Shown: piece after piece, positions 1 to 60,918 of the stretch
Layout of the letters: each line of letters opens with the position of its first letter
How positions within the stretch are numbered: the stretch's first letter is position 1
Source of the DNA: Balanoglossus misakiensis
Lineage: Eukaryota > Animalia > Hemichordata
Assembly (NCBI GenBank): GCA_040954595.2
Contig: JBECUI020000051.1
Location: 1-60,918, forward strand
DNA: 60,918 nt
Reading direction: 5' to 3'
Notes under the pieces: generated by a model
Seen by the model: only the letters and a program-made list of their open reading frames with translations
Databases searched by the model: none
What the model was told of the DNA's origin: nothing
Made by a program: the position numbers and the translations under genes

Positions 1-522
1 AATTTGTTCCACGCAGTGATAAAACAATTTCATACAAGAGTGAGCATCTTCGAGTGCACGGTGAGAGATCGAAACAATCCCTATATCCTGTGCTAGAGTT
101 TCCAACCGATAACTACGTTGATTCGGCATAGCCCGTCTTGCAAGCACCACCGTATCAACAGCTATATTGGACATTGAAGGTTTCCCTGTCTTGTTGAGTA
201 TCACGTTGAGAAATGCAAGATCAAAGGATATATTATGTGCAACAAGTACCGCACCGTCAATAAATCGACAGAAATCAGGCAGGATATTCTCTATCTGCGG
301 GGCATTTTTAAGCATATCGGCAGTAATGGAATGTACACGGATTGAATCGTCGCTTAGCTCAATGCTGGGGTGAACTAACTGATGGAAGCGCTTTTTTTCG
401 CCATCCATAGTAAAACGAATTGCCCCTATTTCAATAATTTGATCTGTGTTCGGATTTAACCCGGTTGTTTCAAAATCAAATGCAACAAATTCAAGTTGAT
501 CTATTGAAATATCTTTATCCAT
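1..522 (-). CDS. DEDDh 3'-5' exonuclease (DnaQ/PolC-exo family), runs off the window edge
   Basis: Hand translation from ATG at 522 gives MDKDISIDQLEFVAFDFETTGLNPNTDQIIEIGAIRF...SHRALEDA (ExoI and ExoIII motifs). The start overlaps the end of pgm. Confidence 0.85.
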   Translation of the reverse strand, partial: MDKDISIDQLEFVAFDFETTGLNPNTDQIIEIGAIRFTMDGEKKRFHQLVHPSIELSDDSIRVHSITADMLKNAPQIENILPDFCRFIDGAVLVAHNISFDLAFLNVILNKTGKPSMSNIAVDTVVLARRAMPNQRSYRLETLAQDIGIVSISHRALEDAHSCMKLFYHCVEQI

Positions 523-2263
523 TGCTTCCTCCCGTTTGAATCAATTGTTCTAATTCACTTTGTAGAGTTACGACGCGCGTCTCCACCTTTTCTCGTTCAT
601 GTTCGGCATTGCCTGAACAACAAATATATACCTTCAGTTTTGGTTCGGTGCCTGAGGGGCGTACTGTAAGCCAATTGCCTGCACTAAACTCGTATTTAAG
701 CACATTAGAGCACGGCAACCCGGGGCCGGGAACATGTTTTCCATCTGCAGGATATATGTATATATCACGTTGTACATCAAGTACTCGGTTAACCGGTATC
801 CCGGCAAGAGTTTGCGCAGGTTTTGTACGGAGTCCATCCATAAGCCTTGCCATCTGCTGCATGCCCTGTTCTCCTTCAAAAAAAACTGAAAAAGATTTAT
901 CAACAAAATATCCAACCTGCCTGTACAGTTCCTCAAGGCGTTGCAACAAATTTTTTCCCTGCCTGCGATAAAATAACACCATTTCCACCGTCAACCATGC
1001 TGCTGCAAATGCATCCTTATCCCAAACATGATTGCCAATAAGATAGCCGTAACTTTCCTCTGTACCCATAACAAAACGGGATAACTGTCCTGCTTGTTCC
1101 AGTTCGCGCATAACATCTGCTATGTTTTTAAATCCCGTTAATGTTTGACGACAGCTTACCGAGAGAGATTCCAAGACGCGGTGCTGCATATCACTTGTTA
1201 CAATGGTATTCACAAAGACGGCATTATCAGGCAATCGTTGCTGAGATTTCAGGGCATTAAAGATATAGTCAGCCAACAATGTGCCATGTTGATTTCCACT
1301 CATTAAGCGATATTCCCCATTGTTAGGAACTGCAATACCAAGACGATCGGAATCGGGATCGGTTGCAAGAACAATATCCGCTTGATGCCTCTTTGCATAA
1401 TCCAACACCATCTTCATTGCTGATGGCTCTTCAGGATTCGGGGCAGCAACCGTGGGAAACTCTCCGTCGGGGGCTTTCTGTTCAGGAACAATCAATAACT
1501 CTATATTAGAGTTCTCAAAAAGATTGGTCATGGGAAGGGCTCCTGTTCCATGAAGGGGAGTATATGCTACACGAAGGGGATCTCCCTGAAAGAGGTCGGG
1601 GAAAATAGACTGTTTTCGTGTTGCCTGAATAAATGCGCTATCCGCATCGACATTGAGGTATTCAATTTTTTTTTGTCGGAGTGCTTCCTGAAGACTCATA
1701 ACTGAAGAAATTTCTTCGATCGCATTCATTTCTTCAAGAATATATTGTTCGTGGGGTGGAATAATCTGTGAGCCGTCATTCCAATATACCTTATAGCCAT
1801 TGTATGCGGGGGGATTATGGCTTGCAGTAATCATAATGCCACAGTCGGCAGATAAACGCCTCAGGGTAAAAGAGAGCTCTGGGGTTGGACGTAAGTCCTG
1901 AAATAAATATACATGAAGACCGTGTGTTGCAAGGATTGTTGCAGCTTGCTCGGCAAAAATGCGAGAATACCTGCGAGAATCATAACTTATGACCGCACTC
2001 GGGTTTTGTATGCGAAGACGCAGAACATACCGAGCTAATCCTTCACTTGCTCTGCCTACAATGTAGGAATTCATTCGGTTATATCCACCACCAATAATAC
2101 CGCGCAGTCCTCCAGTTCCAAAACTCAGATGCGTGTAAAATCGATCAAACAATTCATCAAAATTATTATTGTCCAATAATTGCGTAATTTCGCGCGTAAA
2201 CCTTTGCTCTGTTTCATAACGTACGTATGCTTCAGCTCGTTTCAATATTTCATTGTTATCCAT
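515..2263 (-). CDS. pgm: Phosphoglucomutase/phosphomannomutase
   Basis: FGTGGLRG, phosphoserine motif TASHNP, metal loop DPDSDR, GTEESYG, RPSGTEPK. Confidence 0.93.
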   Translation of the reverse strand: MDNNEILKRAEAYVRYETEQRFTREITQLLDNNNFDELFDRFYTHLSFGTGGLRGIIGGGYNRMNSYIVGRASEGLARYVLRLRIQNPSAVISYDSRRYSRIFAEQAATILATHGLHVYLFQDLRPTPELSFTLRRLSADCGIMITASHNPPAYNGYKVYWNDGSQIIPPHEQYILEEMNAIEEISSVMSLQEALRQKKIEYLNVDADSAFIQATRKQSIFPDLFQGDPLRVAYTPLHGTGALPMTNLFENSNIELLIVPEQKAPDGEFPTVAAPNPEEPSAMKMVLDYAKRHQADIVLATDPDSDRLGIAVPNNGEYRLMSGNQHGTLLADYIFNALKSQQRLPDNAVFVNTIVTSDMQHRVLESLSVSCRQTLTGFKNIADVMRELEQAGQLSRFVMGTEESYGYLIGNHVWDKDAFAAAWLTVEMVLFYRRQGKNLLQRLEELYRQVGYFVDKSFSVFFEGEQGMQQMARLMDGLRTKPAQTLAGIPVNRVLDVQRDIYIYPADGKHVPGPGLPCSNVLKYEFSAGNWLTVRPSGTEPKLKVYICCSGNAEHEREKVETRVVTLQSELEQLIQTGGSNG

Positions 2264-2292
2264 CTGTTCTCCTTGTTCATAATATACTATAG

Positions 2293-2928
2293 TTATTCTG
2301 TTCTGTCGAAAAATGCCAAGAGATCTCGAGGTTTGTGTAAAACAATATCAGCATGCATCAGATCCTGCAAAGAGCCAAAACCCCACATGGCAGCAGCAGA
2401 TACCATAGCAGCATTTTTCGCCAAAGCAATATCGACTGCGGCGTCGCCGACAACAACAATTTCTTCAGGCGGAAGACGCATTTCCTCAGCAATACGAAGT
2501 ACACGGGTCGGGTCGGGTTTTGCGGGAAAATCGGTATGCAATCCGCAAACAGCAACAAAATTGTAGTGAGAAAAGAATGCATCAACAATAGGAGCTACTA
2601 ATCGCTCATCTTTATTTGAAAGAATCGACATGGGAATGTTTTGCTTCGTCAACTCACCCAGCAAATTCTTAATGCCCGGATACGGTTTACTAGTGACGAT
2701 TGGATTTGCTCGGTACGTCTCAAAGACTTCCGTAAAAAGGTTGTCTATATCTGCACTTCCCTCAGCTGCCGATAGTATGAGATTTCGCAAGCCCTTACCT
2801 ATCCATGGACGATACTCTTCTTCCGTAAACGTTTGTTTCCCACGTGCCTGCAGTACCGTGTTGCATACACGAGTAATGTCACCCAAAGTATCTAACAAGG
2901 TCCCGTCAAGATCAAAAATTACTGCCAT
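2293..2928 (-). CDS. HAD hydrolase, phosphoglycolate phosphatase-like
   Basis: FDLDGTLLDT, SNK, KPDP, VGDAAVD motifs. Confidence 0.85.
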   Translation of the reverse strand: MAVIFDLDGTLLDTLGDITRVCNTVLQARGKQTFTEEEYRPWIGKGLRNLILSAAEGSADIDNLFTEVFETYRANPIVTSKPYPGIKNLLGELTKQNIPMSILSNKDERLVAPIVDAFFSHYNFVAVCGLHTDFPAKPDPTRVLRIAEEMRLPPEEIVVVGDAAVDIALAKNAAMVSAAAMWGFGSLQDLMHADIVLHKPRDLLAFFDRTE

Positions 2929-2986
2929 ATTACTTCCTTATTCTATTCTATAATAGTTTTTTTTTCTATGATAGAATACTACTGTC

Positions 2987-3649
2987 GTGCATATTATGGT
3001 TGGAACTGGTTTACATAAGCTACTCTATCTTCGTACTATTGATGAGCAGACATATGTTCTGCGTATTGCACGTAATGGATTAAAATTCGTACCCGGACAA
3101 TACCTAACTGCAGGTCCTGAGACCGGCATTGATATGCGTGAATACTCCATCTATTCCTCTCATGAAGAGGACGAATACTTGGAGATTCTTATTCGGGAGG
3201 TGCATACGGGTTATATCTCAAAAAAACTGCGTACCTTAGAATTAGGGAGTAATGTACGTATTGGCGGTCCATTCGGGTACTTCTTATTAAAAAACAGTTG
3301 GCAGAATGATGAACATATATTTATTGCAACCGGAACCGGTATTGCCCCATTCCACTCTTTTATCCTTTCCTATCCCAACATAAACTACCGACTGATCCAC
3401 GGCACTCGATTCCGTCATGAAACCTACGATAAAGAGACCTACGAAAAACACCGCTATATTCATTGCTGTTCCCGAGAATCCGGAGGAAATTTCCATGGAA
3501 GGATCACCGAATATCTACGTGAAACTCCCCTCCCGCAAACAGCACAGTACTACCTCTGCGGGAACTGCGATATGATCTATGAGGTCTACGACCTTCTCCA
3601 TAACCGCGATGTTCCCTCGGAACATATCCACGCAGAGGTGTACTTTTAA
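2987..3649 (+). CDS. Ferredoxin/flavodoxin-NADP+ reductase-like FAD/NAD(P) oxidoreductase
   Basis: FVPGQY, REYSIYS, ATGTGIAPF, YLCGN and C-terminal EVYF. Confidence 0.85.
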   Translation: MHIMVGTGLHKLLYLRTIDEQTYVLRIARNGLKFVPGQYLTAGPETGIDMREYSIYSSHEEDEYLEILIREVHTGYISKKLRTLELGSNVRIGGPFGYFLLKNSWQNDEHIFIATGTGIAPFHSFILSYPNINYRLIHGTRFRHETYDKETYEKHRYIHCCSRESGGNFHGRITEYLRETPLPQTAQYYLCGNCDMIYEVYDLLHNRDVPSEHIHAEVYF

Positions 3650-3661
3650 CATTTCCCAACA

Positions 3662-6600
3662 TTAATATTGTTGTTCATAAGGACCTATGTCCGGCATGCC
3701 TTGTATTGCGTTCCCGGTTATACTTTTTCGTTCTATGGCATCGGCAGGAAGCACCGTTGTCGATGTTTCCGGATTTGCCACATCGGTATACCATATGAGT
3801 TGATCAGCACTGTAGTAGATGGTGCTGTAGTCCGCTGCAATGGCGATGTACAATCCCTGATCTACAAGAGAACTATCGGAAGCAGGATGGTAGCCGTCGT
3901 CTGCGGTTTTCCACACGTCGTCCAGTCCCCGTGCCATGAATGCAGATAGGTCCCAGTTGGAATTTCCAAACTGGAACGTCGGCATGAGCGTTACATTGTT
4001 GCCAAGGTCGATGCCGCTTATTGTTCCTTCGCTATTGTAGATTTCTGTCAGGTAACTATGCGTATACTGAAACACACCGCCAAACATTCCACTGCCATGG
4101 AACAAAGGGCGTTGTAGGAATACACTATTAACGAGGCTCACTCCGGAACTATCTGTATTGTATATTAGATATTTACCTGCTGCATTTGGGCGGTCTGCAT
4201 CCTCCTCTAACAGTAATCCGTTTATAATGGTCGAAAAGGAATCCTGCGCATTAAATACAAAAAAGTCCTCCGACCGCGTTCCAGTTATGAGAATATTTAT
4301 AAAGATTGGTGAAGAATTTTCATTGTAAATGGCACTTCGCGAAGCAGGTGAGAACCCAGTAGTCGTATCTACGTTGTTAACCGTAAATACCGTATCTATC
4401 AATATGGGATTTGAGTTTTCATTATACATGGCAGAAACCTCATAACCAGTATTACTCCAAAATAAAACATTTTCAAGAACTGGAGAAGAGTCTTTATTAT
4501 ACATAACGCCGAAGGTGTAGTCCCTGCTATGCTTAAATTGCACATTTCTCAAGATTGGAGAAGAATTCTCATTGTAGATTGCAACACCTTTGCGATTTTC
4601 GTACTCTCCACCTGCATTTCCTCTTAAAATATTAGCCTCAAAGTCCACATTTTCAAGTAGGGGAGATGAATTCTCGTTATACATTCCTGCTCCGCGGTAG
4701 CGAGCGGCAAGGGTATAGAACAAAACATTTCTAATGGTTGGTGATGCATTGAGATTATACATACCTGCGCCTTTATCAGGGGTGACCGATTGAAATTGTT
4801 GCCCTGTTATCTCAAATCCATCCAGTACGGCAGTAGCATCCAGGTCTGTATTATAAAAAGCATGCCCAGCAGTTACAAGGATTATCTCAGACTCAGTTCT
4901 TCCTTCCAATGTTTGAGCCCCTCTTTCCAAACCGCCATAGACTTGTACATTATTTCGCAACTGAATGGAGCCGCCTGTGGCGGTGGATACCTGATGATTA
5001 CCTGATACCCAAACTTCCCCACCCCCTACAGCCGCTGCTGCATCTATTCCGTCCTGTATATTCGTAAATGCCGTATCCCAACTTTCACCATTCGATTCTC
5101 CTACTACGCTTTTAAGCACATACGCACGGAAGGGCTGTGTACGTACTTCCATTATTGCACTTGCAACCTCCAAGAGGTCATCGTTTCTTACTACAACACG
5201 TAGATAATACTGTGTATTCTGCAATAACCCGTCAACGGTATACTGTTTCGTGGTAACATCGGTAATGATTCTCGTTTCTGTCAGGTTCTCTCTCGATGTT
5301 CCGTATTCGACCCGATACTGCTCAAATCCTGCTTGGTTTCCAAAAGCATTCGTTCCATAACGACCACTATGGGAAAAGGATACAGTCCATCCTGAATAAG
5401 TAATATTACTGAATTGCAGATCAGTTGCTGCTGCAGGAAATTCACGTGTCCCCATAATGCCCGGCATTGGGGTGCTTGGGGCTCCTGCGCCGTGCATATT
5501 AACTGCCAGAACCGAAAAATAATATATCCTTTCCTGCTGAATATGCTCTGAGGTAAAGACGACATTATATGGATAATTGGGATCCGAGCCGATCGGCGGA
5601 AGTATGGTATAGCCATTTTCATCCGGATTAAAGACAGTAGTCGGGGGCTGCATCGTACCATATAAGATCTTATAATGTTGAATAGAAGCATGGTTAGCAC
5701 TTGGGGGGTCAAATGCTACCGTGATCGAGTCGCTCCCACTCACTACATTTACTCTTGCATCCGATTTGGGTACCCATGACGCCTTGATGGCATTACTGGC
5801 GGGGCTGGCTACCGAGACTCCTGCTGCATTCCTTGCTGCTACTGAAAAACTGTACTGAACACCCAATGTTAGACCACGAACTACCATGACCCTATCACTT
5901 CTCGTTCCTGATATACCTTGTGCATCCGGTGTGCTCGATATGTTATTCCACGTAGCCCGATCAATGGAATACGCTACTTCATAATCGGTAATAAGATCGT
6001 ACCCATCAAAAGTCGCATCCCAGTTCAGCGTAAACTCTTGCTCTCCTGAAATGGCTACAACAGGTTTTTCCCCTATTTGATCGGGTGTACGATACTTCGT
6101 AAATTTATACCTGGACGAGATACTGCCACTAAAATACGCTCCCCCTCCTGTTATTGTTAGAAAAAATTCATGTATACCGGGAGTGAGATCGGCAGCTGAT
6201 ATGTGCAGATCTCCCCATGTACTTGGATCCGTGCTGACTGTAATACTATCGCTCGGATACACAGTTATGGGAGTTAAGCTTATCGTGAGATCTCCTATCT
6301 TTGCAAGTCGCCATTCAGGAGTGCTGCCTTGAAGAAATATGCCCCTATAACTATACGTTAGTGCAGTTTGCCCGGTAGAGCGATAAGCCTCCTGCCGGAT
6401 ACCATTATCGTCGTTTCCCGCATATTGCCATTCATCGTAGTAGGTCGGCCGGGTGGGACTTATGTCATAAGGCACGATGATTACCGTTACAGAACTCGAT
6501 GCATAATAATTCGTACCTGTCGCATATACATTTAGGAGATAGTCTCCTGCAATTAATGTGTCCTCGATAGTAATAACACCATGTTCATCTATAATAATGT

Positions 6601-9600
6601 CGGGGTTCGTTGGTTCCAGCCGATATTGAATATCAGCGGGAGGGGTGGGTGCCAATGTTGGAGATAAAACATATCCTGTCATAACTTCCATACGATCAGG
6701 AATAGAATAAGAGAATACGTAGTCGGATCGCACTTCTACATTGATTGTCTTCGTAGTTACGATAGGCTGATACGTACCATTTCCATTGTTATGGAAAGAA
6801 ATAGTAAGCTCTGCATGCCCTGCTTGGAAAGTTTCGATTTTTCCCTGATTCGAACCCGGAATTGGGGTTATTTTTGCTACATTTTCATCGGAACTGGAGT
6901 ACTGTATAGATGATTCTAACGGAGTTGCTCCTCCGTCCTGCGTAAAATCGTGCTCTAACCAGTCGTCAACTTCATTCACTGTAATGATGCGTTCCCAATT
7001 TTCTCCCATTGTTATATTTGTCGGTACATCAATACTCACTTTACTCCCCATGAATACGGGGTCAACCGAGAGCCATTGGCTCACGCTTGTTATCTCTATG
7101 CCGGGAGTGCTCGTATCAGGAGCAAGCACCCTCATTTGAACATGATAATCAATGCCTCCCTCCCATGGAAGGGAATCAATAACATTGGAATCAGATAGTC
7201 TTATTATTTCAGACCATGGACCTACCGTTCCCCCATCGGATGTTCTATAGCGCATCTCATAGACGAGTAGTGTTAAAGGCTGGCCAGTCTGAAAAGAGGG
7301 GCTCTCCCCTTCGGTCTGTAGTGCATTGCCAAACGATATCTGGGCTGCGTTCCTAACTGACTCGGCATCTACATACGGTGCAATGCTACCGGCATTTTTT
7401 GTTAGTCTTAACACGGGAAAGGGGCCTTCCAGTTTTACAACAGGACCTAATGTGGTGGCACCTCCATTGTTTGCTGAGCGAAATACAAAATGAAAGAATC
7501 CGTTATAGGAAGCCATGTTTGCCCGTTTTGTCCTCGTATCAATGGTAGTTAAGGCAGTACCCGACGATACTAAATCCGCAGCAGTAATAGAGTAGGCGCT
7601 ATCGAGCGATGTACTATAGTATGCGTCCAAAGTAAACGGATATGGTAGTCCATATTGGTCTACTCCTCCTGGATTGTGATTACGTACCGATATATCAATA
7701 TCATTTGCATTCGGCCAAGATAGATAAAACTGATCTACGATTACAGGTTCAGACGTTGGATACACCGGCGTTTGTACCGTGAGAGGAGCACTTTGTGCTC
7801 CGAGAATTCCATTGGTGGCACGTACAGTAAACGTATAGTTAGTATTATATCGAAGATTGGGAATACTTGCATGTGTTGTGCCCGATACTTCCATACTTCC
7901 GTCGGCCCAATACACGACATAGTTCAGGTCATACGAAGGAGAGCCTTCGTAAGCCCCAGATTTGATTGGAGCAGTCCACTGCAACTTAAGAGTAACTGAC
8001 AGTACGCCATTATCATCTATGAATTCCTCTTGAACATTCTGCAGGTTCGTTGGTGCACCGGGGGCTGTACTGGCAGGCTCAACTGTTATAGTAATTGTTT
8101 TACTCGTCCCATCCCCTGCCGTTGCCGTAAGAAGCGCAGAAGCCTGCACATTTGCTGAGGCTATAACCGTGTGGTCAGTATTGCTATTCAGTGTTACTCT
8201 GCCATCATTCGGGCTCACCGTCCATGTTACACCATCAGGGGCACTGTCAACCTGTAGAAGCGCTGTAAAAGATTGTGTACTTCCTTCGTACATGGTAAAT
8301 TGACCGTCTGTAACGTCAATGCCTCCATCGGGCGCATTAGGAATATCAGCCTGCAACGTGAATGATGCTATGCCATTGCTTCTAAGCTCTTTTCTTGTGC
8401 TATAACTGTCAAATCCATGACTTATCGTCGTAGGCGGATCGTTGTAGCTTTTTACCTCAATAGTGTATATTGCTCCTGCTACTAATCCAGTTAACGTTAC
8501 AGGGCGTGTATGAACATCGCCGTAGTTGACAGTCCTACCCCCCCCTCTCGAATAGTGTAAGGTATAGCGTGCAGCAACATGCTCACCGAATACATTTCTC
8601 CCTGGGTATTCTGGTTCAGACCAGTTGATTTTTAACTGCCCGAACTCCATGTTCCCAGACTCTTTATATATATTGATTCCAGCAGCCGTATATGTGGTAT
8701 AAAGAGTTTGCGGTTCGCTTGCCTCACTTGTTAAGCCCACATTATTTGTTGCCGTTACGAGATACGTTTGTCCATTGTAGACTGGATGGGGCATCGTATA
8801 ATGAGGGTTATCTAAGTCGGTAGTTATTTCCGCTAACTTATTGCTTTCTATTAACTCGGGCGGGAGATGGGGGGGGGCGCCCGTGCTGTTTTTGACATAG
8901 ATTGTGTAGCTTGTTATGATTGCAGGATTTCCGTTTACATCCGAACCGCTTGTCAAAACTTGCCATTGCAGAGTAACATCACTAAGCGTTGCTATCGATT
9001 CAATAAATATGGGTGCACTCGGTGCAGTAGAACGATCAAGTGGAAAAATTACGAGGGTTTCCTGCCAGCGCAGATTTCCAGAATATGTTGGATGCGTTGC
9101 GGTAACAATTACGGTATATGACCCTGCAGGAACATTATTTCCGACTGTTAAGATACCTTCCGTTGTTACGAGAAATCCTTCCGTTACATTTGCTCCCCCT
9201 AAAATAACTTCTACTGCAAAGATTAATTCATTTGTCGGAGGACTACCTGCTCCAAAAACAGGATTGTAGCGATGTTCTACTCCATACTGCGGCATTTGGT
9301 CAATAGTATAGGATAGACTACCCGTAATTGTTTCTGCTACAACTGTTATTTCTATATCAACTATTTTCTGTCCTCTAAAGTTTGTATTGTCTGCCGGTAC
9401 TGTTGCTGTTACCTGAAGTTCATGACTCCCTTCCGGAACGGTGCTTCCAACTCGTATCGTTCCATTGTCATCTATGCTAATATCAGCACTCGGGGCATTT
9501 CCTGCTCTATCAGTTATCCGATACTCCACCGGAATAGGAATGTTTGTATTGACCGGTATATCCGTTGTTCGGTTAAATCTAACCGATAGTAGGGTATAGA

Positions 9601-12600
9601 TCATGTTATAGATGTCTATATTCTTGGGTGTTACTGTTACCGTTCCTTGCCACAGAAGTTCTCCTTCATATTCATCCGCATTCCTAGCCTCAATACGTGC
9701 TGCATAGCTCCCGGCATCAGCCGTTGGTAATACTTGAAGAACGCCGAGGTTGTTCACTTGAAACCCGGATACTTGCACGCCATTTTTTGTCGCATCTATG
9801 CTGTATATCAAGGAATCAGACGGACTTCCCGCACCAAGCGTTGGATGATATTCCTTCCCATCAGAGTAAATGGCAGGGCTGGTCGTATCATACGACAAGG
9901 TTCCGCCAATGTTGGGAAGGGTAACTGTTAGAGTAATGGTATCACTCTGAGTAGGATCAGCTGTCGAGGTTGCTGTTATGCTTGTTGTTCCCTTTGCTAC
10001 AGCCTGTACTAATCCATCATCGGCATTGACTGTTGCTACTGTTGGATCCACACTTTCCCACCTGACCGTTTCTGCAATGTTGCTTCCAATGACCGTGGCT
10101 GAAAGCGTTTGACTTGATCGCTTGAGCAAGGTGATGGGATCTTCTCCGTCTATTGTTACACTTGCTACCCCGTTACTATAGAATGTGCCGGTACTGCTCC
10201 AATTGCTTGTGTACAGCGTATTCCACTCGGCACGAACACGGAACTCATACTCTTCTCCCCCGTCCAAATTTCTTATCGTTTGGTACAGATTCGTTGTTGC
10301 TGCCATGGTTTCCCATGTAGTACTGCCATGTTTCCGGTAACTCACAATAAAGACTGATGAAACATCATTACCAGCACTATCCGTTCCTTGGCTTCCCTCA
10401 GTCCAAAATATACGAATCTCATTGATGGCCGTATATGTTGCATCCTTCTGTATATCAGTCGGACTCCCCGGATTAGTTGATTGATCGATGACTTCCTTTG
10501 TTGTAATGGTTTGAACAGAGCTCAGTGCAAAAGAATTCTCGGCCATTGCCTTGACAACAAGATAGTAGGAAGTTCCAATGCCTAAACCACTCATGGTTAT
10601 TGCCGGATTATCGCTTCCCGTTATCGCTTCTGTTCTCTTATTTCCTTCAACTGCTATTTCCTCACTTGTACCTATAGTAGTGGAAAGATAGACCTCATAT
10701 CCTGTTACCGCTTGTATTGCACCAGTCGCTGTCCGTCCAGGCGCTACTGCCGACCAGCTCATGCTTATCTCGGTTTGGGTTGTTGCGACCATTGGTGATA
10801 CTACCGTACCGACCTGTCGTACCAAAGACGGTGTTCTTACCACAAAAGTAGACTTGGGTCCTTCTAGCCCGTTGTTCGCACTCACTGCAAGACTGTAGGA
10901 GGCATCTCCTTTTAAGCCGGTGAGAGTATGGCTTGCGCCACTTACTTCAACGGGAACACCTGCAGTTTCTTCATGAAAGGTCTCGCCTTCATGCCAATAG
11001 AACCAATAAGTGCTAATTGTTGCAGCATTTCCACCTGTAATTGTTCCCGTGTCAACGGGTGCTGTCCACGAGATGGGGATACTGACGGTTGCACTACCAT
11101 CTGTTGCTTGCACCGTTTGGGCTTCGGCAGCAGTCAAGTCGGTTGGCATGCCCGGTTGTGTTGCTTCTTGTAGGGTAATGATAATGGTGGCTGTTTCTGT
11201 AAATGCGGGGTCTGCCACGGATGATGCGGTTATGGTTACCTCGCCTGCTCCCACTGCAGTTATCGTTGCCGTCCTATCCCCGTTATCTATAATACCTGCC
11301 AATTCAGGTTGGTCGTTCGTCCATCGAATGTCCTCTACAATGTTTTCACCACTGATGGTTGCTTCTAAAATCTGCTCTTCCTCGTTTTCCATGCTCTGAC
11401 GATAGGGAAGAATGATAATAGAAGTAACCCCGTTACTGAGAAATGATTGCGGTTCAGTCCAGGTGCTCGTTAAGGTCGGAACTGCCTTGTTTTTCGATTG
11501 TATTCGTATCTGGTAACTGACCACACTTTCCAATCCACTGAGAGTTATCTGTGGTAAGTCCGTTTCCTGCGAAATGGCGCTGTTCCATTCATCTTCTGTC
11601 GGTGCAGGATCGGCGGGAAGATAGGAAATAACATAACTGGTAGGTGCAAAATTTCCGCTTTCATCTAATCCCTGTCCTACCCGATCCCAGGCAATGGTAA
11701 GAGTTTTTATTTCTTTCTCGGTCATTACCTTCCTTATTGTCAACGGATCAACTGCATCCGGTGCGGCGCTACTAGCAGGGGTAGTTATTCCTTCCATTCT
11801 CCTGCTCAAACTTTCGCTACTAACGATTTCTCCGTCCATTGCTTCTGCTTTTATAACAATGAAGTAAGCAGTCTCCGGTTCCAATTCGGTTCCATTTGCT
11901 AGTTGCATTACTCGCAGTTCGTACGAGTCCTCGTTGCTCGGTTCTATTGTTTCGGTAAGATTTTCTTCTGCCACTACGGGTTGGTCGGTTGATACATAGA
12001 TACGATATCGTGTCGGGATCGTAATGCCTTGGTCATTTCTCCCCGCCGATACGGCTAACCAGCGCAGGATAATTTCTTTTGCCGCGAAGTCGGCAGTAAA
12101 GGTTACCATGCCTACATCTACCTTCTCTCGCACGAGGGTTGCTATCTGATATGCAGTTTCTATTGGAGTACTGAGCAGAGTACCTGATGCGTCTAACCAA
12201 GTGGTAATTACTACCTGATATGTTCTTCCCTCTTCAAGGGTGTCTGCCTTATACTGAATTATACCGTTTTGATTGACTACTTCTATCGCGGATACTTCTT
12301 TTACAATTTCATTTCCACTCTCATCGGTTAGCTTGATAATGTATTTATATACTGATTCTGCAGGTGCCTGCCATTGAAGAGTAATACTATCGGGTTGGCG
12401 TTCGAATGCCTGAATATTCGATACTCCTCCTCCCACTGCCCCTGTTTGTAGGTTCAGTACGGTACTTATGGCTGACATGGCATTACCGGCTTTTGCCTGT
12501 AGTTCTACCGAATACTCGACATTGCTAAGGAGTTCTGTGGTTATGGTATATCTAATTTCTGTTTCGGTGGAAACAATATTCGGATCATCTGCTGCGATAT

Positions 12601-12829
12601 CCTGTTCCCAAACAATATCATCACCAGATTTGAGAACAATTTTATATCCATCAGGACTTACCCCATCGGGAGCTCCCCAAGAGAGAAGAATGCTATTGTC
12701 AGCAATAAAAGATGCGGACAAATTTCGCACGGCATTAATTGGTGCCGTACCCCCAGTGCTCCCCCCACCACAAGATAAAAGCAAACCAACAATCAATATA
12801 GTTGTTGTAATCCATATACTTCTAAACAT
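3662..12829 (-). CDS. Giant (about 3055 aa) surface lipoprotein with FN3 and Ig-like (Big_2) repeats and a C-terminal right-handed beta-helix
   Basis: Likely start ATG 12829 behind AGGAGG. Signal peptide with lipobox LLSC-GGG. Many W..P...Y FN3 patterns, Big_2 patterns (WESVDPTVATVNADDGLVQAVAKGTTSITATS), repeated YNENSSPxLxNVxF beta-helix coils, terminal PDIGPYE. Confidence 0.85.
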   Translation of the reverse strand: MFRSIWITTTILIVGLLLSCGGGSTGGTAPINAVRNLSASFIADNSILLSWGAPDGVSPDGYKIVLKSGDDIVWEQDIAADDPNIVSTETEIRYTITTELLSNVEYSVELQAKAGNAMSAISTVLNLQTGAVGGGVSNIQAFERQPDSITLQWQAPAESVYKYIIKLTDESGNEIVKEVSAIEVVNQNGIIQYKADTLEEGRTYQVVITTWLDASGTLLSTPIETAYQIATLVREKVDVGMVTFTADFAAKEIILRWLAVSAGRNDQGITIPTRYRIYVSTDQPVVAEENLTETIEPSNEDSYELRVMQLANGTELEPETAYFIVIKAEAMDGEIVSSESLSRRMEGITTPASSAAPDAVDPLTIRKVMTEKEIKTLTIAWDRVGQGLDESGNFAPTSYVISYLPADPAPTEDEWNSAISQETDLPQITLSGLESVVSYQIRIQSKNKAVPTLTSTWTEPQSFLSNGVTSIIILPYRQSMENEEEQILEATISGENIVEDIRWTNDQPELAGIIDNGDRTATITAVGAGEVTITASSVADPAFTETATIIITLQEATQPGMPTDLTAAEAQTVQATDGSATVSIPISWTAPVDTGTITGGNAATISTYWFYWHEGETFHEETAGVPVEVSGASHTLTGLKGDASYSLAVSANNGLEGPKSTFVVRTPSLVRQVGTVVSPMVATTQTEISMSWSAVAPGRTATGAIQAVTGYEVYLSTTIGTSEEIAVEGNKRTEAITGSDNPAITMSGLGIGTSYYLVVKAMAENSFALSSVQTITTKEVIDQSTNPGSPTDIQKDATYTAINEIRIFWTEGSQGTDSAGNDVSSVFIVSYRKHGSTTWETMAATTNLYQTIRNLDGGEEYEFRVRAEWNTLYTSNWSSTGTFYSNGVASVTIDGEDPITLLKRSSQTLSATVIGSNIAETVRWESVDPTVATVNADDGLVQAVAKGTTSITATSTADPTQSDTITLTVTLPNIGGTLSYDTTSPAIYSDGKEYHPTLGAGSPSDSLIYSIDATKNGVQVSGFQVNNLGVLQVLPTADAGSYAARIEARNADEYEGELLWQGTVTVTPKNIDIYNMIYTLLSVRFNRTTDIPVNTNIPIPVEYRITDRAGNAPSADISIDDNGTIRVGSTVPEGSHELQVTATVPADNTNFRGQKIVDIEITVVAETITGSLSYTIDQMPQYGVEHRYNPVFGAGSPPTNELIFAVEVILGGANVTEGFLVTTEGILTVGNNVPAGSYTVIVTATHPTYSGNLRWQETLVIFPLDRSTAPSAPIFIESIATLSDVTLQWQVLTSGSDVNGNPAIITSYTIYVKNSTGAPPHLPPELIESNKLAEITTDLDNPHYTMPHPVYNGQTYLVTATNNVGLTSEASEPQTLYTTYTAAGINIYKESGNMEFGQLKINWSEPEYPGRNVFGEHVAARYTLHYSRGGGRTVNYGDVHTRPVTLTGLVAGAIYTIEVKSYNDPPTTISHGFDSYSTRKELRSNGIASFTLQADIPNAPDGGIDVTDGQFTMYEGSTQSFTALLQVDSAPDGVTWTVSPNDGRVTLNSNTDHTVIASANVQASALLTATAGDGTSKTITITVEPASTAPGAPTNLQNVQEEFIDDNGVLSVTLKLQWTAPIKSGAYEGSPSYDLNYVVYWADGSMEVSGTTHASIPNLRYNTNYTFTVRATNGILGAQSAPLTVQTPVYPTSEPVIVDQFYLSWPNANDIDISVRNHNPGGVDQYGLPYPFTLDAYYSTSLDSAYSITAADLVSSGTALTTIDTRTKRANMASYNGFFHFVFRSANNGGATTLGPVVKLEGPFPVLRLTKNAGSIAPYVDAESVRNAAQISFGNALQTEGESPSFQTGQPLTLLVYEMRYRTSDGGTVGPWSEIIRLSDSNVIDSLPWEGGIDYHVQMRVLAPDTSTPGIEITSVSQWLSVDPVFMGSKVSIDVPTNITMGENWERIITVNEVDDWLEHDFTQDGGATPLESSIQYSSSDENVAKITPIPGSNQGKIETFQAGHAELTISFHNNGNGTYQPIVTTKTINVEVRSDYVFSYSIPDRMEVMTGYVLSPTLAPTPPADIQYRLEPTNPDIIIDEHGVITIEDTLIAGDYLLNVYATGTNYYASSSVTVIIVPYDISPTRPTYYDEWQYAGNDDNGIRQEAYRSTGQTALTYSYRGIFLQGSTPEWRLAKIGDLTISLTPITVYPSDSITVSTDPSTWGDLHISAADLTPGIHEFFLTITGGGAYFSGSISSRYKFTKYRTPDQIGEKPVVAISGEQEFTLNWDATFDGYDLITDYEVAYSIDRATWNNISSTPDAQGISGTRSDRVMVVRGLTLGVQYSFSVAARNAAGVSVASPASNAIKASWVPKSDARVNVVSGSDSITVAFDPPSANHASIQHYKILYGTMQPPTTVFNPDENGYTILPPIGSDPNYPYNVVFTSEHIQQERIYYFSVLAVNMHGAGAPSTPMPGIMGTREFPAAATDLQFSNITYSGWTVSFSHSGRYGTNAFGNQAGFEQYRVEYGTSRENLTETRIITDVTTKQYTVDGLLQNTQYYLRVVVRNDDLLEVASAIMEVRTQPFRAYVLKSVVGESNGESWDTAFTNIQDGIDAAAAVGGGEVWVSGNHQVSTATGGSIQLRNNVQVYGGLERGAQTLEGRTESEIILVTAGHAFYNTDLDATAVLDGFEITGQQFQSVTPDKGAGMYNLNASPTIRNVLFYTLAARYRGAGMYNENSSPLLENVDFEANILRGNAGGEYENRKGVAIYNENSSPILRNVQFKHSRDYTFGVMYNKDSSPVLENVLFWSNTGYEVSAMYNENSNPILIDTVFTVNNVDTTTGFSPASRSAIYNENSSPIFINILITGTRSEDFFVFNAQDSFSTIINGLLLEEDADRPNAAGKYLIYNTDSSGVSLVNSVFLQRPLFHGSGMFGGVFQYTHSYLTEIYNSEGTISGIDLGNNVTLMPTFQFGNSNWDLSAFMARGLDDVWKTADDGYHPASDSSLVDQGLYIAIAADYSTIYYSADQLIWYTDVANPETSTTVLPADAIERKSITGNAIQGMPDIGPYEQQY

Positions 12830-13070
12830 ACATCCTCCTGTCATTAGAAAAAACCAAAATACAAGATATATTATAATACAAAAAGGAAAAAAAACAAGCA
12901 AAATAATAATGTTTTTGTTTTTATCTCAGTAAACTGCTGCAAAGATATAAATACAAATGAAATATAAATAAAATTATAAATCACACTTTCCAGAGGGGCA
13001 TCCTGCTTTTTTTATTATCTTTTCCGTGCAGAACCTCATTCATATATATATAAATTTTTGTATATAACTC

Positions 13071-13960
13071 CGCCGTCCATAGGTGTTATTCAAGTCAAGT
13101 TTTTTGGTGTGTGTTCCCCCCATCCACAATTTTGGGGGTGCTGCGCCATCCACAACCCCCACCCATTCAGGGGTGGTATTAGAATTACTGCAAAATCCGT
13201 GCCTTTGCTTGAAGTTTGTGCGGTATTTTGATGTCTGTAAGGGCGTCTTCTCTCAATTTTTACTTAAAATTATACTTAAAATTTGTGTATAACATTTCCC
13301 ATCCACAACCCCCACCCTTCAGGGGTTCTTCGAGTCAAGTTTTTTTGTGGGTTCCCCCCCATCCACAGCCCCCTCCCATCAGGGGCGGTATTAAGAACTA
13401 CCGCAAAAAGTGGCTGTTTGATTGAGGTTTGTGCGGGGGGATTGATGGCAGTAGGGTGGGTTCTTTTAATTTTTACTTAAATTTATACTTAAAATTTTAG
13501 TATAAGTTTTCCCATCCACAATTTTTGGGAGTGCTGCGCCATCCACAGCCCCCACCCATCAGGGGTGGTATTAGAATTACTGCAAAAAGTGACTGTTTGA
13601 TTGAGGTTTGAGCGAGGGGATTGATCTTGTAGGGTGGGTTCTTTTAATTTTTACTTAAATTTATACTTAAAATTTTAGTATAAGTTTTTCCATCCACAGC
13701 CCCCACCCTTCAGGGGTGGTATTAGAATTACTGCAAAATCGGTGCATTTGATTGAGCCTTTGCCCCGCCGGCACACAAAAATTGCCATGCACTCTTGCTA
13801 AACTACTACACAAATGTTAAGTAGTTTTTTGTATAAGAATCGCCGTCCACAGGTGTTATTCAAGTCAAGTTTTTTGGTGTGTGTTCCCCCCATCCACAGC
13901 CCCCACCCATCAGGGGCGGTATTAAGAACTACCACAAAAAGTGGCTGTTTGATTGAGGTT
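13071..13960. repeat. Mosaic array of six structured repeat units (core CCATCCACA-RCCCC-CACCCWTCA-GGGGY-GGTA...TACY-G-CAAA-N9-TTTG)
   Basis: Cores start at 13146, 13299, 13359, 13539, 13690 and 13890 (the 13299 unit has only the first hairpin). Other repeated modules: 13071-13128 matches 13841-13898; 13120-13145 resembles 13512-13538; AT-rich AATTTTTACTTAAA-TATACTTAAAATTT-GTATAA at about 13255, 13468 and 13646. Confidence 0.9.
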
Positions 13961-14060
13961 TATGGAAGGGACCACGCAATAATGAAGCAAAAGTGATACT
14001 TTTCTGTATATAGTAGTAATAGACAATAGTATTATTTTACAATAATATAAGTAGATCAAG

Positions 14061-14705
14061 ATGAAAACCGTACCAACCATAGAAGAATTACAGAAACTCT
14101 CATCAGACAATTTTCAGCAAATTGCAGAACTTCGGAAAACCATTGCTGAAGACAGGAAACTCGCTGCCGAAGAAGACAGAAAGTTGCGGGAACGAGCCGA
14201 TGAAGAAGACAGAAAGCTGCGGGAAGGAATGGAAGAACTTAAAAAAATAATTGCACAAACAGACAAGCAAATAGCCGAAACACACAAACAATTAGCAGAC
14301 ATTGGCCTCGTACAGGGTGAAGTAGCAGTCGATCTCTATCGGAGAAACGTACGAGCCTTATTAGAGCAAATACAAATTAAGGACACAGATATTGTTCTTC
14401 ACATGAAATGTGATAATGTCGTAGAATACGATATCGTTGCAATCAATGGGCAGGTAGTTGTCGTCTTCGAGATAAAGAACAAGATGAAACTTGATTATAT
14501 AAATAAATTTTGCACGAAACAACTGCCCCTGTTTAAGACAACATTTCCGAAATATCAGAAGCACAAAATATACGGCGGTATCGGAGCCCTCGTTGTGCCT
14601 AAACATCTGGAGGAAGCAGCACATAAGCAGGGTCTTTTTGTGCTTACGCAGGGCAAAGACGGCAATGCCGAGTTGCATGCTCCCCAAAAACTGCTTGAGT
14701 TGTAG
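14061..14705 (+). CDS. Coiled-coil + PD-(D/E)XK nuclease-fold protein (DUF3782-like), copy 1
   Basis: N-terminal EEDRKLRERAD repeats; C-terminal VEYDIVAINGQVVVVFEIK (E-x-D...E-x-K) and A..QGLFVL pattern. Confidence 0.75.
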   Translation: MKTVPTIEELQKLSSDNFQQIAELRKTIAEDRKLAAEEDRKLRERADEEDRKLREGMEELKKIIAQTDKQIAETHKQLADIGLVQGEVAVDLYRRNVRALLEQIQIKDTDIVLHMKCDNVVEYDIVAINGQVVVVFEIKNKMKLDYINKFCTKQLPLFKTTFPKYQKHKIYGGIGALVVPKHLEEAAHKQGLFVLTQGKDGNAELHAPQKLLEL

Positions 14706-14714
14706 GGTTCTTAC

Positions 14715-14780
14715 AAAGCCCCACCCTTTAAGGACTGCCACAAAGGTACTACTGCAAAAAGTGACTGTTTGATTGAGCTT
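14715..14780. repeat. Degenerate 7th copy of the hairpin repeat, between the two PD-(D/E)XK genes
   Basis: AAAGCCCCACCCTTTAAGGACT...TACTGCAAAAAGTGACTGTTTGATTGAG. Confidence 0.8.
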
Positions 14781-14880
14781 TATGGTAGAGACCACGCAAT
14801 AATGAAGCAAAAGTGATACTTTTCTGTATATAGTAGTAATAGACAATAGTATTATTTTACAATAATATAAGTAGGTCAAG

Positions 14881-15567
14881 ATGAAAACCGTACCAACCAT
14901 AGAAGAATTACAGAAACTCTCATCAGACAATTTTCAGCAAATTGCAGAACTTCGGAAAAGCATTGCTGAAGACAGGAAACTGCGGGAACGAGCTAATGAA
15001 GAAGACAGGAAACTGCGGGAACGAGCTGATGAAGAAGACAGAAAGTTGCGGGAACGAGCCGATGAAGAAGACAGAAAGCTGCGGGAAGGAATGGAAGAAC
15101 TTAAAAAAATAATTGCACAAACAGACAAGCAAATAGCCGAAACACACAAACAATTAGCAGACATTGGCCTCGTACAGGGTGAGGTAGCAATCGATCTCTA
15201 TCGGAGAAACGTACGAGCCTTATTAGAGCAAATACAAATTAAGGATACAGATATTGTTCTTCACATGAAATGTGATAATGTCGTTGAATACGATATAGTT
15301 GCAATCAATGGGCAGGTAGTTGTCGTCTTCGAGATAAAGAACAAGATGAAACTTGATTATATAAATAAGTTTTGCACGAAACAACTGCCCCTGTTTAAGA
15401 CAACATTTCCGAAATATCAGAAGCACAAAATATACGGCGGTATCGGAGCCCTCGTTGTGCCTAAACATCTGGAGGAAGCAGCACATAAGCAGGGTCTTTT
15501 TGTGCTTACGCAGGGCAAAGACGGCAATGCCGAGTTGCATGCTCCCCAAAAACTGCTTGAGTTGTAG
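14881..15567 (+). CDS. Coiled-coil + PD-(D/E)XK nuclease-fold protein (DUF3782-like), copy 2
   Basis: Near-identical to 14061-14705 at an 820 bp offset; 14 aa longer because of extra 33-bp repeats at 14968-15066. Confidence 0.75.
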   Translation: MKTVPTIEELQKLSSDNFQQIAELRKSIAEDRKLRERANEEDRKLRERADEEDRKLRERADEEDRKLREGMEELKKIIAQTDKQIAETHKQLADIGLVQGEVAIDLYRRNVRALLEQIQIKDTDIVLHMKCDNVVEYDIVAINGQVVVVFEIKNKMKLDYINKFCTKQLPLFKTTFPKYQKHKIYGGIGALVVPKHLEEAAHKQGLFVLTQGKDGNAELHAPQKLLEL

Positions 15568-15576
15568 GGTTCTTAC

Positions 15577-15680
15577 AAAGCCCCACCCATCAGGGCTGGT
15601 ATCAAGAATTACTGTGAAAAGTGACTGTTTTCTTGAATATATACACAAGGGGCGGAACTTTGCTTAATTTTTACTTACAT
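15577..15680. repeat. 8th copy of the hairpin repeat plus a partial AT-rich module
   Basis: AGCCC-CACCCATCA-GGGCT-GGTATCAAGAATTACTGT-GAAAA-GTGACTG-TTTTC, then TTAATTTTTACTTA. Confidence 0.8.
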
Positions 15681-15901
15681 TCTCGGATTAAGCATCGGAA
15701 AAGGTGGACGCGCACAGCTTTTGGAGCTGTATCATCACTAGAAAAATGAACAAAGCCACAAAAGACACCCCGTTTTTTCCGAGGACTTGATAAAAATCAT
15801 ATTCTCAAAATGTTTATATCGCAATGTGTAACGCTTTAGTATACAAAAAACAAAAAAGTCAAGAAAAAATTCTTTTTAAGGTTATTTTCTCTACTTAGAA
15901 C

Positions 15902-15930
15902 TTGACAACATCAAATTTTTCCTGTATTCT
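15902..15930 (+). promoter_or_regulatory. Sigma70-type promoter of the amino-acid ABC operon
   Basis: TTGACA-17 bp-TATTCT, with AGGAG RBS at 15941. Confidence 0.65.
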
Positions 15931-15950
15931 TTAGTGAAAAAGGAGATTTA

Positions 15951-16751
15951 ATGTACAAAAATATTATTATATTTATCTTAATTTTGTTTACATCATTTGT
16001 TTATGCTGCCCCAACGGGGGAACAAGCAAGCAAGAACATTTTTATTGTAGGAATGGAACTGGAATATCCTCCATTCGAAACAATTAACGACAATGGAGAC
16101 CCGGACGGGGCAAGCGTTATGATTGCCCGTGAGCTAGGGAAACATCTGGGGCTAGAGGTGGAAATTCAAAACATCTCGTATCCCGGTCTTATACCCGCAC
16201 TTACATCCGGAAAAATAGACGCTATCATTTCCTCTATGACCATTAATGAAGAACGGGCAAAGAAAGTTGACTTTTCCGTTCCTTATACCAACTCGCCTCT
16301 GGTGCTTTTGGTAGCAAAAAATTCGCCGGTACAGTCACAAGACGATCTAAACAATGCAAACGTTATTGTTGCAGCAAAGACAGGCACAATTGGGGCTCTT
16401 TGGGCTGCTAAACATGCACCTTTGGCAACAATAAAGACCTTTGACAAAGAAAGCGTTGTGGTTCTTGATGTCGCACAGGGCAATTCGGACGTATTTATTT
16501 ATGATCCACTTGCTATTGCACGACACCACGAAAATTACCCTGATACAACCAGAACAATAATGGAACCGCTCAAGGGAGCCGCAGGTTGGGGCATTGCTAT
16601 TGCAAAGAATCAAGCTGAATTATTGAATCAAATAAATGTATTTATTACCCAATCAAAAACCGACGGAACATTTGACGCAATAAGAAACAAGTATCTCAAA
16701 GATAAGGCAGAGGAGTTTGAGGCAAAGACCGGCATGAAATTTTTCTTCTAG
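15951..16751 (+). CDS. Polar amino-acid ABC transporter substrate-binding protein
   Basis: Signal peptide, YPPFE, LIPALTSGKIDAIISSMTINEERAKKVDFSVPY. Confidence 0.92.
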   Translation: MYKNIIIFILILFTSFVYAAPTGEQASKNIFIVGMELEYPPFETINDNGDPDGASVMIARELGKHLGLEVEIQNISYPGLIPALTSGKIDAIISSMTINEERAKKVDFSVPYTNSPLVLLVAKNSPVQSQDDLNNANVIVAAKTGTIGALWAAKHAPLATIKTFDKESVVVLDVAQGNSDVFIYDPLAIARHHENYPDTTRTIMEPLKGAAGWGIAIAKNQAELLNQINVFITQSKTDGTFDAIRNKYLKDKAEEFEAKTGMKFFF

Positions 16752-16765
16752 TACAATAGCTATAC

Positions 16766-17719
16766 ATGATTATACTCAATAAAGTAGTATACTCAATTCA
16801 TTGGGTTATTGTTGTAGTAATAGGAAGTATCCTACAGCATTTAGAGACTGTAGGATACTTTTTTATGGCGATGATTTTTGTTGTTTTTGCGTATACAGTA
16901 ATCAAAACAAAAATCCCTCTGAAACATTACAAACATATACTCCACGCTCTGTTCAAACAGTCATCCGTCTACTCGTATGTTATCGGTGGGAGTATTGCAA
17001 TATTATTTTTTGGAATACTCCTAAGACGGATTGATGCAGTTTCTGCAGCAGCAGGATACATATTTGATTGGAATATCTTGCTGGAGAACCGAACTGTACA
17101 GTTAATTAGTCAGGGCTTTTATAATACGCTGATTATTAGCTTTATCTCACTGCTCTGTAGTGTCCTTGTTGGGCTCATTATTTCAATAGTTAAAAGATCA
17201 AAACTAATACCATTCAGGTACATAGCTAATGCTTATGTCGAATTTATCATTGGAACCCCTCTGATTGTGCAAGTAATTTTGTTTTACTACTTTCTTGCAC
17301 CGACCATTGGTCTTCAGTCGAACTTTGAAGTAGGTATTGCGATCCTTTCTGTATTTTTTGGTGCCTATGTATCAGAGATATTTCGGGGAGGGGTTGAGAG
17401 CATTGATACAATACAATGGGAAACAGCAGAAAGCTTGGGATTCACAAAACCGCAGAAGTATATATACGTTATTATTCCACAAGTTATACGAACAATTTTG
17501 CCTTCTCTGGCAGGACAGTTTGCATTAGTAGTAAAAGGATCAGCACTACTGTCTTTAGTTGGTATTGCAGAAATTACCAAGCGCTATCAAGAGTTGGATG
17601 CAATTGCATTTGCACCAGCAGAACTCTACACCGCCCTTGCTGTTTCCTATCTTTGTATTACGATTCCGATTTCACTTATTACCAAACGAGTTGAGAAGAA
17701 ATTTAGTTTGGTAGAGTAA
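16766..17719 (+). CDS. Polar amino-acid ABC transporter permease
   Basis: GTPLIVQ and AYVSEIFRGG..SI..QWETAESLG (EAA loop). Confidence 0.92.
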   Translation: MIILNKVVYSIHWVIVVVIGSILQHLETVGYFFMAMIFVVFAYTVIKTKIPLKHYKHILHALFKQSSVYSYVIGGSIAILFFGILLRRIDAVSAAAGYIFDWNILLENRTVQLISQGFYNTLIISFISLLCSVLVGLIISIVKRSKLIPFRYIANAYVEFIIGTPLIVQVILFYYFLAPTIGLQSNFEVGIAILSVFFGAYVSEIFRGGVESIDTIQWETAESLGFTKPQKYIYVIIPQVIRTILPSLAGQFALVVKGSALLSLVGIAEITKRYQELDAIAFAPAELYTALAVSYLCITIPISLITKRVEKKFSLVE

Positions 17720-17722
17720 TAT

Positions 17723-18463
17723 ATGAATCTTATATTAGAAAATTTATCCAAGTCATTTGGTTCTCAAAAGGTACTAGACAATATCAACCTTGAAGCACGT
17801 GACATTGGTTCAATCGGCATTATTGGGCCAAGTGGCGGGGGTAAATCAACCCTCTTACGATTGATAGCCGCTTTAGAACAGATTGATACCGGGAAAATTC
17901 ACGTTAATTCCTACTTGCTTGACAACACATATCGTATTCCTAAAAATTTTAGAAAGAAAATAGCATTTGTGTTTCAAGCATACAGTTTGTTTCCCCATTT
18001 GACCGCAATTGAAAACATCACTTTAGTACTCAGAAAGGTACATCACATTCATAAAGACGAAGCAATAGCAAATACAGATACATTACTACAGCGCTTTGAT
18101 TTATACGAACATAAAAACAAGAAGCCGTACCAACTCTCTGGTGGTCAGCAACAACGTATTGCAATCGTACGAGCACTTGCTATTGATGCCGATCTTCTGT
18201 TGTTTGATGAACCAACATCCGCTCTTGATCCGATCTTAACAGCCGAAGTGTTAGAGATGGTAGAACAAATTAAAAAGAAAGAGGGCAAGGATTTTATTAT
18301 TGTAACACACCATATGGGATTTGCAGGTCAGGTATCAGACTATCTTCTGTACATTGACAATCAAAGAATTATTGAACACGGAAATCCACAGAGCCTTTTT
18401 CATAACCCGCAGACCCCGGAACTACAGTACTTCCTGAGTAAAACACTTGAATGGAGCATTTAG
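17723..18463 (+). CDS. Polar amino-acid ABC transporter ATPase
   Basis: GPSGGGKST, LSGGQQQR, FDEPTSALDP. Confidence 0.93.
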   Translation: MNLILENLSKSFGSQKVLDNINLEARDIGSIGIIGPSGGGKSTLLRLIAALEQIDTGKIHVNSYLLDNTYRIPKNFRKKIAFVFQAYSLFPHLTAIENITLVLRKVHHIHKDEAIANTDTLLQRFDLYEHKNKKPYQLSGGQQQRIAIVRALAIDADLLLFDEPTSALDPILTAEVLEMVEQIKKKEGKDFIIVTHHMGFAGQVSDYLLYIDNQRIIEHGNPQSLFHNPQTPELQYFLSKTLEWSI

Positions 18464-19407
18464 TGCTCGGAGCTTTTTGCAAAAATATGCTCTATTTCCG
18501 CTTCGCTTGGCGGTTGACAGCCCTGGCGAGAACAGTTTATACCTGCAGCAATAGACGCCCAGTGTAATGCCTGTGCAAAGGCATCTCTATGCAAAGATGT
18601 GAGTGCATCTTGCGTCCACAATCCATGCTTCAGAAAATACGAAATTAATGACCCATGAAAGGTATCACCCGCACCGACTGTATCACATACATTCAACGAA
18701 GTATAGGAAGCAGCATTGACCATGAGCCCCGACTGGCTATATCCACGCACCCCTTCTTTTCCCATGGTGTATATGACAAGTGATACGCCACGTTCCAGAA
18801 ATAAATCGATGACCTTCTCCGGCTCGCTGTCGGGATAGAGCCACGCTACATCCTCGTTACTCATTCGTATCATGTTAATGAACGGAAGAATTTGAAAAAG
18901 CATCTCAACATAGTGCTCCCGATCCCCCATAAGAACAGGACGAATATTCGGATCAAAGGAAACTGGTACGCTTTTTCCTTCCCGCTGCAGAAATGGAATG
19001 ACACTATCCCGAAACGACTGAAATGCCATGGATATGGAACCAAAAACCAAACCACTTAAGCCAAGAGGCGTTGCCGCAGGGAAATGTTCAGGCTTGGGAT
19101 GGAGATCCGCACTATCATTTGTATAAAAGGCGTATTGCGGTTCTCCCTCTTTGTCGGTTCCGACAAATGCCAAGGTGCTAGGAGCATTGCTTCTATGAAT
19201 GTAACCCGTACTTACACCGTTAGTTTTTAGATGTGAACATATCATATCACCAAAAAAATCATTTGAAAAATGTCCGCCCATAGCAACGTTTTTATCTTGT
19301 TGTGCAAGGGTTATTGCAACGTTTAACGGTGAACCGCCAACCCGTGGGTCGTAACCCTTATCAGTCCGAATTAAATCAATAAGTCCTTCCCCTACTACAA
19401 AAATCAT
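18460..19407 (-). CDS. PfkB-family carbohydrate kinase (fructokinase-like)
   Basis: GGSPLNVA, FDPNIRP, DTVGAGDTF. Confidence 0.9.
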   Translation of the reverse strand: MIFVVGEGLIDLIRTDKGYDPRVGGSPLNVAITLAQQDKNVAMGGHFSNDFFGDMICSHLKTNGVSTGYIHRSNAPSTLAFVGTDKEGEPQYAFYTNDSADLHPKPEHFPAATPLGLSGLVFGSISMAFQSFRDSVIPFLQREGKSVPVSFDPNIRPVLMGDREHYVEMLFQILPFINMIRMSNEDVAWLYPDSEPEKVIDLFLERGVSLVIYTMGKEGVRGYSQSGLMVNAASYTSLNVCDTVGAGDTFHGSLISYFLKHGLWTQDALTSLHRDAFAQALHWASIAAGINCSRQGCQPPSEAEIEHIFAKSSEH

Positions 19408-19531
19408 TATTCCCTCCTTACCGGTTAATCATATTCAATATAACACTATTCAATAGTGCTCTTGTTCCTACAAGTAAATTATGCAATAATATGCTTGGTA
19501 TTGGTAGGGAGATTGTGTGTAAAATAAAATA

Positions 19532-20848
19532 ATGATGACATATTACTTGCTGGCATTGGGATGCCAGATGAATCAATCAGACACAGAACGCATTAGTGCT
19601 GTATTGGAAGATATGGGCTACAAACGAAGCGAAGACGAACAGCAGGCGGATATACTTGGTATAGTTGCCTGCTCTGTCAGACAGCGAGCTATCGACCGAG
19701 TATACTCCAGGATCAATGAGTGGAACAAGTGGAAAAAAACACGAAACATTATAACATTTGCTTCCGGATGTATCCTTCCAGCTGATTATACTAAATTCTT
19801 AGACCGCTTTGATATTATTTTTCGTATTAACGAGTTGCCCCACCTTCCCGATATGTTACGGCAATACGGTGTGCCAAATAAATCATCAGTTAGCATCAGT
19901 GCAGATGAGGATACTGATTTTTGGAAGATTGCCCCGCAATACAGTTCACCGATAGAGGCATATGTGCCCATACAAAACGGATGCGACAAACTTTGCACCT
20001 TCTGCGCAGTACCGTATACCCGCGGCAGAGAAGTGTCCAGAAACTCAGAAGATATTCTGAAAGAGGTAACAGACCTCGTCCAAAAGGGCTATAAAAGCAT
20101 TACCCTCCTTGGTCAGAACGTAAACAGTTACGGATTAGATCGGAAGAACGAAGAAATGAACTTTACCGAGCTTTTAACTGCAATAGGGGAGATCGGGAAC
20201 AGAATGAATAGACGATTCTGGGTCTACTTTACATCTCCCCATCCACGAGATATGACCCGATCTGTTATCGAAACCATTGCAAAATATCCTTGTTTGGCGA
20301 AAAATATCCATCTCCCCATACAATCTGGGGATGATAAGATCTTGATTAGAATGAACAGAAATTATCCGGTTTCACAGTATCGTACGATTGTAGAATATGT
20401 TCGGGAACTTTTGCCCGATGTAACTCTATTTACCGACATTATTGTCGGATTTACAGGTGAAACGGAAGAGCAATTTGAAAACACTGCAAAAATAATGCGT
20501 GAGTTCCAATACAATATGGCATATATTGCCCTCTACTCGCCCCGACCGGGAGCAGCAAGCTATCGGTGGGAAGATGACGTCTCTCAGCAAGAAAAACAAA
20601 GTCGAAGAAAAACATTGACCACAATCCTTGCCGATAGTGCTCATTCACATAACAAAAAATATCTTGGAAAACCCATGCCGGTTCTTGTAACAGGAAGATT
20701 TGAGCGCAATCCTGCATATCTACTGGGTAAGACCGAGGGAAAAATTCCTGTTCGTTTTCAGTCCGATAGCAACTCTTTTATCGGAGAATTTGTTGATCTA
20801 CGCATAACAGACGCACAACCCTTTTCTTTAACAGGAGAAGTCGTATAG
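19532..20848 (+). CDS. miaB: tRNA-i6A37 methylthiotransferase MiaB
   Basis: GCQMN..D.E, CSVR, GCDKLCTFCAVPYTRG radical SAM motif, TRAM C-terminus. Confidence 0.88.
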   Translation: MMTYYLLALGCQMNQSDTERISAVLEDMGYKRSEDEQQADILGIVACSVRQRAIDRVYSRINEWNKWKKTRNIITFASGCILPADYTKFLDRFDIIFRINELPHLPDMLRQYGVPNKSSVSISADEDTDFWKIAPQYSSPIEAYVPIQNGCDKLCTFCAVPYTRGREVSRNSEDILKEVTDLVQKGYKSITLLGQNVNSYGLDRKNEEMNFTELLTAIGEIGNRMNRRFWVYFTSPHPRDMTRSVIETIAKYPCLAKNIHLPIQSGDDKILIRMNRNYPVSQYRTIVEYVRELLPDVTLFTDIIVGFTGETEEQFENTAKIMREFQYNMAYIALYSPRPGAASYRWEDDVSQQEKQSRRKTLTTILADSAHSHNKKYLGKPMPVLVTGRFERNPAYLLGKTEGKIPVRFQSDSNSFIGEFVDLRITDAQPFSLTGEVV

Positions 20849-20854
20849 ACTTGT

Positions 20855-22138
20855 ATGAATATGAAAAATAAAACAGTGGCACTGCATACTTTGGGCTGTC
20901 GGCTGAATCAATGTGAAACCGAATCTATTGCTTCGGATATTAAACAGCGAAATTATACCATTGTAGACTTTGAAGAAGCCGCCGATGTATACATTCTTAA
21001 TACTTGTACGGTAACTGCACAGGCCGATAGAAAAAGCCGTAATCTCATTAGCCGCACATGCGGAAAGAAAGATGCCCTAGTTATTGTAACTGGTTGTTAT
21101 GTGGAACAGCATAAAGCAAAACTTCAATCTGATGCCCAAACATACTTTATAGATAATGCTAGAAAGGCTACTATTCCCGATCTTCTTGATTCCCATTTCC
21201 ACGGCGAAGTCGTGCACCCGAACAATCTAAATACTTCGTTATTCTCATATATTCCGTCGGAACGGATATTTCGCACCAGAAGTCTTGTTAAAATTCAGGA
21301 CGGATGCGACAACTACTGCTCCTTTTGTATTATCCCCTATGTACGCGGACAAGCAGTGAGCAGACCCGCAAAGGATATTTTACAGCATATTCGTAATTCA
21401 ATTACCTCAGGGAGCCGCGAAATTATCCTAACAGGCGTTAATATGAGTCGATATGATGATGAAGGCACGAATTTTATATCCTTATTGGAATCAATTCTCG
21501 AAATTGATGGGAATTTCCGTGTTCGTATTTCATCATTGGAGCCGGAAGGGCTTGATGGCACCTTTGTGCGACTATTGGCCCATCCACGTCTCTGTCCGCA
21601 TCTACATCTTTGTTTGCAAAGCGGAAGTGAAAAAATACTGCTTAAAATGAGGAGATGTTACACCGTGCTACAATTCTACAAGTTGGTAGAGGCAATTCGC
21701 TCTCATGATGCTCTGTTTAATATCAGTACCGATATGATAGTAGGGTTCCCGAGCGAAACAAGGGCTGATTTTCAGAAGAGTTGTGCCGTAGTCAAGGAAC
21801 TCTCTCTTTCTCATATCCATGTTTTCCCTTTTTCCGCACGAAATATGACCCGTGCCCTTCGCATGGACAATAAGGTGCCGAAAAGTACCATTAAAGAACA
21901 ATGTAAAATTCTTCGTACCATTTCCGAAACAAACAGACGGCAGTACCGCGAAGCATTTATCGGTCAGTACGAGGAAGTGCTTATTGAGCAGAATGAGAAC
22001 AAACAGAGTTACGGATTGGGGCGATATTACCTACCCATAGAGGTGCAAGAAAAGATAGAAAAAAACACCTTGCAACGGGTAAAGATTACACAGATATTAG
22101 AAGGAGACGATCCACGTCTTCATGCAAAAACTGCATAG
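20855..22138 (+). CDS. mtaB: tRNA-t6A37 methylthiotransferase MtaB
   Basis: TLGCRLNQ.E, NTCTVT..ADRKSR, GCDNYCSFCIIP, CPHLHLCLQSG, HVFPFS. Confidence 0.88.
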   Translation: MNMKNKTVALHTLGCRLNQCETESIASDIKQRNYTIVDFEEAADVYILNTCTVTAQADRKSRNLISRTCGKKDALVIVTGCYVEQHKAKLQSDAQTYFIDNARKATIPDLLDSHFHGEVVHPNNLNTSLFSYIPSERIFRTRSLVKIQDGCDNYCSFCIIPYVRGQAVSRPAKDILQHIRNSITSGSREIILTGVNMSRYDDEGTNFISLLESILEIDGNFRVRISSLEPEGLDGTFVRLLAHPRLCPHLHLCLQSGSEKILLKMRRCYTVLQFYKLVEAIRSHDALFNISTDMIVGFPSETRADFQKSCAVVKELSLSHIHVFPFSARNMTRALRMDNKVPKSTIKEQCKILRTISETNRRQYREAFIGQYEEVLIEQNENKQSYGLGRYYLPIEVQEKIEKNTLQRVKITQILEGDDPRLHAKTA

Positions 22139-22181
22139 ATAGAATAAACTTGTTCGCTACGAGACAGCATAAAAAAGAAGA

Positions 22182-22574
22182 ATGAAAGTCAAAGAGTTAC
22201 TAAAGGAAGGGTGGATAGCCTGCAAATACGGTATGGTAGGGGTCATTAACACCCTTATCTTCGCAACATCTGCCTTTCTTCTGAGCCAAACGGGTCTCCA
22301 TTATATGTATTACACCGCTATAAGTTATATTATTAGCATATGTAATAGTTTTATTCTTAATCTACACTTTACCTTTTCCCGTTTCAGTGGTTCGGTTATT
22401 CTTCGTTCCGTAAAGTTTCTTATAACGACCATAAGTTTGATGCTTCTTGCAGAAGCAATACAATACATGCTTATTGAATGGGTTGGGTTTGAAGAAGTCG
22501 TTGGAATTATTACAGGAATGGTCTTCTATTCATCAATAGGATTCCTTCTCAATCGTCTTTGGGTTTTCAAATGA
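22182..22574 (+). CDS. GtrA-family small membrane protein
   Basis: KYGMVGVINT...FILN..FTF...LNRLWVF with four hydrophobic segments. Confidence 0.8.
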   Translation: MKVKELLKEGWIACKYGMVGVINTLIFATSAFLLSQTGLHYMYYTAISYIISICNSFILNLHFTFSRFSGSVILRSVKFLITTISLMLLAEAIQYMLIEWVGFEEVVGIITGMVFYSSIGFLLNRLWVFK

Positions 22575-23239
22575 ACAGTGAAGCGCCGTACGAGGGACTT
22601 ATTATTACTACCAGCCCGAAGACTATCCAAAGCATGAAAAAGCACTTTTCCTGCAAAAAACTATTTGCCCCCCTTCCCTTCTGGCATTGTGCCAATACCA
22701 TTTTGACCGAAACCGCCTTGCAGACTGAACAAATCTGTCTGCATGCAGGATATGCGTTGGGGAAATACCATGTACCAAGCATTCTCATTGCTCTTACAGG
22801 AAGTGAAACAGCACTATGCGTTCATAGCATCTATAACAAGAAAAATCGGGTTTTCTATCCTGATATGCTCATGGAATCAACACTGCCTGAAACTACAATA
22901 TGCAATGATATTATCTATAACGTACTTCAACAACTCCTATCTATCTTTGAATGCCATCAGCTCTCCTGCATGCTTATTCCCGATCATCTCGACCAAAATG
23001 CTTGTAAAACATGTATCTCACATGCACGAGGTCTAGAATATAACAAGGAGCACCAGGAGGCAGTACAACATTTTAACAATTGTTTGGCAGAGTTTGTCTT
23101 TTCAGAGAGTTGCAAGAATATTCTCAGAAGAAAATTTAGCCGTTACTACGCGGCTACATCTGCCCTCCCGCATCTCAATGCCGCAATGACCTTTGCTGAA
23201 CTCGTTCATATACTGGATAATTATGCACCTACCGAATAA
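22571..23239 (+). CDS. Uncharacterised protein coupled to the SPL-like gene (possibly nucleoside-phosphorylase fold)
   Basis: ATG 22571 overlaps the gtrA stop (ATGA) and the ORF overlaps the next gene's start; the fold guess rests only on context. Confidence 0.45.
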   Translation: MNSEAPYEGLIITTSPKTIQSMKKHFSCKKLFAPLPFWHCANTILTETALQTEQICLHAGYALGKYHVPSILIALTGSETALCVHSIYNKKNRVFYPDMLMESTLPETTICNDIIYNVLQQLLSIFECHQLSCMLIPDHLDQNACKTCISHARGLEYNKEHQEAVQHFNNCLAEFVFSESCKNILRRKFSRYYAATSALPHLNAAMTFAELVHILDNYAPTE

Positions 23240-24238
23240 CGTTCCCATTTCCTTTTCACATATATATATTGAGCAAGCTGCTCGGGCATACAGTGATACG
23301 GATCGTATACTGAACCTTTTCCCAGCCGCAAAACAAATATACATTCCACATTACAAAGAAGTGTTTAACCGAAAAAAACAAAATTTTTCAGCTCAAAAAA
23401 AATCAGTCAAGCTGATCCTTGCTGTAGAAACCGGTACATTCATATACCGCGGGAGCGAACGAATCCGAAGTTTTAAGGAAGAACACGTATTCTACAACGC
23501 CCTTATCCGTAACTGTGTATATAATTGTGAATACTGCTTTTTACAGGGCATTCATAAAACAGCTAACATACTGATCTTTGTCAATAATGATGACTTCATG
23601 GAGAAGGCCTATCGTGCTTCGCGTGGAGGCGCGCCACTGTACCTCAGCATATCCTATCTCAGCGATCTGCTTGCCTTTGAACACCTCATTCCCTTTAATG
23701 CTCGATGGATTGACTTTGCGCATAGTACCGATAATATTCTTATTGAGAGTAGAACCAAAAGTGATAACTATCCGGCAATACAACATAAGCCGGTAACAGA
23801 CAAGGTCGTACTAACATGGTCTCTTACACCAGAGACGGCAGCAAAGAAACATGAATCGGGTTGTGCATCATTGCAAAATAGAATATTTCAAATTGCTATG
23901 GCAAAACAGGATGGGTGGCGCATACGCCTTGTCTTTGATCCGGTAATTGTTACCGATAACTGGGAAGAAGAGTACAAAAACTGTATCGATGAAGTATTCA
24001 AGAGGTGTCTCCAAATGGAATTGAAGCAGTATGTATCGGTGCATTTCGTATCTATCCTAAATTTCTGAAATACATGCGCAATAATCGCCCAGACTCACTT
24101 TTTCTCCATCAAGAGTTCGCCGAAAACAGCTCGTTGGCCACTTACTCCGAGAATCAGAATAGAAGAATTAAACAGAAAATGGAAGAATTTTTGAGCCGAT
24201 ACATTGCCCCATCAAAGATATTTTATGTAGCGGGTTAA
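23223..24238 (+). CDS. Spore-photoproduct-lyase-like radical SAM protein (one frameshift near 24005)
   Basis: NCVYNCEYCFLQG, SDLLAFE, ESRTKS, WSLTP, FDPVI; the C-terminus continues in ORF 24005-24238. Confidence 0.78.
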
Positions 24239-24249
24239 TCTAATGCAGA

Positions 24250-25197
24250 TTATGAGCCATCCGACTTGCTTGTCGCACGAGAAAGACGATCTGAGACCGC
24301 ATGTTCTTTTGCCGGCACCTCACAGAATATATGGCTGCATTTCTTCTTTTCCATGACAAAAAAAGTTCTGTACAAGATGTGCGCATAATGCTCCATATCT
24401 CGAACAACAACCCGTATTATATTTGCCCTATGAGGAAAGGAGGATGCACTGGCACGAGTTAGAATGACACCCAAAGGCTTATTGCCCTGCAATTTATTCT
24501 CTATCTCCCCTACACTCCGAAACAGGGTAACTGGAACATTGGGGCAATAATGCACACGAGATCTTCCCGGAGAAGGAAAATCCCGACGCGATTCACGAAT
24601 TTTCATACCTGATAGACGCTCAAGAACCGAAGCTGATATTTTTCCAGGGCGTAGTATATGTAAAGAATCTTCATCAACATGGACAATAGTCGACTCAATT
24701 CCTATACGACAGTTTCCGCCGTTTAGAATAGGAATATCATAGCCGTATAATGCTTCACGTGCCATTTGATAACTGCTCGCACTCGGTTCTCCCGAACGAT
24801 TCAAGCTCGGTGCCGCTACAAGACAGTTTGACCGGGCAATAAGCCTCCGGGCTATTCTATGAGCCGGGATACGCAGGGCAACAGTGTCTAACCCCGCCCG
24901 GGCAGTGCTACATACCGCATTGCCGGTATTTGGAAGAATAACTGTAAGTGGTCCCGGTGCTAATTCGGAAAACAAGGTGCGGACAACAGCCGGTAAATCG
25001 GGAAAAAAAGATAAAAGCATTGAAAGAGAAGCCGCGTGAATAATGAGTGGATTCTCAGGGGAACGATTCTTTACAGTAAAAATACGGGCACAGGCCTCAT
25101 TATTACTTGCATCGGCACCCAGACCATAGACAGTTTCCGTTGGAAATCCGACAAGCCCCCCTTTTTGCAATATAGTTGCGGCATGTCGTACAGTCAT
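24250..25197 (-). CDS. sua5: L-threonylcarbamoyladenylate synthase Sua5/TsaC
   Basis: FPTETVYGLGADA, KNRSPENPLIIH, PGPLT, APS.N.SG, GIESTI, plus a SUA5 C-terminal domain. Confidence 0.9.
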   Translation of the reverse strand: MTVRHAATILQKGGLVGFPTETVYGLGADASNNEACARIFTVKNRSPENPLIIHAASLSMLLSFFPDLPAVVRTLFSELAPGPLTVILPNTGNAVCSTARAGLDTVALRIPAHRIARRLIARSNCLVAAPSLNRSGEPSASSYQMAREALYGYDIPILNGGNCRIGIESTIVHVDEDSLHILRPGKISASVLERLSGMKIRESRRDFPSPGRSRVHYCPNVPVTLFRSVGEIENKLQGNKPLGVILTRASASSFPHRANIIRVVVRDMEHYAHILYRTFFVMEKKKCSHIFCEVPAKEHAVSDRLSRATSKSDGS

Positions 25198-25494
25198 TTA
25201 ACAGTCCACATACACGAACCCATCAACAATTTTAACGGGGAATGTATGGATTGGCGAGGTTGCAGGCAAACCAGCTACTTCACCGGTTCGAATATTAAAT
25301 CGTGACCCATGTTTTGGGCAATATACGTGGCAGTTATATACTATGCCCTCGGATAAAGAAGAATACTCATGGGAACAAGAATTATCAGTCGCATAAATGC
25401 CATCCTCACACCGAAAAATAGCAATCTCTTTGCGACGATGCCGAAAACAATAACTGCGCTTTAGTTCACTCTCTTCAACCGCTTTACGCCACAT
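25198..25494 (-). CDS. Rieske-type [2Fe-2S] ferredoxin
   Basis: CSH...CPKHGSRF; likely start MWRK overlapping the end of sufD. Confidence 0.88.
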   Translation of the reverse strand: MWRKAVEESELKRSYCFRHRRKEIAIFRCEDGIYATDNSCSHEYSSLSEGIVYNCHVYCPKHGSRFNIRTGEVAGLPATSPIHTFPVKIVDGFVYVDC

Positions 25495-26770
25495 CGTTAC
25501 TCCTACGAGTAATGACCGCATCAATCTTATCTACATAAACAGAAGGATACTCCGCAATAACCGGTTCAAAATGAGCTCGAATAAGAATGTTACGTGCTTC
25601 ACTAAGAGAATAACCCCGGCACATAAGATAAAATATTTGCTCTTTAGACAATCTCCCAGTCGTTGAGCCATGGCTACAACGCACATCATTGGTCTCTATC
25701 TGTAATGAAGGAATGGAATCCGAACGAGCAGTATCGGAAAGAAGGATGTTATTGTTTGTCAGATAGGCATCAGTTTTATTGGCTTTCTCCTCAACCCGAA
25801 TAAGTCCCTGGTATACTGCATGTGCTTCATCCTGCACCGCTCCCTTGTACAAGGTGCGACTATATGCTTGTGGTGCGTAATGCTGTTGTACCGTCCGCAT
25901 TAAAATATGCTGATCAAGATGGGGATAACATGCCCCACGTAGTTGTACATTAGCGCCCGTACCTACTATGGCAGCACGAACAGAAGAGAAGGTAAGCATG
26001 GAACCAAGCGGGACATAACAATGATTAAACAATGCATCTCGTCCTACAGAAGCATTAAGAGTACTAAACACCGTAGAATCGGCATTGCATGCATTGAATG
26101 CCGCAATCGTACACTGAGCATTTTTGCCCACCGATACCGTTACCTGTTCGTTATATACAAAATCACCCTGCCCGGGAGACTCCGTCTCAACAATCAGTTT
26201 CGCAGATGACCCATCTTCGCATAGTACAATCAAATGGGGCACTACTAAGGCAGAATGCGATAAATCGGAAATATTCAAAATAAAGATGCCGTCGGTTTGG
26301 ACACCGTGCGGTATGTAGAGAATGTAGAGATCGCTTATGCAGGAAAAATGCCAAGCCTCTATTTTATGCTCCAGATTATCCACATCATTCTGCAAGAGCT
26401 GCAGTAATTTCAAAGAAAGATCCGAGGGTTCATCAGTCTTTCCAAGACGAGAAAAAATGACCCCTCTCTCAGCGAGCCCCTCTGCCAATCCTTGCAGTCG
26501 CAACTGTCCGTTGACACTTTGAATATACCCGGCGGTACCCTCCGGTAATGAGTTCTCCGGTACAGCAGGGTCATCCTGTACAAATAGTCGGTAAGAAGCA
26601 TAGTCAAGATACGACAGGCTGGTACGACGCCACAACTCATCTTCAGACGAAGGCCACGCCATATTCATCATTTTTTTATGTGCGTTTTCCGACAAATCCC
26701 TCAACCAGAGAGGAACATCTCTGTCTATAATAAAATTATGAACATCATCAAGAGAATGATAAAAAGACAT
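25484..26770 (-). CDS. sufD: Fe-S cluster assembly protein SufD
   Basis: ELWRRT, PSLQIETNDVRCSHGSTTG, FYLMCRG. Confidence 0.9.
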   Translation of the reverse strand: MSFYHSLDDVHNFIIDRDVPLWLRDLSENAHKKMMNMAWPSSEDELWRRTSLSYLDYASYRLFVQDDPAVPENSLPEGTAGYIQSVNGQLRLQGLAEGLAERGVIFSRLGKTDEPSDLSLKLLQLLQNDVDNLEHKIEAWHFSCISDLYILYIPHGVQTDGIFILNISDLSHSALVVPHLIVLCEDGSSAKLIVETESPGQGDFVYNEQVTVSVGKNAQCTIAAFNACNADSTVFSTLNASVGRDALFNHCYVPLGSMLTFSSVRAAIVGTGANVQLRGACYPHLDQHILMRTVQQHYAPQAYSRTLYKGAVQDEAHAVYQGLIRVEEKANKTDAYLTNNNILLSDTARSDSIPSLQIETNDVRCSHGSTTGRLSKEQIFYLMCRGYSLSEARNILIRAHFEPVIAEYPSVYVDKIDAVITRRSNDVA

Positions 26771-26776
26771 TTCGGA

Positions 26777-28189
26777 TTATCCGACCGATCCTTCCATTTC
26801 AAGCTCAATAAGTTTATTCAACTCGAAAGCATATTCCATGGGAAGTTCTTTCACAAGCGGATCGAGAAAGCCGTTCACTATCATAACTGATGCCTCGGAC
26901 TCACTCATGCCCCTACTCATAAGATAGAAAAGCTGGTCCTCGCTAATCTTACTAACACGTGCTTCGTGTTCAATAGAAACATCACTGCTCTTAATATCCA
27001 TGTAGGGATAGGTATTGCTAGTAGAATGATCGTCAATAAGAAGGGCATCACAGGTAACACTGGAACGAATATTGTCTATTCCTTCTTCTACCTTGATGTG
27101 TCCACGATAGCTACTTGTTCCGCCATCCTTGCTTATAGACTTTGATGTAATAATGGAACTGGTGTTGCTGGCGGCATGTATAATTTTTCCACCCGAATCC
27201 TGCTCCTGTCCAGTCCCTGCAAATGCAATAGAAAGTACTTCACCATGAGCACCCGGTTCCATGAGATACACCGATGGATATTTCATGGTACGCTTACTAC
27301 CAAGATTGCCATCAACCCACTCCACTGCTGCATTGCGATAGGCAAGAGCACGTTTGGTAACTAGGTTGTATACATCACCAGACCAGTTCTGTATTGTACT
27401 ATACCGAACACGAGCATCCTCTAAGGCAACAATCTCAACAACAGCACTGTGCAGAGAATTGCTCGTATAAACAGGTGCAGTACATCCTTCCACGTAGTGA
27501 ACAAAACTGCCCTTGTCGGCAATAATCAATGTTCGTTCAAACTGCCCGAAATTCTGCAAATTAATACGAAAGTATGCCTGAAGAGGAACTTCAACCTTGA
27601 CCCCGGGAGGAACATATACAAAACTTCCCCCGCTCCATACCGCAGAGTTCAGAGCAGCAAATTTATTATCATTATAGGGCACAATCGTGCCAAAGTACTT
27701 GCGAACGAGATCCGGATGATCCCGGACCGCTGTTTCTGGGGAACAAAAAATAACGCCCTTCTTCTCAAGATCCGCACGTATATTGTGATATACAACTTCC
27801 GAATCGTATTGGGCACCAACACCGGCAAGAAATTTCTTTTCAGCTTCCGGAATTCCAAGACGATCGTAGGTTTCCTTAATATCGTCAGGCAAGTCTTCCC
27901 AGCGCCGTTTCTGCTCCGAGACGGGGCGTGCATAATAGCAAATAGAAGCAAAGTCTAAATCACTTAGATCAGCACCCCAAGTCAGCATGGGCTTCGCTTG
28001 AAAAGTTTGAAGAGATCGCAGACGAAATTCCAACATCCAATCCGGCTCATTTTTCTGTCGAGAAATTGCTTTAACAACATCCTCGTTCAAACCGTCATCC
28101 GACTTATAGACAGAGTTGTCGGGGTACGAGAATCCGTATTGATACTCATTCAAACTGACCTGATTGTCAGCTACTACCTGTTCAGCCAT
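26777..28189 (-). CDS. sufB: Fe-S cluster assembly protein SufB
   Basis: GQFERTLII, YVEGCTAP, LHSAVVE, EHEARVSKI, FYLMSRG. Confidence 0.96.
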   Translation of the reverse strand: MAEQVVADNQVSLNEYQYGFSYPDNSVYKSDDGLNEDVVKAISRQKNEPDWMLEFRLRSLQTFQAKPMLTWGADLSDLDFASICYYARPVSEQKRRWEDLPDDIKETYDRLGIPEAEKKFLAGVGAQYDSEVVYHNIRADLEKKGVIFCSPETAVRDHPDLVRKYFGTIVPYNDNKFAALNSAVWSGGSFVYVPPGVKVEVPLQAYFRINLQNFGQFERTLIIADKGSFVHYVEGCTAPVYTSNSLHSAVVEIVALEDARVRYSTIQNWSGDVYNLVTKRALAYRNAAVEWVDGNLGSKRTMKYPSVYLMEPGAHGEVLSIAFAGTGQEQDSGGKIIHAASNTSSIITSKSISKDGGTSSYRGHIKVEEGIDNIRSSVTCDALLIDDHSTSNTYPYMDIKSSDVSIEHEARVSKISEDQLFYLMSRGMSESEASVMIVNGFLDPLVKELPMEYAFELNKLIELEMEGSVG

Positions 28190-28190
28190 G

Positions 28191-28931
28191 CTAGTTCTCC
28201 TCTTTTAACCACTCGTAACCGAGTTCTTCCAACTTATAGACCAGTTCCGGTCCCCCGGAGTGAACGATACGCCCCTCATTCATAATATATACATGGTCAA
28301 CCTTGAGGTACTCCAGAAGACGCTGATAATGCGTAATAACAAGACCTGTAAATTGCTTACTGCGTAAACTGTTTACCCCTTGGGCAACAATTCTGAGGGC
28401 ATCAATATCAAGGCCGGAATCCGTTTCGTCCAAAATTGCCAACTGCGGATTTAATACCAACATCTGCAAGACTTCCATGCGCTTTTTTTCTCCACCCGAA
28501 AAGCCCTCATTCAAGTACCTGTTAATAAAGTCTTGACTCGTCTTGATATTGTCGAGAGAAGAGCGCAGTGTTTTAATAAAAGAACGCTTTTTTTCAGGAT
28601 CATTTTCATAACGAATGTCATAGGCACGCTTCATAAAACGCCCGACAGTGATACCAGGTATCACTACCGGATACTGAAACGCTAAAAACATCCCTTTTCG
28701 TGCTCGCTCATCAGTCGGCATCTCATTGATGTTCTCCCCATCCAACAGAATCTCACCTTCTAATACCTCATAGGCGGGGTCACCAAGAAGGACATGGGCT
28801 AATGTCGATTTTCCCGATCCGTTCGGTCCCATAAGGGCATATACCGCCCCCGGTTCTATCGAAAAGGTTACACCATTCAATATTTTTGTATTCTCTACTG
28901 CTACATGCAAATTTTTTATTTCAAGTTTCAT
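28191..28931 (-). CDS. sufC: Fe-S cluster assembly ATPase SufC
   Basis: MGPNGSGKST, FLAFQYP, GFSGGEKKR, DETDSGLDID, THYQRLL. Confidence 0.96.
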   Translation of the reverse strand: MKLEIKNLHVAVENTKILNGVTFSIEPGAVYALMGPNGSGKSTLAHVLLGDPAYEVLEGEILLDGENINEMPTDERARKGMFLAFQYPVVIPGITVGRFMKRAYDIRYENDPEKKRSFIKTLRSSLDNIKTSQDFINRYLNEGFSGGEKKRMEVLQMLVLNPQLAILDETDSGLDIDALRIVAQGVNSLRSKQFTGLVITHYQRLLEYLKVDHVYIMNEGRIVHSGGPELVYKLEELGYEWLKEEN

Positions 28932-28949
28932 AATTATATTTATTTTAGC

Positions 28950-29264
28950 TTAAATCGGATAACCGAATTCTAGACGAGCCTCTTCACTCATAAAATCTAT
29001 GCTCCATGCAGGAGACCAAACCAAGTTTAGTTGTAGATTCTGAATGTCATGTTCAGTTTTCAAGATCGCCCGTATATCCTCTTCAATAACATCGGCCAAG
29101 GGGCAACCAGGGGTCGTCAGTGTATAATCAATCTCAGTTGTTCCGTCTTCCTTGCTCTCAATCCGATAGATTAACCCGACATCAACGATACTAATACCTA
29201 TCTCAGGATCAATCACCTTTTTCAAGGAATCTAACAGCTTGCTTCGTTCAATCATATGCCCCAC
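28950..29264 (-). CDS. sufT: DUF59/SufT metal-sulfur cluster assembly factor
   Basis: DPEIGISIVDVGLIY...TLTTPGCP...VWSPAW. Confidence 0.88.
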   Translation of the reverse strand: MGHMIERSKLLDSLKKVIDPEIGISIVDVGLIYRIESKEDGTTEIDYTLTTPGCPLADVIEEDIRAILKTEHDIQNLQLNLVWSPAWSIDFMSEEARLEFGYPI

Positions 29265-29288
29265 TATATCATAGTTTATGATAGCATA

Positions 29289-30788
29289 CTAGACTGGTGC
29301 AGCAATTTTTTGTACGGTGTAAGCAAAAGCTAATATCTTTTTGTCTTTTCCTTTTAGACTCAGATATCCGACCTTCTGCCACTCTTTACGAATTTCAACA
29401 TCCTCCAAGTGATTATATACTGAATCGCTGATCAGTACTGAGCACTGAAGCTGTTTCGTGGCACTTTCCAAGCGTGAAGCGGTATTTACGGTATCGCCAA
29501 TAACCGTAAATTCCAATCGTTCGGGGGATCCGACCAATCCAACAATGGCGCTCCCACGATGGAGCCCGACCCCTATTTGAAGCGTCGGGGCAAACTTTGC
29601 TTGCACTAACTGCTGCATTTCGATAGCAGCAAGGACCGCGTCACGGCTAACGTTTTCTTTACTTTCAATTCCGAAAATCGCCATAAGTCCATCACCAAGA
29701 AACTTATCGATTATACCGTTGTTCCGCGTAATAATTTCTACCATTGACGTGTGAAAGTCATTAAGCCCCTTGATAACCTCACTTGGCTGACTCTGCTCGG
29801 AAAAAGAAGTGAAATTACGGATATCGGCAAACATAACAACGACCTCGTCTTGAAAGCCGCCTAGTTCCAACATATCGTTATCCATTAACCTAGCAGCAAG
29901 ACTCGGACTAACCAGCTTCCCGAACATGCTCTGTATCTTTTTTTTCTCTTTTAATTCACCGCTAATATCATTGACGTGATTAATCAAGAGAGCAAACTCA
30001 TCGTGAGAGAAAACAGGCACCGATTCATCATAGTTGCCACCTGCAATCTGGTCCATCTTCTGCACAAGAAGATAAAAATAAAGAGACAGATTTCGTGAAT
30101 AATTAATGATCAACTTGATAACAAGTCCAAGGAATATACCAATAACAAAGAGCGTTTCTTTAAGCACAGAGGCAATAACTTCTGCCTCGGGAATTGTTCC
30201 AACATTTCTTGCAGTCCAGATAAAATTTTTGTATGTAACTAGAGTAATAGCAATTCCTGCCATACTGATCGATAAAGCCCCAAAAAGCAATATCTTCCAA
30301 CGTAAAGAGACAAACTTATCAAAGACAATGTTTGCACCGCCACGCTTTTGTTGCTTATAAATAAGGAAGCGCTCCCGAGTATTTATCATTTCTATACAGA
30401 AAAATAAACCGGGAAGAATGGCTCCAAAGAGCATCTTTAAAATTCCTTCGGCATGAAATTGATACGAGACGATCCCCCAGATTGTGCCCATTATTCCCCA
30501 CAGAACAAAAAAGGATGCTTCAAAGCAAAAATAAGCCATGTTTGATGAATTCGTAATGGCATCTTTCCAACGAAAGAAAAGACTACAGCGAATCAAATAC
30601 AAGACAGCAATAAACCCACCCAGAGCTGATAATGTTGGATAAAATGTAATACCTGTTACAAATGGACAGGCTTGTCCACCATAAGCAGATAATAACAACC
30701 ATGCAATAACATAATAATGCACACTATCCCAAACAGGTGAAAACCCCGTCTTCTCTCTATGTTTAACACGTTGCACTAATTGGTTCAC
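29289..30788 (-). CDS. Membrane-bound class III adenylate cyclase with HAMP domain
   Basis: N-terminal TM segments, HAMP (DEF..L), FADIRNFT, DKFLGDG, IGDTVNTASRLE. Confidence 0.9.
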   Translation of the reverse strand: MNQLVQRVKHREKTGFSPVWDSVHYYVIAWLLLSAYGGQACPFVTGITFYPTLSALGGFIAVLYLIRCSLFFRWKDAITNSSNMAYFCFEASFFVLWGIMGTIWGIVSYQFHAEGILKMLFGAILPGLFFCIEMINTRERFLIYKQQKRGGANIVFDKFVSLRWKILLFGALSISMAGIAITLVTYKNFIWTARNVGTIPEAEVIASVLKETLFVIGIFLGLVIKLIINYSRNLSLYFYLLVQKMDQIAGGNYDESVPVFSHDEFALLINHVNDISGELKEKKKIQSMFGKLVSPSLAARLMDNDMLELGGFQDEVVVMFADIRNFTSFSEQSQPSEVIKGLNDFHTSMVEIITRNNGIIDKFLGDGLMAIFGIESKENVSRDAVLAAIEMQQLVQAKFAPTLQIGVGLHRGSAIVGLVGSPERLEFTVIGDTVNTASRLESATKQLQCSVLISDSVYNHLEDVEIRKEWQKVGYLSLKGKDKKILAFAYTVQKIAAPV

Positions 30789-30850
30789 TGTAAATCTCCT
30801 CTATCACTACACCTATATATAATAATAGCATATTTTACTATATTATCATA

Positions 30851-31456
30851 ATGGTAATGAATAAAGCAATAACAATAGTATCAGCACATCCCAATATCAA
30901 CAGTTATACATTTGCGATCGCAGATGAATTATCAAAAAACGCTGCTGCATCGCATTCGGTGTACCGCCATAATTTGTATCAGGATGGATTTCAACCTGTG
31001 CTTGATTTAGCATCATTACAGCGACATCTGGCAGATGATAGAATATCTATTCGTTATGCACAAGAAGTACGGGCTTCCGCACTGCTTATTCTTGTCTACC
31101 CAATCTGGTGGGGAATGCCTCCTGCAATAATGAAGGGCTGGCTAGACAAAATACTCATGCCCGGATTTGCCTTTGACTTTCGTACCGATCATGCAGGGTT
31201 TGCATCAAAAGGCCCGAGTGTTGCCTATCCCCAGCTTACCGATACGGATATGTTCATTATCTATACTGCGGATTCCCCCCTTGATACATCGGCAATTAAT
31301 ACGATTTGGAAGGTCTGCATTGCCGATTATATCGGTATTAGAAGACTTCATATCCGATCCCTAGAGAATCTGCGGGAACAGACATACAGAAAGAGAACAC
31401 TTTTTATTCAAGAGAATCGCAGCCTCCTTCGCGAGATTCTCCAGCTACCCGCCTAA
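30851..31456 (+). CDS. Flavodoxin-fold NAD(P)H:quinone oxidoreductase (MdaB/KefF-like)
   Basis: AHPN..S, YPIWWGMPPAIMKGWLDKILMPGFAF. Confidence 0.88.
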   Translation: MVMNKAITIVSAHPNINSYTFAIADELSKNAAASHSVYRHNLYQDGFQPVLDLASLQRHLADDRISIRYAQEVRASALLILVYPIWWGMPPAIMKGWLDKILMPGFAFDFRTDHAGFASKGPSVAYPQLTDTDMFIIYTADSPLDTSAINTIWKVCIADYIGIRRLHIRSLENLREQTYRKRTLFIQENRSLLREILQLPA

Positions 31457-31720
31457 GGTATTCAGTACATCAGGAATATGCATGGGAGAAACTATACGTA
31501 TGCGTTTCAGCCGTGACCGTTCACCCGAAAGAATAGTAACCGCTGTCTTACTTACTCGAAACTGCCCTGCTAAGCACTTGCGTAACTGCTCGTTGGCCTT
31601 GCCGTCTACCGGAGATGCCCTCAGGCTAATCTTGATGCTCTCATTATGCATGCCAATAATGGCATTGTTTCGTGCATTGGTCTGTACCCGAACCATGAAA
31701 ATGAGTTCATCTTTTTTCAT
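31445..31720 (-). CDS. DUF167 (YggU-like) protein
   Basis: VRVQTNAR, PVDGKAN, SGERSRLK. Confidence 0.88.
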   Translation of the reverse strand: MKKDELIFMVRVQTNARNNAIIGMHNESIKISLRASPVDGKANEQLRKCLAGQFRVSKTAVTILSGERSRLKRIRIVSPMHIPDVLNTLGG

Positions 31721-31896
31721 CGCCTGCTCACCGCCCGTATTATTCTCTCTACGCTCGAACTGTATTGTCCACCGAACAGGTGATTCAAAAGATGATAGAG
31801 CTTATATACATCCCTCTCGTACTCAGGTGGGAGTGGATATTCTTTTGCATAAGAATGATAAAGATCAGGCAAAAATCCCGAAAAGAACTCAGTCAT
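31717..31896 (-). pseudogene. Diverged duplicate of the fructosamine-kinase 3' end, still an open 59-codon ORF
   Basis: 31728-31898 aligns to 41538-41728 with about 9 substitutions and deletions of 8, 6 and 6 bp. It reads MTEFFSGFLPDLYHSYAKEYPLPPEYERDVYKLYHLLNHLFGGQYSSSVERIIRAVSRR*. Confidence 0.85.
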
Positions 31897-31904
31897 AGGG
31901 CGCC

Positions 31905-33086
31905 TTATCCGTGGTCGACATACAATACGTTCGCAAGTATCAGAAACACTGCCCCAATCACCTTACGTCGCGGATCTGACGCCGCATTCACCACTGATAT
32001 GTCGGATATCGGTTGGCAGGCCTCTACTACCCTCATGTAAATCAAATCAAAAAAAGATTTTTCAAGAAAACTTTCGCCAAATAAGATAATTTTTTTGCTG
32101 TCAATAATCTTTTCTACAATTGATATGGCTATGCTAATACACTTCGCAGTGTGTTCCATTACTTCGTACAGTCGAAGATCTTTGTCTGCATGCCTAAATA
32201 CAGTGTGTGCCTTGAGCGTTTCTATTGAAGTATGCCCTTCAAATAAATAGGGAAACTCCTGCTTGTAATTGGGAATGGCTTGTATCAAATTTCTTAATGT
32301 TTCTTCTGATGTTAAGGCTTCTAAACAATTGAGTTTTCCGCATACTTTGCAAGATATCTGATAATCCGAATGATATGGCAGTTCTATATGACTTATCTCA
32401 CCGGCTACTCCGTGTTCGCCCTTAAATATTTTTCCATGAACCCAGAATGCCATGCCTATTCTTGGTGCATATTTTACACATATAAAATTATCGTTAAACT
32501 GATTGAGCATGTATTCGGCATAGGCAAGACTATGTACATTGTTGCCTTTTAAGACGTGGATGTTGTACTTTGTTTCAAAATATGTTTGTGTGTATGTGCT
32601 CAAGGAATCTAAAACCTGCCATTCTTTGGTTAGTCCTGATATTTTTATTTCGCTACCCGGCATGGTAAGCCCTACACCCAAAATTTGTGACGGAACTATA
32701 TTGGCTTCTTGTATGCCTTCCTGAAAAATACGAGAAATGTTTTCTTTCCAAAAACTTTCCATGTTTTTTAGATCCATGCTTTTTGTTAGATGAAATTCGC
32801 ATTCACCTAAGCAGTTCGCTATAGCAAATTCTATATGATCAATTTCAAAGGCAACAGCAACTACATAGCCAAACCCTTTGTTAATGCCTAATACAACCTT
32901 ATTCCTGCCGACAGAACGAGAAAGAATATTTCCCTCTTGCCTAACTATGCCCAACTGTATCAGTTTGCTTGAATACTGAGAGACCGCGGCTCTTGTCAGT
33001 CCTAATGAACTTGCTATATCACGTTGAGATATGTCTGACCTCTTAAAGATTTCATATAAGATTTTCTTCTCTGTATTATTAAACAT
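31905..33086 (-). CDS. ROK-family transcriptional repressor
   Basis: N-terminal wHTH (SQRDIASSLGLTRAAVS...GR), GEISH and CxxCGxxNCLE zinc motif. Confidence 0.9.
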   Translation of the reverse strand: MFNNTEKKILYEIFKRSDISQRDIASSLGLTRAAVSQYSSKLIQLGIVRQEGNILSRSVGRNKVVLGINKGFGYVVAVAFEIDHIEFAIANCLGECEFHLTKSMDLKNMESFWKENISRIFQEGIQEANIVPSQILGVGLTMPGSEIKISGLTKEWQVLDSLSTYTQTYFETKYNIHVLKGNNVHSLAYAEYMLNQFNDNFICVKYAPRIGMAFWVHGKIFKGEHGVAGEISHIELPYHSDYQISCKVCGKLNCLEALTSEETLRNLIQAIPNYKQEFPYLFEGHTSIETLKAHTVFRHADKDLRLYEVMEHTAKCISIAISIVEKIIDSKKIILFGESFLEKSFFDLIYMRVVEACQPISDISVVNAASDPRRKVIGAVFLILANVLYVDHG

Positions 33087-33237
33087 TAGCTGACCCCATT
33101 ATATTAAAAACTAGAAAGTATTGGTAATCAAGATGCAGAGTGTTTCGCATATTATAGAAATCAGCAGTGTACGGGTCTGATTCCTGTCGTGTAGAAAAAA
33201 ACCTATAAGAATAGAAAAATATACCTGTCTATATTTA

Positions 33238-33876
33238 TTATAGTATAATTTCTATATTCTCACCATGTAATAACACTTCTGCACCTTGCTCGATAAGCCA
33301 ATCTGCATCTCGATGAGCAAGCATCCATTTGTCCCGCCTAAAAAGATATCCCGGGGTGATATGTTCCGAACACATATCATTTGTTCCACGTGGCAATATA
33401 ATAACACTCTTAAATCCATGTTTGCTCACACTGCAGGGGGCAAAATGTAATACACGTGGGTACAATTCGACAGCACTCTCGCGTTGTACATAAAAAGATG
33501 CCAAATCCGATGTCTTATAACTATGATCTGAGGCAATATATTTCGGCAAACCAAGAAGAAGAACCAGATCAGTAACTGCAAAAATCACTTCTGCACTTTT
33601 ATGATATTCCAAGGCGTTCAGGCTGTTTCTCCATCCATTGCAAACACCGGCTTGGATATTAACATCGCCAAATGTATGTTGCTTAATAAAATGATATTCC
33701 TTCGTTTCTTCCAAAGAAGGCATAGAGGCTATGTACTCATTTCCATCTTTTGGTAGAGACATAGCACCAACTATGTCAAGTGATCTATGTATATCAACTC
33801 CTGTGATAATAGTCCCATACTCATTAAAGGATCTGTCTGTAATCAAAGGAATATCTGTCGTATTAATTTGTCTCAT
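33238..33876 (-). CDS. DUF4867 protein (SftX/SqvB-like, associated with sulfoglycolysis)
   Basis: F.EYG, G.CNG...LNALEYHKSAEV, ELY...LHFAPC, ILPRGTN, KW.LAH, GENI. Confidence 0.82.
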   Translation of the reverse strand: MRQINTTDIPLITDRSFNEYGTIITGVDIHRSLDIVGAMSLPKDGNEYIASMPSLEETKEYHFIKQHTFGDVNIQAGVCNGWRNSLNALEYHKSAEVIFAVTDLVLLLGLPKYIASDHSYKTSDLASFYVQRESAVELYPRVLHFAPCSVSKHGFKSVIILPRGTNDMCSEHITPGYLFRRDKWMLAHRDADWLIEQGAEVLLHGENIEIIL

Positions 33877-33906
33877 ACATGTACTTCCTGCCTATGTTTA
33901 CAATTA

Positions 33907-34770
33907 CTATTGTCCTGCTTTTTCAACAACATTGTACGTTGCAGAAAAATCTTCTTTCCCGATCCCCTCGTCCATTGCCTTATCGTATATGGATAAGATA
34001 TGCTTGACGACAGGAAGATTGAGCCCAAGGTTAGACACAAATTCGTCGGCAAGATGAACATCTTTGTGCATATTCTCTACTGAAAAAGCCGTAGTGAAAT
34101 TTTTATTTTTTATTGCGAGCCCCTTTGCATCGAGGTAGAAGTTTTGTCCGCCGCCGTAGGATATCGCCGGCATAAAATCTTCAATATCTATGCCCGCTTT
34201 TTGTGCAAGTAGGATCATTTCGTTCACGCCGTTTTGTATTTGTGCAACAAGCATATTATGTATCAATTTCATAATAAGCCCTTGTCCGTTCCCTCCCAGA
34301 TGAATGATATTGTTTCCTATACAAAGCAATAGATCTCTTACTTTTTCGTATGTTGCTTTATCTCCGCCTACATAGATACCAAGCGTACCTTCTAGCGCTG
34401 CAGCCTTGCTTTTTACAACAGGCGCATCGAGCATAACTGCCCCTTGGGCGGCTATCTTTTTTGCTATCTGACGAGAAACCTTCGGCGAGATGGTACTCAT
34501 ATCTACAAATATCTGACCACTTTGTACACTATCTATAAAGCCTTCGTATACAGATTGTACATGTTCGCTCTTGGGCAACATACTAAAAATAACATCACTT
34601 TTTTGTACGACATCAGCAGCAGACGTACCAGCCTCTGCCCCCTTTGATACAATCAAATCTACTTGAGCTGTATTCACATCAAATACAATCACAGCGCAAC
34701 CTGATTTCCTTAAAAGATTTTCACTCATGGACTCGCCCATGATTCCAATTCCAATAAAGCCTATTTTCAT
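33907..34770 (-). CDS. beta-hydroxyacid dehydrogenase family; probable sulfolactaldehyde reductase
   Basis: IGFIGIGIMG, DMSTISP, DAPVVKS, catalytic K in MKLIHN; adjacent to the SF transaldolase gene. Confidence 0.78.
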   Translation of the reverse strand: MKIGFIGIGIMGESMSENLLRKSGCAVIVFDVNTAQVDLIVSKGAEAGTSAADVVQKSDVIFSMLPKSEHVQSVYEGFIDSVQSGQIFVDMSTISPKVSRQIAKKIAAQGAVMLDAPVVKSKAAALEGTLGIYVGGDKATYEKVRDLLLCIGNNIIHLGGNGQGLIMKLIHNMLVAQIQNGVNEMILLAQKAGIDIEDFMPAISYGGGQNFYLDAKGLAIKNKNFTTAFSVENMHKDVHLADEFVSNLGLNLPVVKHILSIYDKAMDEGIGKEDFSATYNVVEKAGQ

Positions 34771-34779
34771 ACTATTCTC

Positions 34780-35460
34780 CTATTCTTTTGTGTTGTCCCA
34801 CGCATTCTGAAATTTCTTCAACCCATAGTCGGTAAACGGATGATACATGCTATCCAGATACACAGAAAGCCCACATGTTACGATGTCCAGACCTAAACTT
34901 GCTGCTTCTGCAATTTGCTTTCCGTTTCTAATCGCTGCTGTTATTACTTCTGTTTTTGATAAAGTACTATAGTTGTCTAAGACCTGTCGAATAGTAGAAA
35001 GATAGTCTATGCAGTCTTCTCCGCTATTCTCCTTCCAAGCAACAAATGGCGATACAAACGATGCCTTTACTCGTGCCGCGGCTAATGCTTGTGATGGTGA
35101 AAACACCAATGTAACGTTCGTTCTGATTCCCTTTTCTTCTAGTTTCCTTGCTGCAATAATTCCCTCTACTGTACAAGGCACTTTTATCACGAAGTATTCT
35201 GATATCTTTGCAATATCCTCTGCTGCCGCGAGCATATGCTCAGATTTCTCCAAATGAGGATCAATTTCGATAGAGATTGGGAATACATCCGGACTGCCCG
35301 CGTTCTTCTTTGCCCATGCAGATAACTCTGAGACTACTTCTTTGTTTGAATGCCCACTATTCATTACATGGTTCGGGTTCGTTGTTACCCCATCTATTCC
35401 AAATGAGTAAAATGCTTCATCAACTTCATTGAGTTTTGCACTGTCTAAAAAATATTTCAT
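34780..35460 (-). CDS. Probable 6-deoxy-6-sulfofructose transaldolase (SftT/SqvA-like)
   Basis: MKYFLDSA, IDGVTTNP.H.MNSG, FPIS.EI.PHL, VIKVPCT, TNVTLVFSPSQAL, SPFVAWKENSG (W where ordinary transaldolases have GR), AIRNGKQI, FTDYGL.KF.NAWDNT. All match my recollection of Bacillus SF transaldolase. Confidence 0.85.
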   Translation of the reverse strand: MKYFLDSAKLNEVDEAFYSFGIDGVTTNPNHVMNSGHSNKEVVSELSAWAKKNAGSPDVFPISIEIDPHLEKSEHMLAAAEDIAKISEYFVIKVPCTVEGIIAARKLEEKGIRTNVTLVFSPSQALAAARVKASFVSPFVAWKENSGEDCIDYLSTIRQVLDNYSTLSKTEVITAAIRNGKQIAEAASLGLDIVTCGLSVYLDSMYHPFTDYGLKKFQNAWDNTKE

Positions 35461-35477
35461 AACTTCTCCTTAATTAA

Positions 35478-35494
35478 TTAATTAATTTACTTAA
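35478..35494. promoter_or_regulatory. Candidate ROK operator, copy 1 (TTAATTAATTTACTTAA)
   Basis: Imperfect palindrome identical to 41385-41401, lying between the -10 box and the RBS of the transaldolase gene. Confidence 0.7.
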
Positions 35495-35508
35495 ATATCT
35501 TTTTCTAT

Positions 35509-35538
35509 ATTCTACCACGTGATTTCTTTTTTTGTCAA
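35509..35538 (-). promoter_or_regulatory. Internal sigma70-type promoter for transaldolase-reductase-DUF4867
   Basis: Minus strand TTGACA (35538-35533), 18 bp spacer, TAGAAT (35514-35509) with TG extension. Confidence 0.68.
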
Positions 35539-36302
35539 GATAAAATCAAGGATCGGTAGAGCAATATACTATGAGCAATGAGCAGGCGGAATCCTATTAT
35601 TATCAAGAATACATAAACTATTTTGTGATAGTCTATTTTTGTATTGAGTGATAACTCGAAGGCCTTGAGTCCAAGAATTGTTCCTATGATAAATCCCGGC
35701 AATGCCCATAGTATATTTATTCCAAGCGCTGCGGTGAAAAATCCGTTTATCCAAAATCCTATTAATGCGCCTATCATCTGAATCATGAAAAACATTGATA
35801 GTGTCGCCTTCGTTCTCTGTGGAGACCATGCCTTGCTTGATAGAAATGCAATAACAGGTGGTCCGGGTTCTCCTACTGATGCACCTAATGATCCTGATAA
35901 GAATCCTGCGATAGAATTTTTCAATAAGGACGATTCTTCTTCGTTGTTATATGTATCCGGTTTTTTTTGCAATAGAAAATATATGCCCGAAACAACTAAT
36001 ATCGCTCCCATCGCAATAAGAATAATATCCTTGTCTAATACTTTTAGCAGCCATGCACCTAAAAACGTTCCGGGTAAAGCCCCTATTACTAAAAATATAA
36101 CATCCTTCTTCACCACGTGTTTGTACATTTTGAACACTATGGGAAATGTTACGAGCCAGCCATATATCCCCGCAAGTGGTACGCTTACTTGAGGAGCGAC
36201 AAATAGCGAGAGGGTCGATACCGATACGAGTGCCAAGCCAAACCCTGTAAATCCTTGTACAAAGGAGGCAAAGAAGAGTATTATGGAGAACAAAAATTCC
36301 AT
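35535..36302 (-). CDS. TauE/SafE-family sulfonate exporter
   Basis: FVQGFTGFGLALV, ALPGTFLGA, GEPGPPV; about 8 TM segments. Confidence 0.87.
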   Translation of the reverse strand: MEFLFSIILFFASFVQGFTGFGLALVSVSTLSLFVAPQVSVPLAGIYGWLVTFPIVFKMYKHVVKKDVIFLVIGALPGTFLGAWLLKVLDKDIILIAMGAILVVSGIYFLLQKKPDTYNNEEESSLLKNSIAGFLSGSLGASVGEPGPPVIAFLSSKAWSPQRTKATLSMFFMIQMIGALIGFWINGFFTAALGINILWALPGFIIGTILGLKAFELSLNTKIDYHKIVYVFLIIIGFRLLIAHSILLYRSLILS

Positions 36303-36305
36303 ATG

Positions 36306-37067
36306 CTATGTAGTTATCTTTGTACTTGTACCCTTCATAAAATCCTTGTTTTTATCTCCCACCCAGTATCGATTGCCTGCAATACACCAAATAAAACATA
36401 AGGGTTCCTCATGGCTAAATACGGGATGATAATTAAGAAGTGGTATGGTTATATGGTCACCTACTTCGACGGATGTTACAAAACTCAGCTTCTCGTCGTT
36501 TTCATATACTTGCATAGCTCCACTTCCTTCGATAAAACTGTAGCATTCTTCCTGGTCTGTATGATTGTGTGGTGGCCATGCCCTTGTTTTAGATTCGTAA
36601 AAGGTGTATCCCGCCATAAACTTGTTTGCTTTTTCAGAAACGTCAAACATAAGATAGACCTTTTTTTTGTGCAATAGCCGCAATCGTTCCTTATCTGCGT
36701 TTATTTTTTTCCACTTTGAATGGAAGACTGGGTGTTTTTCATTCCCTATCGCTCTGTATACATACAAATGACCTATATTTTTTTTGTCTTTGTGTTCTAC
36801 ATAAAATTCTGTATCTATGGGAATATACAATGTATCGCGTGATTCCAATATATATTTTTTCCCTTCTACAACACAATCTACTTTTGATCCTAAATTGAAA
36901 ATTAACACCTCTTCTTTTTTGTATCCCAATGTCATGGATCTTGTCTGATCAATTCTCAATTCGGCTAAACTAAGAAATTCTAAGTGAGAGTTAGATTGAT
37001 TAAATATTTCAATAAGCTCACACTCGGCACTTTCTACATTAAATTTTTTCCCATCCTTTAACTTCAT
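36306..37067 (-). CDS. IolB/KduI-family bicupin isomerase (candidate SQ isomerase)
   Basis: RDTLYIP, metal motif WPPHNH..QEE.Y, GD...IP..YHP, W.IAG. Confidence 0.72.
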   Translation of the reverse strand: MKLKDGKKFNVESAECELIEIFNQSNSHLEFLSLAELRIDQTRSMTLGYKKEEVLIFNLGSKVDCVVEGKKYILESRDTLYIPIDTEFYVEHKDKKNIGHLYVYRAIGNEKHPVFHSKWKKINADKERLRLLHKKKVYLMFDVSEKANKFMAGYTFYESKTRAWPPHNHTDQEECYSFIEGSGAMQVYENDEKLSFVTSVEVGDHITIPLLNYHPVFSHEEPLCFIWCIAGNRYWVGDKNKDFMKGTSTKITT

Positions 37068-37083
37068 ACTGTCTGCCCCTTTT

Positions 37084-38208
37084 TTATAATTCTATTACTT
37101 TTTTTGTTTTGATCGATTCTTCTGCTGCTAGTCCAATAAGTACTGCTTTTATACCGTCATCTATACCAACTTCGACCCTTCCTTTACCTTGTATAACTTC
37201 ATTGAATTTTTTATGTTGATGAAAAGTCGAACCATGATGGTCCCCAGCGCTCTGTAGACTGCTATCTATTTCTATGTCTTTGCTTATGGGACCTTTCGGG
37301 TTTCGTGGACTTACAACAAGTTGAGACTTTCTATGTTCTCCCACAAAGCCTGTAGAATGTCCTATTTCCGACAAATCGTTTACCGCCCATATCCGATCTG
37401 GCCCCGGTACCTTGCATTCTATTTTCCCCTTGTCTCCCAACACAGTAATTTCTTCTTGAAAATATGAACCATCACAAAACATACAGAGATCCAAGGAAGC
37501 TCGTTTTCCAGACTTAAAATCCACTATTACATAGGCATTATCTATAATATCAGGGATCTTGCCTTCGTATCTTTCGTCCAGAAAATTTAGGTCTGCAGCC
37601 CCCGAGGCATATACACGCACTGCCTCATCTGCGGCAAGGAGCCTCATCAAATCAAAAAAATGACAACATTTTTCAACAAGAGTGCCGCCTGTGTTTCTGT
37701 TAAACCGGTTCCAGTTGCCTACTTTTGTAAGGAAAGGAAATCTATGTTCTCTTATAGAAATCATCTTGCTGTTTCCAACAATCCCTTTCTGTACTTGCTC
37801 TATCATCTCAGACACAGCTTGCATGTATCGGTATTCCATTGCTACCCATATCGATGATTTGTAAGAGGCTGCTTGTTCTAAAATTTCATCGCATGCTTCT
37901 CGACTCGTACAGAGTGGCTTTTCTACTAAAACAGGTCGGCTGTCTGTCTTGAAAATATCTCGTAAAATGTCTACATGCGTATAGTTGGGTGATGCAATAA
38001 CAAATGCATCTATATTACTGTCTTTTAATAACTCGGTGTGGCTATCGTATGCTGTTGCATTCTTTAATAGTTCGAGAGAAAGTCCTTGTTGTTCTTTATC
38101 AGGATCGGATATTGCAACTACTTCTGTATTTTCTAGTAAAAGAATATTTTGAATGTGCTCTCGTCCCATCATGCCAGAACCTATTATTCCATATTTTATA
38201 TTTTGCAT
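37084..38208 (-). CDS. Gfo/Idh/MocA protein; probable NAD+-dependent sulfoquinovosidase (GH188/SqgA-type)
   Basis: Start MQNIKYG at 38208. GIIGSGMMGREH, VEKP, MEYRY, REHRFPFLTKVGNWNRF..NTGGTLVEKCCHFFDL, LCMF, HHGST. Confidence 0.8.
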   Translation of the reverse strand: MQNIKYGIIGSGMMGREHIQNILLLENTEVVAISDPDKEQQGLSLELLKNATAYDSHTELLKDSNIDAFVIASPNYTHVDILRDIFKTDSRPVLVEKPLCTSREACDEILEQAASYKSSIWVAMEYRYMQAVSEMIEQVQKGIVGNSKMISIREHRFPFLTKVGNWNRFNRNTGGTLVEKCCHFFDLMRLLAADEAVRVYASGAADLNFLDERYEGKIPDIIDNAYVIVDFKSGKRASLDLCMFCDGSYFQEEITVLGDKGKIECKVPGPDRIWAVNDLSEIGHSTGFVGEHRKSQLVVSPRNPKGPISKDIEIDSSLQSAGDHHGSTFHQHKKFNEVIQGKGRVEVGIDDGIKAVLIGLAAEESIKTKKVIEL

Positions 38209-38237
38209 ACAATTCTTCTCATCTTGCTTATCTCTTT

Positions 38238-39524
38238 TTACATCATGCCTAATAGTGTTGGAAATCCAGTTACCAATACAGGGAAGAATGAAATAATAAA
38301 GACAATTGCAACTTCTACTAAAATAAACGGCAGTGCTTCCCATGCTATTTTTTCTAAAGAAATGCCGGATAGTTTCGAGGCTACAAACAAAACCAATCCC
38401 ATAGGTGGAGTCGCTAATCCTATTGTTACGTTAACACTCATTACGACACCAAAATGTACTGGATCTACGCCCAGATCTATAAGTGGGGCTGCTAGTATTG
38501 GTGCAAATATTAAAATTGCAGGACCTGCATCTAAAAACATGCCTATGATAAGCAAAATTACATTTATTATCGCAAATAATAAATAGGGGTTTTGTGTTAT
38601 TCCATAGAGAAACCTGTTCATATAATTGGATATCTCCGTAAGGCTTACCAAACTTCCCAATCCAGATGCTACCCCTATCAGTAACAATACGCTTGCTGAG
38701 CTGATCATGGAGTCTTTTATAACTGCCCAAAGTTCTTTAAATGAAAGCGATCTATATACAAATAGTGCTATGATCGCAGCATATCCCGCGGCAATCGCTG
38801 CGGCTTCAGTTGGCGTAAATATACCACCGTATATGCCGCCAAGTATGATTACCGGAGACAAAAGTGCAAAAAAAGCTTTCTTAAAACTGCCTACTCGTTC
38901 TTTTCTTGTTGCCTTCTCGGTTGTAAATAAATAGCCTTTTTTTAGACAAAGAACATAGTTCATTGCCATAAGGAATACACAAAATAAAATACCGGGTATG
39001 ATAGCAGCTATAAACATGGTACCAACAGAAATATTCATTGCAAAGGCATAGATAATCATAATGCCACTGGGGGGAATTATCGGACCAAGCACTGTGGCTG
39101 CTGATGTAATGGCTGCTGCATAAGAGGTCGAGTATCCTTCTTCCTTCATCTTGGGAATAAGCATACTTCCAATGGCAGATGTGGCTGCAACAGCGGACCC
39201 TGTAAGTGCAGAATATATTGTGGAAGATAGTACCACAACATGCCCTAATCCTCCTTTTTTATGTCCTATGAGAGACTTACAAAAATCTATAATTCTTGTA
39301 GTTATGCCCCCTTTTCCCATAATGTTTCCCGCCAAAATAAAAAACGGAAGTGCTAACAAAGTAAAGCTTTGTAATCCTGCAAGAAACTTATTTATGAACA
39401 ATGCTATAAATTGTTCTGCACCCGACATTTCTATTCCTATAACCCCCGAAAGGAGCAAAGAAAAAAGAACGGGTAATCCTGTAAACATGAGACCAATCAA
39501 GAAAACAAGGATAAATGACGTCAT
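38238..39524 (-). CDS. dctM: TRAP transporter large permease DctM
   Basis: LLALPFFILAG, GSAVA, PIIPPS, GIFTPTEAA, GLATPPMG. Confidence 0.93.
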   Translation of the reverse strand: MTSFILVFLIGLMFTGLPVLFSLLLSGVIGIEMSGAEQFIALFINKFLAGLQSFTLLALPFFILAGNIMGKGGITTRIIDFCKSLIGHKKGGLGHVVVLSSTIYSALTGSAVAATSAIGSMLIPKMKEEGYSTSYAAAITSAATVLGPIIPPSGIMIIYAFAMNISVGTMFIAAIIPGILFCVFLMAMNYVLCLKKGYLFTTEKATRKERVGSFKKAFFALLSPVIILGGIYGGIFTPTEAAAIAAGYAAIIALFVYRSLSFKELWAVIKDSMISSASVLLLIGVASGLGSLVSLTEISNYMNRFLYGITQNPYLLFAIINVILLIIGMFLDAGPAILIFAPILAAPLIDLGVDPVHFGVVMSVNVTIGLATPPMGLVLFVASKLSGISLEKIAWEALPFILVEVAIVFIISFFPVLVTGFPTLLGMM

Positions 39525-40104
39525 AGCGATCCCTCACCACTTTCTACATCTACTACTTCTTCTCGAAATTCCTCATTGAGAGTTTTTTTATCGCCCCTTA
39601 TCGCAGCTAATATATCTTGTATTATATGTTGTACTGTTATAGTAAACATAAAGATAAATGAAATCGGTGCTACCATGTACAGTTGACCTTTGCTTATGGG
39701 CATCTGCACGTTGGAAACGCTCATGCTTTTGAGAGATATATCAATGAGGCCTGGAATTATTCTGTATAAACTGAAAAGCATCATCGAATATAATAATAAG
39801 TTTAATATTAGTTTAGGATAAATGCCTGTTATTTTATCGTATATTAATGTCATGCTGATGTTAAGTTTGTCTAACATCAAAGCGGGGTCCCAACAAGAAT
39901 GTCATAATGAACATTGCAGAAACACAATATTCTTCTACCCAAGCAATAGGATTTTTGAAAAAATAACGCATCGTTCTGTATCAAGACAAACAGAGTCATA
40001 GAACTCATAAAGAGCATGCCAAGACTGGCAAAGACCACGCTTATAAAGCGATGGATCTTATCGACATAATATATAATGGTATCTACCAGGCCTTTTTTTT
40101 TCAC
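39521..40104 (-). CDS. dctQ: TRAP transporter small permease DctQ (frameshifted in this sequence)
   Basis: Fragments 39877-40104 and 39521-39880 are hydrophobic and lie between dctP and dctM. Confidence 0.75.
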
Positions 40105-40117
40105 ATCACTACCCCAT

Positions 40118-40150
40118 AAAAAAGTTCCCTGACTATGAAGTAAGGGAACT
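40118..40150 (-). terminator. Intrinsic terminator-like hairpin after dctP
   Basis: Minus strand AGTTCCCT-TACTTCATAGTC-AGGGAACT followed by a T-run. Confidence 0.65.
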
Positions 40151-40164
40151 CTGTGTGATAAAAA

Positions 40165-41304
40165 CTATTCTAATTCCCGTGCTTGTATCTGATCTAAAAT
40201 TACTTGTTGTTTTGATATTTCTTCTTTGTAACGATCGAGCCATGCCAATGTTTCGGGCGATGAGTTTTCTGCAAACCAATCTTCAACAACTTTTGCCCTT
40301 TCTTGAAATTCTGCTAATTCTGCTTTGCTTGGGCTATACACTGTTCCACCTGCTTGTTTAAAGGTTTCAAATGAACTTGCTTCTGCGTACTTGTTGTATT
40401 CTCTGATAAACCAGCTCATCGCATCGAACCCGTCTACAAATACCCTCTGTAAGTTTTCAGGCATGGATTCAAATTTTTCATTGTTTACCCACCAAAATCC
40501 AGACATATACGCATGACCATCTAATACTATGTACTTCAAGCTTTCATGTAGTTTTGCATTGACAATGTCCACCATTCCGTTTTTACTTCCGTCAACAACG
40601 CCTGTCGATAGTGAGGTGTACACTTCACCCCATGAAATACCTGTTGGTGATGCACCTACGGCACTTACTAGCTGTTGTTGCACTTTAGACGGTACTGTTC
40701 GTATTTTAGTCCTGCAAGATCGTCTACTGTTTTAATTTGCTTTTTTGTTGTAGCAAAATTTCTCCATCGACCACTGTTCGTTACGATCATCAATCGTGCG
40801 TTTTCTGTGGCTTCTAGGGCTCCTTGTCTGAGTCCGCTTACAAATTCCGGAGAGGAGTGTACCATTTCTACAAGTCGATCATCGGTTACTAGGTACGGAA
40901 GATCAAAAATCGATATTGGCTCCCAGTATACACTTGCATCGCCTGTTGTGTTTACGATGTCAAAACTTTGTTGAATAATACCGTCCATATTCTCACTGAC
41001 CGATGAAGCCAACTGTGCATTCGGATATATCTTCACAGCAAGGCGTCCATTAGATTTGCTTCAACATAGTTCTTTAGCAAAACAAGTCCTTTTGCTTGTA
41101 ATCGTCGAGATTACCATTATGTGAAGCAATAAAAATAAATTCTGCACCCTCCGGTACTGCAGAGTAGTCGTACGATGCCTCTTTTGGTACTACCTCACCA
41201 CTAGCAGCTGCATCGCTTGTGGCTTGGTTTGTACTTTCTATACCGCAACCTAGAAAACTTAACAATAGAAAGCTTAATAGCATTATTAAACATACTTTTT
41301 TCAT
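40165..41304 (-). CDS. dctP: TRAP transporter substrate-binding lipoprotein DctP (two frameshifts in this sequence)
   Basis: Fragments 41074-41304 (lipobox FLGC), 40668-41036 (IYPNAQL, FDLPYL, RNF) and 40165-40683 (GASPT.I.WGEVYTSL.TGVVDG). Confidence 0.85.
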
Positions 41305-41384
41305 ATTTTCCCTCCATAATATTTGTTTGCAAAATAAAGCATACCCACGGAAACATTTGTTCCGCTATCGCATAAATGTATATG

Positions 41385-41401
41385 TTAATTAATTTACTTA
41401 A
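41385..41401. promoter_or_regulatory. Candidate ROK operator, copy 2 (TTAATTAATTTACTTAA)
   Basis: Identical to 35478-35494 and just downstream of the predicted -10 box. Confidence 0.7.
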
Positions 41402-41414
41402 CGTATATGCTATA

Positions 41415-41444
41415 ATTTTACTACATCTTATTTTTTCTTGTCAA
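41415..41444 (-). promoter_or_regulatory. Sigma70-type promoter of the island operon
   Basis: Minus strand TTGACA (41444-41439), 18 bp spacer, TAAAAT (41420-41415). Confidence 0.68.
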
Positions 41445-41537
41445 GTTTTTTTAGATTTTTTTTTCAAAATTACTATTGAAGCTCAAATATCGCAAAAGCG
41501 ATTCGCATTATCTGCGCATGTCAGTGATCGGCATCCA

Positions 41538-42408
41538 TCACCGCCCATAATGCCGTATTATTCTCTCTACGCTCGAACTGTATTGTCCACCGAACAGGTT
41601 GAGGTGATTCAAAAGATGATAAAGGTTATAGACATCCCTGCGATGCTCGTACCCAGGTGGGAGTGGATATTCTTTTGCATAGGAATGATAAAAATCAGGC
41701 GAAAATCCCGAAAACAGCTCAGTCATAGCAAGATCAGTTTCCCGGTTGCCATAATACACTGCCGGATCAATAAGAACCGGAGCACCTTGGCCATCAACCA
41801 TGTAGTTTCCACCCCATAGATCTCCATGCAGCAAAACCGCCGGTTCATCGCTAAGAATATCTTCGAGGCGACGAAGAAGACTACGAAATAAGCGTTCAAT
41901 CTCTTTGCCACCAAGTAGCCCCTGTTCCATCGCCCATGAAAACTGATATTCAAGCCGATGCTTCGCAAAAAATTCATGCCAACTATTTGCATATGTATTT
42001 CGCTGCCGAGCAGAGCCGAGATAATTATCATGAAAGAAGCCATAGGTATCGGTTTCACTCTGCTTATGCAGCTTCGCCAGTTCTCTGCCGAAACGGGAAA
42101 AAATGCCGCATCTTTCTTACCGCTCTCTATGTATTCGCAGAGAAGAAACTGGTATTCACCGGATACCCCATAGGCATACACAGCCGGTACCCGAATAACT
42201 CCGCTTTCTGCTAACTTTTTCAGCCCCATTGCTTCGCAAGCAAAGAGATCGCGGATAGAAGCCTTGTTGCTTTCAAAAAATACTGCCGATTACGAACTCT
42301 TATCCGAAAGCATTCATTGATGCACCCACCACCGCAGGGCAATAACTCATCTACAGAAGAATCCTTGCCTATGTTTTCTTGTAAAAAAGCACGTAATTCA
42401 TCATGCAC
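41538..42408 (-). CDS. Fructosamine/ribulosamine kinase family protein (frameshifted)
   Basis: Fragments give GGGCIN, IRVP, LLHGDLWGGN, IDPAVYYGNRETDLAMTELF, YNLYHLLNHLNLFG. Confidence 0.88.
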
Positions 42409-42888
42409 TGTCTAATTCCCGCACCAATCTTTGCAAAAGAGCCTTGCAGGTACGTTCTACCATGTTGTACACATTTTCAAATCCGCCTTTGCCACCGTAG
42501 TAGGGGTCTGGCACATCTCCGCTGCCATTGGGGTCATAGAAACGAAAGAGCACAATAGATGCTTGTACTGGCTGATTCATTGAAGATACCTCTCTCTCCA
42601 GTTGAAATACATGCCCGGTATCCATGCCCATAATGAGATTGTATTCTACCAGATCATCTTTTTGAAAAACGCGAACGGGATGATCAAGATTGTATCCATG
42701 TTCCTTGGCGGCAAGCCTCATTCTTGAGTCGGCGTTCTCTCCCAAATGCCAGGCCCTATGCCTGATGATTCAACATGGAATAAATGTCCATAGTTTTCTT
42801 TCTGTGCCATCGTCTCAAACACACAATGTGCGAGCGGACTCCGGCATATATTTCCCGAACAAACAAACATTAGCTTATATGGATTCAA
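42401..42888 (-). CDS. Low-molecular-weight protein-tyrosine phosphatase (frameshifted)
   Basis: Hand translation from TTG 42888 gives MNPYKLMFVCSGNICRSP (CX5R); C-terminal VPDPYYGG. Confidence 0.88.
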
Positions 42889-43433
42889 TTTAATGTCCCC
42901 TGCATTGTCAAAACAAGATCAAACTCAGGTACGGCAATAAGCAACACCCGATCATTTATCCGAAAAGATGCCGATGTGCTCGAAGAAGTATACTCTGGCA
43001 ATTCCTCGATAGTATCTCCAGCCTGAACTGCAGCCTTATTGACTGATTCAACTGATTCAACTGATTCATCGGGTCGGGCAAAAAATGGAAACAATTCCGG
43101 TATTTCATAGGAAGTCATTGCAGGAACCTGCACTGCTCCCTCATTACGTAGGGAGGCAAGATCATTCAAAGAAAGCGACAGATCAACAGCAAGCGGTCGA
43201 TCCATCCCATGTATGAGAAACACGGACGAAGAAAACTGAGACCTCTCGACAAAACAAATAACAGGATTATCAAGTGTTGGCGATTGCACTGTAATCGTAT
43301 ATGCTTGCAAGCTATCAACAGGAGTAACTTGAAGACTTGCAATAAAGGTACTTTGTTGATGAATATCCGCAGTGAAGGTGTCAGAAAAATATTCGGTACT
43401 CAGTATCAGTACAGATAATAAAGCAATTACCAT
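42885..43433 (-). CDS. Hypothetical exported protein
   Basis: 182 aa ORF packed between pepD and the LMW-PTP gene, with a hydrophobic N-terminus and a 9-bp repeat encoding ESVESVESV. Confidence 0.55.
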   Translation of the reverse strand: MVIALLSVLILSTEYFSDTFTADIHQQSTFIASLQVTPVDSLQAYTITVQSPTLDNPVICFVERSQFSSSVFLIHGMDRPLAVDLSLSLNDLASLRNEGAVQVPAMTSYEIPELFPFFARPDESVESVESVNKAAVQAGDTIEELPEYTSSSTSASFRINDRVLLIAVPEFDLVLTMQGTLN

Positions 43434-43443
43434 TATAGCTCCT

Positions 43444-44883
43444 CTATAGCTCCTCTAAGCAGTATAGCAAAAATTTCCAAACCCGCTGTGCTGAGGCAAT
43501 GTGCAGGCGTTCGGAAACCGAGTGGATCTCTTCCATATCCACTCCAATACTTATCCCATCAAGATCGGGAAGTCGTGATTTTAGCGCCCCGCATTCCAGC
43601 CCCCCATGTACCACTCGTATTTCAGGTTCTGCATTATAATGCTGCTTATATATACGTTTCATATGTGCAAGGAAGGGCGAATCAAATACGGTGCCCAAGC
43701 AGGATAGCGCCCGCCCCTTTGAACGGCAGCATCCGCTATCTTCACTGCGGCTTCTACAAGCCGAGCGATATAATCAATCTTTTCTTCTACCAGTGATCGG
43801 AAACTTCCAACGAAATTTGCAGTATCCCCCTCTAAGAAGAGGCCGGCAAGAGTACTCGAAGTTTCGACAAGATTAGGAACATTCTTACTCATGTCCAGAA
43901 CCCCCATAGGAAAGCAGAGCACCATAGTTACTACCTTTTCCGTATCTTTGGAAGAGAGAACCCTCTCAGGCAAGGACGCAGAAGTTAGTTCCACCTTCAT
44001 TTCCGGTTCGGTTTTTCTCATATTCCTGACGGAGCACATTGCTCAGATTCTGCACATGTTTTTCAAACTCTTCTTGTTTTTCTTTCGGAACAAGAATTCC
44101 CACCCTTGCTGCCGATGGAATTACATTATGGATGGAAGAACCAGCTGTTATTGAAAAGAGACGGATATGCCCTGTCCAGAGTGCCAATATACGAAAGAGG
44201 CTTGCTATGGCATTTGCCCTACCCTTATGTATGTCTTCCCCTGAATGTCCTCCGCAACAGTCATGAAGGCTCAAATTATAGGCTATATGATGAGATGGGG
44301 TGTTCTCCCGTACAAAAGATAGATCTCCCCACGCCGTCTCACCCCCTGCACATCCAATGCAAAGGACATGTTCCTCTCCGCAATCAAGATTCAAAAGTCG
44401 CCGTGCTCGAAGCATTGTTCCATCAAAAGCACATGCCCCTACCAATGCACTTTCTTCATCCACCGTCAATAATGCTTCCAGTGGTCCATGACGGATATTA
44501 TCATCGTCCAAAATAGCATAGATAATAGCAAGCCCAATCCCATTATCAGCACCGAGGGTCGTATCGGCAGCATAGACCCAAGTCCCATCGTTCTTCAATC
44601 GGATCGGGTCTACGGAGAAGTCATGGGTACTCTCCGCCGTCTTTACACATACCATATCCAAATGTGCTTGAAGTGCCAGCGGTTCAGCCCCACTTCGTGA
44701 AGGATGAGCATTTTTACGAATGAGTATATTGCCAATATCATCTTGCCGAACAGTAAATCCACGTCGGGTAGCAAAGTCAATAAAAAAAGCACGAATTTTT
44801 TCTTCGTGTTTTGAACAACGCGGTATAGCACTAATACTTTCAAATGCTTTCCATAGAGCTACTGGTGTCAAATTATGTATCAT
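43444..44883 (-). CDS. pepD: Aminoacyl-histidine dipeptidase PepD, M20C (frameshifted)
   Basis: IPRCSKHE, LQAHLDMVC, TTLGADNGIG, TVDEE, GGHSG.DIH.GRANA, HGGLECG, HS..ER. Confidence 0.9.
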
Positions 44884-44987
44884 CACCTGTAAGAATATCA
44901 ATGATGAGAATGTATGACAAGACTCATTTCCCCTTGATTGCTCTGACAAAAACATAATATACTTATGGAGTATAAGGAGGAACGCGT

Positions 44988-46453
44988 ATGCAGTTTAACT
45001 TTTCCAGTAAAAGATTTAATACCGAAGTGGTAACATTAGCAAACACAGAAGAACGACTCGTGCCCGGTGGAATGCATCTATTAGACCAAGTCCATAAGGC
45101 ATTTGAACCGATTAAACAAATCGGCATTATCGGCTGGGGCTCTCAGGGTCCGGCACAAGCACAGAATCTTCGCGACAGCCTAAAAGGCAGTAAGACAAAG
45201 GTATGTGTTGGATTACGCGAAGGATCATCTTCGCAAAAAAGTGCCGAATCCGCAGGATTTACAGTTGCAAACGGCACCTTGGGCAATATGGAAGATGTCA
45301 TACGAACAAGCGATCTCGTATTGTTACTGATATCCGATGCGGCACAGGCACAGTTATACCAGTCGATATTCTCAATGATGAAGCCAGGTGCTACTCTTGG
45401 TCTCTCTCATGGGTTCTTGCTCGGATACCTGAACAGCATTCACAAACGCTTCCCCGATACGATAAACATTATCGGTGTATGTCCCAAAGCATGGGTCCTT
45501 CCGTTCGACGACTCTACGAACAAGGCAAGAGTACAAAAGGGGCGGGAATTAATACAAGTTTTGCCATAGAGCAGGATATTGATGGACATGCAACGGACTA
45601 CGCCATAGCATGGTCGATTGCCTTAGGTGCCCCCTTTAGTTTTATGACCAGTCTTGAAATGGAATACCGATCAGATATTTTCGGCGAACGAGGCATTTTG
45701 CTTGGTGCCGTGCACGGTATCGTTGAATGTTTGTACCGATGGTTCCGCTATCAGGGCATGGATAATAAACAGGCATTTATTGAAAGCGTCGAATCGGTTA
45801 CCGGTCCCATATCGCATACAATTTCATCAGCAGGAATCCATGCTGTATATCAAAACCTATCGGATTCAAACAAGAAATTGTTTGAATTGGCATACAATAC
45901 CGCCTATCTTCCCTGCAAGGAAATACTTGATGAAATATACAATGAGGTAAAAAGCGGAAATGAAATTCGTTCAGTAGTTATGGCGGACAGCCGATTGCAA
46001 AACTACCCGATAAACACCATTGATGACACTGAAATGTGGAGAACAGGTCGAACTGTCCGGGAGAATCGTAAGCCTGCCCCCGTTAATCCCTATACTGCAG
46101 GAATATATATTGCCTGCATGATGGCTCAAATCGACTTACTGAAGGAAGAGGGGCATAGTTACTCCGAAATTGTCAATGAATCAGTTATTGAAGCAGTAGA
46201 TTCGTTAAATCCCTACATGCATTTCAAAGGAGTCAGCTACATGGTTGATAACTGCTCCACCACTGCACGTTTGGGTGCACGAAAATGGGCACCACGATTC
46301 GATTATATTATCAATCAATGTACCATTCCTGCTATTGAGGAAAAGAAAGCAAAAAATACAGAATATATGCAGCGCTTCTTATCGCACCCGGTGCATGAGG
46401 TCTTGCATACATTATCGCAATACCGTCCAAGTGTCGATATAGCTGTCGTATAA
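44988..46453 (+). CDS. ilvC: Ketol-acid reductoisomerase, long plant-like type (frameshift near 45490)
   Basis: IGWGSQGPAQAQNLRDSL, LISDAAQ, LSHGF, VCPK/MGPSVRRLY, EYRSDIFGERGILLG, NESVIEAVDSL, DNCSTTARLG. Confidence 0.92.
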
Positions 46454-46456
46454 CAG

Positions 46457-47259
46457 ATGTTCATCCAGTATAGAAAAATTATCGGATTCATTGTACTCTT
46501 TCTACTGCTTGTTCTTATCGATCTGCGCGTAAAGATAATGTTTCTTTGCGGGGAAATACGCAGATAGCACGCAGACCTGCTGCTATTCACTACGCTACCT
46601 CATTAAACAAAGTATTACGGTGGGGAAAGATAGTAGAGTTCAGTATTAAGGACTCAGAAATTTTCCTTCCGAAGGAACCCTTTCTGTTGGTCAGTAATCA
46701 TCAAAGTCTTCTTGATATTATACTCATCTATTTGCTCTGTCGAGAGCGGAGCATTCGATTTGTGGCAAAAGAAGAATTGCGTTATGGGTTTCCTGGAGCT
46801 TCATCGGTACTCCGCCAAGAAAAACATGTTTTTATCAACCGAGCAAGCGATGCCAATGCTGTGCGAACCAATATCCGTAATATTCATACTGTAGTTCATT
46901 CTATGAAAAACAATATGGGGCTCGTTATTTTTCCGGAAGGACATCGGTCAGACGATGGGAATGTACACAAGTTCCAGGTTGCAGGTATCCGCATTATTTT
47001 ATCTGCTCGTTCCATGCCCATCGTGTATGTAGGCATTGCAAGTAATTACAGTACACAGATTCGCAGCCTGCACAGCAGTTTTCTGAGTAGTTTTTTTAGC
47101 AAGACTCTGGTTATACAGTATGCCCAGATACTGGGAGTCCATTATCCGAAACAGAAGCATTGGACAAAAGAAGAATTGATAACAAAAATACAAGAAACTG
47201 AAGATGAAATCCGAAACTGGGTACAGATAACGATGAAAAACCTACAAAACAATACCTAA
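46457..47259 (+). CDS. 1-acyl-glycerol-3-phosphate acyltransferase family (frameshift near the 5' end)
   Basis: NHQSLLD, FVAKEEL, FINR, IFPEG; hydrophobic N-terminus from ATG 46457. Confidence 0.85.
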
Positions 47260-47738
47260 CGAGTTAGATCTACGAGCATACCATTAATTGCCGATATTTT
47301 TTCCAACAAAGCAAGTTCGGTCTGTTGCCCTTGTCGTACTCCTTCAATCATATCGCTCATTATTGAATTCACCTTTCGGATAAGCACTGAATTTTTATCT
47401 CTCCCTATTGCGATAGTTTCCACATTGAACGCCATCGGAATTACCTTCCTTAAAAAATTCTGTACGTGTTGCCGATAGGCAAGTGCAGATGAATAACTAC
47501 GGCTGCTTACAAACTCACGCCCAGCTTCAAATACCGCATCAAAGAGGTCCTTCAGATCATCACTGACAGGGGAGTTCCCCATCATATTGATGTTTTCTAC
47601 CTGTTGTTGTTCATTAGTTGTCTCCAACTTCTGCGCAAATTCGGTTTTCTTGGGTTCCTGCTTTTTTCGGATATGTGAACGAAGGGGATAATGTACATAT
47701 GAATGAATATTATCCCCCGCATCTACTCGCTTACTCAT
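47256..47738 (-). CDS. YaaR/DUF327 protein
   Basis: L.D.V..AG...Y...V..FL...I.G.LVDL pattern. Confidence 0.72.
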   Translation of the reverse strand: MSKRVDAGDNIHSYVHYPLRSHIRKKQEPKKTEFAQKLETTNEQQQVENINMMGNSPVSDDLKDLFDAVFEAGREFVSSRSYSSALAYRQHVQNFLRKVIPMAFNVETIAIGRDKNSVLIRKVNSIMSDMIEGVRQGQQTELALLEKISAINGMLVDLTR

Positions 47739-48186
47739 AGTCTACTCTTTACAAGGAGCGGGGACTGCTTATTATGAACGGAAATAGCATATCTATCCTC
47801 CGGTATTGGGGTAAACTTTTTCTTTTGTCTCTGCGTATTGGCATTAATTGGTTCAACACTGATACTTCCATCAAGAAGACATCCTCGCTCCACAATTAAG
47901 TGGGGTGTACTCACGGTACCAATCACTATAGCAGTAGCAAGGAGAATTACCTTCCATGCCGCCCATATATCACCGCGAAAAAGTCCACCAATAACCACGG
48001 TAGATGCCTCCACTATGCATTCACATCGAGCATTCCGACCGATAATTACCTTGCCCTCATTTCGTATCGTACCAATAAAGTCTCCATCAATACGAAACAT
48101 GCCCGAAAGCATAATATTGCCCCGAAAGAGGGTGCCACTTCCTACTATGGAATTAACTAACTCATCTTCAGGTTTCCAAATTGCAC
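47735..48186 (-). CDS. Bactofilin (polymer-forming cytoskeletal protein)
   Basis: NSIVGSGTLFRGNI..SGMFRIDGDF.G.I...GKVIIG; the start codon near 48186 appears corrupted. Confidence 0.85.
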
Positions 48187-48188
48187 TA

Positions 48189-49200
48189 CTACCTATTTCC
48201 AGTCCATCGAGTAAATGTATTCGATATCTTTAGAAAAGCAGCCGGATCAACAACTTCGGTTCCAATCCATATTTGAAAGTCCAGATGGGGGCCTGTGGAA
48301 ATACCTGTGTTTCCAAGGGTTCCTATCTTCTGCCCCTGCTTGACCTCCTGCCCCTCAGAAACAGAGATGGACCGCAAATGAGAATAATGAGTACGAACCC
48401 CATACTGATGGCGTATCCATACATGTAGCCCATATCCGGGATCATAACCGAGTTCCACTACCTTACCGTCAGCACTCGCAAGAATCGATGTACCAACAGG
48501 TCCCGATATATCGAAGCCCTTATGAAGATACCATTGACCAGTTATCGGATGAATATTCGGACCAAATTCCATAGTAACCCGCCCCCAATCATTAATGATA
48601 GGCCATTTGTTTGGCAAGGAGGTTAATAATTCACGCTGGTTTATGAGCATACTTTGTACCTGAATTAGGGGTTGAATGGAATTCCGTAATTGTTCTGCAA
48701 CCATTTTTAGAGACTGTAATTGCTGGGGTTCATTAAAACTTGACTGGTACATGTTCTGGAAGGACAAGAGGTCTCCGGAAACAAAAAGGGATTCAGGTGT
48801 CTGCAGATCCGCTTGTTTCTACGCCAACTTCATCCAGAGTATCGTTAAGCGTGTCGCTAAACAATTCAGATACCTGAATAAATTCTGATAACTCATCAAG
48901 GACGAGCTCAAGATTGGCTTCGGCAGTAGATAGACGTTCGTTACGTTCACGTACAAGCTCTTCACTCCCTACAAAACGGGACGTAGCAAAAAAGAATCCG
49001 AGAAGGATAGTCAATAGAAGGATAACAAAAAAGGAAATGCCCAGGATGCCAATATGAAGATGCACAACTTTGCCGTCGTTATGGGGTACTAACATAATAG
49101 TAAATCGGCGACTTAAAATAGTACGAACAATACTGGAAATGGCGTTTGCGAACGATCTCCAGACATATAATACTCTATTTTTTTCAAAATGATTAGCCAT
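48189..49200 (-). CDS. M23 metallopeptidase with N-terminal TM and coiled coil (frameshifted)
   Basis: TIMLVPH N-terminus; HKGFD, YSHL, GNTGISTGPHL. Confidence 0.88.
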
Positions 49201-49399
49201 TCTTGACAATTCCTGCTTATAATCTTATACTACTTTTAGAAAAAGAGGCAATACCCTTCTATAAAAACTTTCTTGTTTTATTATCGGTACTTTCTTTTCT
49301 TTTTTGTAAAAATAAGTATAATATAACAATGTATTTATATCAAATGTTTGCATAGAAGTCATTTTGTTTGTAGTAAATACCAGTTATTAGGATTACACC

Positions 49400-50183
49400 A
49401 TGAAAATATTTGATACGCACGCCCATATCGGGCTTATACATGAAGACAACATAGAGCAGTTATTAGTGCTACAAGAAGCACGACAGAGCGGCACAGTTGC
49501 CATTATTACTATATGTAACGGAATTGATTCCTTCTTTTCCCTATTATGATTCTCTCAAAACCTCTCCCATTGTATACTTCGCTATTGGTGTATCACCTTC
49601 AGAAGTTACCAATCCGGGCACCGACTGGGAATTAAAAATTGAAAAAGGAAGTACACTGCCAAACGTTATAGCAATTGGTGAAACAGGACTTGATTATTAT
49701 CGCAAGTTCGGTAATAGAGATGCCCAGGTAGAACTCTTTATCCGCCAGTTAGAACTTGCAAATAAGCTGAATAAGCCGGTTATTGTGCATAACCGGGATG
49801 CCGGAGCAGATGTGTACAGTATCCTGAAAGATAACCTGCCAGAACGTGGGGCAGTACTTCACTGCTTCTCAGAAAACTGGGATTATGCACAGCAAGTACT
49901 CGAATATAATGTGTACATATCTTTTGCAGGCAGTGTTACATACCATAAGGCAAGACATCTGCATGAAGTTGCAAAACAGATTCCTATGGATCGTCTCCTT
50001 ATTGAGAGCGAAAGCCCCTTTATAGTTCCTGCAAACTATCGGGGAAAACGTAATATGCCCAAGTATATTACCGAGACAATAGACTATATCGCAAAGATAC
50101 GGAATATATCGTCAGAAGAGATTGCCGAACAAACCTACCAGAATGCCTGCACCCTCTTCGGCATCGATCCTAAAACTCTCTAG
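49400..50183 (+). CDS. tatD: TatD-family nuclease (frameshift near 49500)
   Basis: MKIFDTHAH from ATG 49400; IGETGLDY, HNRDA, HCFS. Confidence 0.9.
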
Positions 50184-50885
50184 TGCTCTGCCATTGCCGC
50201 CGTACCTCGTATAAAAGAGCCCCGGCAGCACGGAAGCATTGAGCGAATCTACCTTTTCAGAACCGGGAAGGGAAAGAATGACATCACAATTCTTTTTTGC
50301 CGCATAGCTAATTCCATTGCCCTCGCTTCCGACAACAATGGCCGTAGCACGCGGAAACGATTCCTTCCAAACAATCGTCCCATCCATATCACCACCATAG
50401 ATCCAAAAACCCATGCGCTTCAGGAAGCGTAGTGCTTGAGATATGTTTTTTACAGTTGCATAGGGAACAGTAAATGCCGTGCCCGCAGAACTGCGCAGCA
50501 CCGAATCGGTAATGGCATAGGCAGAACGTACACTGGCAGTAATAAGAAGTGCGGTATTAAATTGGCAGCTGTGCGAAATATCGCGCCAAGATTTCTGCGG
50601 ATCAAGCAGATGGTCTAAAACAAGAACAAGAGTCTGCGCATTCTTGTCATAACTCCATTTCTTCAGGTCAACCGGGATAGGCACAGTTGCTGAAAGAACC
50701 ACATTACGTACGAGAGGGGGAGATATGCGGAGTAACTCACTCTTTGAAACATAGGTGATCGGTATCTTATACCGAGTCGCAAGATGAACAATATCCTTGA
50801 CTTGTCCTGCATGATTATCAACATAGAGGTGCTGAGCGTACCCATACCGACATGCAGCATGAATGGCATGGTGAGAGGTTATCAT
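50170..50885 (-). CDS. 23S rRNA 2'-O-methyltransferase, RlmB/TrmH family (frameshifted)
   Basis: LDHLLDPQ, SSAG, VGSEGNG, DSLNASV. Confidence 0.85.
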
Positions 50886-50921
50886 TATTGTATGCACTAT
50901 ATCAGCATACAATAATACTGC

Positions 50922-52042
50922 TTAGCTGTCCAGAAAGGAATATTTCTGTCTCTTGAGTGGCATAGGGTTCTTATTTTCCGGCTCATAGTCGGATAAGCTA
51001 CGAAATAGCTCTTTTTCTTTTCCCAGTTTCTCGGGAATAAGAACGTATATTTCCACGTACATATCACCCTGTCTGCTGATCATGCCATGGTGAGGAACCC
51101 CTTCTCCCCGTACACGAAGAATCTTACCATTTTGCGTCCCGGAGGGGATCTTTAACTTAAGGTTCTTATCATCCAGAGTTACAATGAAAATTTCGGCACC
51201 GAGAACCGCCTGAGATATAGTTATCGGAATAGTGCAGTACAGGTCATAGTCTACGCGGTAAAAATATGCATGGGGAATAATATTTAAGCCCACATTGAGA
51301 TCCCCAACACTTCTGTCACGTCCCTCACTTCCTCTCCGCGTATAGTCAAATATCGCCCCTTCTTCCATTCCTGCCGGTATGCTGATGCGAATACGTTTGC
51401 GCGTTCTTGCAGCCCCATTCCGGAGCAATCTAAACAACGTTCTTTGACAATGCTTCCAGCCCCATTACAGTGTGAACAGACCGTAGTAATTGAAAAGAGT
51501 CCTGAATTACGCCGAACCTGACCTGACCCACCGCATTGCGGACAGGTAATGGCTTGGCTGCCGCGAGGAACCCCCTGCCCTGAACAGGTTGCACATATTA
51601 CCTTACGGAGATATTCGACTTCAACATTGCCGCCAAAGACATGCGTACGGAAATTAATATCAAACGTAATATTACGTCCTCACCACTTGCTTGTCGACGA
51701 CCGCCACGGGATCCTCTCCCAGTGCCAAAGAGATCAAACATTCCCGAAAATCCCCCGAAGATATCATCAAACTCACGAAATATATTGCTAAAATCGTGTT
51801 GTTCGCCGTACTCTCCCCCTGTACCCCAGCAAAGCCAAACTGATCGTAGGATTTGCGTTTCTCCGCGTTCGATAGGATTTCATAGGCTTCGGTGGCTTCC
51901 TTAAATAATGTCTCAGCAGCATGGTTGTCTGGATTGCGATCAGGATGGTTCTGTATCGCTATTTTCCTGTATGCACTTTTAATCTCCGCAGGAGATGCAC
52001 CTCTACTTACCCCAAGAACTCGTAATAATCTCGCTTAGCCAC
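50922..52042 (-). CDS. dnaJ: Chaperone DnaJ (multiple frameshifts)
   Basis: GTG start giving AKRDYY, HPDRNPD, CxxCxGxG repeats, [14 protein letters not shown]. Confidence 0.92.
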
Positions 52043-52079
52043 CAGCCCCCCACTTAGATAGTACGTGCGATAGTATGTA

Positions 52080-54011
52080 CTATTTGTCATCTACCACTTC
52101 ATAGTCAACATCTTCGGCCTGCTGCTTGCTCCCGCTGTCCTTCTCATTTGATTCCGAACCCTTACTTGAACTGGGCTCTTCATTAGAACTATCACTAGAA
52201 GTTTGTGTTGACTTATATGCCTCTTCACTGAGTTTATGGGCAGCTTCTTTTAACTTGGTGGCAGCAGTATTAATTACTTCCGCATTCTTGCTTTCCATTG
52301 CCGTGCGAAGTTCTGTAATAGCTTCTTCAATCTGTTTCTTGTCGCCGCTTTTTACTTTGTCTCCTAATTCTTTCAGCGCTCGTTCAGTGCTAAAAATAAG
52401 AGTATCGGCTTCGTATATGCATCGACAGCACTACGCAGAGACTTGTCTTCATCTGCATGGTTCTTCTGCTTCCTTGACCATGCGCTCAATTTCCTCTTCG
52501 GTAATGCCGGAAGAACTTTCTATGCGAATTTTTTGCTCCTTGCCCGTTCCCAAGTCCTTAGCCGAAACATGTACTATTCCGTTTGCATCAATATCAAATG
52601 TAACCTCAATTTGTGGAACACCCCGAAGGAGCAGAAGGAATTCCAACCAGATCAAACTTCCCCAATGTCCTATTCTGCACTACCATTTCACGCTCTCCTT
52701 GCAGAACGTGGATGGATACAACCGTCTGGTTATCACCAGCGGTTGAGAATACCTGACTCTTTCGTGTAGGGATAGTCGTATTGCGTTCAATAAGTCGGGT
52801 AAATACACCACCGAGTGTTTCAATACCCAATGAAAGCGGAGTTACATCCAAAAGAAGAATGTCTTTTACATCCCCACCAAGAATGCCACCCTGTATGGCA
52901 GCACCAAGTGCAACAACCTCATCAGGATTCACCCGCGATGCGGTTCCCTCTCAAAGAGATCACGAACAATTTCCTGCACTGCAGGGATCCGTGTCGACCC
53001 ACCGACTAGAACAACCTGATCAATCTCCAAATGCCGATAGTCCGGCGTCCTTGAGAGCATTGCGACAGGGTTCTTTTGTCTTTTCCAATAAATGGCTAAT
53101 CATTTGCTCAAACTTGGCTCGATTAAGAGAGTACTGTAAATGCTTCGGTCCACTGGCATCTGCAGTAATAAAGGAAGATTTATCTCGGTCGATGTGGAAC
53201 TGGAAAGCTCCTTCTTTGCTTTTCTGCCGCCTCTTTCAAACGCTGTAATGCCATGCGATCCTGAGAAAGATCAATGGCCGTATCGCTCTTAAACGTGCTG
53301 ATCAGCCAGTCAATAATGTGCTGATCAAAGTTATCTCCTCCAAGATGGGTATCCCATTGGTAGATTTAACTTCAAAGACTCCATCGCCGAGTTCAAGAAT
53401 GGAAATATCAAAGGTACCACCGCCTAAATCATAGACAGCAATTTTTTTCGTCTTTTTTCTCTTTTCCAAATCCATACGCTAATGCCGCAGCCGTTGGTTC
53501 GTTACATACGTTTTACTTCCAGCCCCGCAATGCGTCCTGCATCCTTCGTTGCTTGCCGCTGTGCATCGTTAAAATAAGCTGGAACAGTAATAACCGCCTC
53601 GGTAACAGTAGTTCCCAGATATTCCTCAGCAGTTTCTTTCATCTTGCGAAGAATCATTGCGGATATCTCCGGTGGAGATATCTGTTCTTTGTCAATAACA
53701 ACATGAATACCATTCTGCTTGGATTTTTCTACCTTGTAGGGAACCATAGAAACTTCTTCGTCAACTTCAGAGAATTTTCTTCCCATAAAACGCTTAATCG
53801 AATAGACTGTTTTGTCAGGATTGGTAACAATCTGATTTTTTGCAGGCTGACCGGTTAATCGTTGTTCTTGGTTGTCTTTTTGAGTAAAAGCATCAACGGA
53901 TGGCGTAGTACGCTGTCCTTCGCTGTTTTGTATAACAACTGCATCGCTGCCTTCCATAACAGCAACACAACTATTTGTCGTTCCAAGATCTATCCCGATA
54001 ATTTTGCCCAT
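52080..54011 (-). CDS. dnaK: Chaperone DnaK (multiple frameshifts)
   Basis: [62 protein letters not shown]. Confidence 0.96.
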
Positions 54012-54036
54012 ATTATCCTCCAAATTTTATATTTAT

Positions 54037-54678
54037 TTATTTTTTTTCTGCTTCATTTGCTGGTAGTAACACTTTTACCTTAGCATTACGCACAACTTTA
54101 TCATACAATGTATATCCATTCTGATATACCTCAATTACTGTTGGACCTTCAACTGAATCCCTTGTTTCTACAGCAATTGCTTCATGAATAGTGGGGTCGA
54201 AATCCTTATTAAGTGATTCATATCGCACCAGTTTCCACTGTTGCTCAAGATTTACACGTAGCTGTCGATTGATTAACTCAATGCCAGCCTTAAATGATTC
54301 AACGGTTGCAGTCTCGTCAGTAAACTGTATAGCACGCTCCAGGTCATCAAGAAATGATATAATGTCCAGCAGAAGTGCCTTGTTTGCAAATTGCACATCC
54401 TGCTGCTTGTCCCGCATCAAACGCTTTCTTACATTATCAAAATCAGCACGCACTCGCAGAATGTCTTCCTGTAAGCCAGCTCGCTCATGCAGCAATTTTT
54501 CAATCTGAAGTTTTTGTTCCCTTATCAGATCTGTTGCATCTTGTTCTGATTGTGCTGATTGTTCCGATTGTTCCGATTGTTCCGATTGTTCTTCAAGTAC
54601 GGGAATATCCGCGGATTCCGATATATCATTGGAATCCAGCTCTACCGGTTTTGTATTAATATCTTGTTGTTCTGCCAT
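54037..54678 (-). CDS. grpE: Nucleotide exchange factor GrpE
   Basis: RADFDNVRKR, DDLERA, FDPTIHEA, GY.L..KVVR.AKV. Confidence 0.94.
   Translation of the reverse strand: MAEQQDINTKPVELDSNDISESADIPVLEEQSEQSEQSEQSAQSEQDATDLIREQKLQIEKLLHERAGLQEDILRVRADFDNVRKRLMRDKQQDVQFANKALLLDIISFLDDLERAIQFTDETATVESFKAGIELINRQLRVNLEQQWKLVRYESLNKDFDPTIHEAIAVETRDSVEGPTVIEVYQNGYTLYDKVVRNAKVKVLLPANEAEKK
54541..54591. repeat. 9-bp tandem repeat (EQS units) in the grpE N-terminus
   Basis: About 5.7 units of TTGTTCCGA and variants. Confidence 0.85.
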
Positions 54679-54726
54679 TAATTTGTTCCTTGTGCACTGA
54701 TAATTTCTTCAGCAAATAATTAAGCT

Positions 54727-54755
54727 ATAGTACATAGTATAATATATAATGTCAA
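54727..54755 (-). promoter_or_regulatory. Sigma70-type promoter of grpE-dnaK-dnaJ
   Basis: Minus strand TTGACA (54755-54750), 17 bp spacer, TACTAT (54732-54727). Confidence 0.6.
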
Positions 54756-54793
54756 TAAATTGTTATGAACGAACCGACATTTCAAGTATAAGT

Positions 54794-57700
54794 CTACCTC
54801 GCCCTTACTGATATTCGTTTTGCGAGCGATTTCATCCACACTCCAACCAAGTTTGGATAAACGGATAACCGTTTTTTGTGCATCACGTTGAGGTGCACCT
54901 TTTCTTTTGAAGCAGTTTCTTTTAGCTCACCACGTACAACATGCTCCAACTGCCTTAATTGTTCGTCAATTTCTTTACTGAGGGTTGTATACCTCGTTTC
55001 CGAACGGGCAACCCATTCCCGCGACTGCTTCACCTCTTCCAGACGTTCTTCGAGGTTGCCGAGATCGCTGTTTAATGAATTGAAGACTTCAACAACATGC
55101 TCTGCCTCTTCTTACCCCGGAACTGAGGGTCTGTATGGTATCCCCATGCTCTGAACATTCTCAGCAAATGTGCTAAGGGATCCTGATAATTCCTGAATAC
55201 GTCCGTCAAGCTCACCAAGCCTGTCAAAATTGTTATCAACAGTTTTAATAGTAACATCAATAAGAGAACGCTTCTTGTCCAAGCGATTAAGACGATCGCC
55301 TAGGTCTTTCTCCAAATTTCAATATGCTGAAAGCGAGATTTTACTCTTTGCAACTCATCGTTTCTGTCAGTAAGGTCGGCAACCTTGCGGTCAACCGATT
55401 GCGACAATTCTCCAAGAACACGATAACGTTCTTCCAGAGCATCAAGTTTGCGTTTGTCTTCGCTCAGCCGAAGCAACTGTCGCACGTTCTCTTTGCTTTG
55501 CTGCTGAACCTTGTTAACCTCCGCTTCAAGGTCTCGGACAACCCCCCGTGCATTCTCTAGCTGCTCTATTTCACTCTTGTAAGTAATTCAGGTTTTCCTT
55601 TAAACTCAAAGCGCATGGACTCAACTCGTCGGAAGAGTTTGGTTTGTTCAATGAATTCCCGCTGACGTTTATCAATCTTACCGAGATTTTCTTCAAGTGA
55701 ATGGACTGATTGCTCCAGTTTACTAATGAGTTTATGCCGTTGCGAAAAGAACTGGTCGCGGGCATCGTTGATGATATTTCTTATCTCTTCGCGGAAAGAA
55801 ACCTTGTTTTCTTCCAACTCATCAAACAATGACGCCGATTGATTCTGAAAGTGTGTACTTGCCTGCACAACATTGCTCTCCAGCTCATGTATCTTGCTCT
55901 CAATACCACCACTGGCACTTTCAACCTCTTCGTTCATTGTACGAAGAGAGCCTTCAACACTCTGTGATTGTGCACGAATTTTTTTCTCCGTTTCCAAGGA
56001 ATGCTGTAAAAACTGTGCTTCAAAATGTTCCATTGCATTCTGCCGAACATTTCCTATCTTGCCCTGTAATTCTTCTTCCAGGGTTTTCAGTGATGTACTC
56101 GTTTGATTTATGCCAATATCCAGTTCCTTGCGCATGCCGAGAGAACTGAATCGTCAATATCCTGTACCTGTCCATCTACCCGCTTGCGCAAGTCCCCCAA
56201 TACCCCGGACATGTTTCGGTTAAGCTCCTGCTCCTGCTCTTGCAATCTCGTATGCTGATTGACCTCAAGGGTTCGTAACTCCTCGGAAAAATGTTCGCGG
56301 AAGTCCTCAATTTCTTTGCGCATTTTCTGGTCGTTATCGTTTAGGTTGCCTAGAAACTCCTTACTGAATAATTCTATCTTATCTCCTAAATCAATATGCG
56401 CCCTACTCTTAACACTACTAACCTCGCGTTCAATCTCTGCAAGGTCGGTGCGAATAGATTCCTGTTCTTTATTCATTTCAAGCATGATTTCGTTTCTATA
56501 CTCTGCAATTTCTGCTGGAATCTCATCAAACTTGCTTTGTAAACTTATCGTGGTACGCTCAATTACTTCGCGCATCTCCTTATCAAGCAAATCGATGTCC
56601 TGCCGGAGTACTTCGAGCTTCGTTATTCTATAAATGAAGTCCTGCTCAAAGTCACTAATTCGCTTGTCAAGTTTGTTAAATACCTGCTGCTCCACCGATT
56701 GATGATGCTTCTGCATAAAGGTGGGAAGGGAATCGATAAATGTTTGTATCTCCTGCTTTACATTGTCGAGCTTGGTACGCGATTCCTCTGTCTGCCGAGA
56801 TATATCGTCTTCGCAGTATGAACATTGTTTAGTTGCTTCTCGCAGTCCTCAACGCGTTCTACCAATGACTGCTTAAATGTATCAAAATACTGCTCAATGT
56901 CGCCTGCTTGTCGGCAAAGCCTTCTGCAAGGGTCTTCAGCTGTGCTTCCATATCCGATGCCAAGATCCGACTCTGCTTGTCAATATCCGACTTAATACGT
57001 GCCAAGGCCTTCGACTCTTCATTGCTTGCTGAGGTGGTTAATTTGTCAATGCGGTCTTTCATTTTGCCGTATAACCCGTCCAGACGTTTACTAAACTCGG
57101 AAAAATATGTTGTAAGAATCTCCCGCTGTTCCTGCACCTGATTATTATGCGACTGAACACTGTTTGTAAGATCAACCGTAAATTCCTGATATAACTCTGT
57201 ACGAACACGTTGTAATGATGCAACCGTTTGCTCTTCCTCGTTGGTGAGACGGGCAAAAAGCGTTTTCGTCTGCTCTTCGAGTTCAAGAAAATTGCTCCGT
57301 ATATCATTGATTGATTGACGTTCCGCATCAAGCTGTTGCTGTATGGTCGCCGTTAACTCTTGCTCCGCATCGCTGCCCAACTCTGCAAAACGTTTCTCGG
57401 ACTCGGCAAGAAGTCTTTCCTGCAACTCCTGAAATTTTCCCCGGAATGAGTCCAGGTCTTTTTCAAAACTACGGATAACTTCCTCAGTGTCCATACAACG
57501 GGCAGTTAACTGATCCGAACGAATCGCAACGTCTTCAAAGACTTTAGACTGGAATTCCTCCATCTCCTGTGCATTCCGGTTCTGCATGGAGTCGACTATG
57601 TTTTCGGATTCCTTTTGAAGATTGTCGATATGATCTTGAATTTTGTTTGCCCGCTTGCCGACCTCATCAACATAACGAGATTCATCGTGGATACGCTGTA

Positions 57701-58055
57701 AGTTTTCCTCGACGTTCTTTGTCATATGTGCAAGATCTTGCAAAACCCGGTCGTATTCCCGAATACGATCATCAACATGATCAATGGCTTGCAACCTTGA
57801 CCCGAACCCGTCTTCCACCTCTTTTGCCTTTTGGAGAATGGCACGCACAGTTTGTTGCTGCACCTCTATTTCCACTCCCATATTCTTCAGGACTTCAACC
57901 TTTTCGTCTACCAGCACTGTAAGATCGTTTCGCACCTTTTCAGCGGTTCGCTTTATGCGAGATTGCAGACGGGACGGACTATCCATGCGCCTATAAATTA
58001 TCAGCATGATAGTAACGATAATGAGAACAACTACGTTATTTATTACAAACTGCAT
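54794..58055 (-). CDS. Long coiled-coil protein with N-terminal anchor (SpiroCoCo-like), many frameshifts
   Basis: N-terminal TM then YRRMD; consecutive coiled-coil fragments ending in QSREWVARSETR. Confidence 0.72.
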
Positions 58056-58125
58056 TGAGAAAGACCTCCCAATCTTCTCAGACCTACTATTGACACGGTA
58101 TTCATGTCATTGTTTTATAACTATA

Positions 58126-58794
58126 CTAAGCAAAACATAAATATTCTTCAAGCCTATGCAATAAAGAACGATAACAGGAAAATTGTATTGTTGCATTATA
58201 AGAACGCAACAATGCAAATGTTAGATAAGCACTCATCATTCCCATTTCTTCAGCCCCAAGGATATCATAATGATAATTATCCCCAACAAATAACACCTTG
58301 TTTGGTGCTACATGAAGTTTATCACTAATATCCATAAAGGGTTTCTCATGGGGTTTTAAATAACCACTGTCTTCGGAACAATGGGACTGCATCCCAACAG
58401 GATTCCAAATGAAGATACTCCAGTTTTTTTCCTATGGGAAAATCAGATAAGATTCCTGTTGCTATGCCTTTGGCATGCAACCAATCTAATAACCGGGTAA
58501 TGCCCGAATAGGGTTTAACGTTGCTAATTGCACGGGGGATCCGGTATAAAACAAGTCATCAATGTATTGATGTGCCTCTTCGACAGGGATATCCAACATA
58601 GCTGCAAGCATGGTAGCTTGTTTGTTATGTATATCACCAAGCGGTGTAATGTGTCGGAGATGTGCCCGTATTTTTCCAAAGGCCGACATAAACTTGATAT
58701 GCGCCAAACAATACGGAAAAAGTTGTAATTTGACCTTTGAGTTCGGATACAACGTCCCATCCAGATCAAAAATAACTGCCTGAATATCGTGCAT
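58126..58794 (-). CDS. HAD hydrolase (frameshifted)
   Basis: FDLDGTLY, LKPH..PF, FVGDNYHYDI.GA. Confidence 0.85.
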
Positions 58795-58845
58795 TTAGAT
58801 TATTGTATACCATGTATGAATACTTATGCAAGTATCCCCATACAA

Positions 58846-60163
58846 TTAATTAGCAAGATCAGTTTGGATGCGGGGAATCTGAAAGGCTTGTACCCCCGGA
58901 GCATGCACGATGTGTATGTAATCGGTCGGATAACGTTTCAGTAATAATGCCGGATCAGTTTCCACATTGCGTTCAAATACCCGCAAATGAAATTCTCCGC
59001 TTGTACTGATATAAGGCAAAAGGACAACAACGTGAACATGCTGGCGAAGAAGTGTGTTATCGCAAAGGGCTTATTAATGCTTGCAAAATAGATCCTTCCC
59101 GGATGTTCTTGAACCTCTTGTAAGAGAATTTCTTCGAGTTTTCTCATGGGATACCCAACGTCTTCAATATAGGAGAAACTGTCTGATTACGTAGATCGTA
59201 GGCTTCGAGATCAACTGCTGTAGATATTTCGGCACTTAGTTTGCTGATTTCGCTTAGTTTGCTATCTTCTTTCAAATTGTTGAGCACCCAAGCTATGTTT
59301 CGTGTCCAGTCCAAACCAAAATACGGATCGCGCTCGTACTCATGAAAGGCGCCCCACTGATTCCACGAATGCCGGTATGCCGCTGCTTCAATGTTTCAAT
59401 GGATAAATACTGATGATGCTCAGGATAATAAAAGCCATCTGCTACCCATTTTGCAAACCCGGAGCAGTTAAATCCCGACAGGTCTGCCTGCATGCCCTGT
59501 GTACTGATGTAGACCAGATTCCCTTGGGCATCCATGGCGCCGTCTTCTGCATCGGGGAGATAGGGCAGATAGGCATGAATGCGATTTGCTAACTCACTGA
59601 TCCCTTCGTTCTTCATGACCTCGCTTGATAGGACATGTTGTCAATAAGAATCCTGTCCCATTGCACGAGTCGTTCTGTCGCTACCCGTATCAGCTTGAAG
59701 GAATCTACCAATAACACTGCAAATGATATGGGAATATCAATGTTCTTATACAGTAACTTCTCTTCCTTATAAATATTCATACGGCTTCCCGTACCATGTG
59801 ATGGATGCGAAGAAAATGCCGTCCTTCATTGGAAAGAAATATCTTTATTTGATCGACCTTATTGCTGCTCAGGGAGCGCCGGATGATATAACTCCCTGTG
59901 GCTGAAATTGAAAAGGCATTCTGCAATTCCGGCAAAAAGAGAAAATAGACATGCTTTTTTTCCTACTAACAGTAAATTGTACCCGCGGCAAGCCATTGCC
60001 TTGCACAAAAACCTGTCCTGAAACGCCAGAAGCCCCGGTCTATTGATGCAAATAAGTACTCACGGAGCTGATACCGGGCAATGCTACTCTCTAGTATATC
60101 AGACGCTCCAACTGGGAGAACCGATATTATGACACAGATAATGACCGTATATACAAACTTCAT
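58846..60163 (-). CDS. Hypothetical exported protein (several frameshifts)
   Basis: Signal-peptide fragment 59966-60163 and GFNCSGFAKWVADG fragment 59293-59616; both ends are approximate. Confidence 0.5.
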
Positions 60164-60168
60164 ATTAG

Positions 60169-60539
60169 TTATATCGACTTATTACTGAACTCTCTCAATT
60201 CTTTTAAGAGCAGCCCTACGTTTTCCAAGTGACGATAGAGTTTTCGATGTGCAATGGAAACCGCAAGCAAGGCATTCTTTATTTCCTCGCATTGCTGCTT
60301 GATGTGAACATTATTCTTTGCATGCAATAGATGCTCGGTTGCCCCTTGAATGCTGTATTTCTTATTGATAACAAGATGACGAACACGAAAAAGCTGTCGT
60401 AATGTTTCGAAAGAATACATGCGCATATTGTTTTTTCGGTAATGCGGAGCGAGGGTGGGAATATGTTCTTCCCAATAGCGAATGGTATGGGGCGGGATGT
60501 CTAATATCTCTGCCACTCGCCAATCCGAAAATACTGCAT
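60169..60539 (-). CDS. MerR-family HTH regulator (frameshift near the start)
   Basis: ATG 60539 gives MQYFRIG, continuing in another frame as VAEILDIPPHTIRYWE...R.Y...YSIQGA. Confidence 0.8.
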
Positions 60540-60918
60540 TAACGCCTCCGGTGCGTATCTCTAAGCCAATGGGAACTGATGAAAATCCAAGATCCCGACG
60601 GATGCAATTAATAAGGTACCGGTGATATGAAGGTGGAACTTTCTGTTTAGCAAACAAGAGAAATCGAACTGGGTTCGATGAGACTTGTGTTGAATAACGG
60701 ATTTTCGGTATCCGTCGACCGGATACGGCAAACCTCTCCTGCCAAATTTTGAAGGTGCTTATTTAGAACTGGGGTAGCAATTTTTTTCCGTAGTTCTGCA
60801 TAACCCCGAAACGCAGCATCTAACAGACGCTCTAACCCCAAATCCAGTCTGACTGGAACAGGGAAAATTTGTGCATAGGCGAGCAGTGGAAAGAAAAAAC
60901 GAATATTATCTTTTAGGT
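60539..60918 (-). CDS. der: 3' end of ribosome biogenesis GTPase Der/EngA (partial, frameshifted)
   Basis: Fragments ATPVLN, VPPSYHRYLINCIRRDLGFSSVPIGLEIR fit the Der KH-like C-terminal domain. Confidence 0.8.

Follow-up and report, generated by a model that had tools for sequence, protein, structure and literature searches.

Gene cluster and genomic context

The window analysed here is one continuous stretch of 60,918 nucleotides. Its open reading frames (ORFs) and their Pfam matches revealed ten co-oriented genes on the minus strand, in the order dctP, dctQ, dctM, Gfo/Idh/MocA, KduI/IolB, TauE, TAL_FSA, beta-hydroxyacid dehydrogenase, DUF4867 and HTH-ROK (Table 1), as an initial annotation of this DNA had described; also in agreement with it, neither a GH31 nor a FucI/SqvD gene was found among the ten by ORFs and Pfam. 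The spirochaete host that it proposed is supported by a flanking gene scoring above the cut-off for the SpiroCoCo family NF047514, and by the nearest relatives of the KduI/IolB protein (hereafter the cupin), which are Spirochaetia MAGs.

Table 1. Coordinates of the cluster genes and of the flanking repeat copies in the window
Feature	Position	Strand	Basis
dctP, TRAP solute-binding protein	40165..41304	-	Pfam DctP on both pieces; 3 indels in window
dctQ, TRAP small permease	39521..40104	-	weak Pfam DctQ match, C-terminal piece; frameshifted in window
dctM, TRAP large permease	38238..39524	-	TIGR00786 above cut-off
GH188 NAD+-dependent sulfoquinovosidase, SqgA type, predicted	37084..38208	-	PDB 8QC3/8QC2 best matches
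KduI/IolB-fold bicupin, candidate SQ-to-sulfofructose isomerase	36306..37067	-	PF04962, fold, complementarity to SqvD
TauE/SafE exporter, predicted sulfonate (DHPS) exporter	35535..36302	-	PF01925; role from known pathway
Sulfofructose transaldolase, SqvA/SftT type, predicted	34780..35460	-	8BC3 match and SF-TAL clade
Beta-hydroxyacid dehydrogenase family, predicted sulfolactaldehyde reductase, SftR-like	33907..34770	-	likeness to SqvD-cluster reductases
DUF4867 (SqvB/SftX)	33238..33876	-	PF16161 201 bits; PDB 9GYY E 2e-47
HTH-ROK regulator, predicted repressor	31905..33086	-	HTH_24 and ROK
Direct-repeat copy, inside fructosamine-kinase gene 3' end, upstream of cluster	41553..41728	.	repeat comparison
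Direct-repeat copy at the downstream boundary, ahead of yggU, with two 6-bp deletions	31735..31898	.	repeat comparison

A direct repeat of ~165 bp, a duplication of the fructosamine-kinase 3' end, flanks the cluster, and short-read contigs break at the downstream copy, as expected of a true repeat. The GC content of the cluster is 38.4%, compared to 42.9% elsewhere, and no other stretch of 9.4 kb in the window is as low. The repeat and the GC content provide the target-site duplication and the composition shift of a genomic island, and the 3' end of the kinase gene is the likely insertion point of the ten genes. No integrase is present among them. Three relatives, all too distantly related to reveal an empty site, were compared, and in none of them is yggU found less than 1.5 kb from the kinase gene.

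In the window, frameshifts interrupt both dctP and dctQ, which could suggest a decaying or incomplete island with a broken transporter, whose pathway does not run. However, a read-derived contig from a public run that may stem from the source sample (37 substitutions relative to the window in 8.4 kb) has indels at the dctP and dctQ breaks. With these, the two genes read through as 381 and 195 codons, so that the frameshifts probably reflect errors of assembly, which largely refutes the idea of decay. Housekeeping genes of the window are split too, while the enzyme genes of the cluster are all intact, and we regard decay as highly improbable.

Transaldolase, reductase and accessory genes

Sulfoquinovose (SQ) is an abundant sulfur sugar of plants and algae. 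In the sulfofructose (SF) transaldolase pathway (sulfo-TAL), SF is cleaved by a dedicated transaldolase. The transaldolase of the cluster scores 258 bits against BmSF-TAL (PDB 8BC3) but 142 bits against ordinary Tal, and falls inside an SF-TAL clade of 29 rows with 100/100 support. The initial annotation had kept open a grouping with ordinary Tal/FSA; the protein groups with SF transaldolases instead, and an ordinary Tal/FSA identity is ruled out by the scores and the clade placement. Trees were built from tblastn matches above a length cut, stop-free and de-duplicated (38 transaldolase, 53 cupin and 49 transketolase rows). Snow 2023 is said to give the sulfonate triad of SF-TAL as Arg-Trp-Arg (R30/W138/R172). 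W142 and R178 of the window protein conserve two of these residues, and N30 stands where the Bm enzyme has R30. The Trp and the second Arg are kept in 29/29 clade members, while position 30 is Arg in 15, Asn in 8 and Lys in 6. Asn at this position also occurs in four SqvD-containing genomes or loci.

The predicted reductase shares 54-59% identity with the reductase adjoining SF-TAL in SqvD clusters, together with a DAPVVKS motif; its 174 bits fall short of the NCBIfam cut-off for YihU (348 bits). DUF4867 and a predicted sulfonate exporter, both features of sulfo-TAL clusters, are present. The TauE protein is only 25% identical to that of one SqvD-type cluster. The ROK regulator is 55% identical to the ROK proteins of clusters L001 and L002. 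A promoter scan returned 25 sites against 33.8 expected and was thus uninformative, though dctP and the transaldolase gene are each preceded by a site matching at 11/12 positions.

Predicted sulfoquinovosidase and importer

The best PDB matches of the Gfo protein, whose start was set at ATG 38208 from the alignment, are the GH188 structures 8QC3 and 8QC2 (E = 1e-116 and 2e-113), followed by the next family at 5e-23. Equivalents of all eight ligand residues of SqgA (PMC10755693) are kept in the alignment (K107, Y136, R166, L170, K172, E189, H193, H321). These results bear out the GH188 assignment made previously, with the activity predicted from sequence, and GH188 likely takes the place of the GH31 sulfoquinovosidase in this cluster. 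An inositol dehydrogenase is ruled out by a score of 131 bits against a cut-off of 355 and by the far stronger GH188 matches.

The DctP pieces are 43-51% identical to DctP of sulfo-TAL clusters with GH31 and SqvD in other spirochaetes. DctM is 57-61% identical to its counterparts in five SqvD-type clusters, 75% to that of G588 and 80% to that of G592, and a tblastn search with the L001 DctQ matched dctQ in two frames. The TRAP proteins belong to families of SqvD-containing sulfo-TAL clusters, and DctP likely binds SQ or SQ-glycerol. Taken with the SF-TAL clade, the GH188 assignment and the reductase, these TRAP proteins of SqvD-cluster families uphold the sulfo-TAL reading of the locus.

Fold and active site of the cupin

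The cupin (253 residues) matches PF04962 with 46.1 bits (cut-off 23.9). Its predicted model (pLDDT 95.9) matches the KduI structures (PDB 7YRS, 1XRU) best (Z = 24.5, rmsd 2.1, 216 aligned residues), followed by the IolB-like protein STM4420 (2QJV, Z = 23.7), all sharing the same bicupin fold at only 15-20% sequence identity. H167, H169, E174 and H214 are invariant in 53/53 alignment rows. The first three align to KduI H198, H200 and E205 in the His-x-His-x4-Glu metal motif, and from the model H214 would be the equivalent of H248, so that a 3His-1Glu metal site is predicted. KduI T184 and Y207 also have equivalents; the cupin has Lys at the position of KduI R163, and differs from KduI at R203, T194 and M262. 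The protein lies far below the equivalog cut-offs for KduI (NF002091, 36 vs 250 bits) and IolB (TIGR04378, 33 vs 205 bits), and no kduD or iol genes are among the ten. It is unrelated in family and fold to the known SQ isomerases YihS (PF07221) and SqvD/SftI (PF02952), whose reaction, SQ to SF, it is nevertheless predicted to catalyse.

The family comprises over 1,000 proteins (1,213 matches), now labelled 5-deoxyglucuronate isomerase. A search of representatives (296 matches) and the Atlas confirmed a KduI-like family and added no function.

Distribution of the cupin and its complementarity with SqvD

The cupin was found inside SQ clusters of eight other genomes from two phyla, with pathways of both the transaldolase and the transketolase (sulfo-TK) type: sulfo-TAL in G001, G002 and G592, oxidative sulfo-TK in G003/L012 and G384/L136, and reductive sulfo-TK in L030, L048 and G509 (Lentisphaerota MAGs and a genome of the same class). 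In the transketolase tree, the L030 and L048 proteins group at a support of 100 with transketolases linked to SqvD and YihQ. The reductase is absent from G001 and G002.

An SqvD orthologue was found in 0/19 cupin-bearing spirochaete genomes (best E = 1e-39) and was also absent from G592, so that the relatives G001, G002 and G592 all lack it. It was present in 27 of 32 cupin-less comparison genomes, which were picked for SF-TAL or a strong YihQ match (Fisher p = 9e-10 for 0/19 vs 27/32, a value that ignores kinship, the related MAGs making the counts non-independent). G588, of the same order as G001, has a dctPQM-Gfo-SF-TAL-reductase-SqvD cluster and no cupin. Four comparison genomes (G282, G350, G374, G389) contain neither protein. 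YihQ-like GH31 proteins at E ≤ 1e-135 occur in 16/18 cupin genomes and in 30/401 of the phylum sample, this threshold having been set after viewing the list, as E ≤ 1e-100 was too loose (105/401).

The isomerase role that the initial annotation gave to the IolB-like protein thus gains comparative support from linkage and from complementarity to SqvD, while the activity itself we still infer. An alternative is that the cupin is an accessory protein of an SQ pathway, acting in ring opening, mutarotation or side-product removal, while a housekeeping isomerase or a FucI-fold protein encoded elsewhere isomerises SQ. Distant FucI-fold proteins, which could moonlight, do occur in 10/19 cupin genomes (E = 1e-12 to 1e-39); a 542-residue one is present in G001, and one non-spirochaete cupin genome has a FucI-fold match at 8e-87. 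Furthermore, 14 of the 19 cupins of spirochaetes have no SQ cluster around them, and DUF4867, another cupin of these pathways, is a proposed mutarotase. However, an accessory protein could coexist with SqvD, but no genome among the 20 cupin-bearing and 33 cupin-less spirochaete genomes has both; 9/19 cupin genomes have no SqvD-profile match at 1e-10, the nearest folds are ketol-isomerases, and the window contains DUF4867 as well as the cupin. We therefore consider an accessory role unlikely, and favour isomerisation by the cupin.

For the stand-alone cupins, an upstream motif built from three sulfo-TK promoter sites was evaluated by a shuffle test. In a first pass it was found for 10/16 stand-alone cupins and 0/77 controls; at shuffle P ≤ 0.05 it lies upstream of 11/14, four of them at ≤ 1/300, seven matches being one identical site in a single clade. 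These sites count in favour of the isomerase reading. For the dctP of the window the motif did not reach significance (65/300), nor did it for L001, L256, L003, L004, L012 and L013, and no palindrome common to the upstream regions was found in a further search.

All the invariant active-site residues of the cupin recur in about 30 relatives from Acidobacteria, Planctomycetes and Lentisphaerota. Most of these relatives adjoin Gfo, AP-endonuclease-2 and aldehyde dehydrogenase genes, the Pfam scans of neighbouring ORFs throughout this work having covered chosen subsets (61, 40, 33 and 57 proteins); among the matches of the aldehyde dehydrogenase of the Acidobacteria loci, Rhizobium 8C54 ranks sixth. 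YihQ or GH188 was found in 0/10 genomes tested among these relatives. Because such Acidobacteria and Planctomycetes proteins have the same active site but, in the genomes tested, no known sulfoquinovosidase, the cupin family may not be SQ-specific.

This leads to a further alternative, in which the cupin is a broad isomerase of hexuronates or hexose 6-anions (IolB/KduI-like) with a main substrate other than SQ, and the cluster acts on a related sulfosugar or uronate. Consistent with this, the active site is invariant across loci without known SQ genes, genes for NagB-like proteins and deacetylases are repeatedly located close to some cupins and SQ genes, and the transaldolase has Asn in place of R30. 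Against it, the Gfo protein retains the sulfonate residues of GH188, whose characterised member shows no activity on glucosides or glucuronide, no iolC/D/E or kduD/kdgK is among the ten genes, and the transaldolase belongs to the SF-TAL clade. We judge such a substrate improbable, somewhat more so than an accessory role.

Proposed pathway and relation to known systems

We propose that the cluster probably encodes a sulfo-TAL variant yielding DHPS, in which the cupin is a non-orthologous SQ-to-SF isomerase replacing SqvD/SftI. SQ-glycerol or SQ would be imported by the TRAP transporter, and SQ released by GH188 with NAD+ as a catalytic cofactor; while conserved residues, co-occurrence, fold, gene content and family membership are shown here, every activity and substrate, including the imported substrate and the product DHPS, we infer. 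The cupin would isomerise the open-chain aldose form of SQ to SF via an enediol at its 3His-1Glu metal site, a route modelled on KduI and IolB acting on C6-anionic hexuronates. In favour of this chemistry, the cupin keeps the metal ligands and several catalytic residues of KduI, and glucuronate breakdown is facilitated by KduI in E. coli (PMC3578941). The transaldolase would then pass the C3 unit on to GAP, with F6P and sulfolactaldehyde as products. The reductase would convert sulfolactaldehyde to DHPS with NADH for export by TauE, with the ROK protein repressing the cluster.

The cluster shares the SF-TAL clade, DUF4867, a predicted beta-hydroxyacid reductase, a TauE-type exporter and a regulator with the sulfo-TAL/sulfo-SFT clusters of Eubacterium rectale, Clostridium symbiosum and Bacillus (SftT/SqvA, SftI/SqvD, SftR, SftX/SqvB, SftG, SftE; PMC7491151, PMC9594981, PMC11968277). 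In comparison, it has a KduI/IolB cupin and GH188 in place of FucI-family SftI/SqvD and GH31, and TRAP import instead of MFS/SSS. The novelty that the initial annotation claimed for the gene combination and host phylum was too wide: GH188 genes have been reported in sulfo-SFT clusters lacking GH31, in a paper whose organism list includes Spirochaetes entries (PMC10755693), and sulfo-TAL clusters in individual Spirochaetes genomes (PMC7491151). The literature searched described neither the substitution of a cupin for SqvD/SftI nor import by TRAP, and a search of the PMC10755693 supplement for KduI or PF04962 gave no match, although figures or supplements of Snow 2023, Chu 2023, Liu 2020 and Liu 2021 might list such clusters.

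The cupin would thereby probably found a third SQ isomerase class, serving both TAL and TK sulfoglycolysis. In a possible though doubtful extension of this, the Acidobacteria and Planctomycetes loci, comprising a Gfo oxidoreductase, an AP-endonuclease-2 barrel, the cupin, an atypical transaldolase and an aldehyde dehydrogenase, are read as unrecognised SQ pathways without known sulfoquinovosidases because the cupin active site is invariant there. If true, a third isomerase class would complete spirochaete and Lentisphaeria pathways that are now called incomplete, and would provide a new marker gene and assign a function for the first time to this family of more than 1,000 proteins. Should the Acidobacteria and Planctomycetes loci indeed be SQ pathways, SQ degraders would be undercounted in soils and sediments.

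Results

The ten co-oriented genes of the initial annotation lie on the minus strand in the order dctP, dctQ, dctM, Gfo/Idh/MocA, KduI/IolB cupin, TauE, transaldolase, beta-hydroxyacid dehydrogenase, DUF4867 and HTH-ROK. The window copies of dctP and dctQ carry frameshifts, and an 8.4-kb contig from a public run, possibly of the source sample, has indels at these breaks that leave both frames open. Several genes elsewhere in the window are also split, as would be expected if the assembly is prone to indels; the public-run contig lacks two of the indels found close to the kinase gene. A direct repeat corresponding to a duplicated 3' end of a fructosamine-kinase gene flanks the block on both sides, and GC content within the block is 38.4%, compared with 42.9% elsewhere in the window, features that fit insertion of the block. 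No integrase was present among the ten cluster genes, and no empty insertion site was found. Because a SpiroCoCo gene flanks the cluster, the host is taken to be a spirochaete.

Coordinates of the cluster, its boundaries and further loci
Feature	Sequence	Coordinates	Remark
Ten-gene cluster	window	41304-31905	minus strand
KduI/IolB cupin	window	36306-37067	minus strand
Direct repeat	window	31735-31898; 41553-41728	
Fructosamine kinase, a peptidase, ketol-acid reductoisomerase, dnaK	window	41538-42229; 43659-46453; 53502-54023	split genes
3079-aa ORF	window	3662-12901	no NCBIfam match at E 1e-15
Cupin-transaldolase cluster	L001	5649-14117	closest relative; no linked reductase
Cupin-transaldolase cluster	L249	8407-14214	closest relative; no linked reductase
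Region with a ~280-aa protein by SQ genes	L136	13709-15517	no Pfam match

The transaldolase scored 258 bits against the Bacillus megaterium sulfofructose (SF) transaldolase and at most 142 bits against ordinary transaldolases, and it falls, with full support, in a 29-sequence clade in which many members come from SqvD clusters. In the Arg-Trp-Arg sulfonate triad, Trp and the second Arg are conserved in all 29 sequences. The first Arg is replaced by Asn in the window protein and in 7 other rows of the clade, 4 of which come from SqvD-containing clusters or genomes. In five spirochaete GH31 sulfo-TAL clusters (L102, L103, L104, L105 and L107), a ~354-aa protein, M24 peptidase-like in the one scanned, lies between yihQ and the transaldolase gene. 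At locus L096, in genome G350, which has neither SqvD nor cupin, genes for an altronate-dehydratase-like protein, a LarA-like protein and an aldehyde dehydrogenase come after that for an SF-type transaldolase.

The Gfo protein matched GH188 structures at E 1e-116 (next family, 5e-23) and retains all 8 residues named as sulfoquinovose (SQ) contacts in PMC10755693. The predicted reductase shares 54-59% identity with the set it was compared with, the reductases adjoining SF transaldolase in SqvD clusters, and carries their DAPVVKS motif; it scored under the YihU cut-off. The TRAP genes belong to a family found in spirochaete clusters with GH31 and SqvD (DctM, 57-61%), which ties the transporter to SQ, and the DUF4867 protein is matched by 9GYY, a relative of solved structure within that family. 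A divergent GH188-like group (L087/L101, L092/L106, L133-L135, L256 and L079; 31-37% to the window GH188) keeps an R-x3-[FL]-x2-K-like sulfonate loop; in some spirochaetes its members are encoded beside SF transaldolase or YihQ.

A genome scan returned 54 cupin loci, and the cupin lies within an SQ cluster in 8 genomes besides the window. These clusters are of the transaldolase type (G001, G002 and G592), the sulfoacetate-type transketolase (L012 and G384) and, outside the spirochaetes, the isethionate-type transketolase (L030, L048 and G509). L012 encodes ROK, cupin, two transketolase subunits, RpiB, an acylating aldehyde dehydrogenase and a CoA ligase; the L030 and L048 transketolases cluster with SqvD- and YihQ-linked ones (support 100). 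SF transaldolase is absent from 17 of the cupin genomes. In 15 of these, an SqwG-like query matched a transketolase at E<=2.5e-80, including G409, whose enzyme groups with apparent paralogues; G004 has none at this threshold, and G414 has a split copy adjoining yihQ. A YihQ-like gene (E<=1e-135) occurs in 16 of 18 cupin genomes, compared with 30 of the 401 genomes sampled from the phylum. A longer GH31, sharing 35-41% identity with YihQ, is present in about 75 of these 401 Spirochaetota genomes, many of which are close to 4 Mb in size. No reductase was detected genome-wide in G001 or G002 at E 1e-20.

An upstream motif derived from three transketolase-cluster promoters was scored upstream of the 14 stand-alone cupins, with matches at P<=0.05 in 11 and <=1/300 in 4, seven of the matches being one identical site; the match in the window's own promoter was not significant.

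A profile built from 11 SqvD-like proteins detected no SqvD orthologue in G592 or in the 19 spirochaete genomes that bear the cupin (best E 1e-39). Ten of those 19 encode distant proteins of the FucI fold, and among 20 cupin genomes from outside the spirochaetes, one gave a match at 8e-87. Comparison genomes were picked for SF transaldolase (14) or a strong YihQ match (18). All 32 are cupin-less, and 27 contain SqvD at E<=1e-74 (13/14 and 14/18, respectively); among the remaining five, a divergent SqvD match lies within the G214 cluster, and the other four lack both enzymes. The order of G001 is represented by nine genomes, three with the cupin; G588, from the same order, lacks it and carries SqvD together with dctPQM, SF transaldolase, a reductase and a divergent Gfo. 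Points against the cupin as SQ isomerase are the distant FucI-fold proteins, the match at 8e-87 and the nature of the genomes compared, which are incomplete, mutually related MAGs.

The best structural match of the cupin model (pLDDT 95.9) is KduI (Z 24.5, rmsd 2.1, 216 aligned), followed by an IolB-like protein (Z 23.7) and, just below, other bicupins (Z 21-22). KduI metal ligands align with H167, H169 and E174, and T155, Y176 and K135 align with KduI T184, Y207 and R163; KduI R203, T194 and M262 correspond to different residues, and the cupin's scores lie far under the equivalog cut-offs for both KduI and IolB. These two enzymes interconvert aldoses and ketoses among C6-anionic hexoses, so the conversion of SQ to SF would be the same type of reaction. 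A glucuronate role of KduI is described in PMC3578941.

Also to be weighed against the cupin as SQ isomerase, a sister clade in Acidobacteria, Planctomycetes and Lentisphaerota has the same invariant active site, and neither YihQ nor GH188 was detected in the 10 sister-clade genomes tested. These loci may be unrecognised SQ pathways; otherwise, the family is not specific for SQ. In Acidobacteria (L023, L025, L029, L018, L024, L032, L036 and others), the cupin accompanies an aldehyde dehydrogenase, an AP-endonuclease-2 barrel and a Gfo oxidoreductase, in some loci with a transaldolase of unusual motif (SPF[IVL][HN]RK, ASIRT). Such loci may encode a pathway, as yet undescribed, for a sugar or a sulfosugar. 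The ~280-aa protein recurs by SQ genes in L136, L140, L150, L030 and L034, usually accompanied by either an amidohydrolase or a PIG-L deacetylase. By its motifs this protein looks NagB-like, and it might convert an N-acetylated amino-sulfosugar for entry at sulfofructose.

Discussion

The cluster is real and very probably encodes an SQ transaldolase pathway, a likely functional variant of the known sulfo-TAL pathway. Building on the observed genes, families, residues, fold and co-occurrence, we propose that TRAP would import SQ-glycerol or SQ and GH188 would release SQ; the cupin would isomerise SQ to SF, which the transaldolase would cleave to F6P and sulfolactaldehyde. The latter would be reduced to DHPS for export by TauE, with the ROK protein as putative repressor. 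We think it likely that the whole scheme holds.

The initial annotation was not aware of a description of this host phylum or gene combination. Both the spirochaete host and the GH188 swap are already known: PMC7491151 reports sulfo-TAL clusters in individual Spirochaetes genomes, and PMC10755693 reports GH188 in sulfo-SFT clusters. A term search for KduI or PF04962 in the PMC10755693 supplement gave no match. Only YihS and SqvD/SftI are named as SQ isomerases in the accessible portions of PMC9594981, PMC12890257, PMC13436972, PMC13372026, PMC11968277, PMC13219744 and PMC11659671; PMC11465081 and PMC10792219 were consulted as well. Full-text literature searches found no link between a KduI/IolB cupin and SQ, a point on which subscription papers and supplements could bear. 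The cupin is likely to be the SQ isomerase. What is new is this candidate for a third SQ isomerase class; the evidence for it is that the cupin is linked to clusters of two pathway types and that it and SqvD exclude each other.

Follow-up and report, generated by a model that had tools for sequence, protein, structure and literature searches.

A KduI/IolB-related bicupin as a probable sulfoquinovose isomerase in a sulfo-TAL-type gene cluster

The gene cluster and its cupin

The 60.9-kb window (the whole stretch of DNA analysed here) carries a minus-strand gene cluster in the order dctP-dctQ-dctM, GH188, cupin, tauE, transaldolase, reductase, DUF4867 and ROK. A TRAP transporter heads the series, with the solute-binding protein DctP (40165..41304, (-); frameshifted here and intact in loci L001 and L002, where L denotes a locus and G a genome throughout), the small permease DctQ (39521..39971, (-); in two frames through a frameshift, 5' end not fixed) and the large permease DctM (38238..39524, (-); domain match). 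Frames are split across dctP and dctQ (39521-41304) and in two genes further upstream that we take to be a fructosamine-kinase gene and an ilvC-like gene (41538-42229 and 44988-46453); since dctP and dctQ are whole in L001, the splits are probably assembly indels. Elsewhere in the window, an ORF of 3079 aa occupies 3662-12901 (-).

Immediately upstream of the cupin lies a Gfo/Idh/MocA gene at 37084..38208 (-) (probable start 38208; the listed ORF runs to 38343), whose best PDB matches are 8qc3 (E = 9e-117) and 8qc2 (E = 1e-113), the next family following at 7e-23. Both entries are labelled simply 'oxidoreductase', and we take them to be SqgA structures. The protein keeps the spacing of the R/L/K sulfonate triad and the catalytic residues given in the accessible text of PMC10755693; judged by sequence, it is a GH188 NAD+-dependent sulfoquinovosidase (SQase) of the SqgA type. 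On the other side of the cupin, a domain match identifies a TauE/SafE sulfonate exporter, SftE-like (35535..36302, (-)), followed by an ortholog of the sulfofructose (SF) transaldolase SqvA/SftT (34780..35460, (-)), recognised by a structure-database match to the B. megaterium SF transaldolase 8bc3 (E = 6e-76, against 2e-40 or worse for ordinary transaldolases). An Asn occupies the position of BmSqvA Arg30, which at first cast doubt on the substrate of this transaldolase; the doubt was set aside, as the same Asn is present in 34 of 80 SqvA loci. The next gene encodes a reductase of the 3-hydroxyisobutyrate-dehydrogenase family (33907..34770, (-)), probably an SftR-like sulfolactaldehyde (SLA) reductase, with homologs in 45 of the 80 SqvA loci. 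DUF4867 (SqvB/SftX; 33238..33876, (-)) is the second cupin-fold protein of the cluster and is, in the accessible part of PMC11968277, a proposed ring-opener or mutarotase and not an isomerase, and a ROK-family repressor (31905..33086, (-); domain match) completes the series.

Set against the cluster definition in the portions of PMC11968277 and PMC9594981 available, the sulfo-TAL (sulfo-SFT) set of SF transaldolase, SQase, SLA reductase, exporter and DUF4867 is complete in the window. The missing member is SqvD/SftI, of which none was found in the 60.9-kb window or in the close relatives G001 and G002, and by gene content the cluster is of the sulfo-TAL type, SqvD/SftI excepted. The earlier note had described a cluster with no other isomerase, which agrees with a tblastn search of the whole window with YihS and SqvD queries (no match at E<=1e-3). 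All cluster genes besides the cupin have an assigned role, in a window without SqvD or YihS. An unlinked SqvD or YihS may lie outside the window, but neither was found in the closest relatives, G001 and G002.

The cupin itself, a KduI/IolB-like bicupin and our proposed sulfoquinovose (SQ) isomerase, is encoded at 36306..37067 (-) by an unbroken ORF with a product of 253 aa. Only 16 nt separate the end of the GH188 gene (37084) from the cupin ATG, so that the placement directly after a sulfoquinovosidase gene, as first noticed, holds. Equally sound is the intact metal motif claimed for it: motif 1, PPHNHTDQEE (36546-36575, (-); residues 165-174), supplies the predicted ligands H167, H169 and E174, and motif 2, YHP (36423-36431, (-); residues 213-215), the predicted fourth ligand H214. 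All four residues are invariant in 71/71 aligned homologs, and their aligned counterparts in KduI are the metal ligands H198, H200, E205 and H248, which predicts a 3His-1Glu metal site.

KduI and IolB are metal-dependent aldose-ketose isomerases acting on anionic six-carbon sugars, and one alternative reading is that the gene encodes a conventional uronate isomerase of the KduI or IolB type that lies in this cluster incidentally. The Pfam KduI/IolB model PF04962 scores above its gathering threshold (46.1 bits vs a cut-off of 23.9), and homologs are labelled 5-deoxy-glucuronate isomerase in databases. However, the curated equivalog models fall far below their cut-offs (36.4 vs 250 bits for KduI, NF002091; 32.9 vs 205 bits for IolB, TIGR04378), and the family branches separately from IolB and KduI, as a distinct clade (SH-aLRT 100 in a quick tree of 46 rows). 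Residues T194, R203, M262 and Y269 of KduI are not kept, G001 and G002 have separate strong PF04962 genes elsewhere in the genome, no iol or kduD cluster surrounds the window cupin, and upstream sites are shared with SQ operons (see below). We consider this reading most improbable. The family is also discrete, with full-length members above 200 bits and the next full-length cupins below 100 bits, and it comprises 1,213 proteins at E<=1e-5. No match to the SqvD/SftI (PF02952/NF048012) or YihS (PF07221) families was obtained for the cupin. In terms of sequence relationships, it is a distinct KduI/IolB-related family, neither KduI nor IolB. An AlphaFold2 model built from the 71-sequence alignment (mean pLDDT 96) has a two-barrel fold. 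Structural comparison (Foldseek, VIA-align) ranks KduI and an IolB-like protein as its top matches; VIA-align gives Z 23.7 and an rmsd of 3.1 A (225 aligned residues) for IolB-like 2qjv and Z 21.9 for KduI 9kcz, with bicupins of unrelated chemistry scoring almost equally (Z about 21).

Occurrence of the cupin and of the known SQ isomerases

A genome scan returned 54 cupin loci, from which L054 (a partial match of 39 residues) and L046 (same genome as L041) were dropped. With the addition of G429, whose cupin the PF04962 genome search had missed, showing that the gene search can miss genes, the set amounts to 53 genomes, of which 19 are spirochaetes and 34 belong to Acidobacteriota, Lentisphaerae or Planctomycetota. 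Most are incomplete MAGs and two are apparently single-contig. Neither the cupin nor any match at the SqvA level was found on plasmids. In L001 and L002, where the cupins are 78-79% identical to that of the window, the window cluster is repeated. Other surroundings differ. The cupin of G012 is the first gene of a sulfo-TK-variant operon that also encodes a split transketolase, RpiB, an acylating sulfoacetaldehyde dehydrogenase and a CoA ligase; in G429 (one 3.87-Mb contig), it directly follows a GH31 YihQ within a sulfo-TK-type cluster; two Lentisphaerae loci combine it with transketolase, RpiB, TauE and Fe-ADH; and 14 spirochaete copies are unlinked, which initially spoke against a role in the SQ pathway.

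An SQase is present in all 19 spirochaete cupin genomes, as a YihQ-type GH31 above the NCBIfam cut-off in 17 and as a GH188 enzyme (66-67% identity) in G001 and G002. The YihQ background in the phylum sample is 108/401 genomes (Fisher p = 4e-8 vs cupin genomes, although genomes are not independent). An SF-processing cluster was found in 17/19 (15 sulfo-TK, 2 sulfo-TAL), with no SqvD within the fetched stretches, while none of either type was recovered from G008 and G013. The cupin is therefore found with either cleavage route, by transaldolase or by transketolase, and with either type of glycosidase, GH188 or GH31, and the only chemical step common to these settings is SQ to SF. The variety of glycosidases also bears on the idea that the cupin serves oxidoreductive glycoside cleavage (by GH188, or by Gfo/Idh/MocA with AP_endonuc_2), where it might, for instance, tautomerise or hydrate a 3-keto-sulfosugar intermediate. 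Its gene does adjoin that of GH188 in the window, and in most Acidobacteriota and PVC loci its neighbours are Gfo and AP_endonuc_2 genes. Yet the YihQ of the 17 spirochaete genomes is hydrolytic, G076 combines SqvA and SqvD with a GH188-like gene but lacks the cupin, and purified SqgA cleaves SQ glycosides unaided according to the accessible sections of PMC10755693, making such a role very unlikely.

Detecting the known isomerases required some care. PF02952 matched 37/50 genomes and is too broad to mark SqvD, so the SftI model NF048012 and a tree were used; a PF07221 search missed YihS in the E. coli control, so E. coli YihS itself served as the query. Searched in this way, none of the 53 cupin genomes yielded an SqvD-clade or YihS protein. 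With NF048012, 9 of the 19 spirochaete cupin genomes lack a match at E<=1e-8 and the remaining 10 score <=111 bits, vs a benchmark of 149-236 bits for 22 SqvD genes lying <12 kb from YihQ in cupin-free spirochaetes (hand-counted from coordinates). A quick tree places the best SftI matches of 17 cupin genomes, out of 34 that have such a match, outside both SqvD clades. The E. coli YihS query yielded, at best, E = 2e-10 at 26% identity across the 53 genomes. The single contig of G429 gave no SftI, YihS, AGE or PF01261 match. Separately, the close relatives G001 and G002 have an unassigned AGE-family gene (G001:C1:148144-149157; L345, L368), downstream of a mevalonate-pathway cluster and without detectable YihS similarity.

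The reverse search points in the same direction. The cupin was found in 0/80 SqvA metagenome loci, whereas SqvD occurs in 44/80, and in 17 of the 20 well-flanked ones. The remaining 3/20 carry neither SqvD nor cupin, so that holes are not rare; in these loci (L098, L130 and L151, with >=5 kb on either side), the isomerase may be unlinked or of a further type. Among 401 Spirochaetota genomes, the cupin occurs in 3, an SftI-like match in 45 and both in none, a result with little power by itself because, with only 3 cupin genomes in the sample, zero overlap is expected by chance in about 70% of cases. The SqvD rate of 16/19 YihQ regions is biased, as these regions were chosen mostly for nearby SftI matches. 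On a tree of the SF-transketolase N-subunit (18 cupin, 11 SqvD and 10 unlabelled rows; L377 left out because its transketolase was not retrieved), the cupin/SqvD state switches at least 4 times and two starred clades each contain both states; the exclusion is thus not the accident of one lineage. Closely matched natural counterparts are spirochaete sulfo-TAL clusters (L376, L381 and L382) that combine TRAP, SqvA, reductase, TauE and GH31 with SqvD, and the GH188-like case of G076.

The earlier note had called for profiling of this kind, and had staked its proposal on whether orthologous clusters hold the cupin together with a canonical SQ isomerase. These were examined and the proposal survived: neither known isomerase was found in the 53 cupin genomes, nor the cupin in the 80 SqvA loci or the 45 SftI-hit spirochaete genomes. 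Two genomes combine the cupin with an SftI-like protein, scoring 262 bits in G040 and 140 bits in G030, but no SQ genes are recognisable in the clusters concerned; the 262-bit protein of G040 groups with proteins adjoining true IolB genes. SqvD is itself diverse: L379:4819-6243 (G259) encodes a divergent SqvD-like protein of 474 aa, about 25% identical to others, in a sulfo-TK cluster that otherwise resembles those of cupin genomes and has the same operator. A divergent FucI-like paralog could therefore escape detection. As cupin relatives occur in genomes where neither known SQ isomerase was found, the cupin likely fills the isomerase hole, as the note had it, by non-orthologous replacement.

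Alternatively, the cupin might belong to the SQ regulon in an accessory capacity, as a ring-opener or mutarotase or as an epimerase feeding sulforhamnose or sulfofucose, with SF made by an unlinked, unrecognised or promiscuous isomerase. Cupins catalyse many reactions, and DUF4867 is itself a cupin of putative activity that was not found in 13/19 spirochaete cupin genomes, where the cupin could replace it. Furthermore, many cupin genomes hold divergent FucI-like paralogs, AGE-family or xylose-isomerase-like genes, and the FucI-like and AGE paralogs could be promiscuous SQ isomerases. However, the cupin stands beside DUF4867 in the window, G001, G002 and G429, and beside an aldose 1-epimerase in Bryobacteraceae loci; an accessory role leaves the absence of SqvD wherever the cupin occurs unexplained; and the single-contig genome G429 gave no match in the SftI, YihS, AGE and PF01261 searches. 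We regard an accessory role as unlikely, and isomerisation of SQ as the better reading of the distribution.

Three other proteins were considered as the isomerase. RpiB/SqwI was rejected, since the transaldolase clusters lack it and it occurs alongside SqvD. Two more do not qualify as general candidates: AP_endonuc_2 is absent from spirochaete clusters and was not found in G429, and a NagB-like protein gave weak matches only in G001, G002 and G017 and none in G009. The last, a NagB/6-phosphogluconolactonase-like protein of ~280 aa, recurs in SQ-type clusters (L168:14209-15054; L272, L398, L402, L417), often beside an amidohydrolase and a Gfo protein.

Upstream sites and occurrence outside the spirochaetes

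Regulatory sequences offer a further line of evidence where the cupin is unlinked. Scored with a matrix trained on 14 sites that precede transketolase or binding-protein genes, the palindrome of the sulfo-TK operons, lying upstream of the cupin, is the top site of the locus in 12 of the 14 unlinked loci (17.7-23.1 bits); it ranks second in L168, and L003 and L004 have none. Across five whole genomes, the pattern has 2-7 matches each (0-5 for a reversed-pattern control), which in 5/5 include the TK operon and the cupin gene and in G017 are these two alone. The consensus was drawn by eye from cluster and cupin sites, making the test partly circular, although the genome-wide rarity is unaffected. 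We infer that the cupin is co-regulated with the sulfo-TK operons. A DUF362 iron-sulfur protein adjoins the ROK regulator in 9 spirochaete sulfo-TK loci (L258-L266, L270).

In the window, L001-L004, L012 and L013, nothing scores strongly with the sulfo-TK matrix. The window instead contains a 17-bp site in two identical copies, at 41385..41401 (-), downstream of an 11/12 sigma-70 promoter match (41415-41444) and ahead of dctP, and at 35478..35494 (-), after another 11/12 match (35509-35538) and upstream of the transaldolase. Each copy lies about 14 bp past one of the two best promoter matches of the cluster, the count of 2 compares with 0.04 expected by chance, and a 3-mismatch form precedes the GH188 gene in L001 and L002. 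The site is probably the ROK operator, with the 41385 copy serving a unit from dctP through the SQase and cupin to tauE; its positions before dctP and before the transaldolase place the cupin in the transporter-glycosidase unit.

Outside the spirochaetes, the tie of the cupin to SQ is weaker. No YihQ above the cut-off and no close GH188 was found in the 34 genomes, linked transaldolases are only 35-39% identical to that of the window, and the connection depends on TauE, transketolase/RpiB or a transaldolase paralog, with 12 loci having no transaldolase, transketolase or aldehyde dehydrogenase nearby. In Bryobacteraceae (L023, L024, L032, L036, L039, L045, L050 and others), the cupin lies with Gfo/Idh/MocA, AP_endonuc_2, an aldehyde dehydrogenase, a LarA-type racemase, aldose 1-epimerase, MFS, a TonB receptor and a transaldolase paralog; a transaldolase >=57% identical to the L023 enzyme is present in 18/34 non-spirochaete cupin genomes. 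These clusters may represent a new sulfo-TAL variant in which the glycoside is cleaved stepwise and a sulfolactate racemase takes part, and no tie of their aldehyde dehydrogenase to a known SLA dehydrogenase was found. A Planctomycetota operon (L034:6450-13985, and L049) comprises cupin, SSF transporter, Gfo, DUF1080, AP_endonuc_2, transaldolase and TauE, in genomes where no GH31 or GH188 SQase was found. We tentatively suggest, at somewhat less than even chances, that the family was recruited independently as a third class of SQ isomerase and marks unrecognised sulfoglycolysis in Acidobacteriota, Lentisphaerae and Planctomycetota, where its partners would be a multi-enzyme Gfo/AP_endonuc_2(/DUF1080) sulfoquinovosidase and either a transketolase or a transaldolase other than SqvA. 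If so, current pathway screens overlook both the entry enzyme and the isomerase in these phyla.

Proposed reaction, significance and comparison with known enzymes

From the observed genes, fold, conserved residues, co-occurrence and shared upstream sites, we infer metal binding, substrate, reaction and co-regulation, and conclude that the cupin probably isomerises SQ to SF in a metal-dependent manner, as an enzyme unrelated to either YihS or SqvD. The TRAP system would import an SQ glycoside, from which GH188 would release SQ, possibly with ring opening assisted by DUF4867. Open-chain SQ would then bind, through O1 and O2, a divalent metal held by H167, H169, E174 and H214, its C6 sulfonate sitting in a pocket of K135 and T155 (KduI R163 and T184) with R128, R130, R162 and R233, and the cupin would move the carbonyl from C1 to C2 by an enediolate or a hydride shift. 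Both routes have precedent among cupin sugar isomerases. SqvA would cleave SF to sulfolactaldehyde and fructose-6-phosphate, the reductase would convert sulfolactaldehyde to DHPS, and TauE would export it.

The proposed sulfonate pocket has a parallel in KduI crystals, in which, as described in the accessible text of PMC10792219, sulfonate oxygens of MES, MOPS and HEPES hydrogen-bond R163, T184 and the T194 backbone. The corresponding cupin residues in the alignment are K135, T155 and A163. Invariant among the 71 homologs are K135, T155, the cleft residues Y176, F225 and W227, and the family-specific R128, R130, R162 and R233. The same source, as far as accessible, names nine KduI residues needed for activity (R163, I165, T184, T194, H200, R203, Y207, M262 and Y269), of which, by sequence alignment, three are identical in the cupin (T155, H169, Y176), two similar (K135, V137) and four different (A163, Q172, I229, V236).

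Isomerisation of SQ to SF is the entry step common to the sulfo-EMP, -TAL and -TK routes, and SQ production is put at about 10 billion tons per year in the available text of PMC12890257. Reviews of 2022 and 2026 (PMC9594981, PMC12890257), in the parts accessible, name just YihS and SqvD for this step, the accessible portions of PMC13436972 and PMC11659671 add no further SQ isomerase, and 'cupin' in those of PMC11968277 means DUF4867. Our search of the openly accessible literature returned no paper proposing a cupin/KduI/IolB-type SQ isomerase. What is new here is thus, with good probability, a non-homologous enzyme family for a known pathway step. If true, a third unrelated SQ isomerase represents a clean case of convergent recruitment, and a family now labelled 5-deoxy-glucuronate isomerase gains a function. 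Genome surveys demand an SQ isomerase match within 10 ORFs to call a pathway (PMC13372026), so cupin clusters would be missed, which our assignment, if true, corrects.

Compared with the known isomerases, SqvD/SftI (FucI family, PF02952, NF048012) has an unrelated fold and is longer (about 440 vs 253 aa), and it and the cupin were not found together in the genomes searched. YihS (AGE family, PF07221) shares the proposed reaction but is of an unrelated family, is metal-independent and belongs to the sulfo-EMP pathway (PMC9594981, accessible part). SqvB/SftX (DUF4867) is, like the cupin, a metal-binding cupin of sulfoglycolysis clusters (PMC11968277, accessible part), yet it belongs to PF16161, is a separate gene in the window cluster and joins SqvD in canonical clusters. 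Among cupins, the IolB-like 2qjv is the best fold match and has the PPH and YHP motifs in common; unlike IolB, however, the cupin (18-19% identity) lacks the insertion between the His pair and the Glu and has no inositol genes nearby. KduI differs by a structural identity of 14-16%, by R163 being a Lys and T194, R203, M262 and Y269 being changed, by the extra invariant R128, R130, R162 and R233 and family-specific C-terminal motif of the cupin, and by a pectin/GAG rather than SQ context. What the two have in common is the bicupin fold (TM about 0.67-0.69), the compact H-x-H-x4-E and distal H site, T184, Y207, F258 and W260, a basic residue at the R163 position and, as proposed for the cupin, aldose-ketose chemistry on an anionic C6 sugar. 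Isomerisation of intact glucuronate to fructuronate, which is proposed and not shown for E. coli KduI in the accessible text of PMC3578941, would be the carboxylate analogue of the conversion of SQ to SF.
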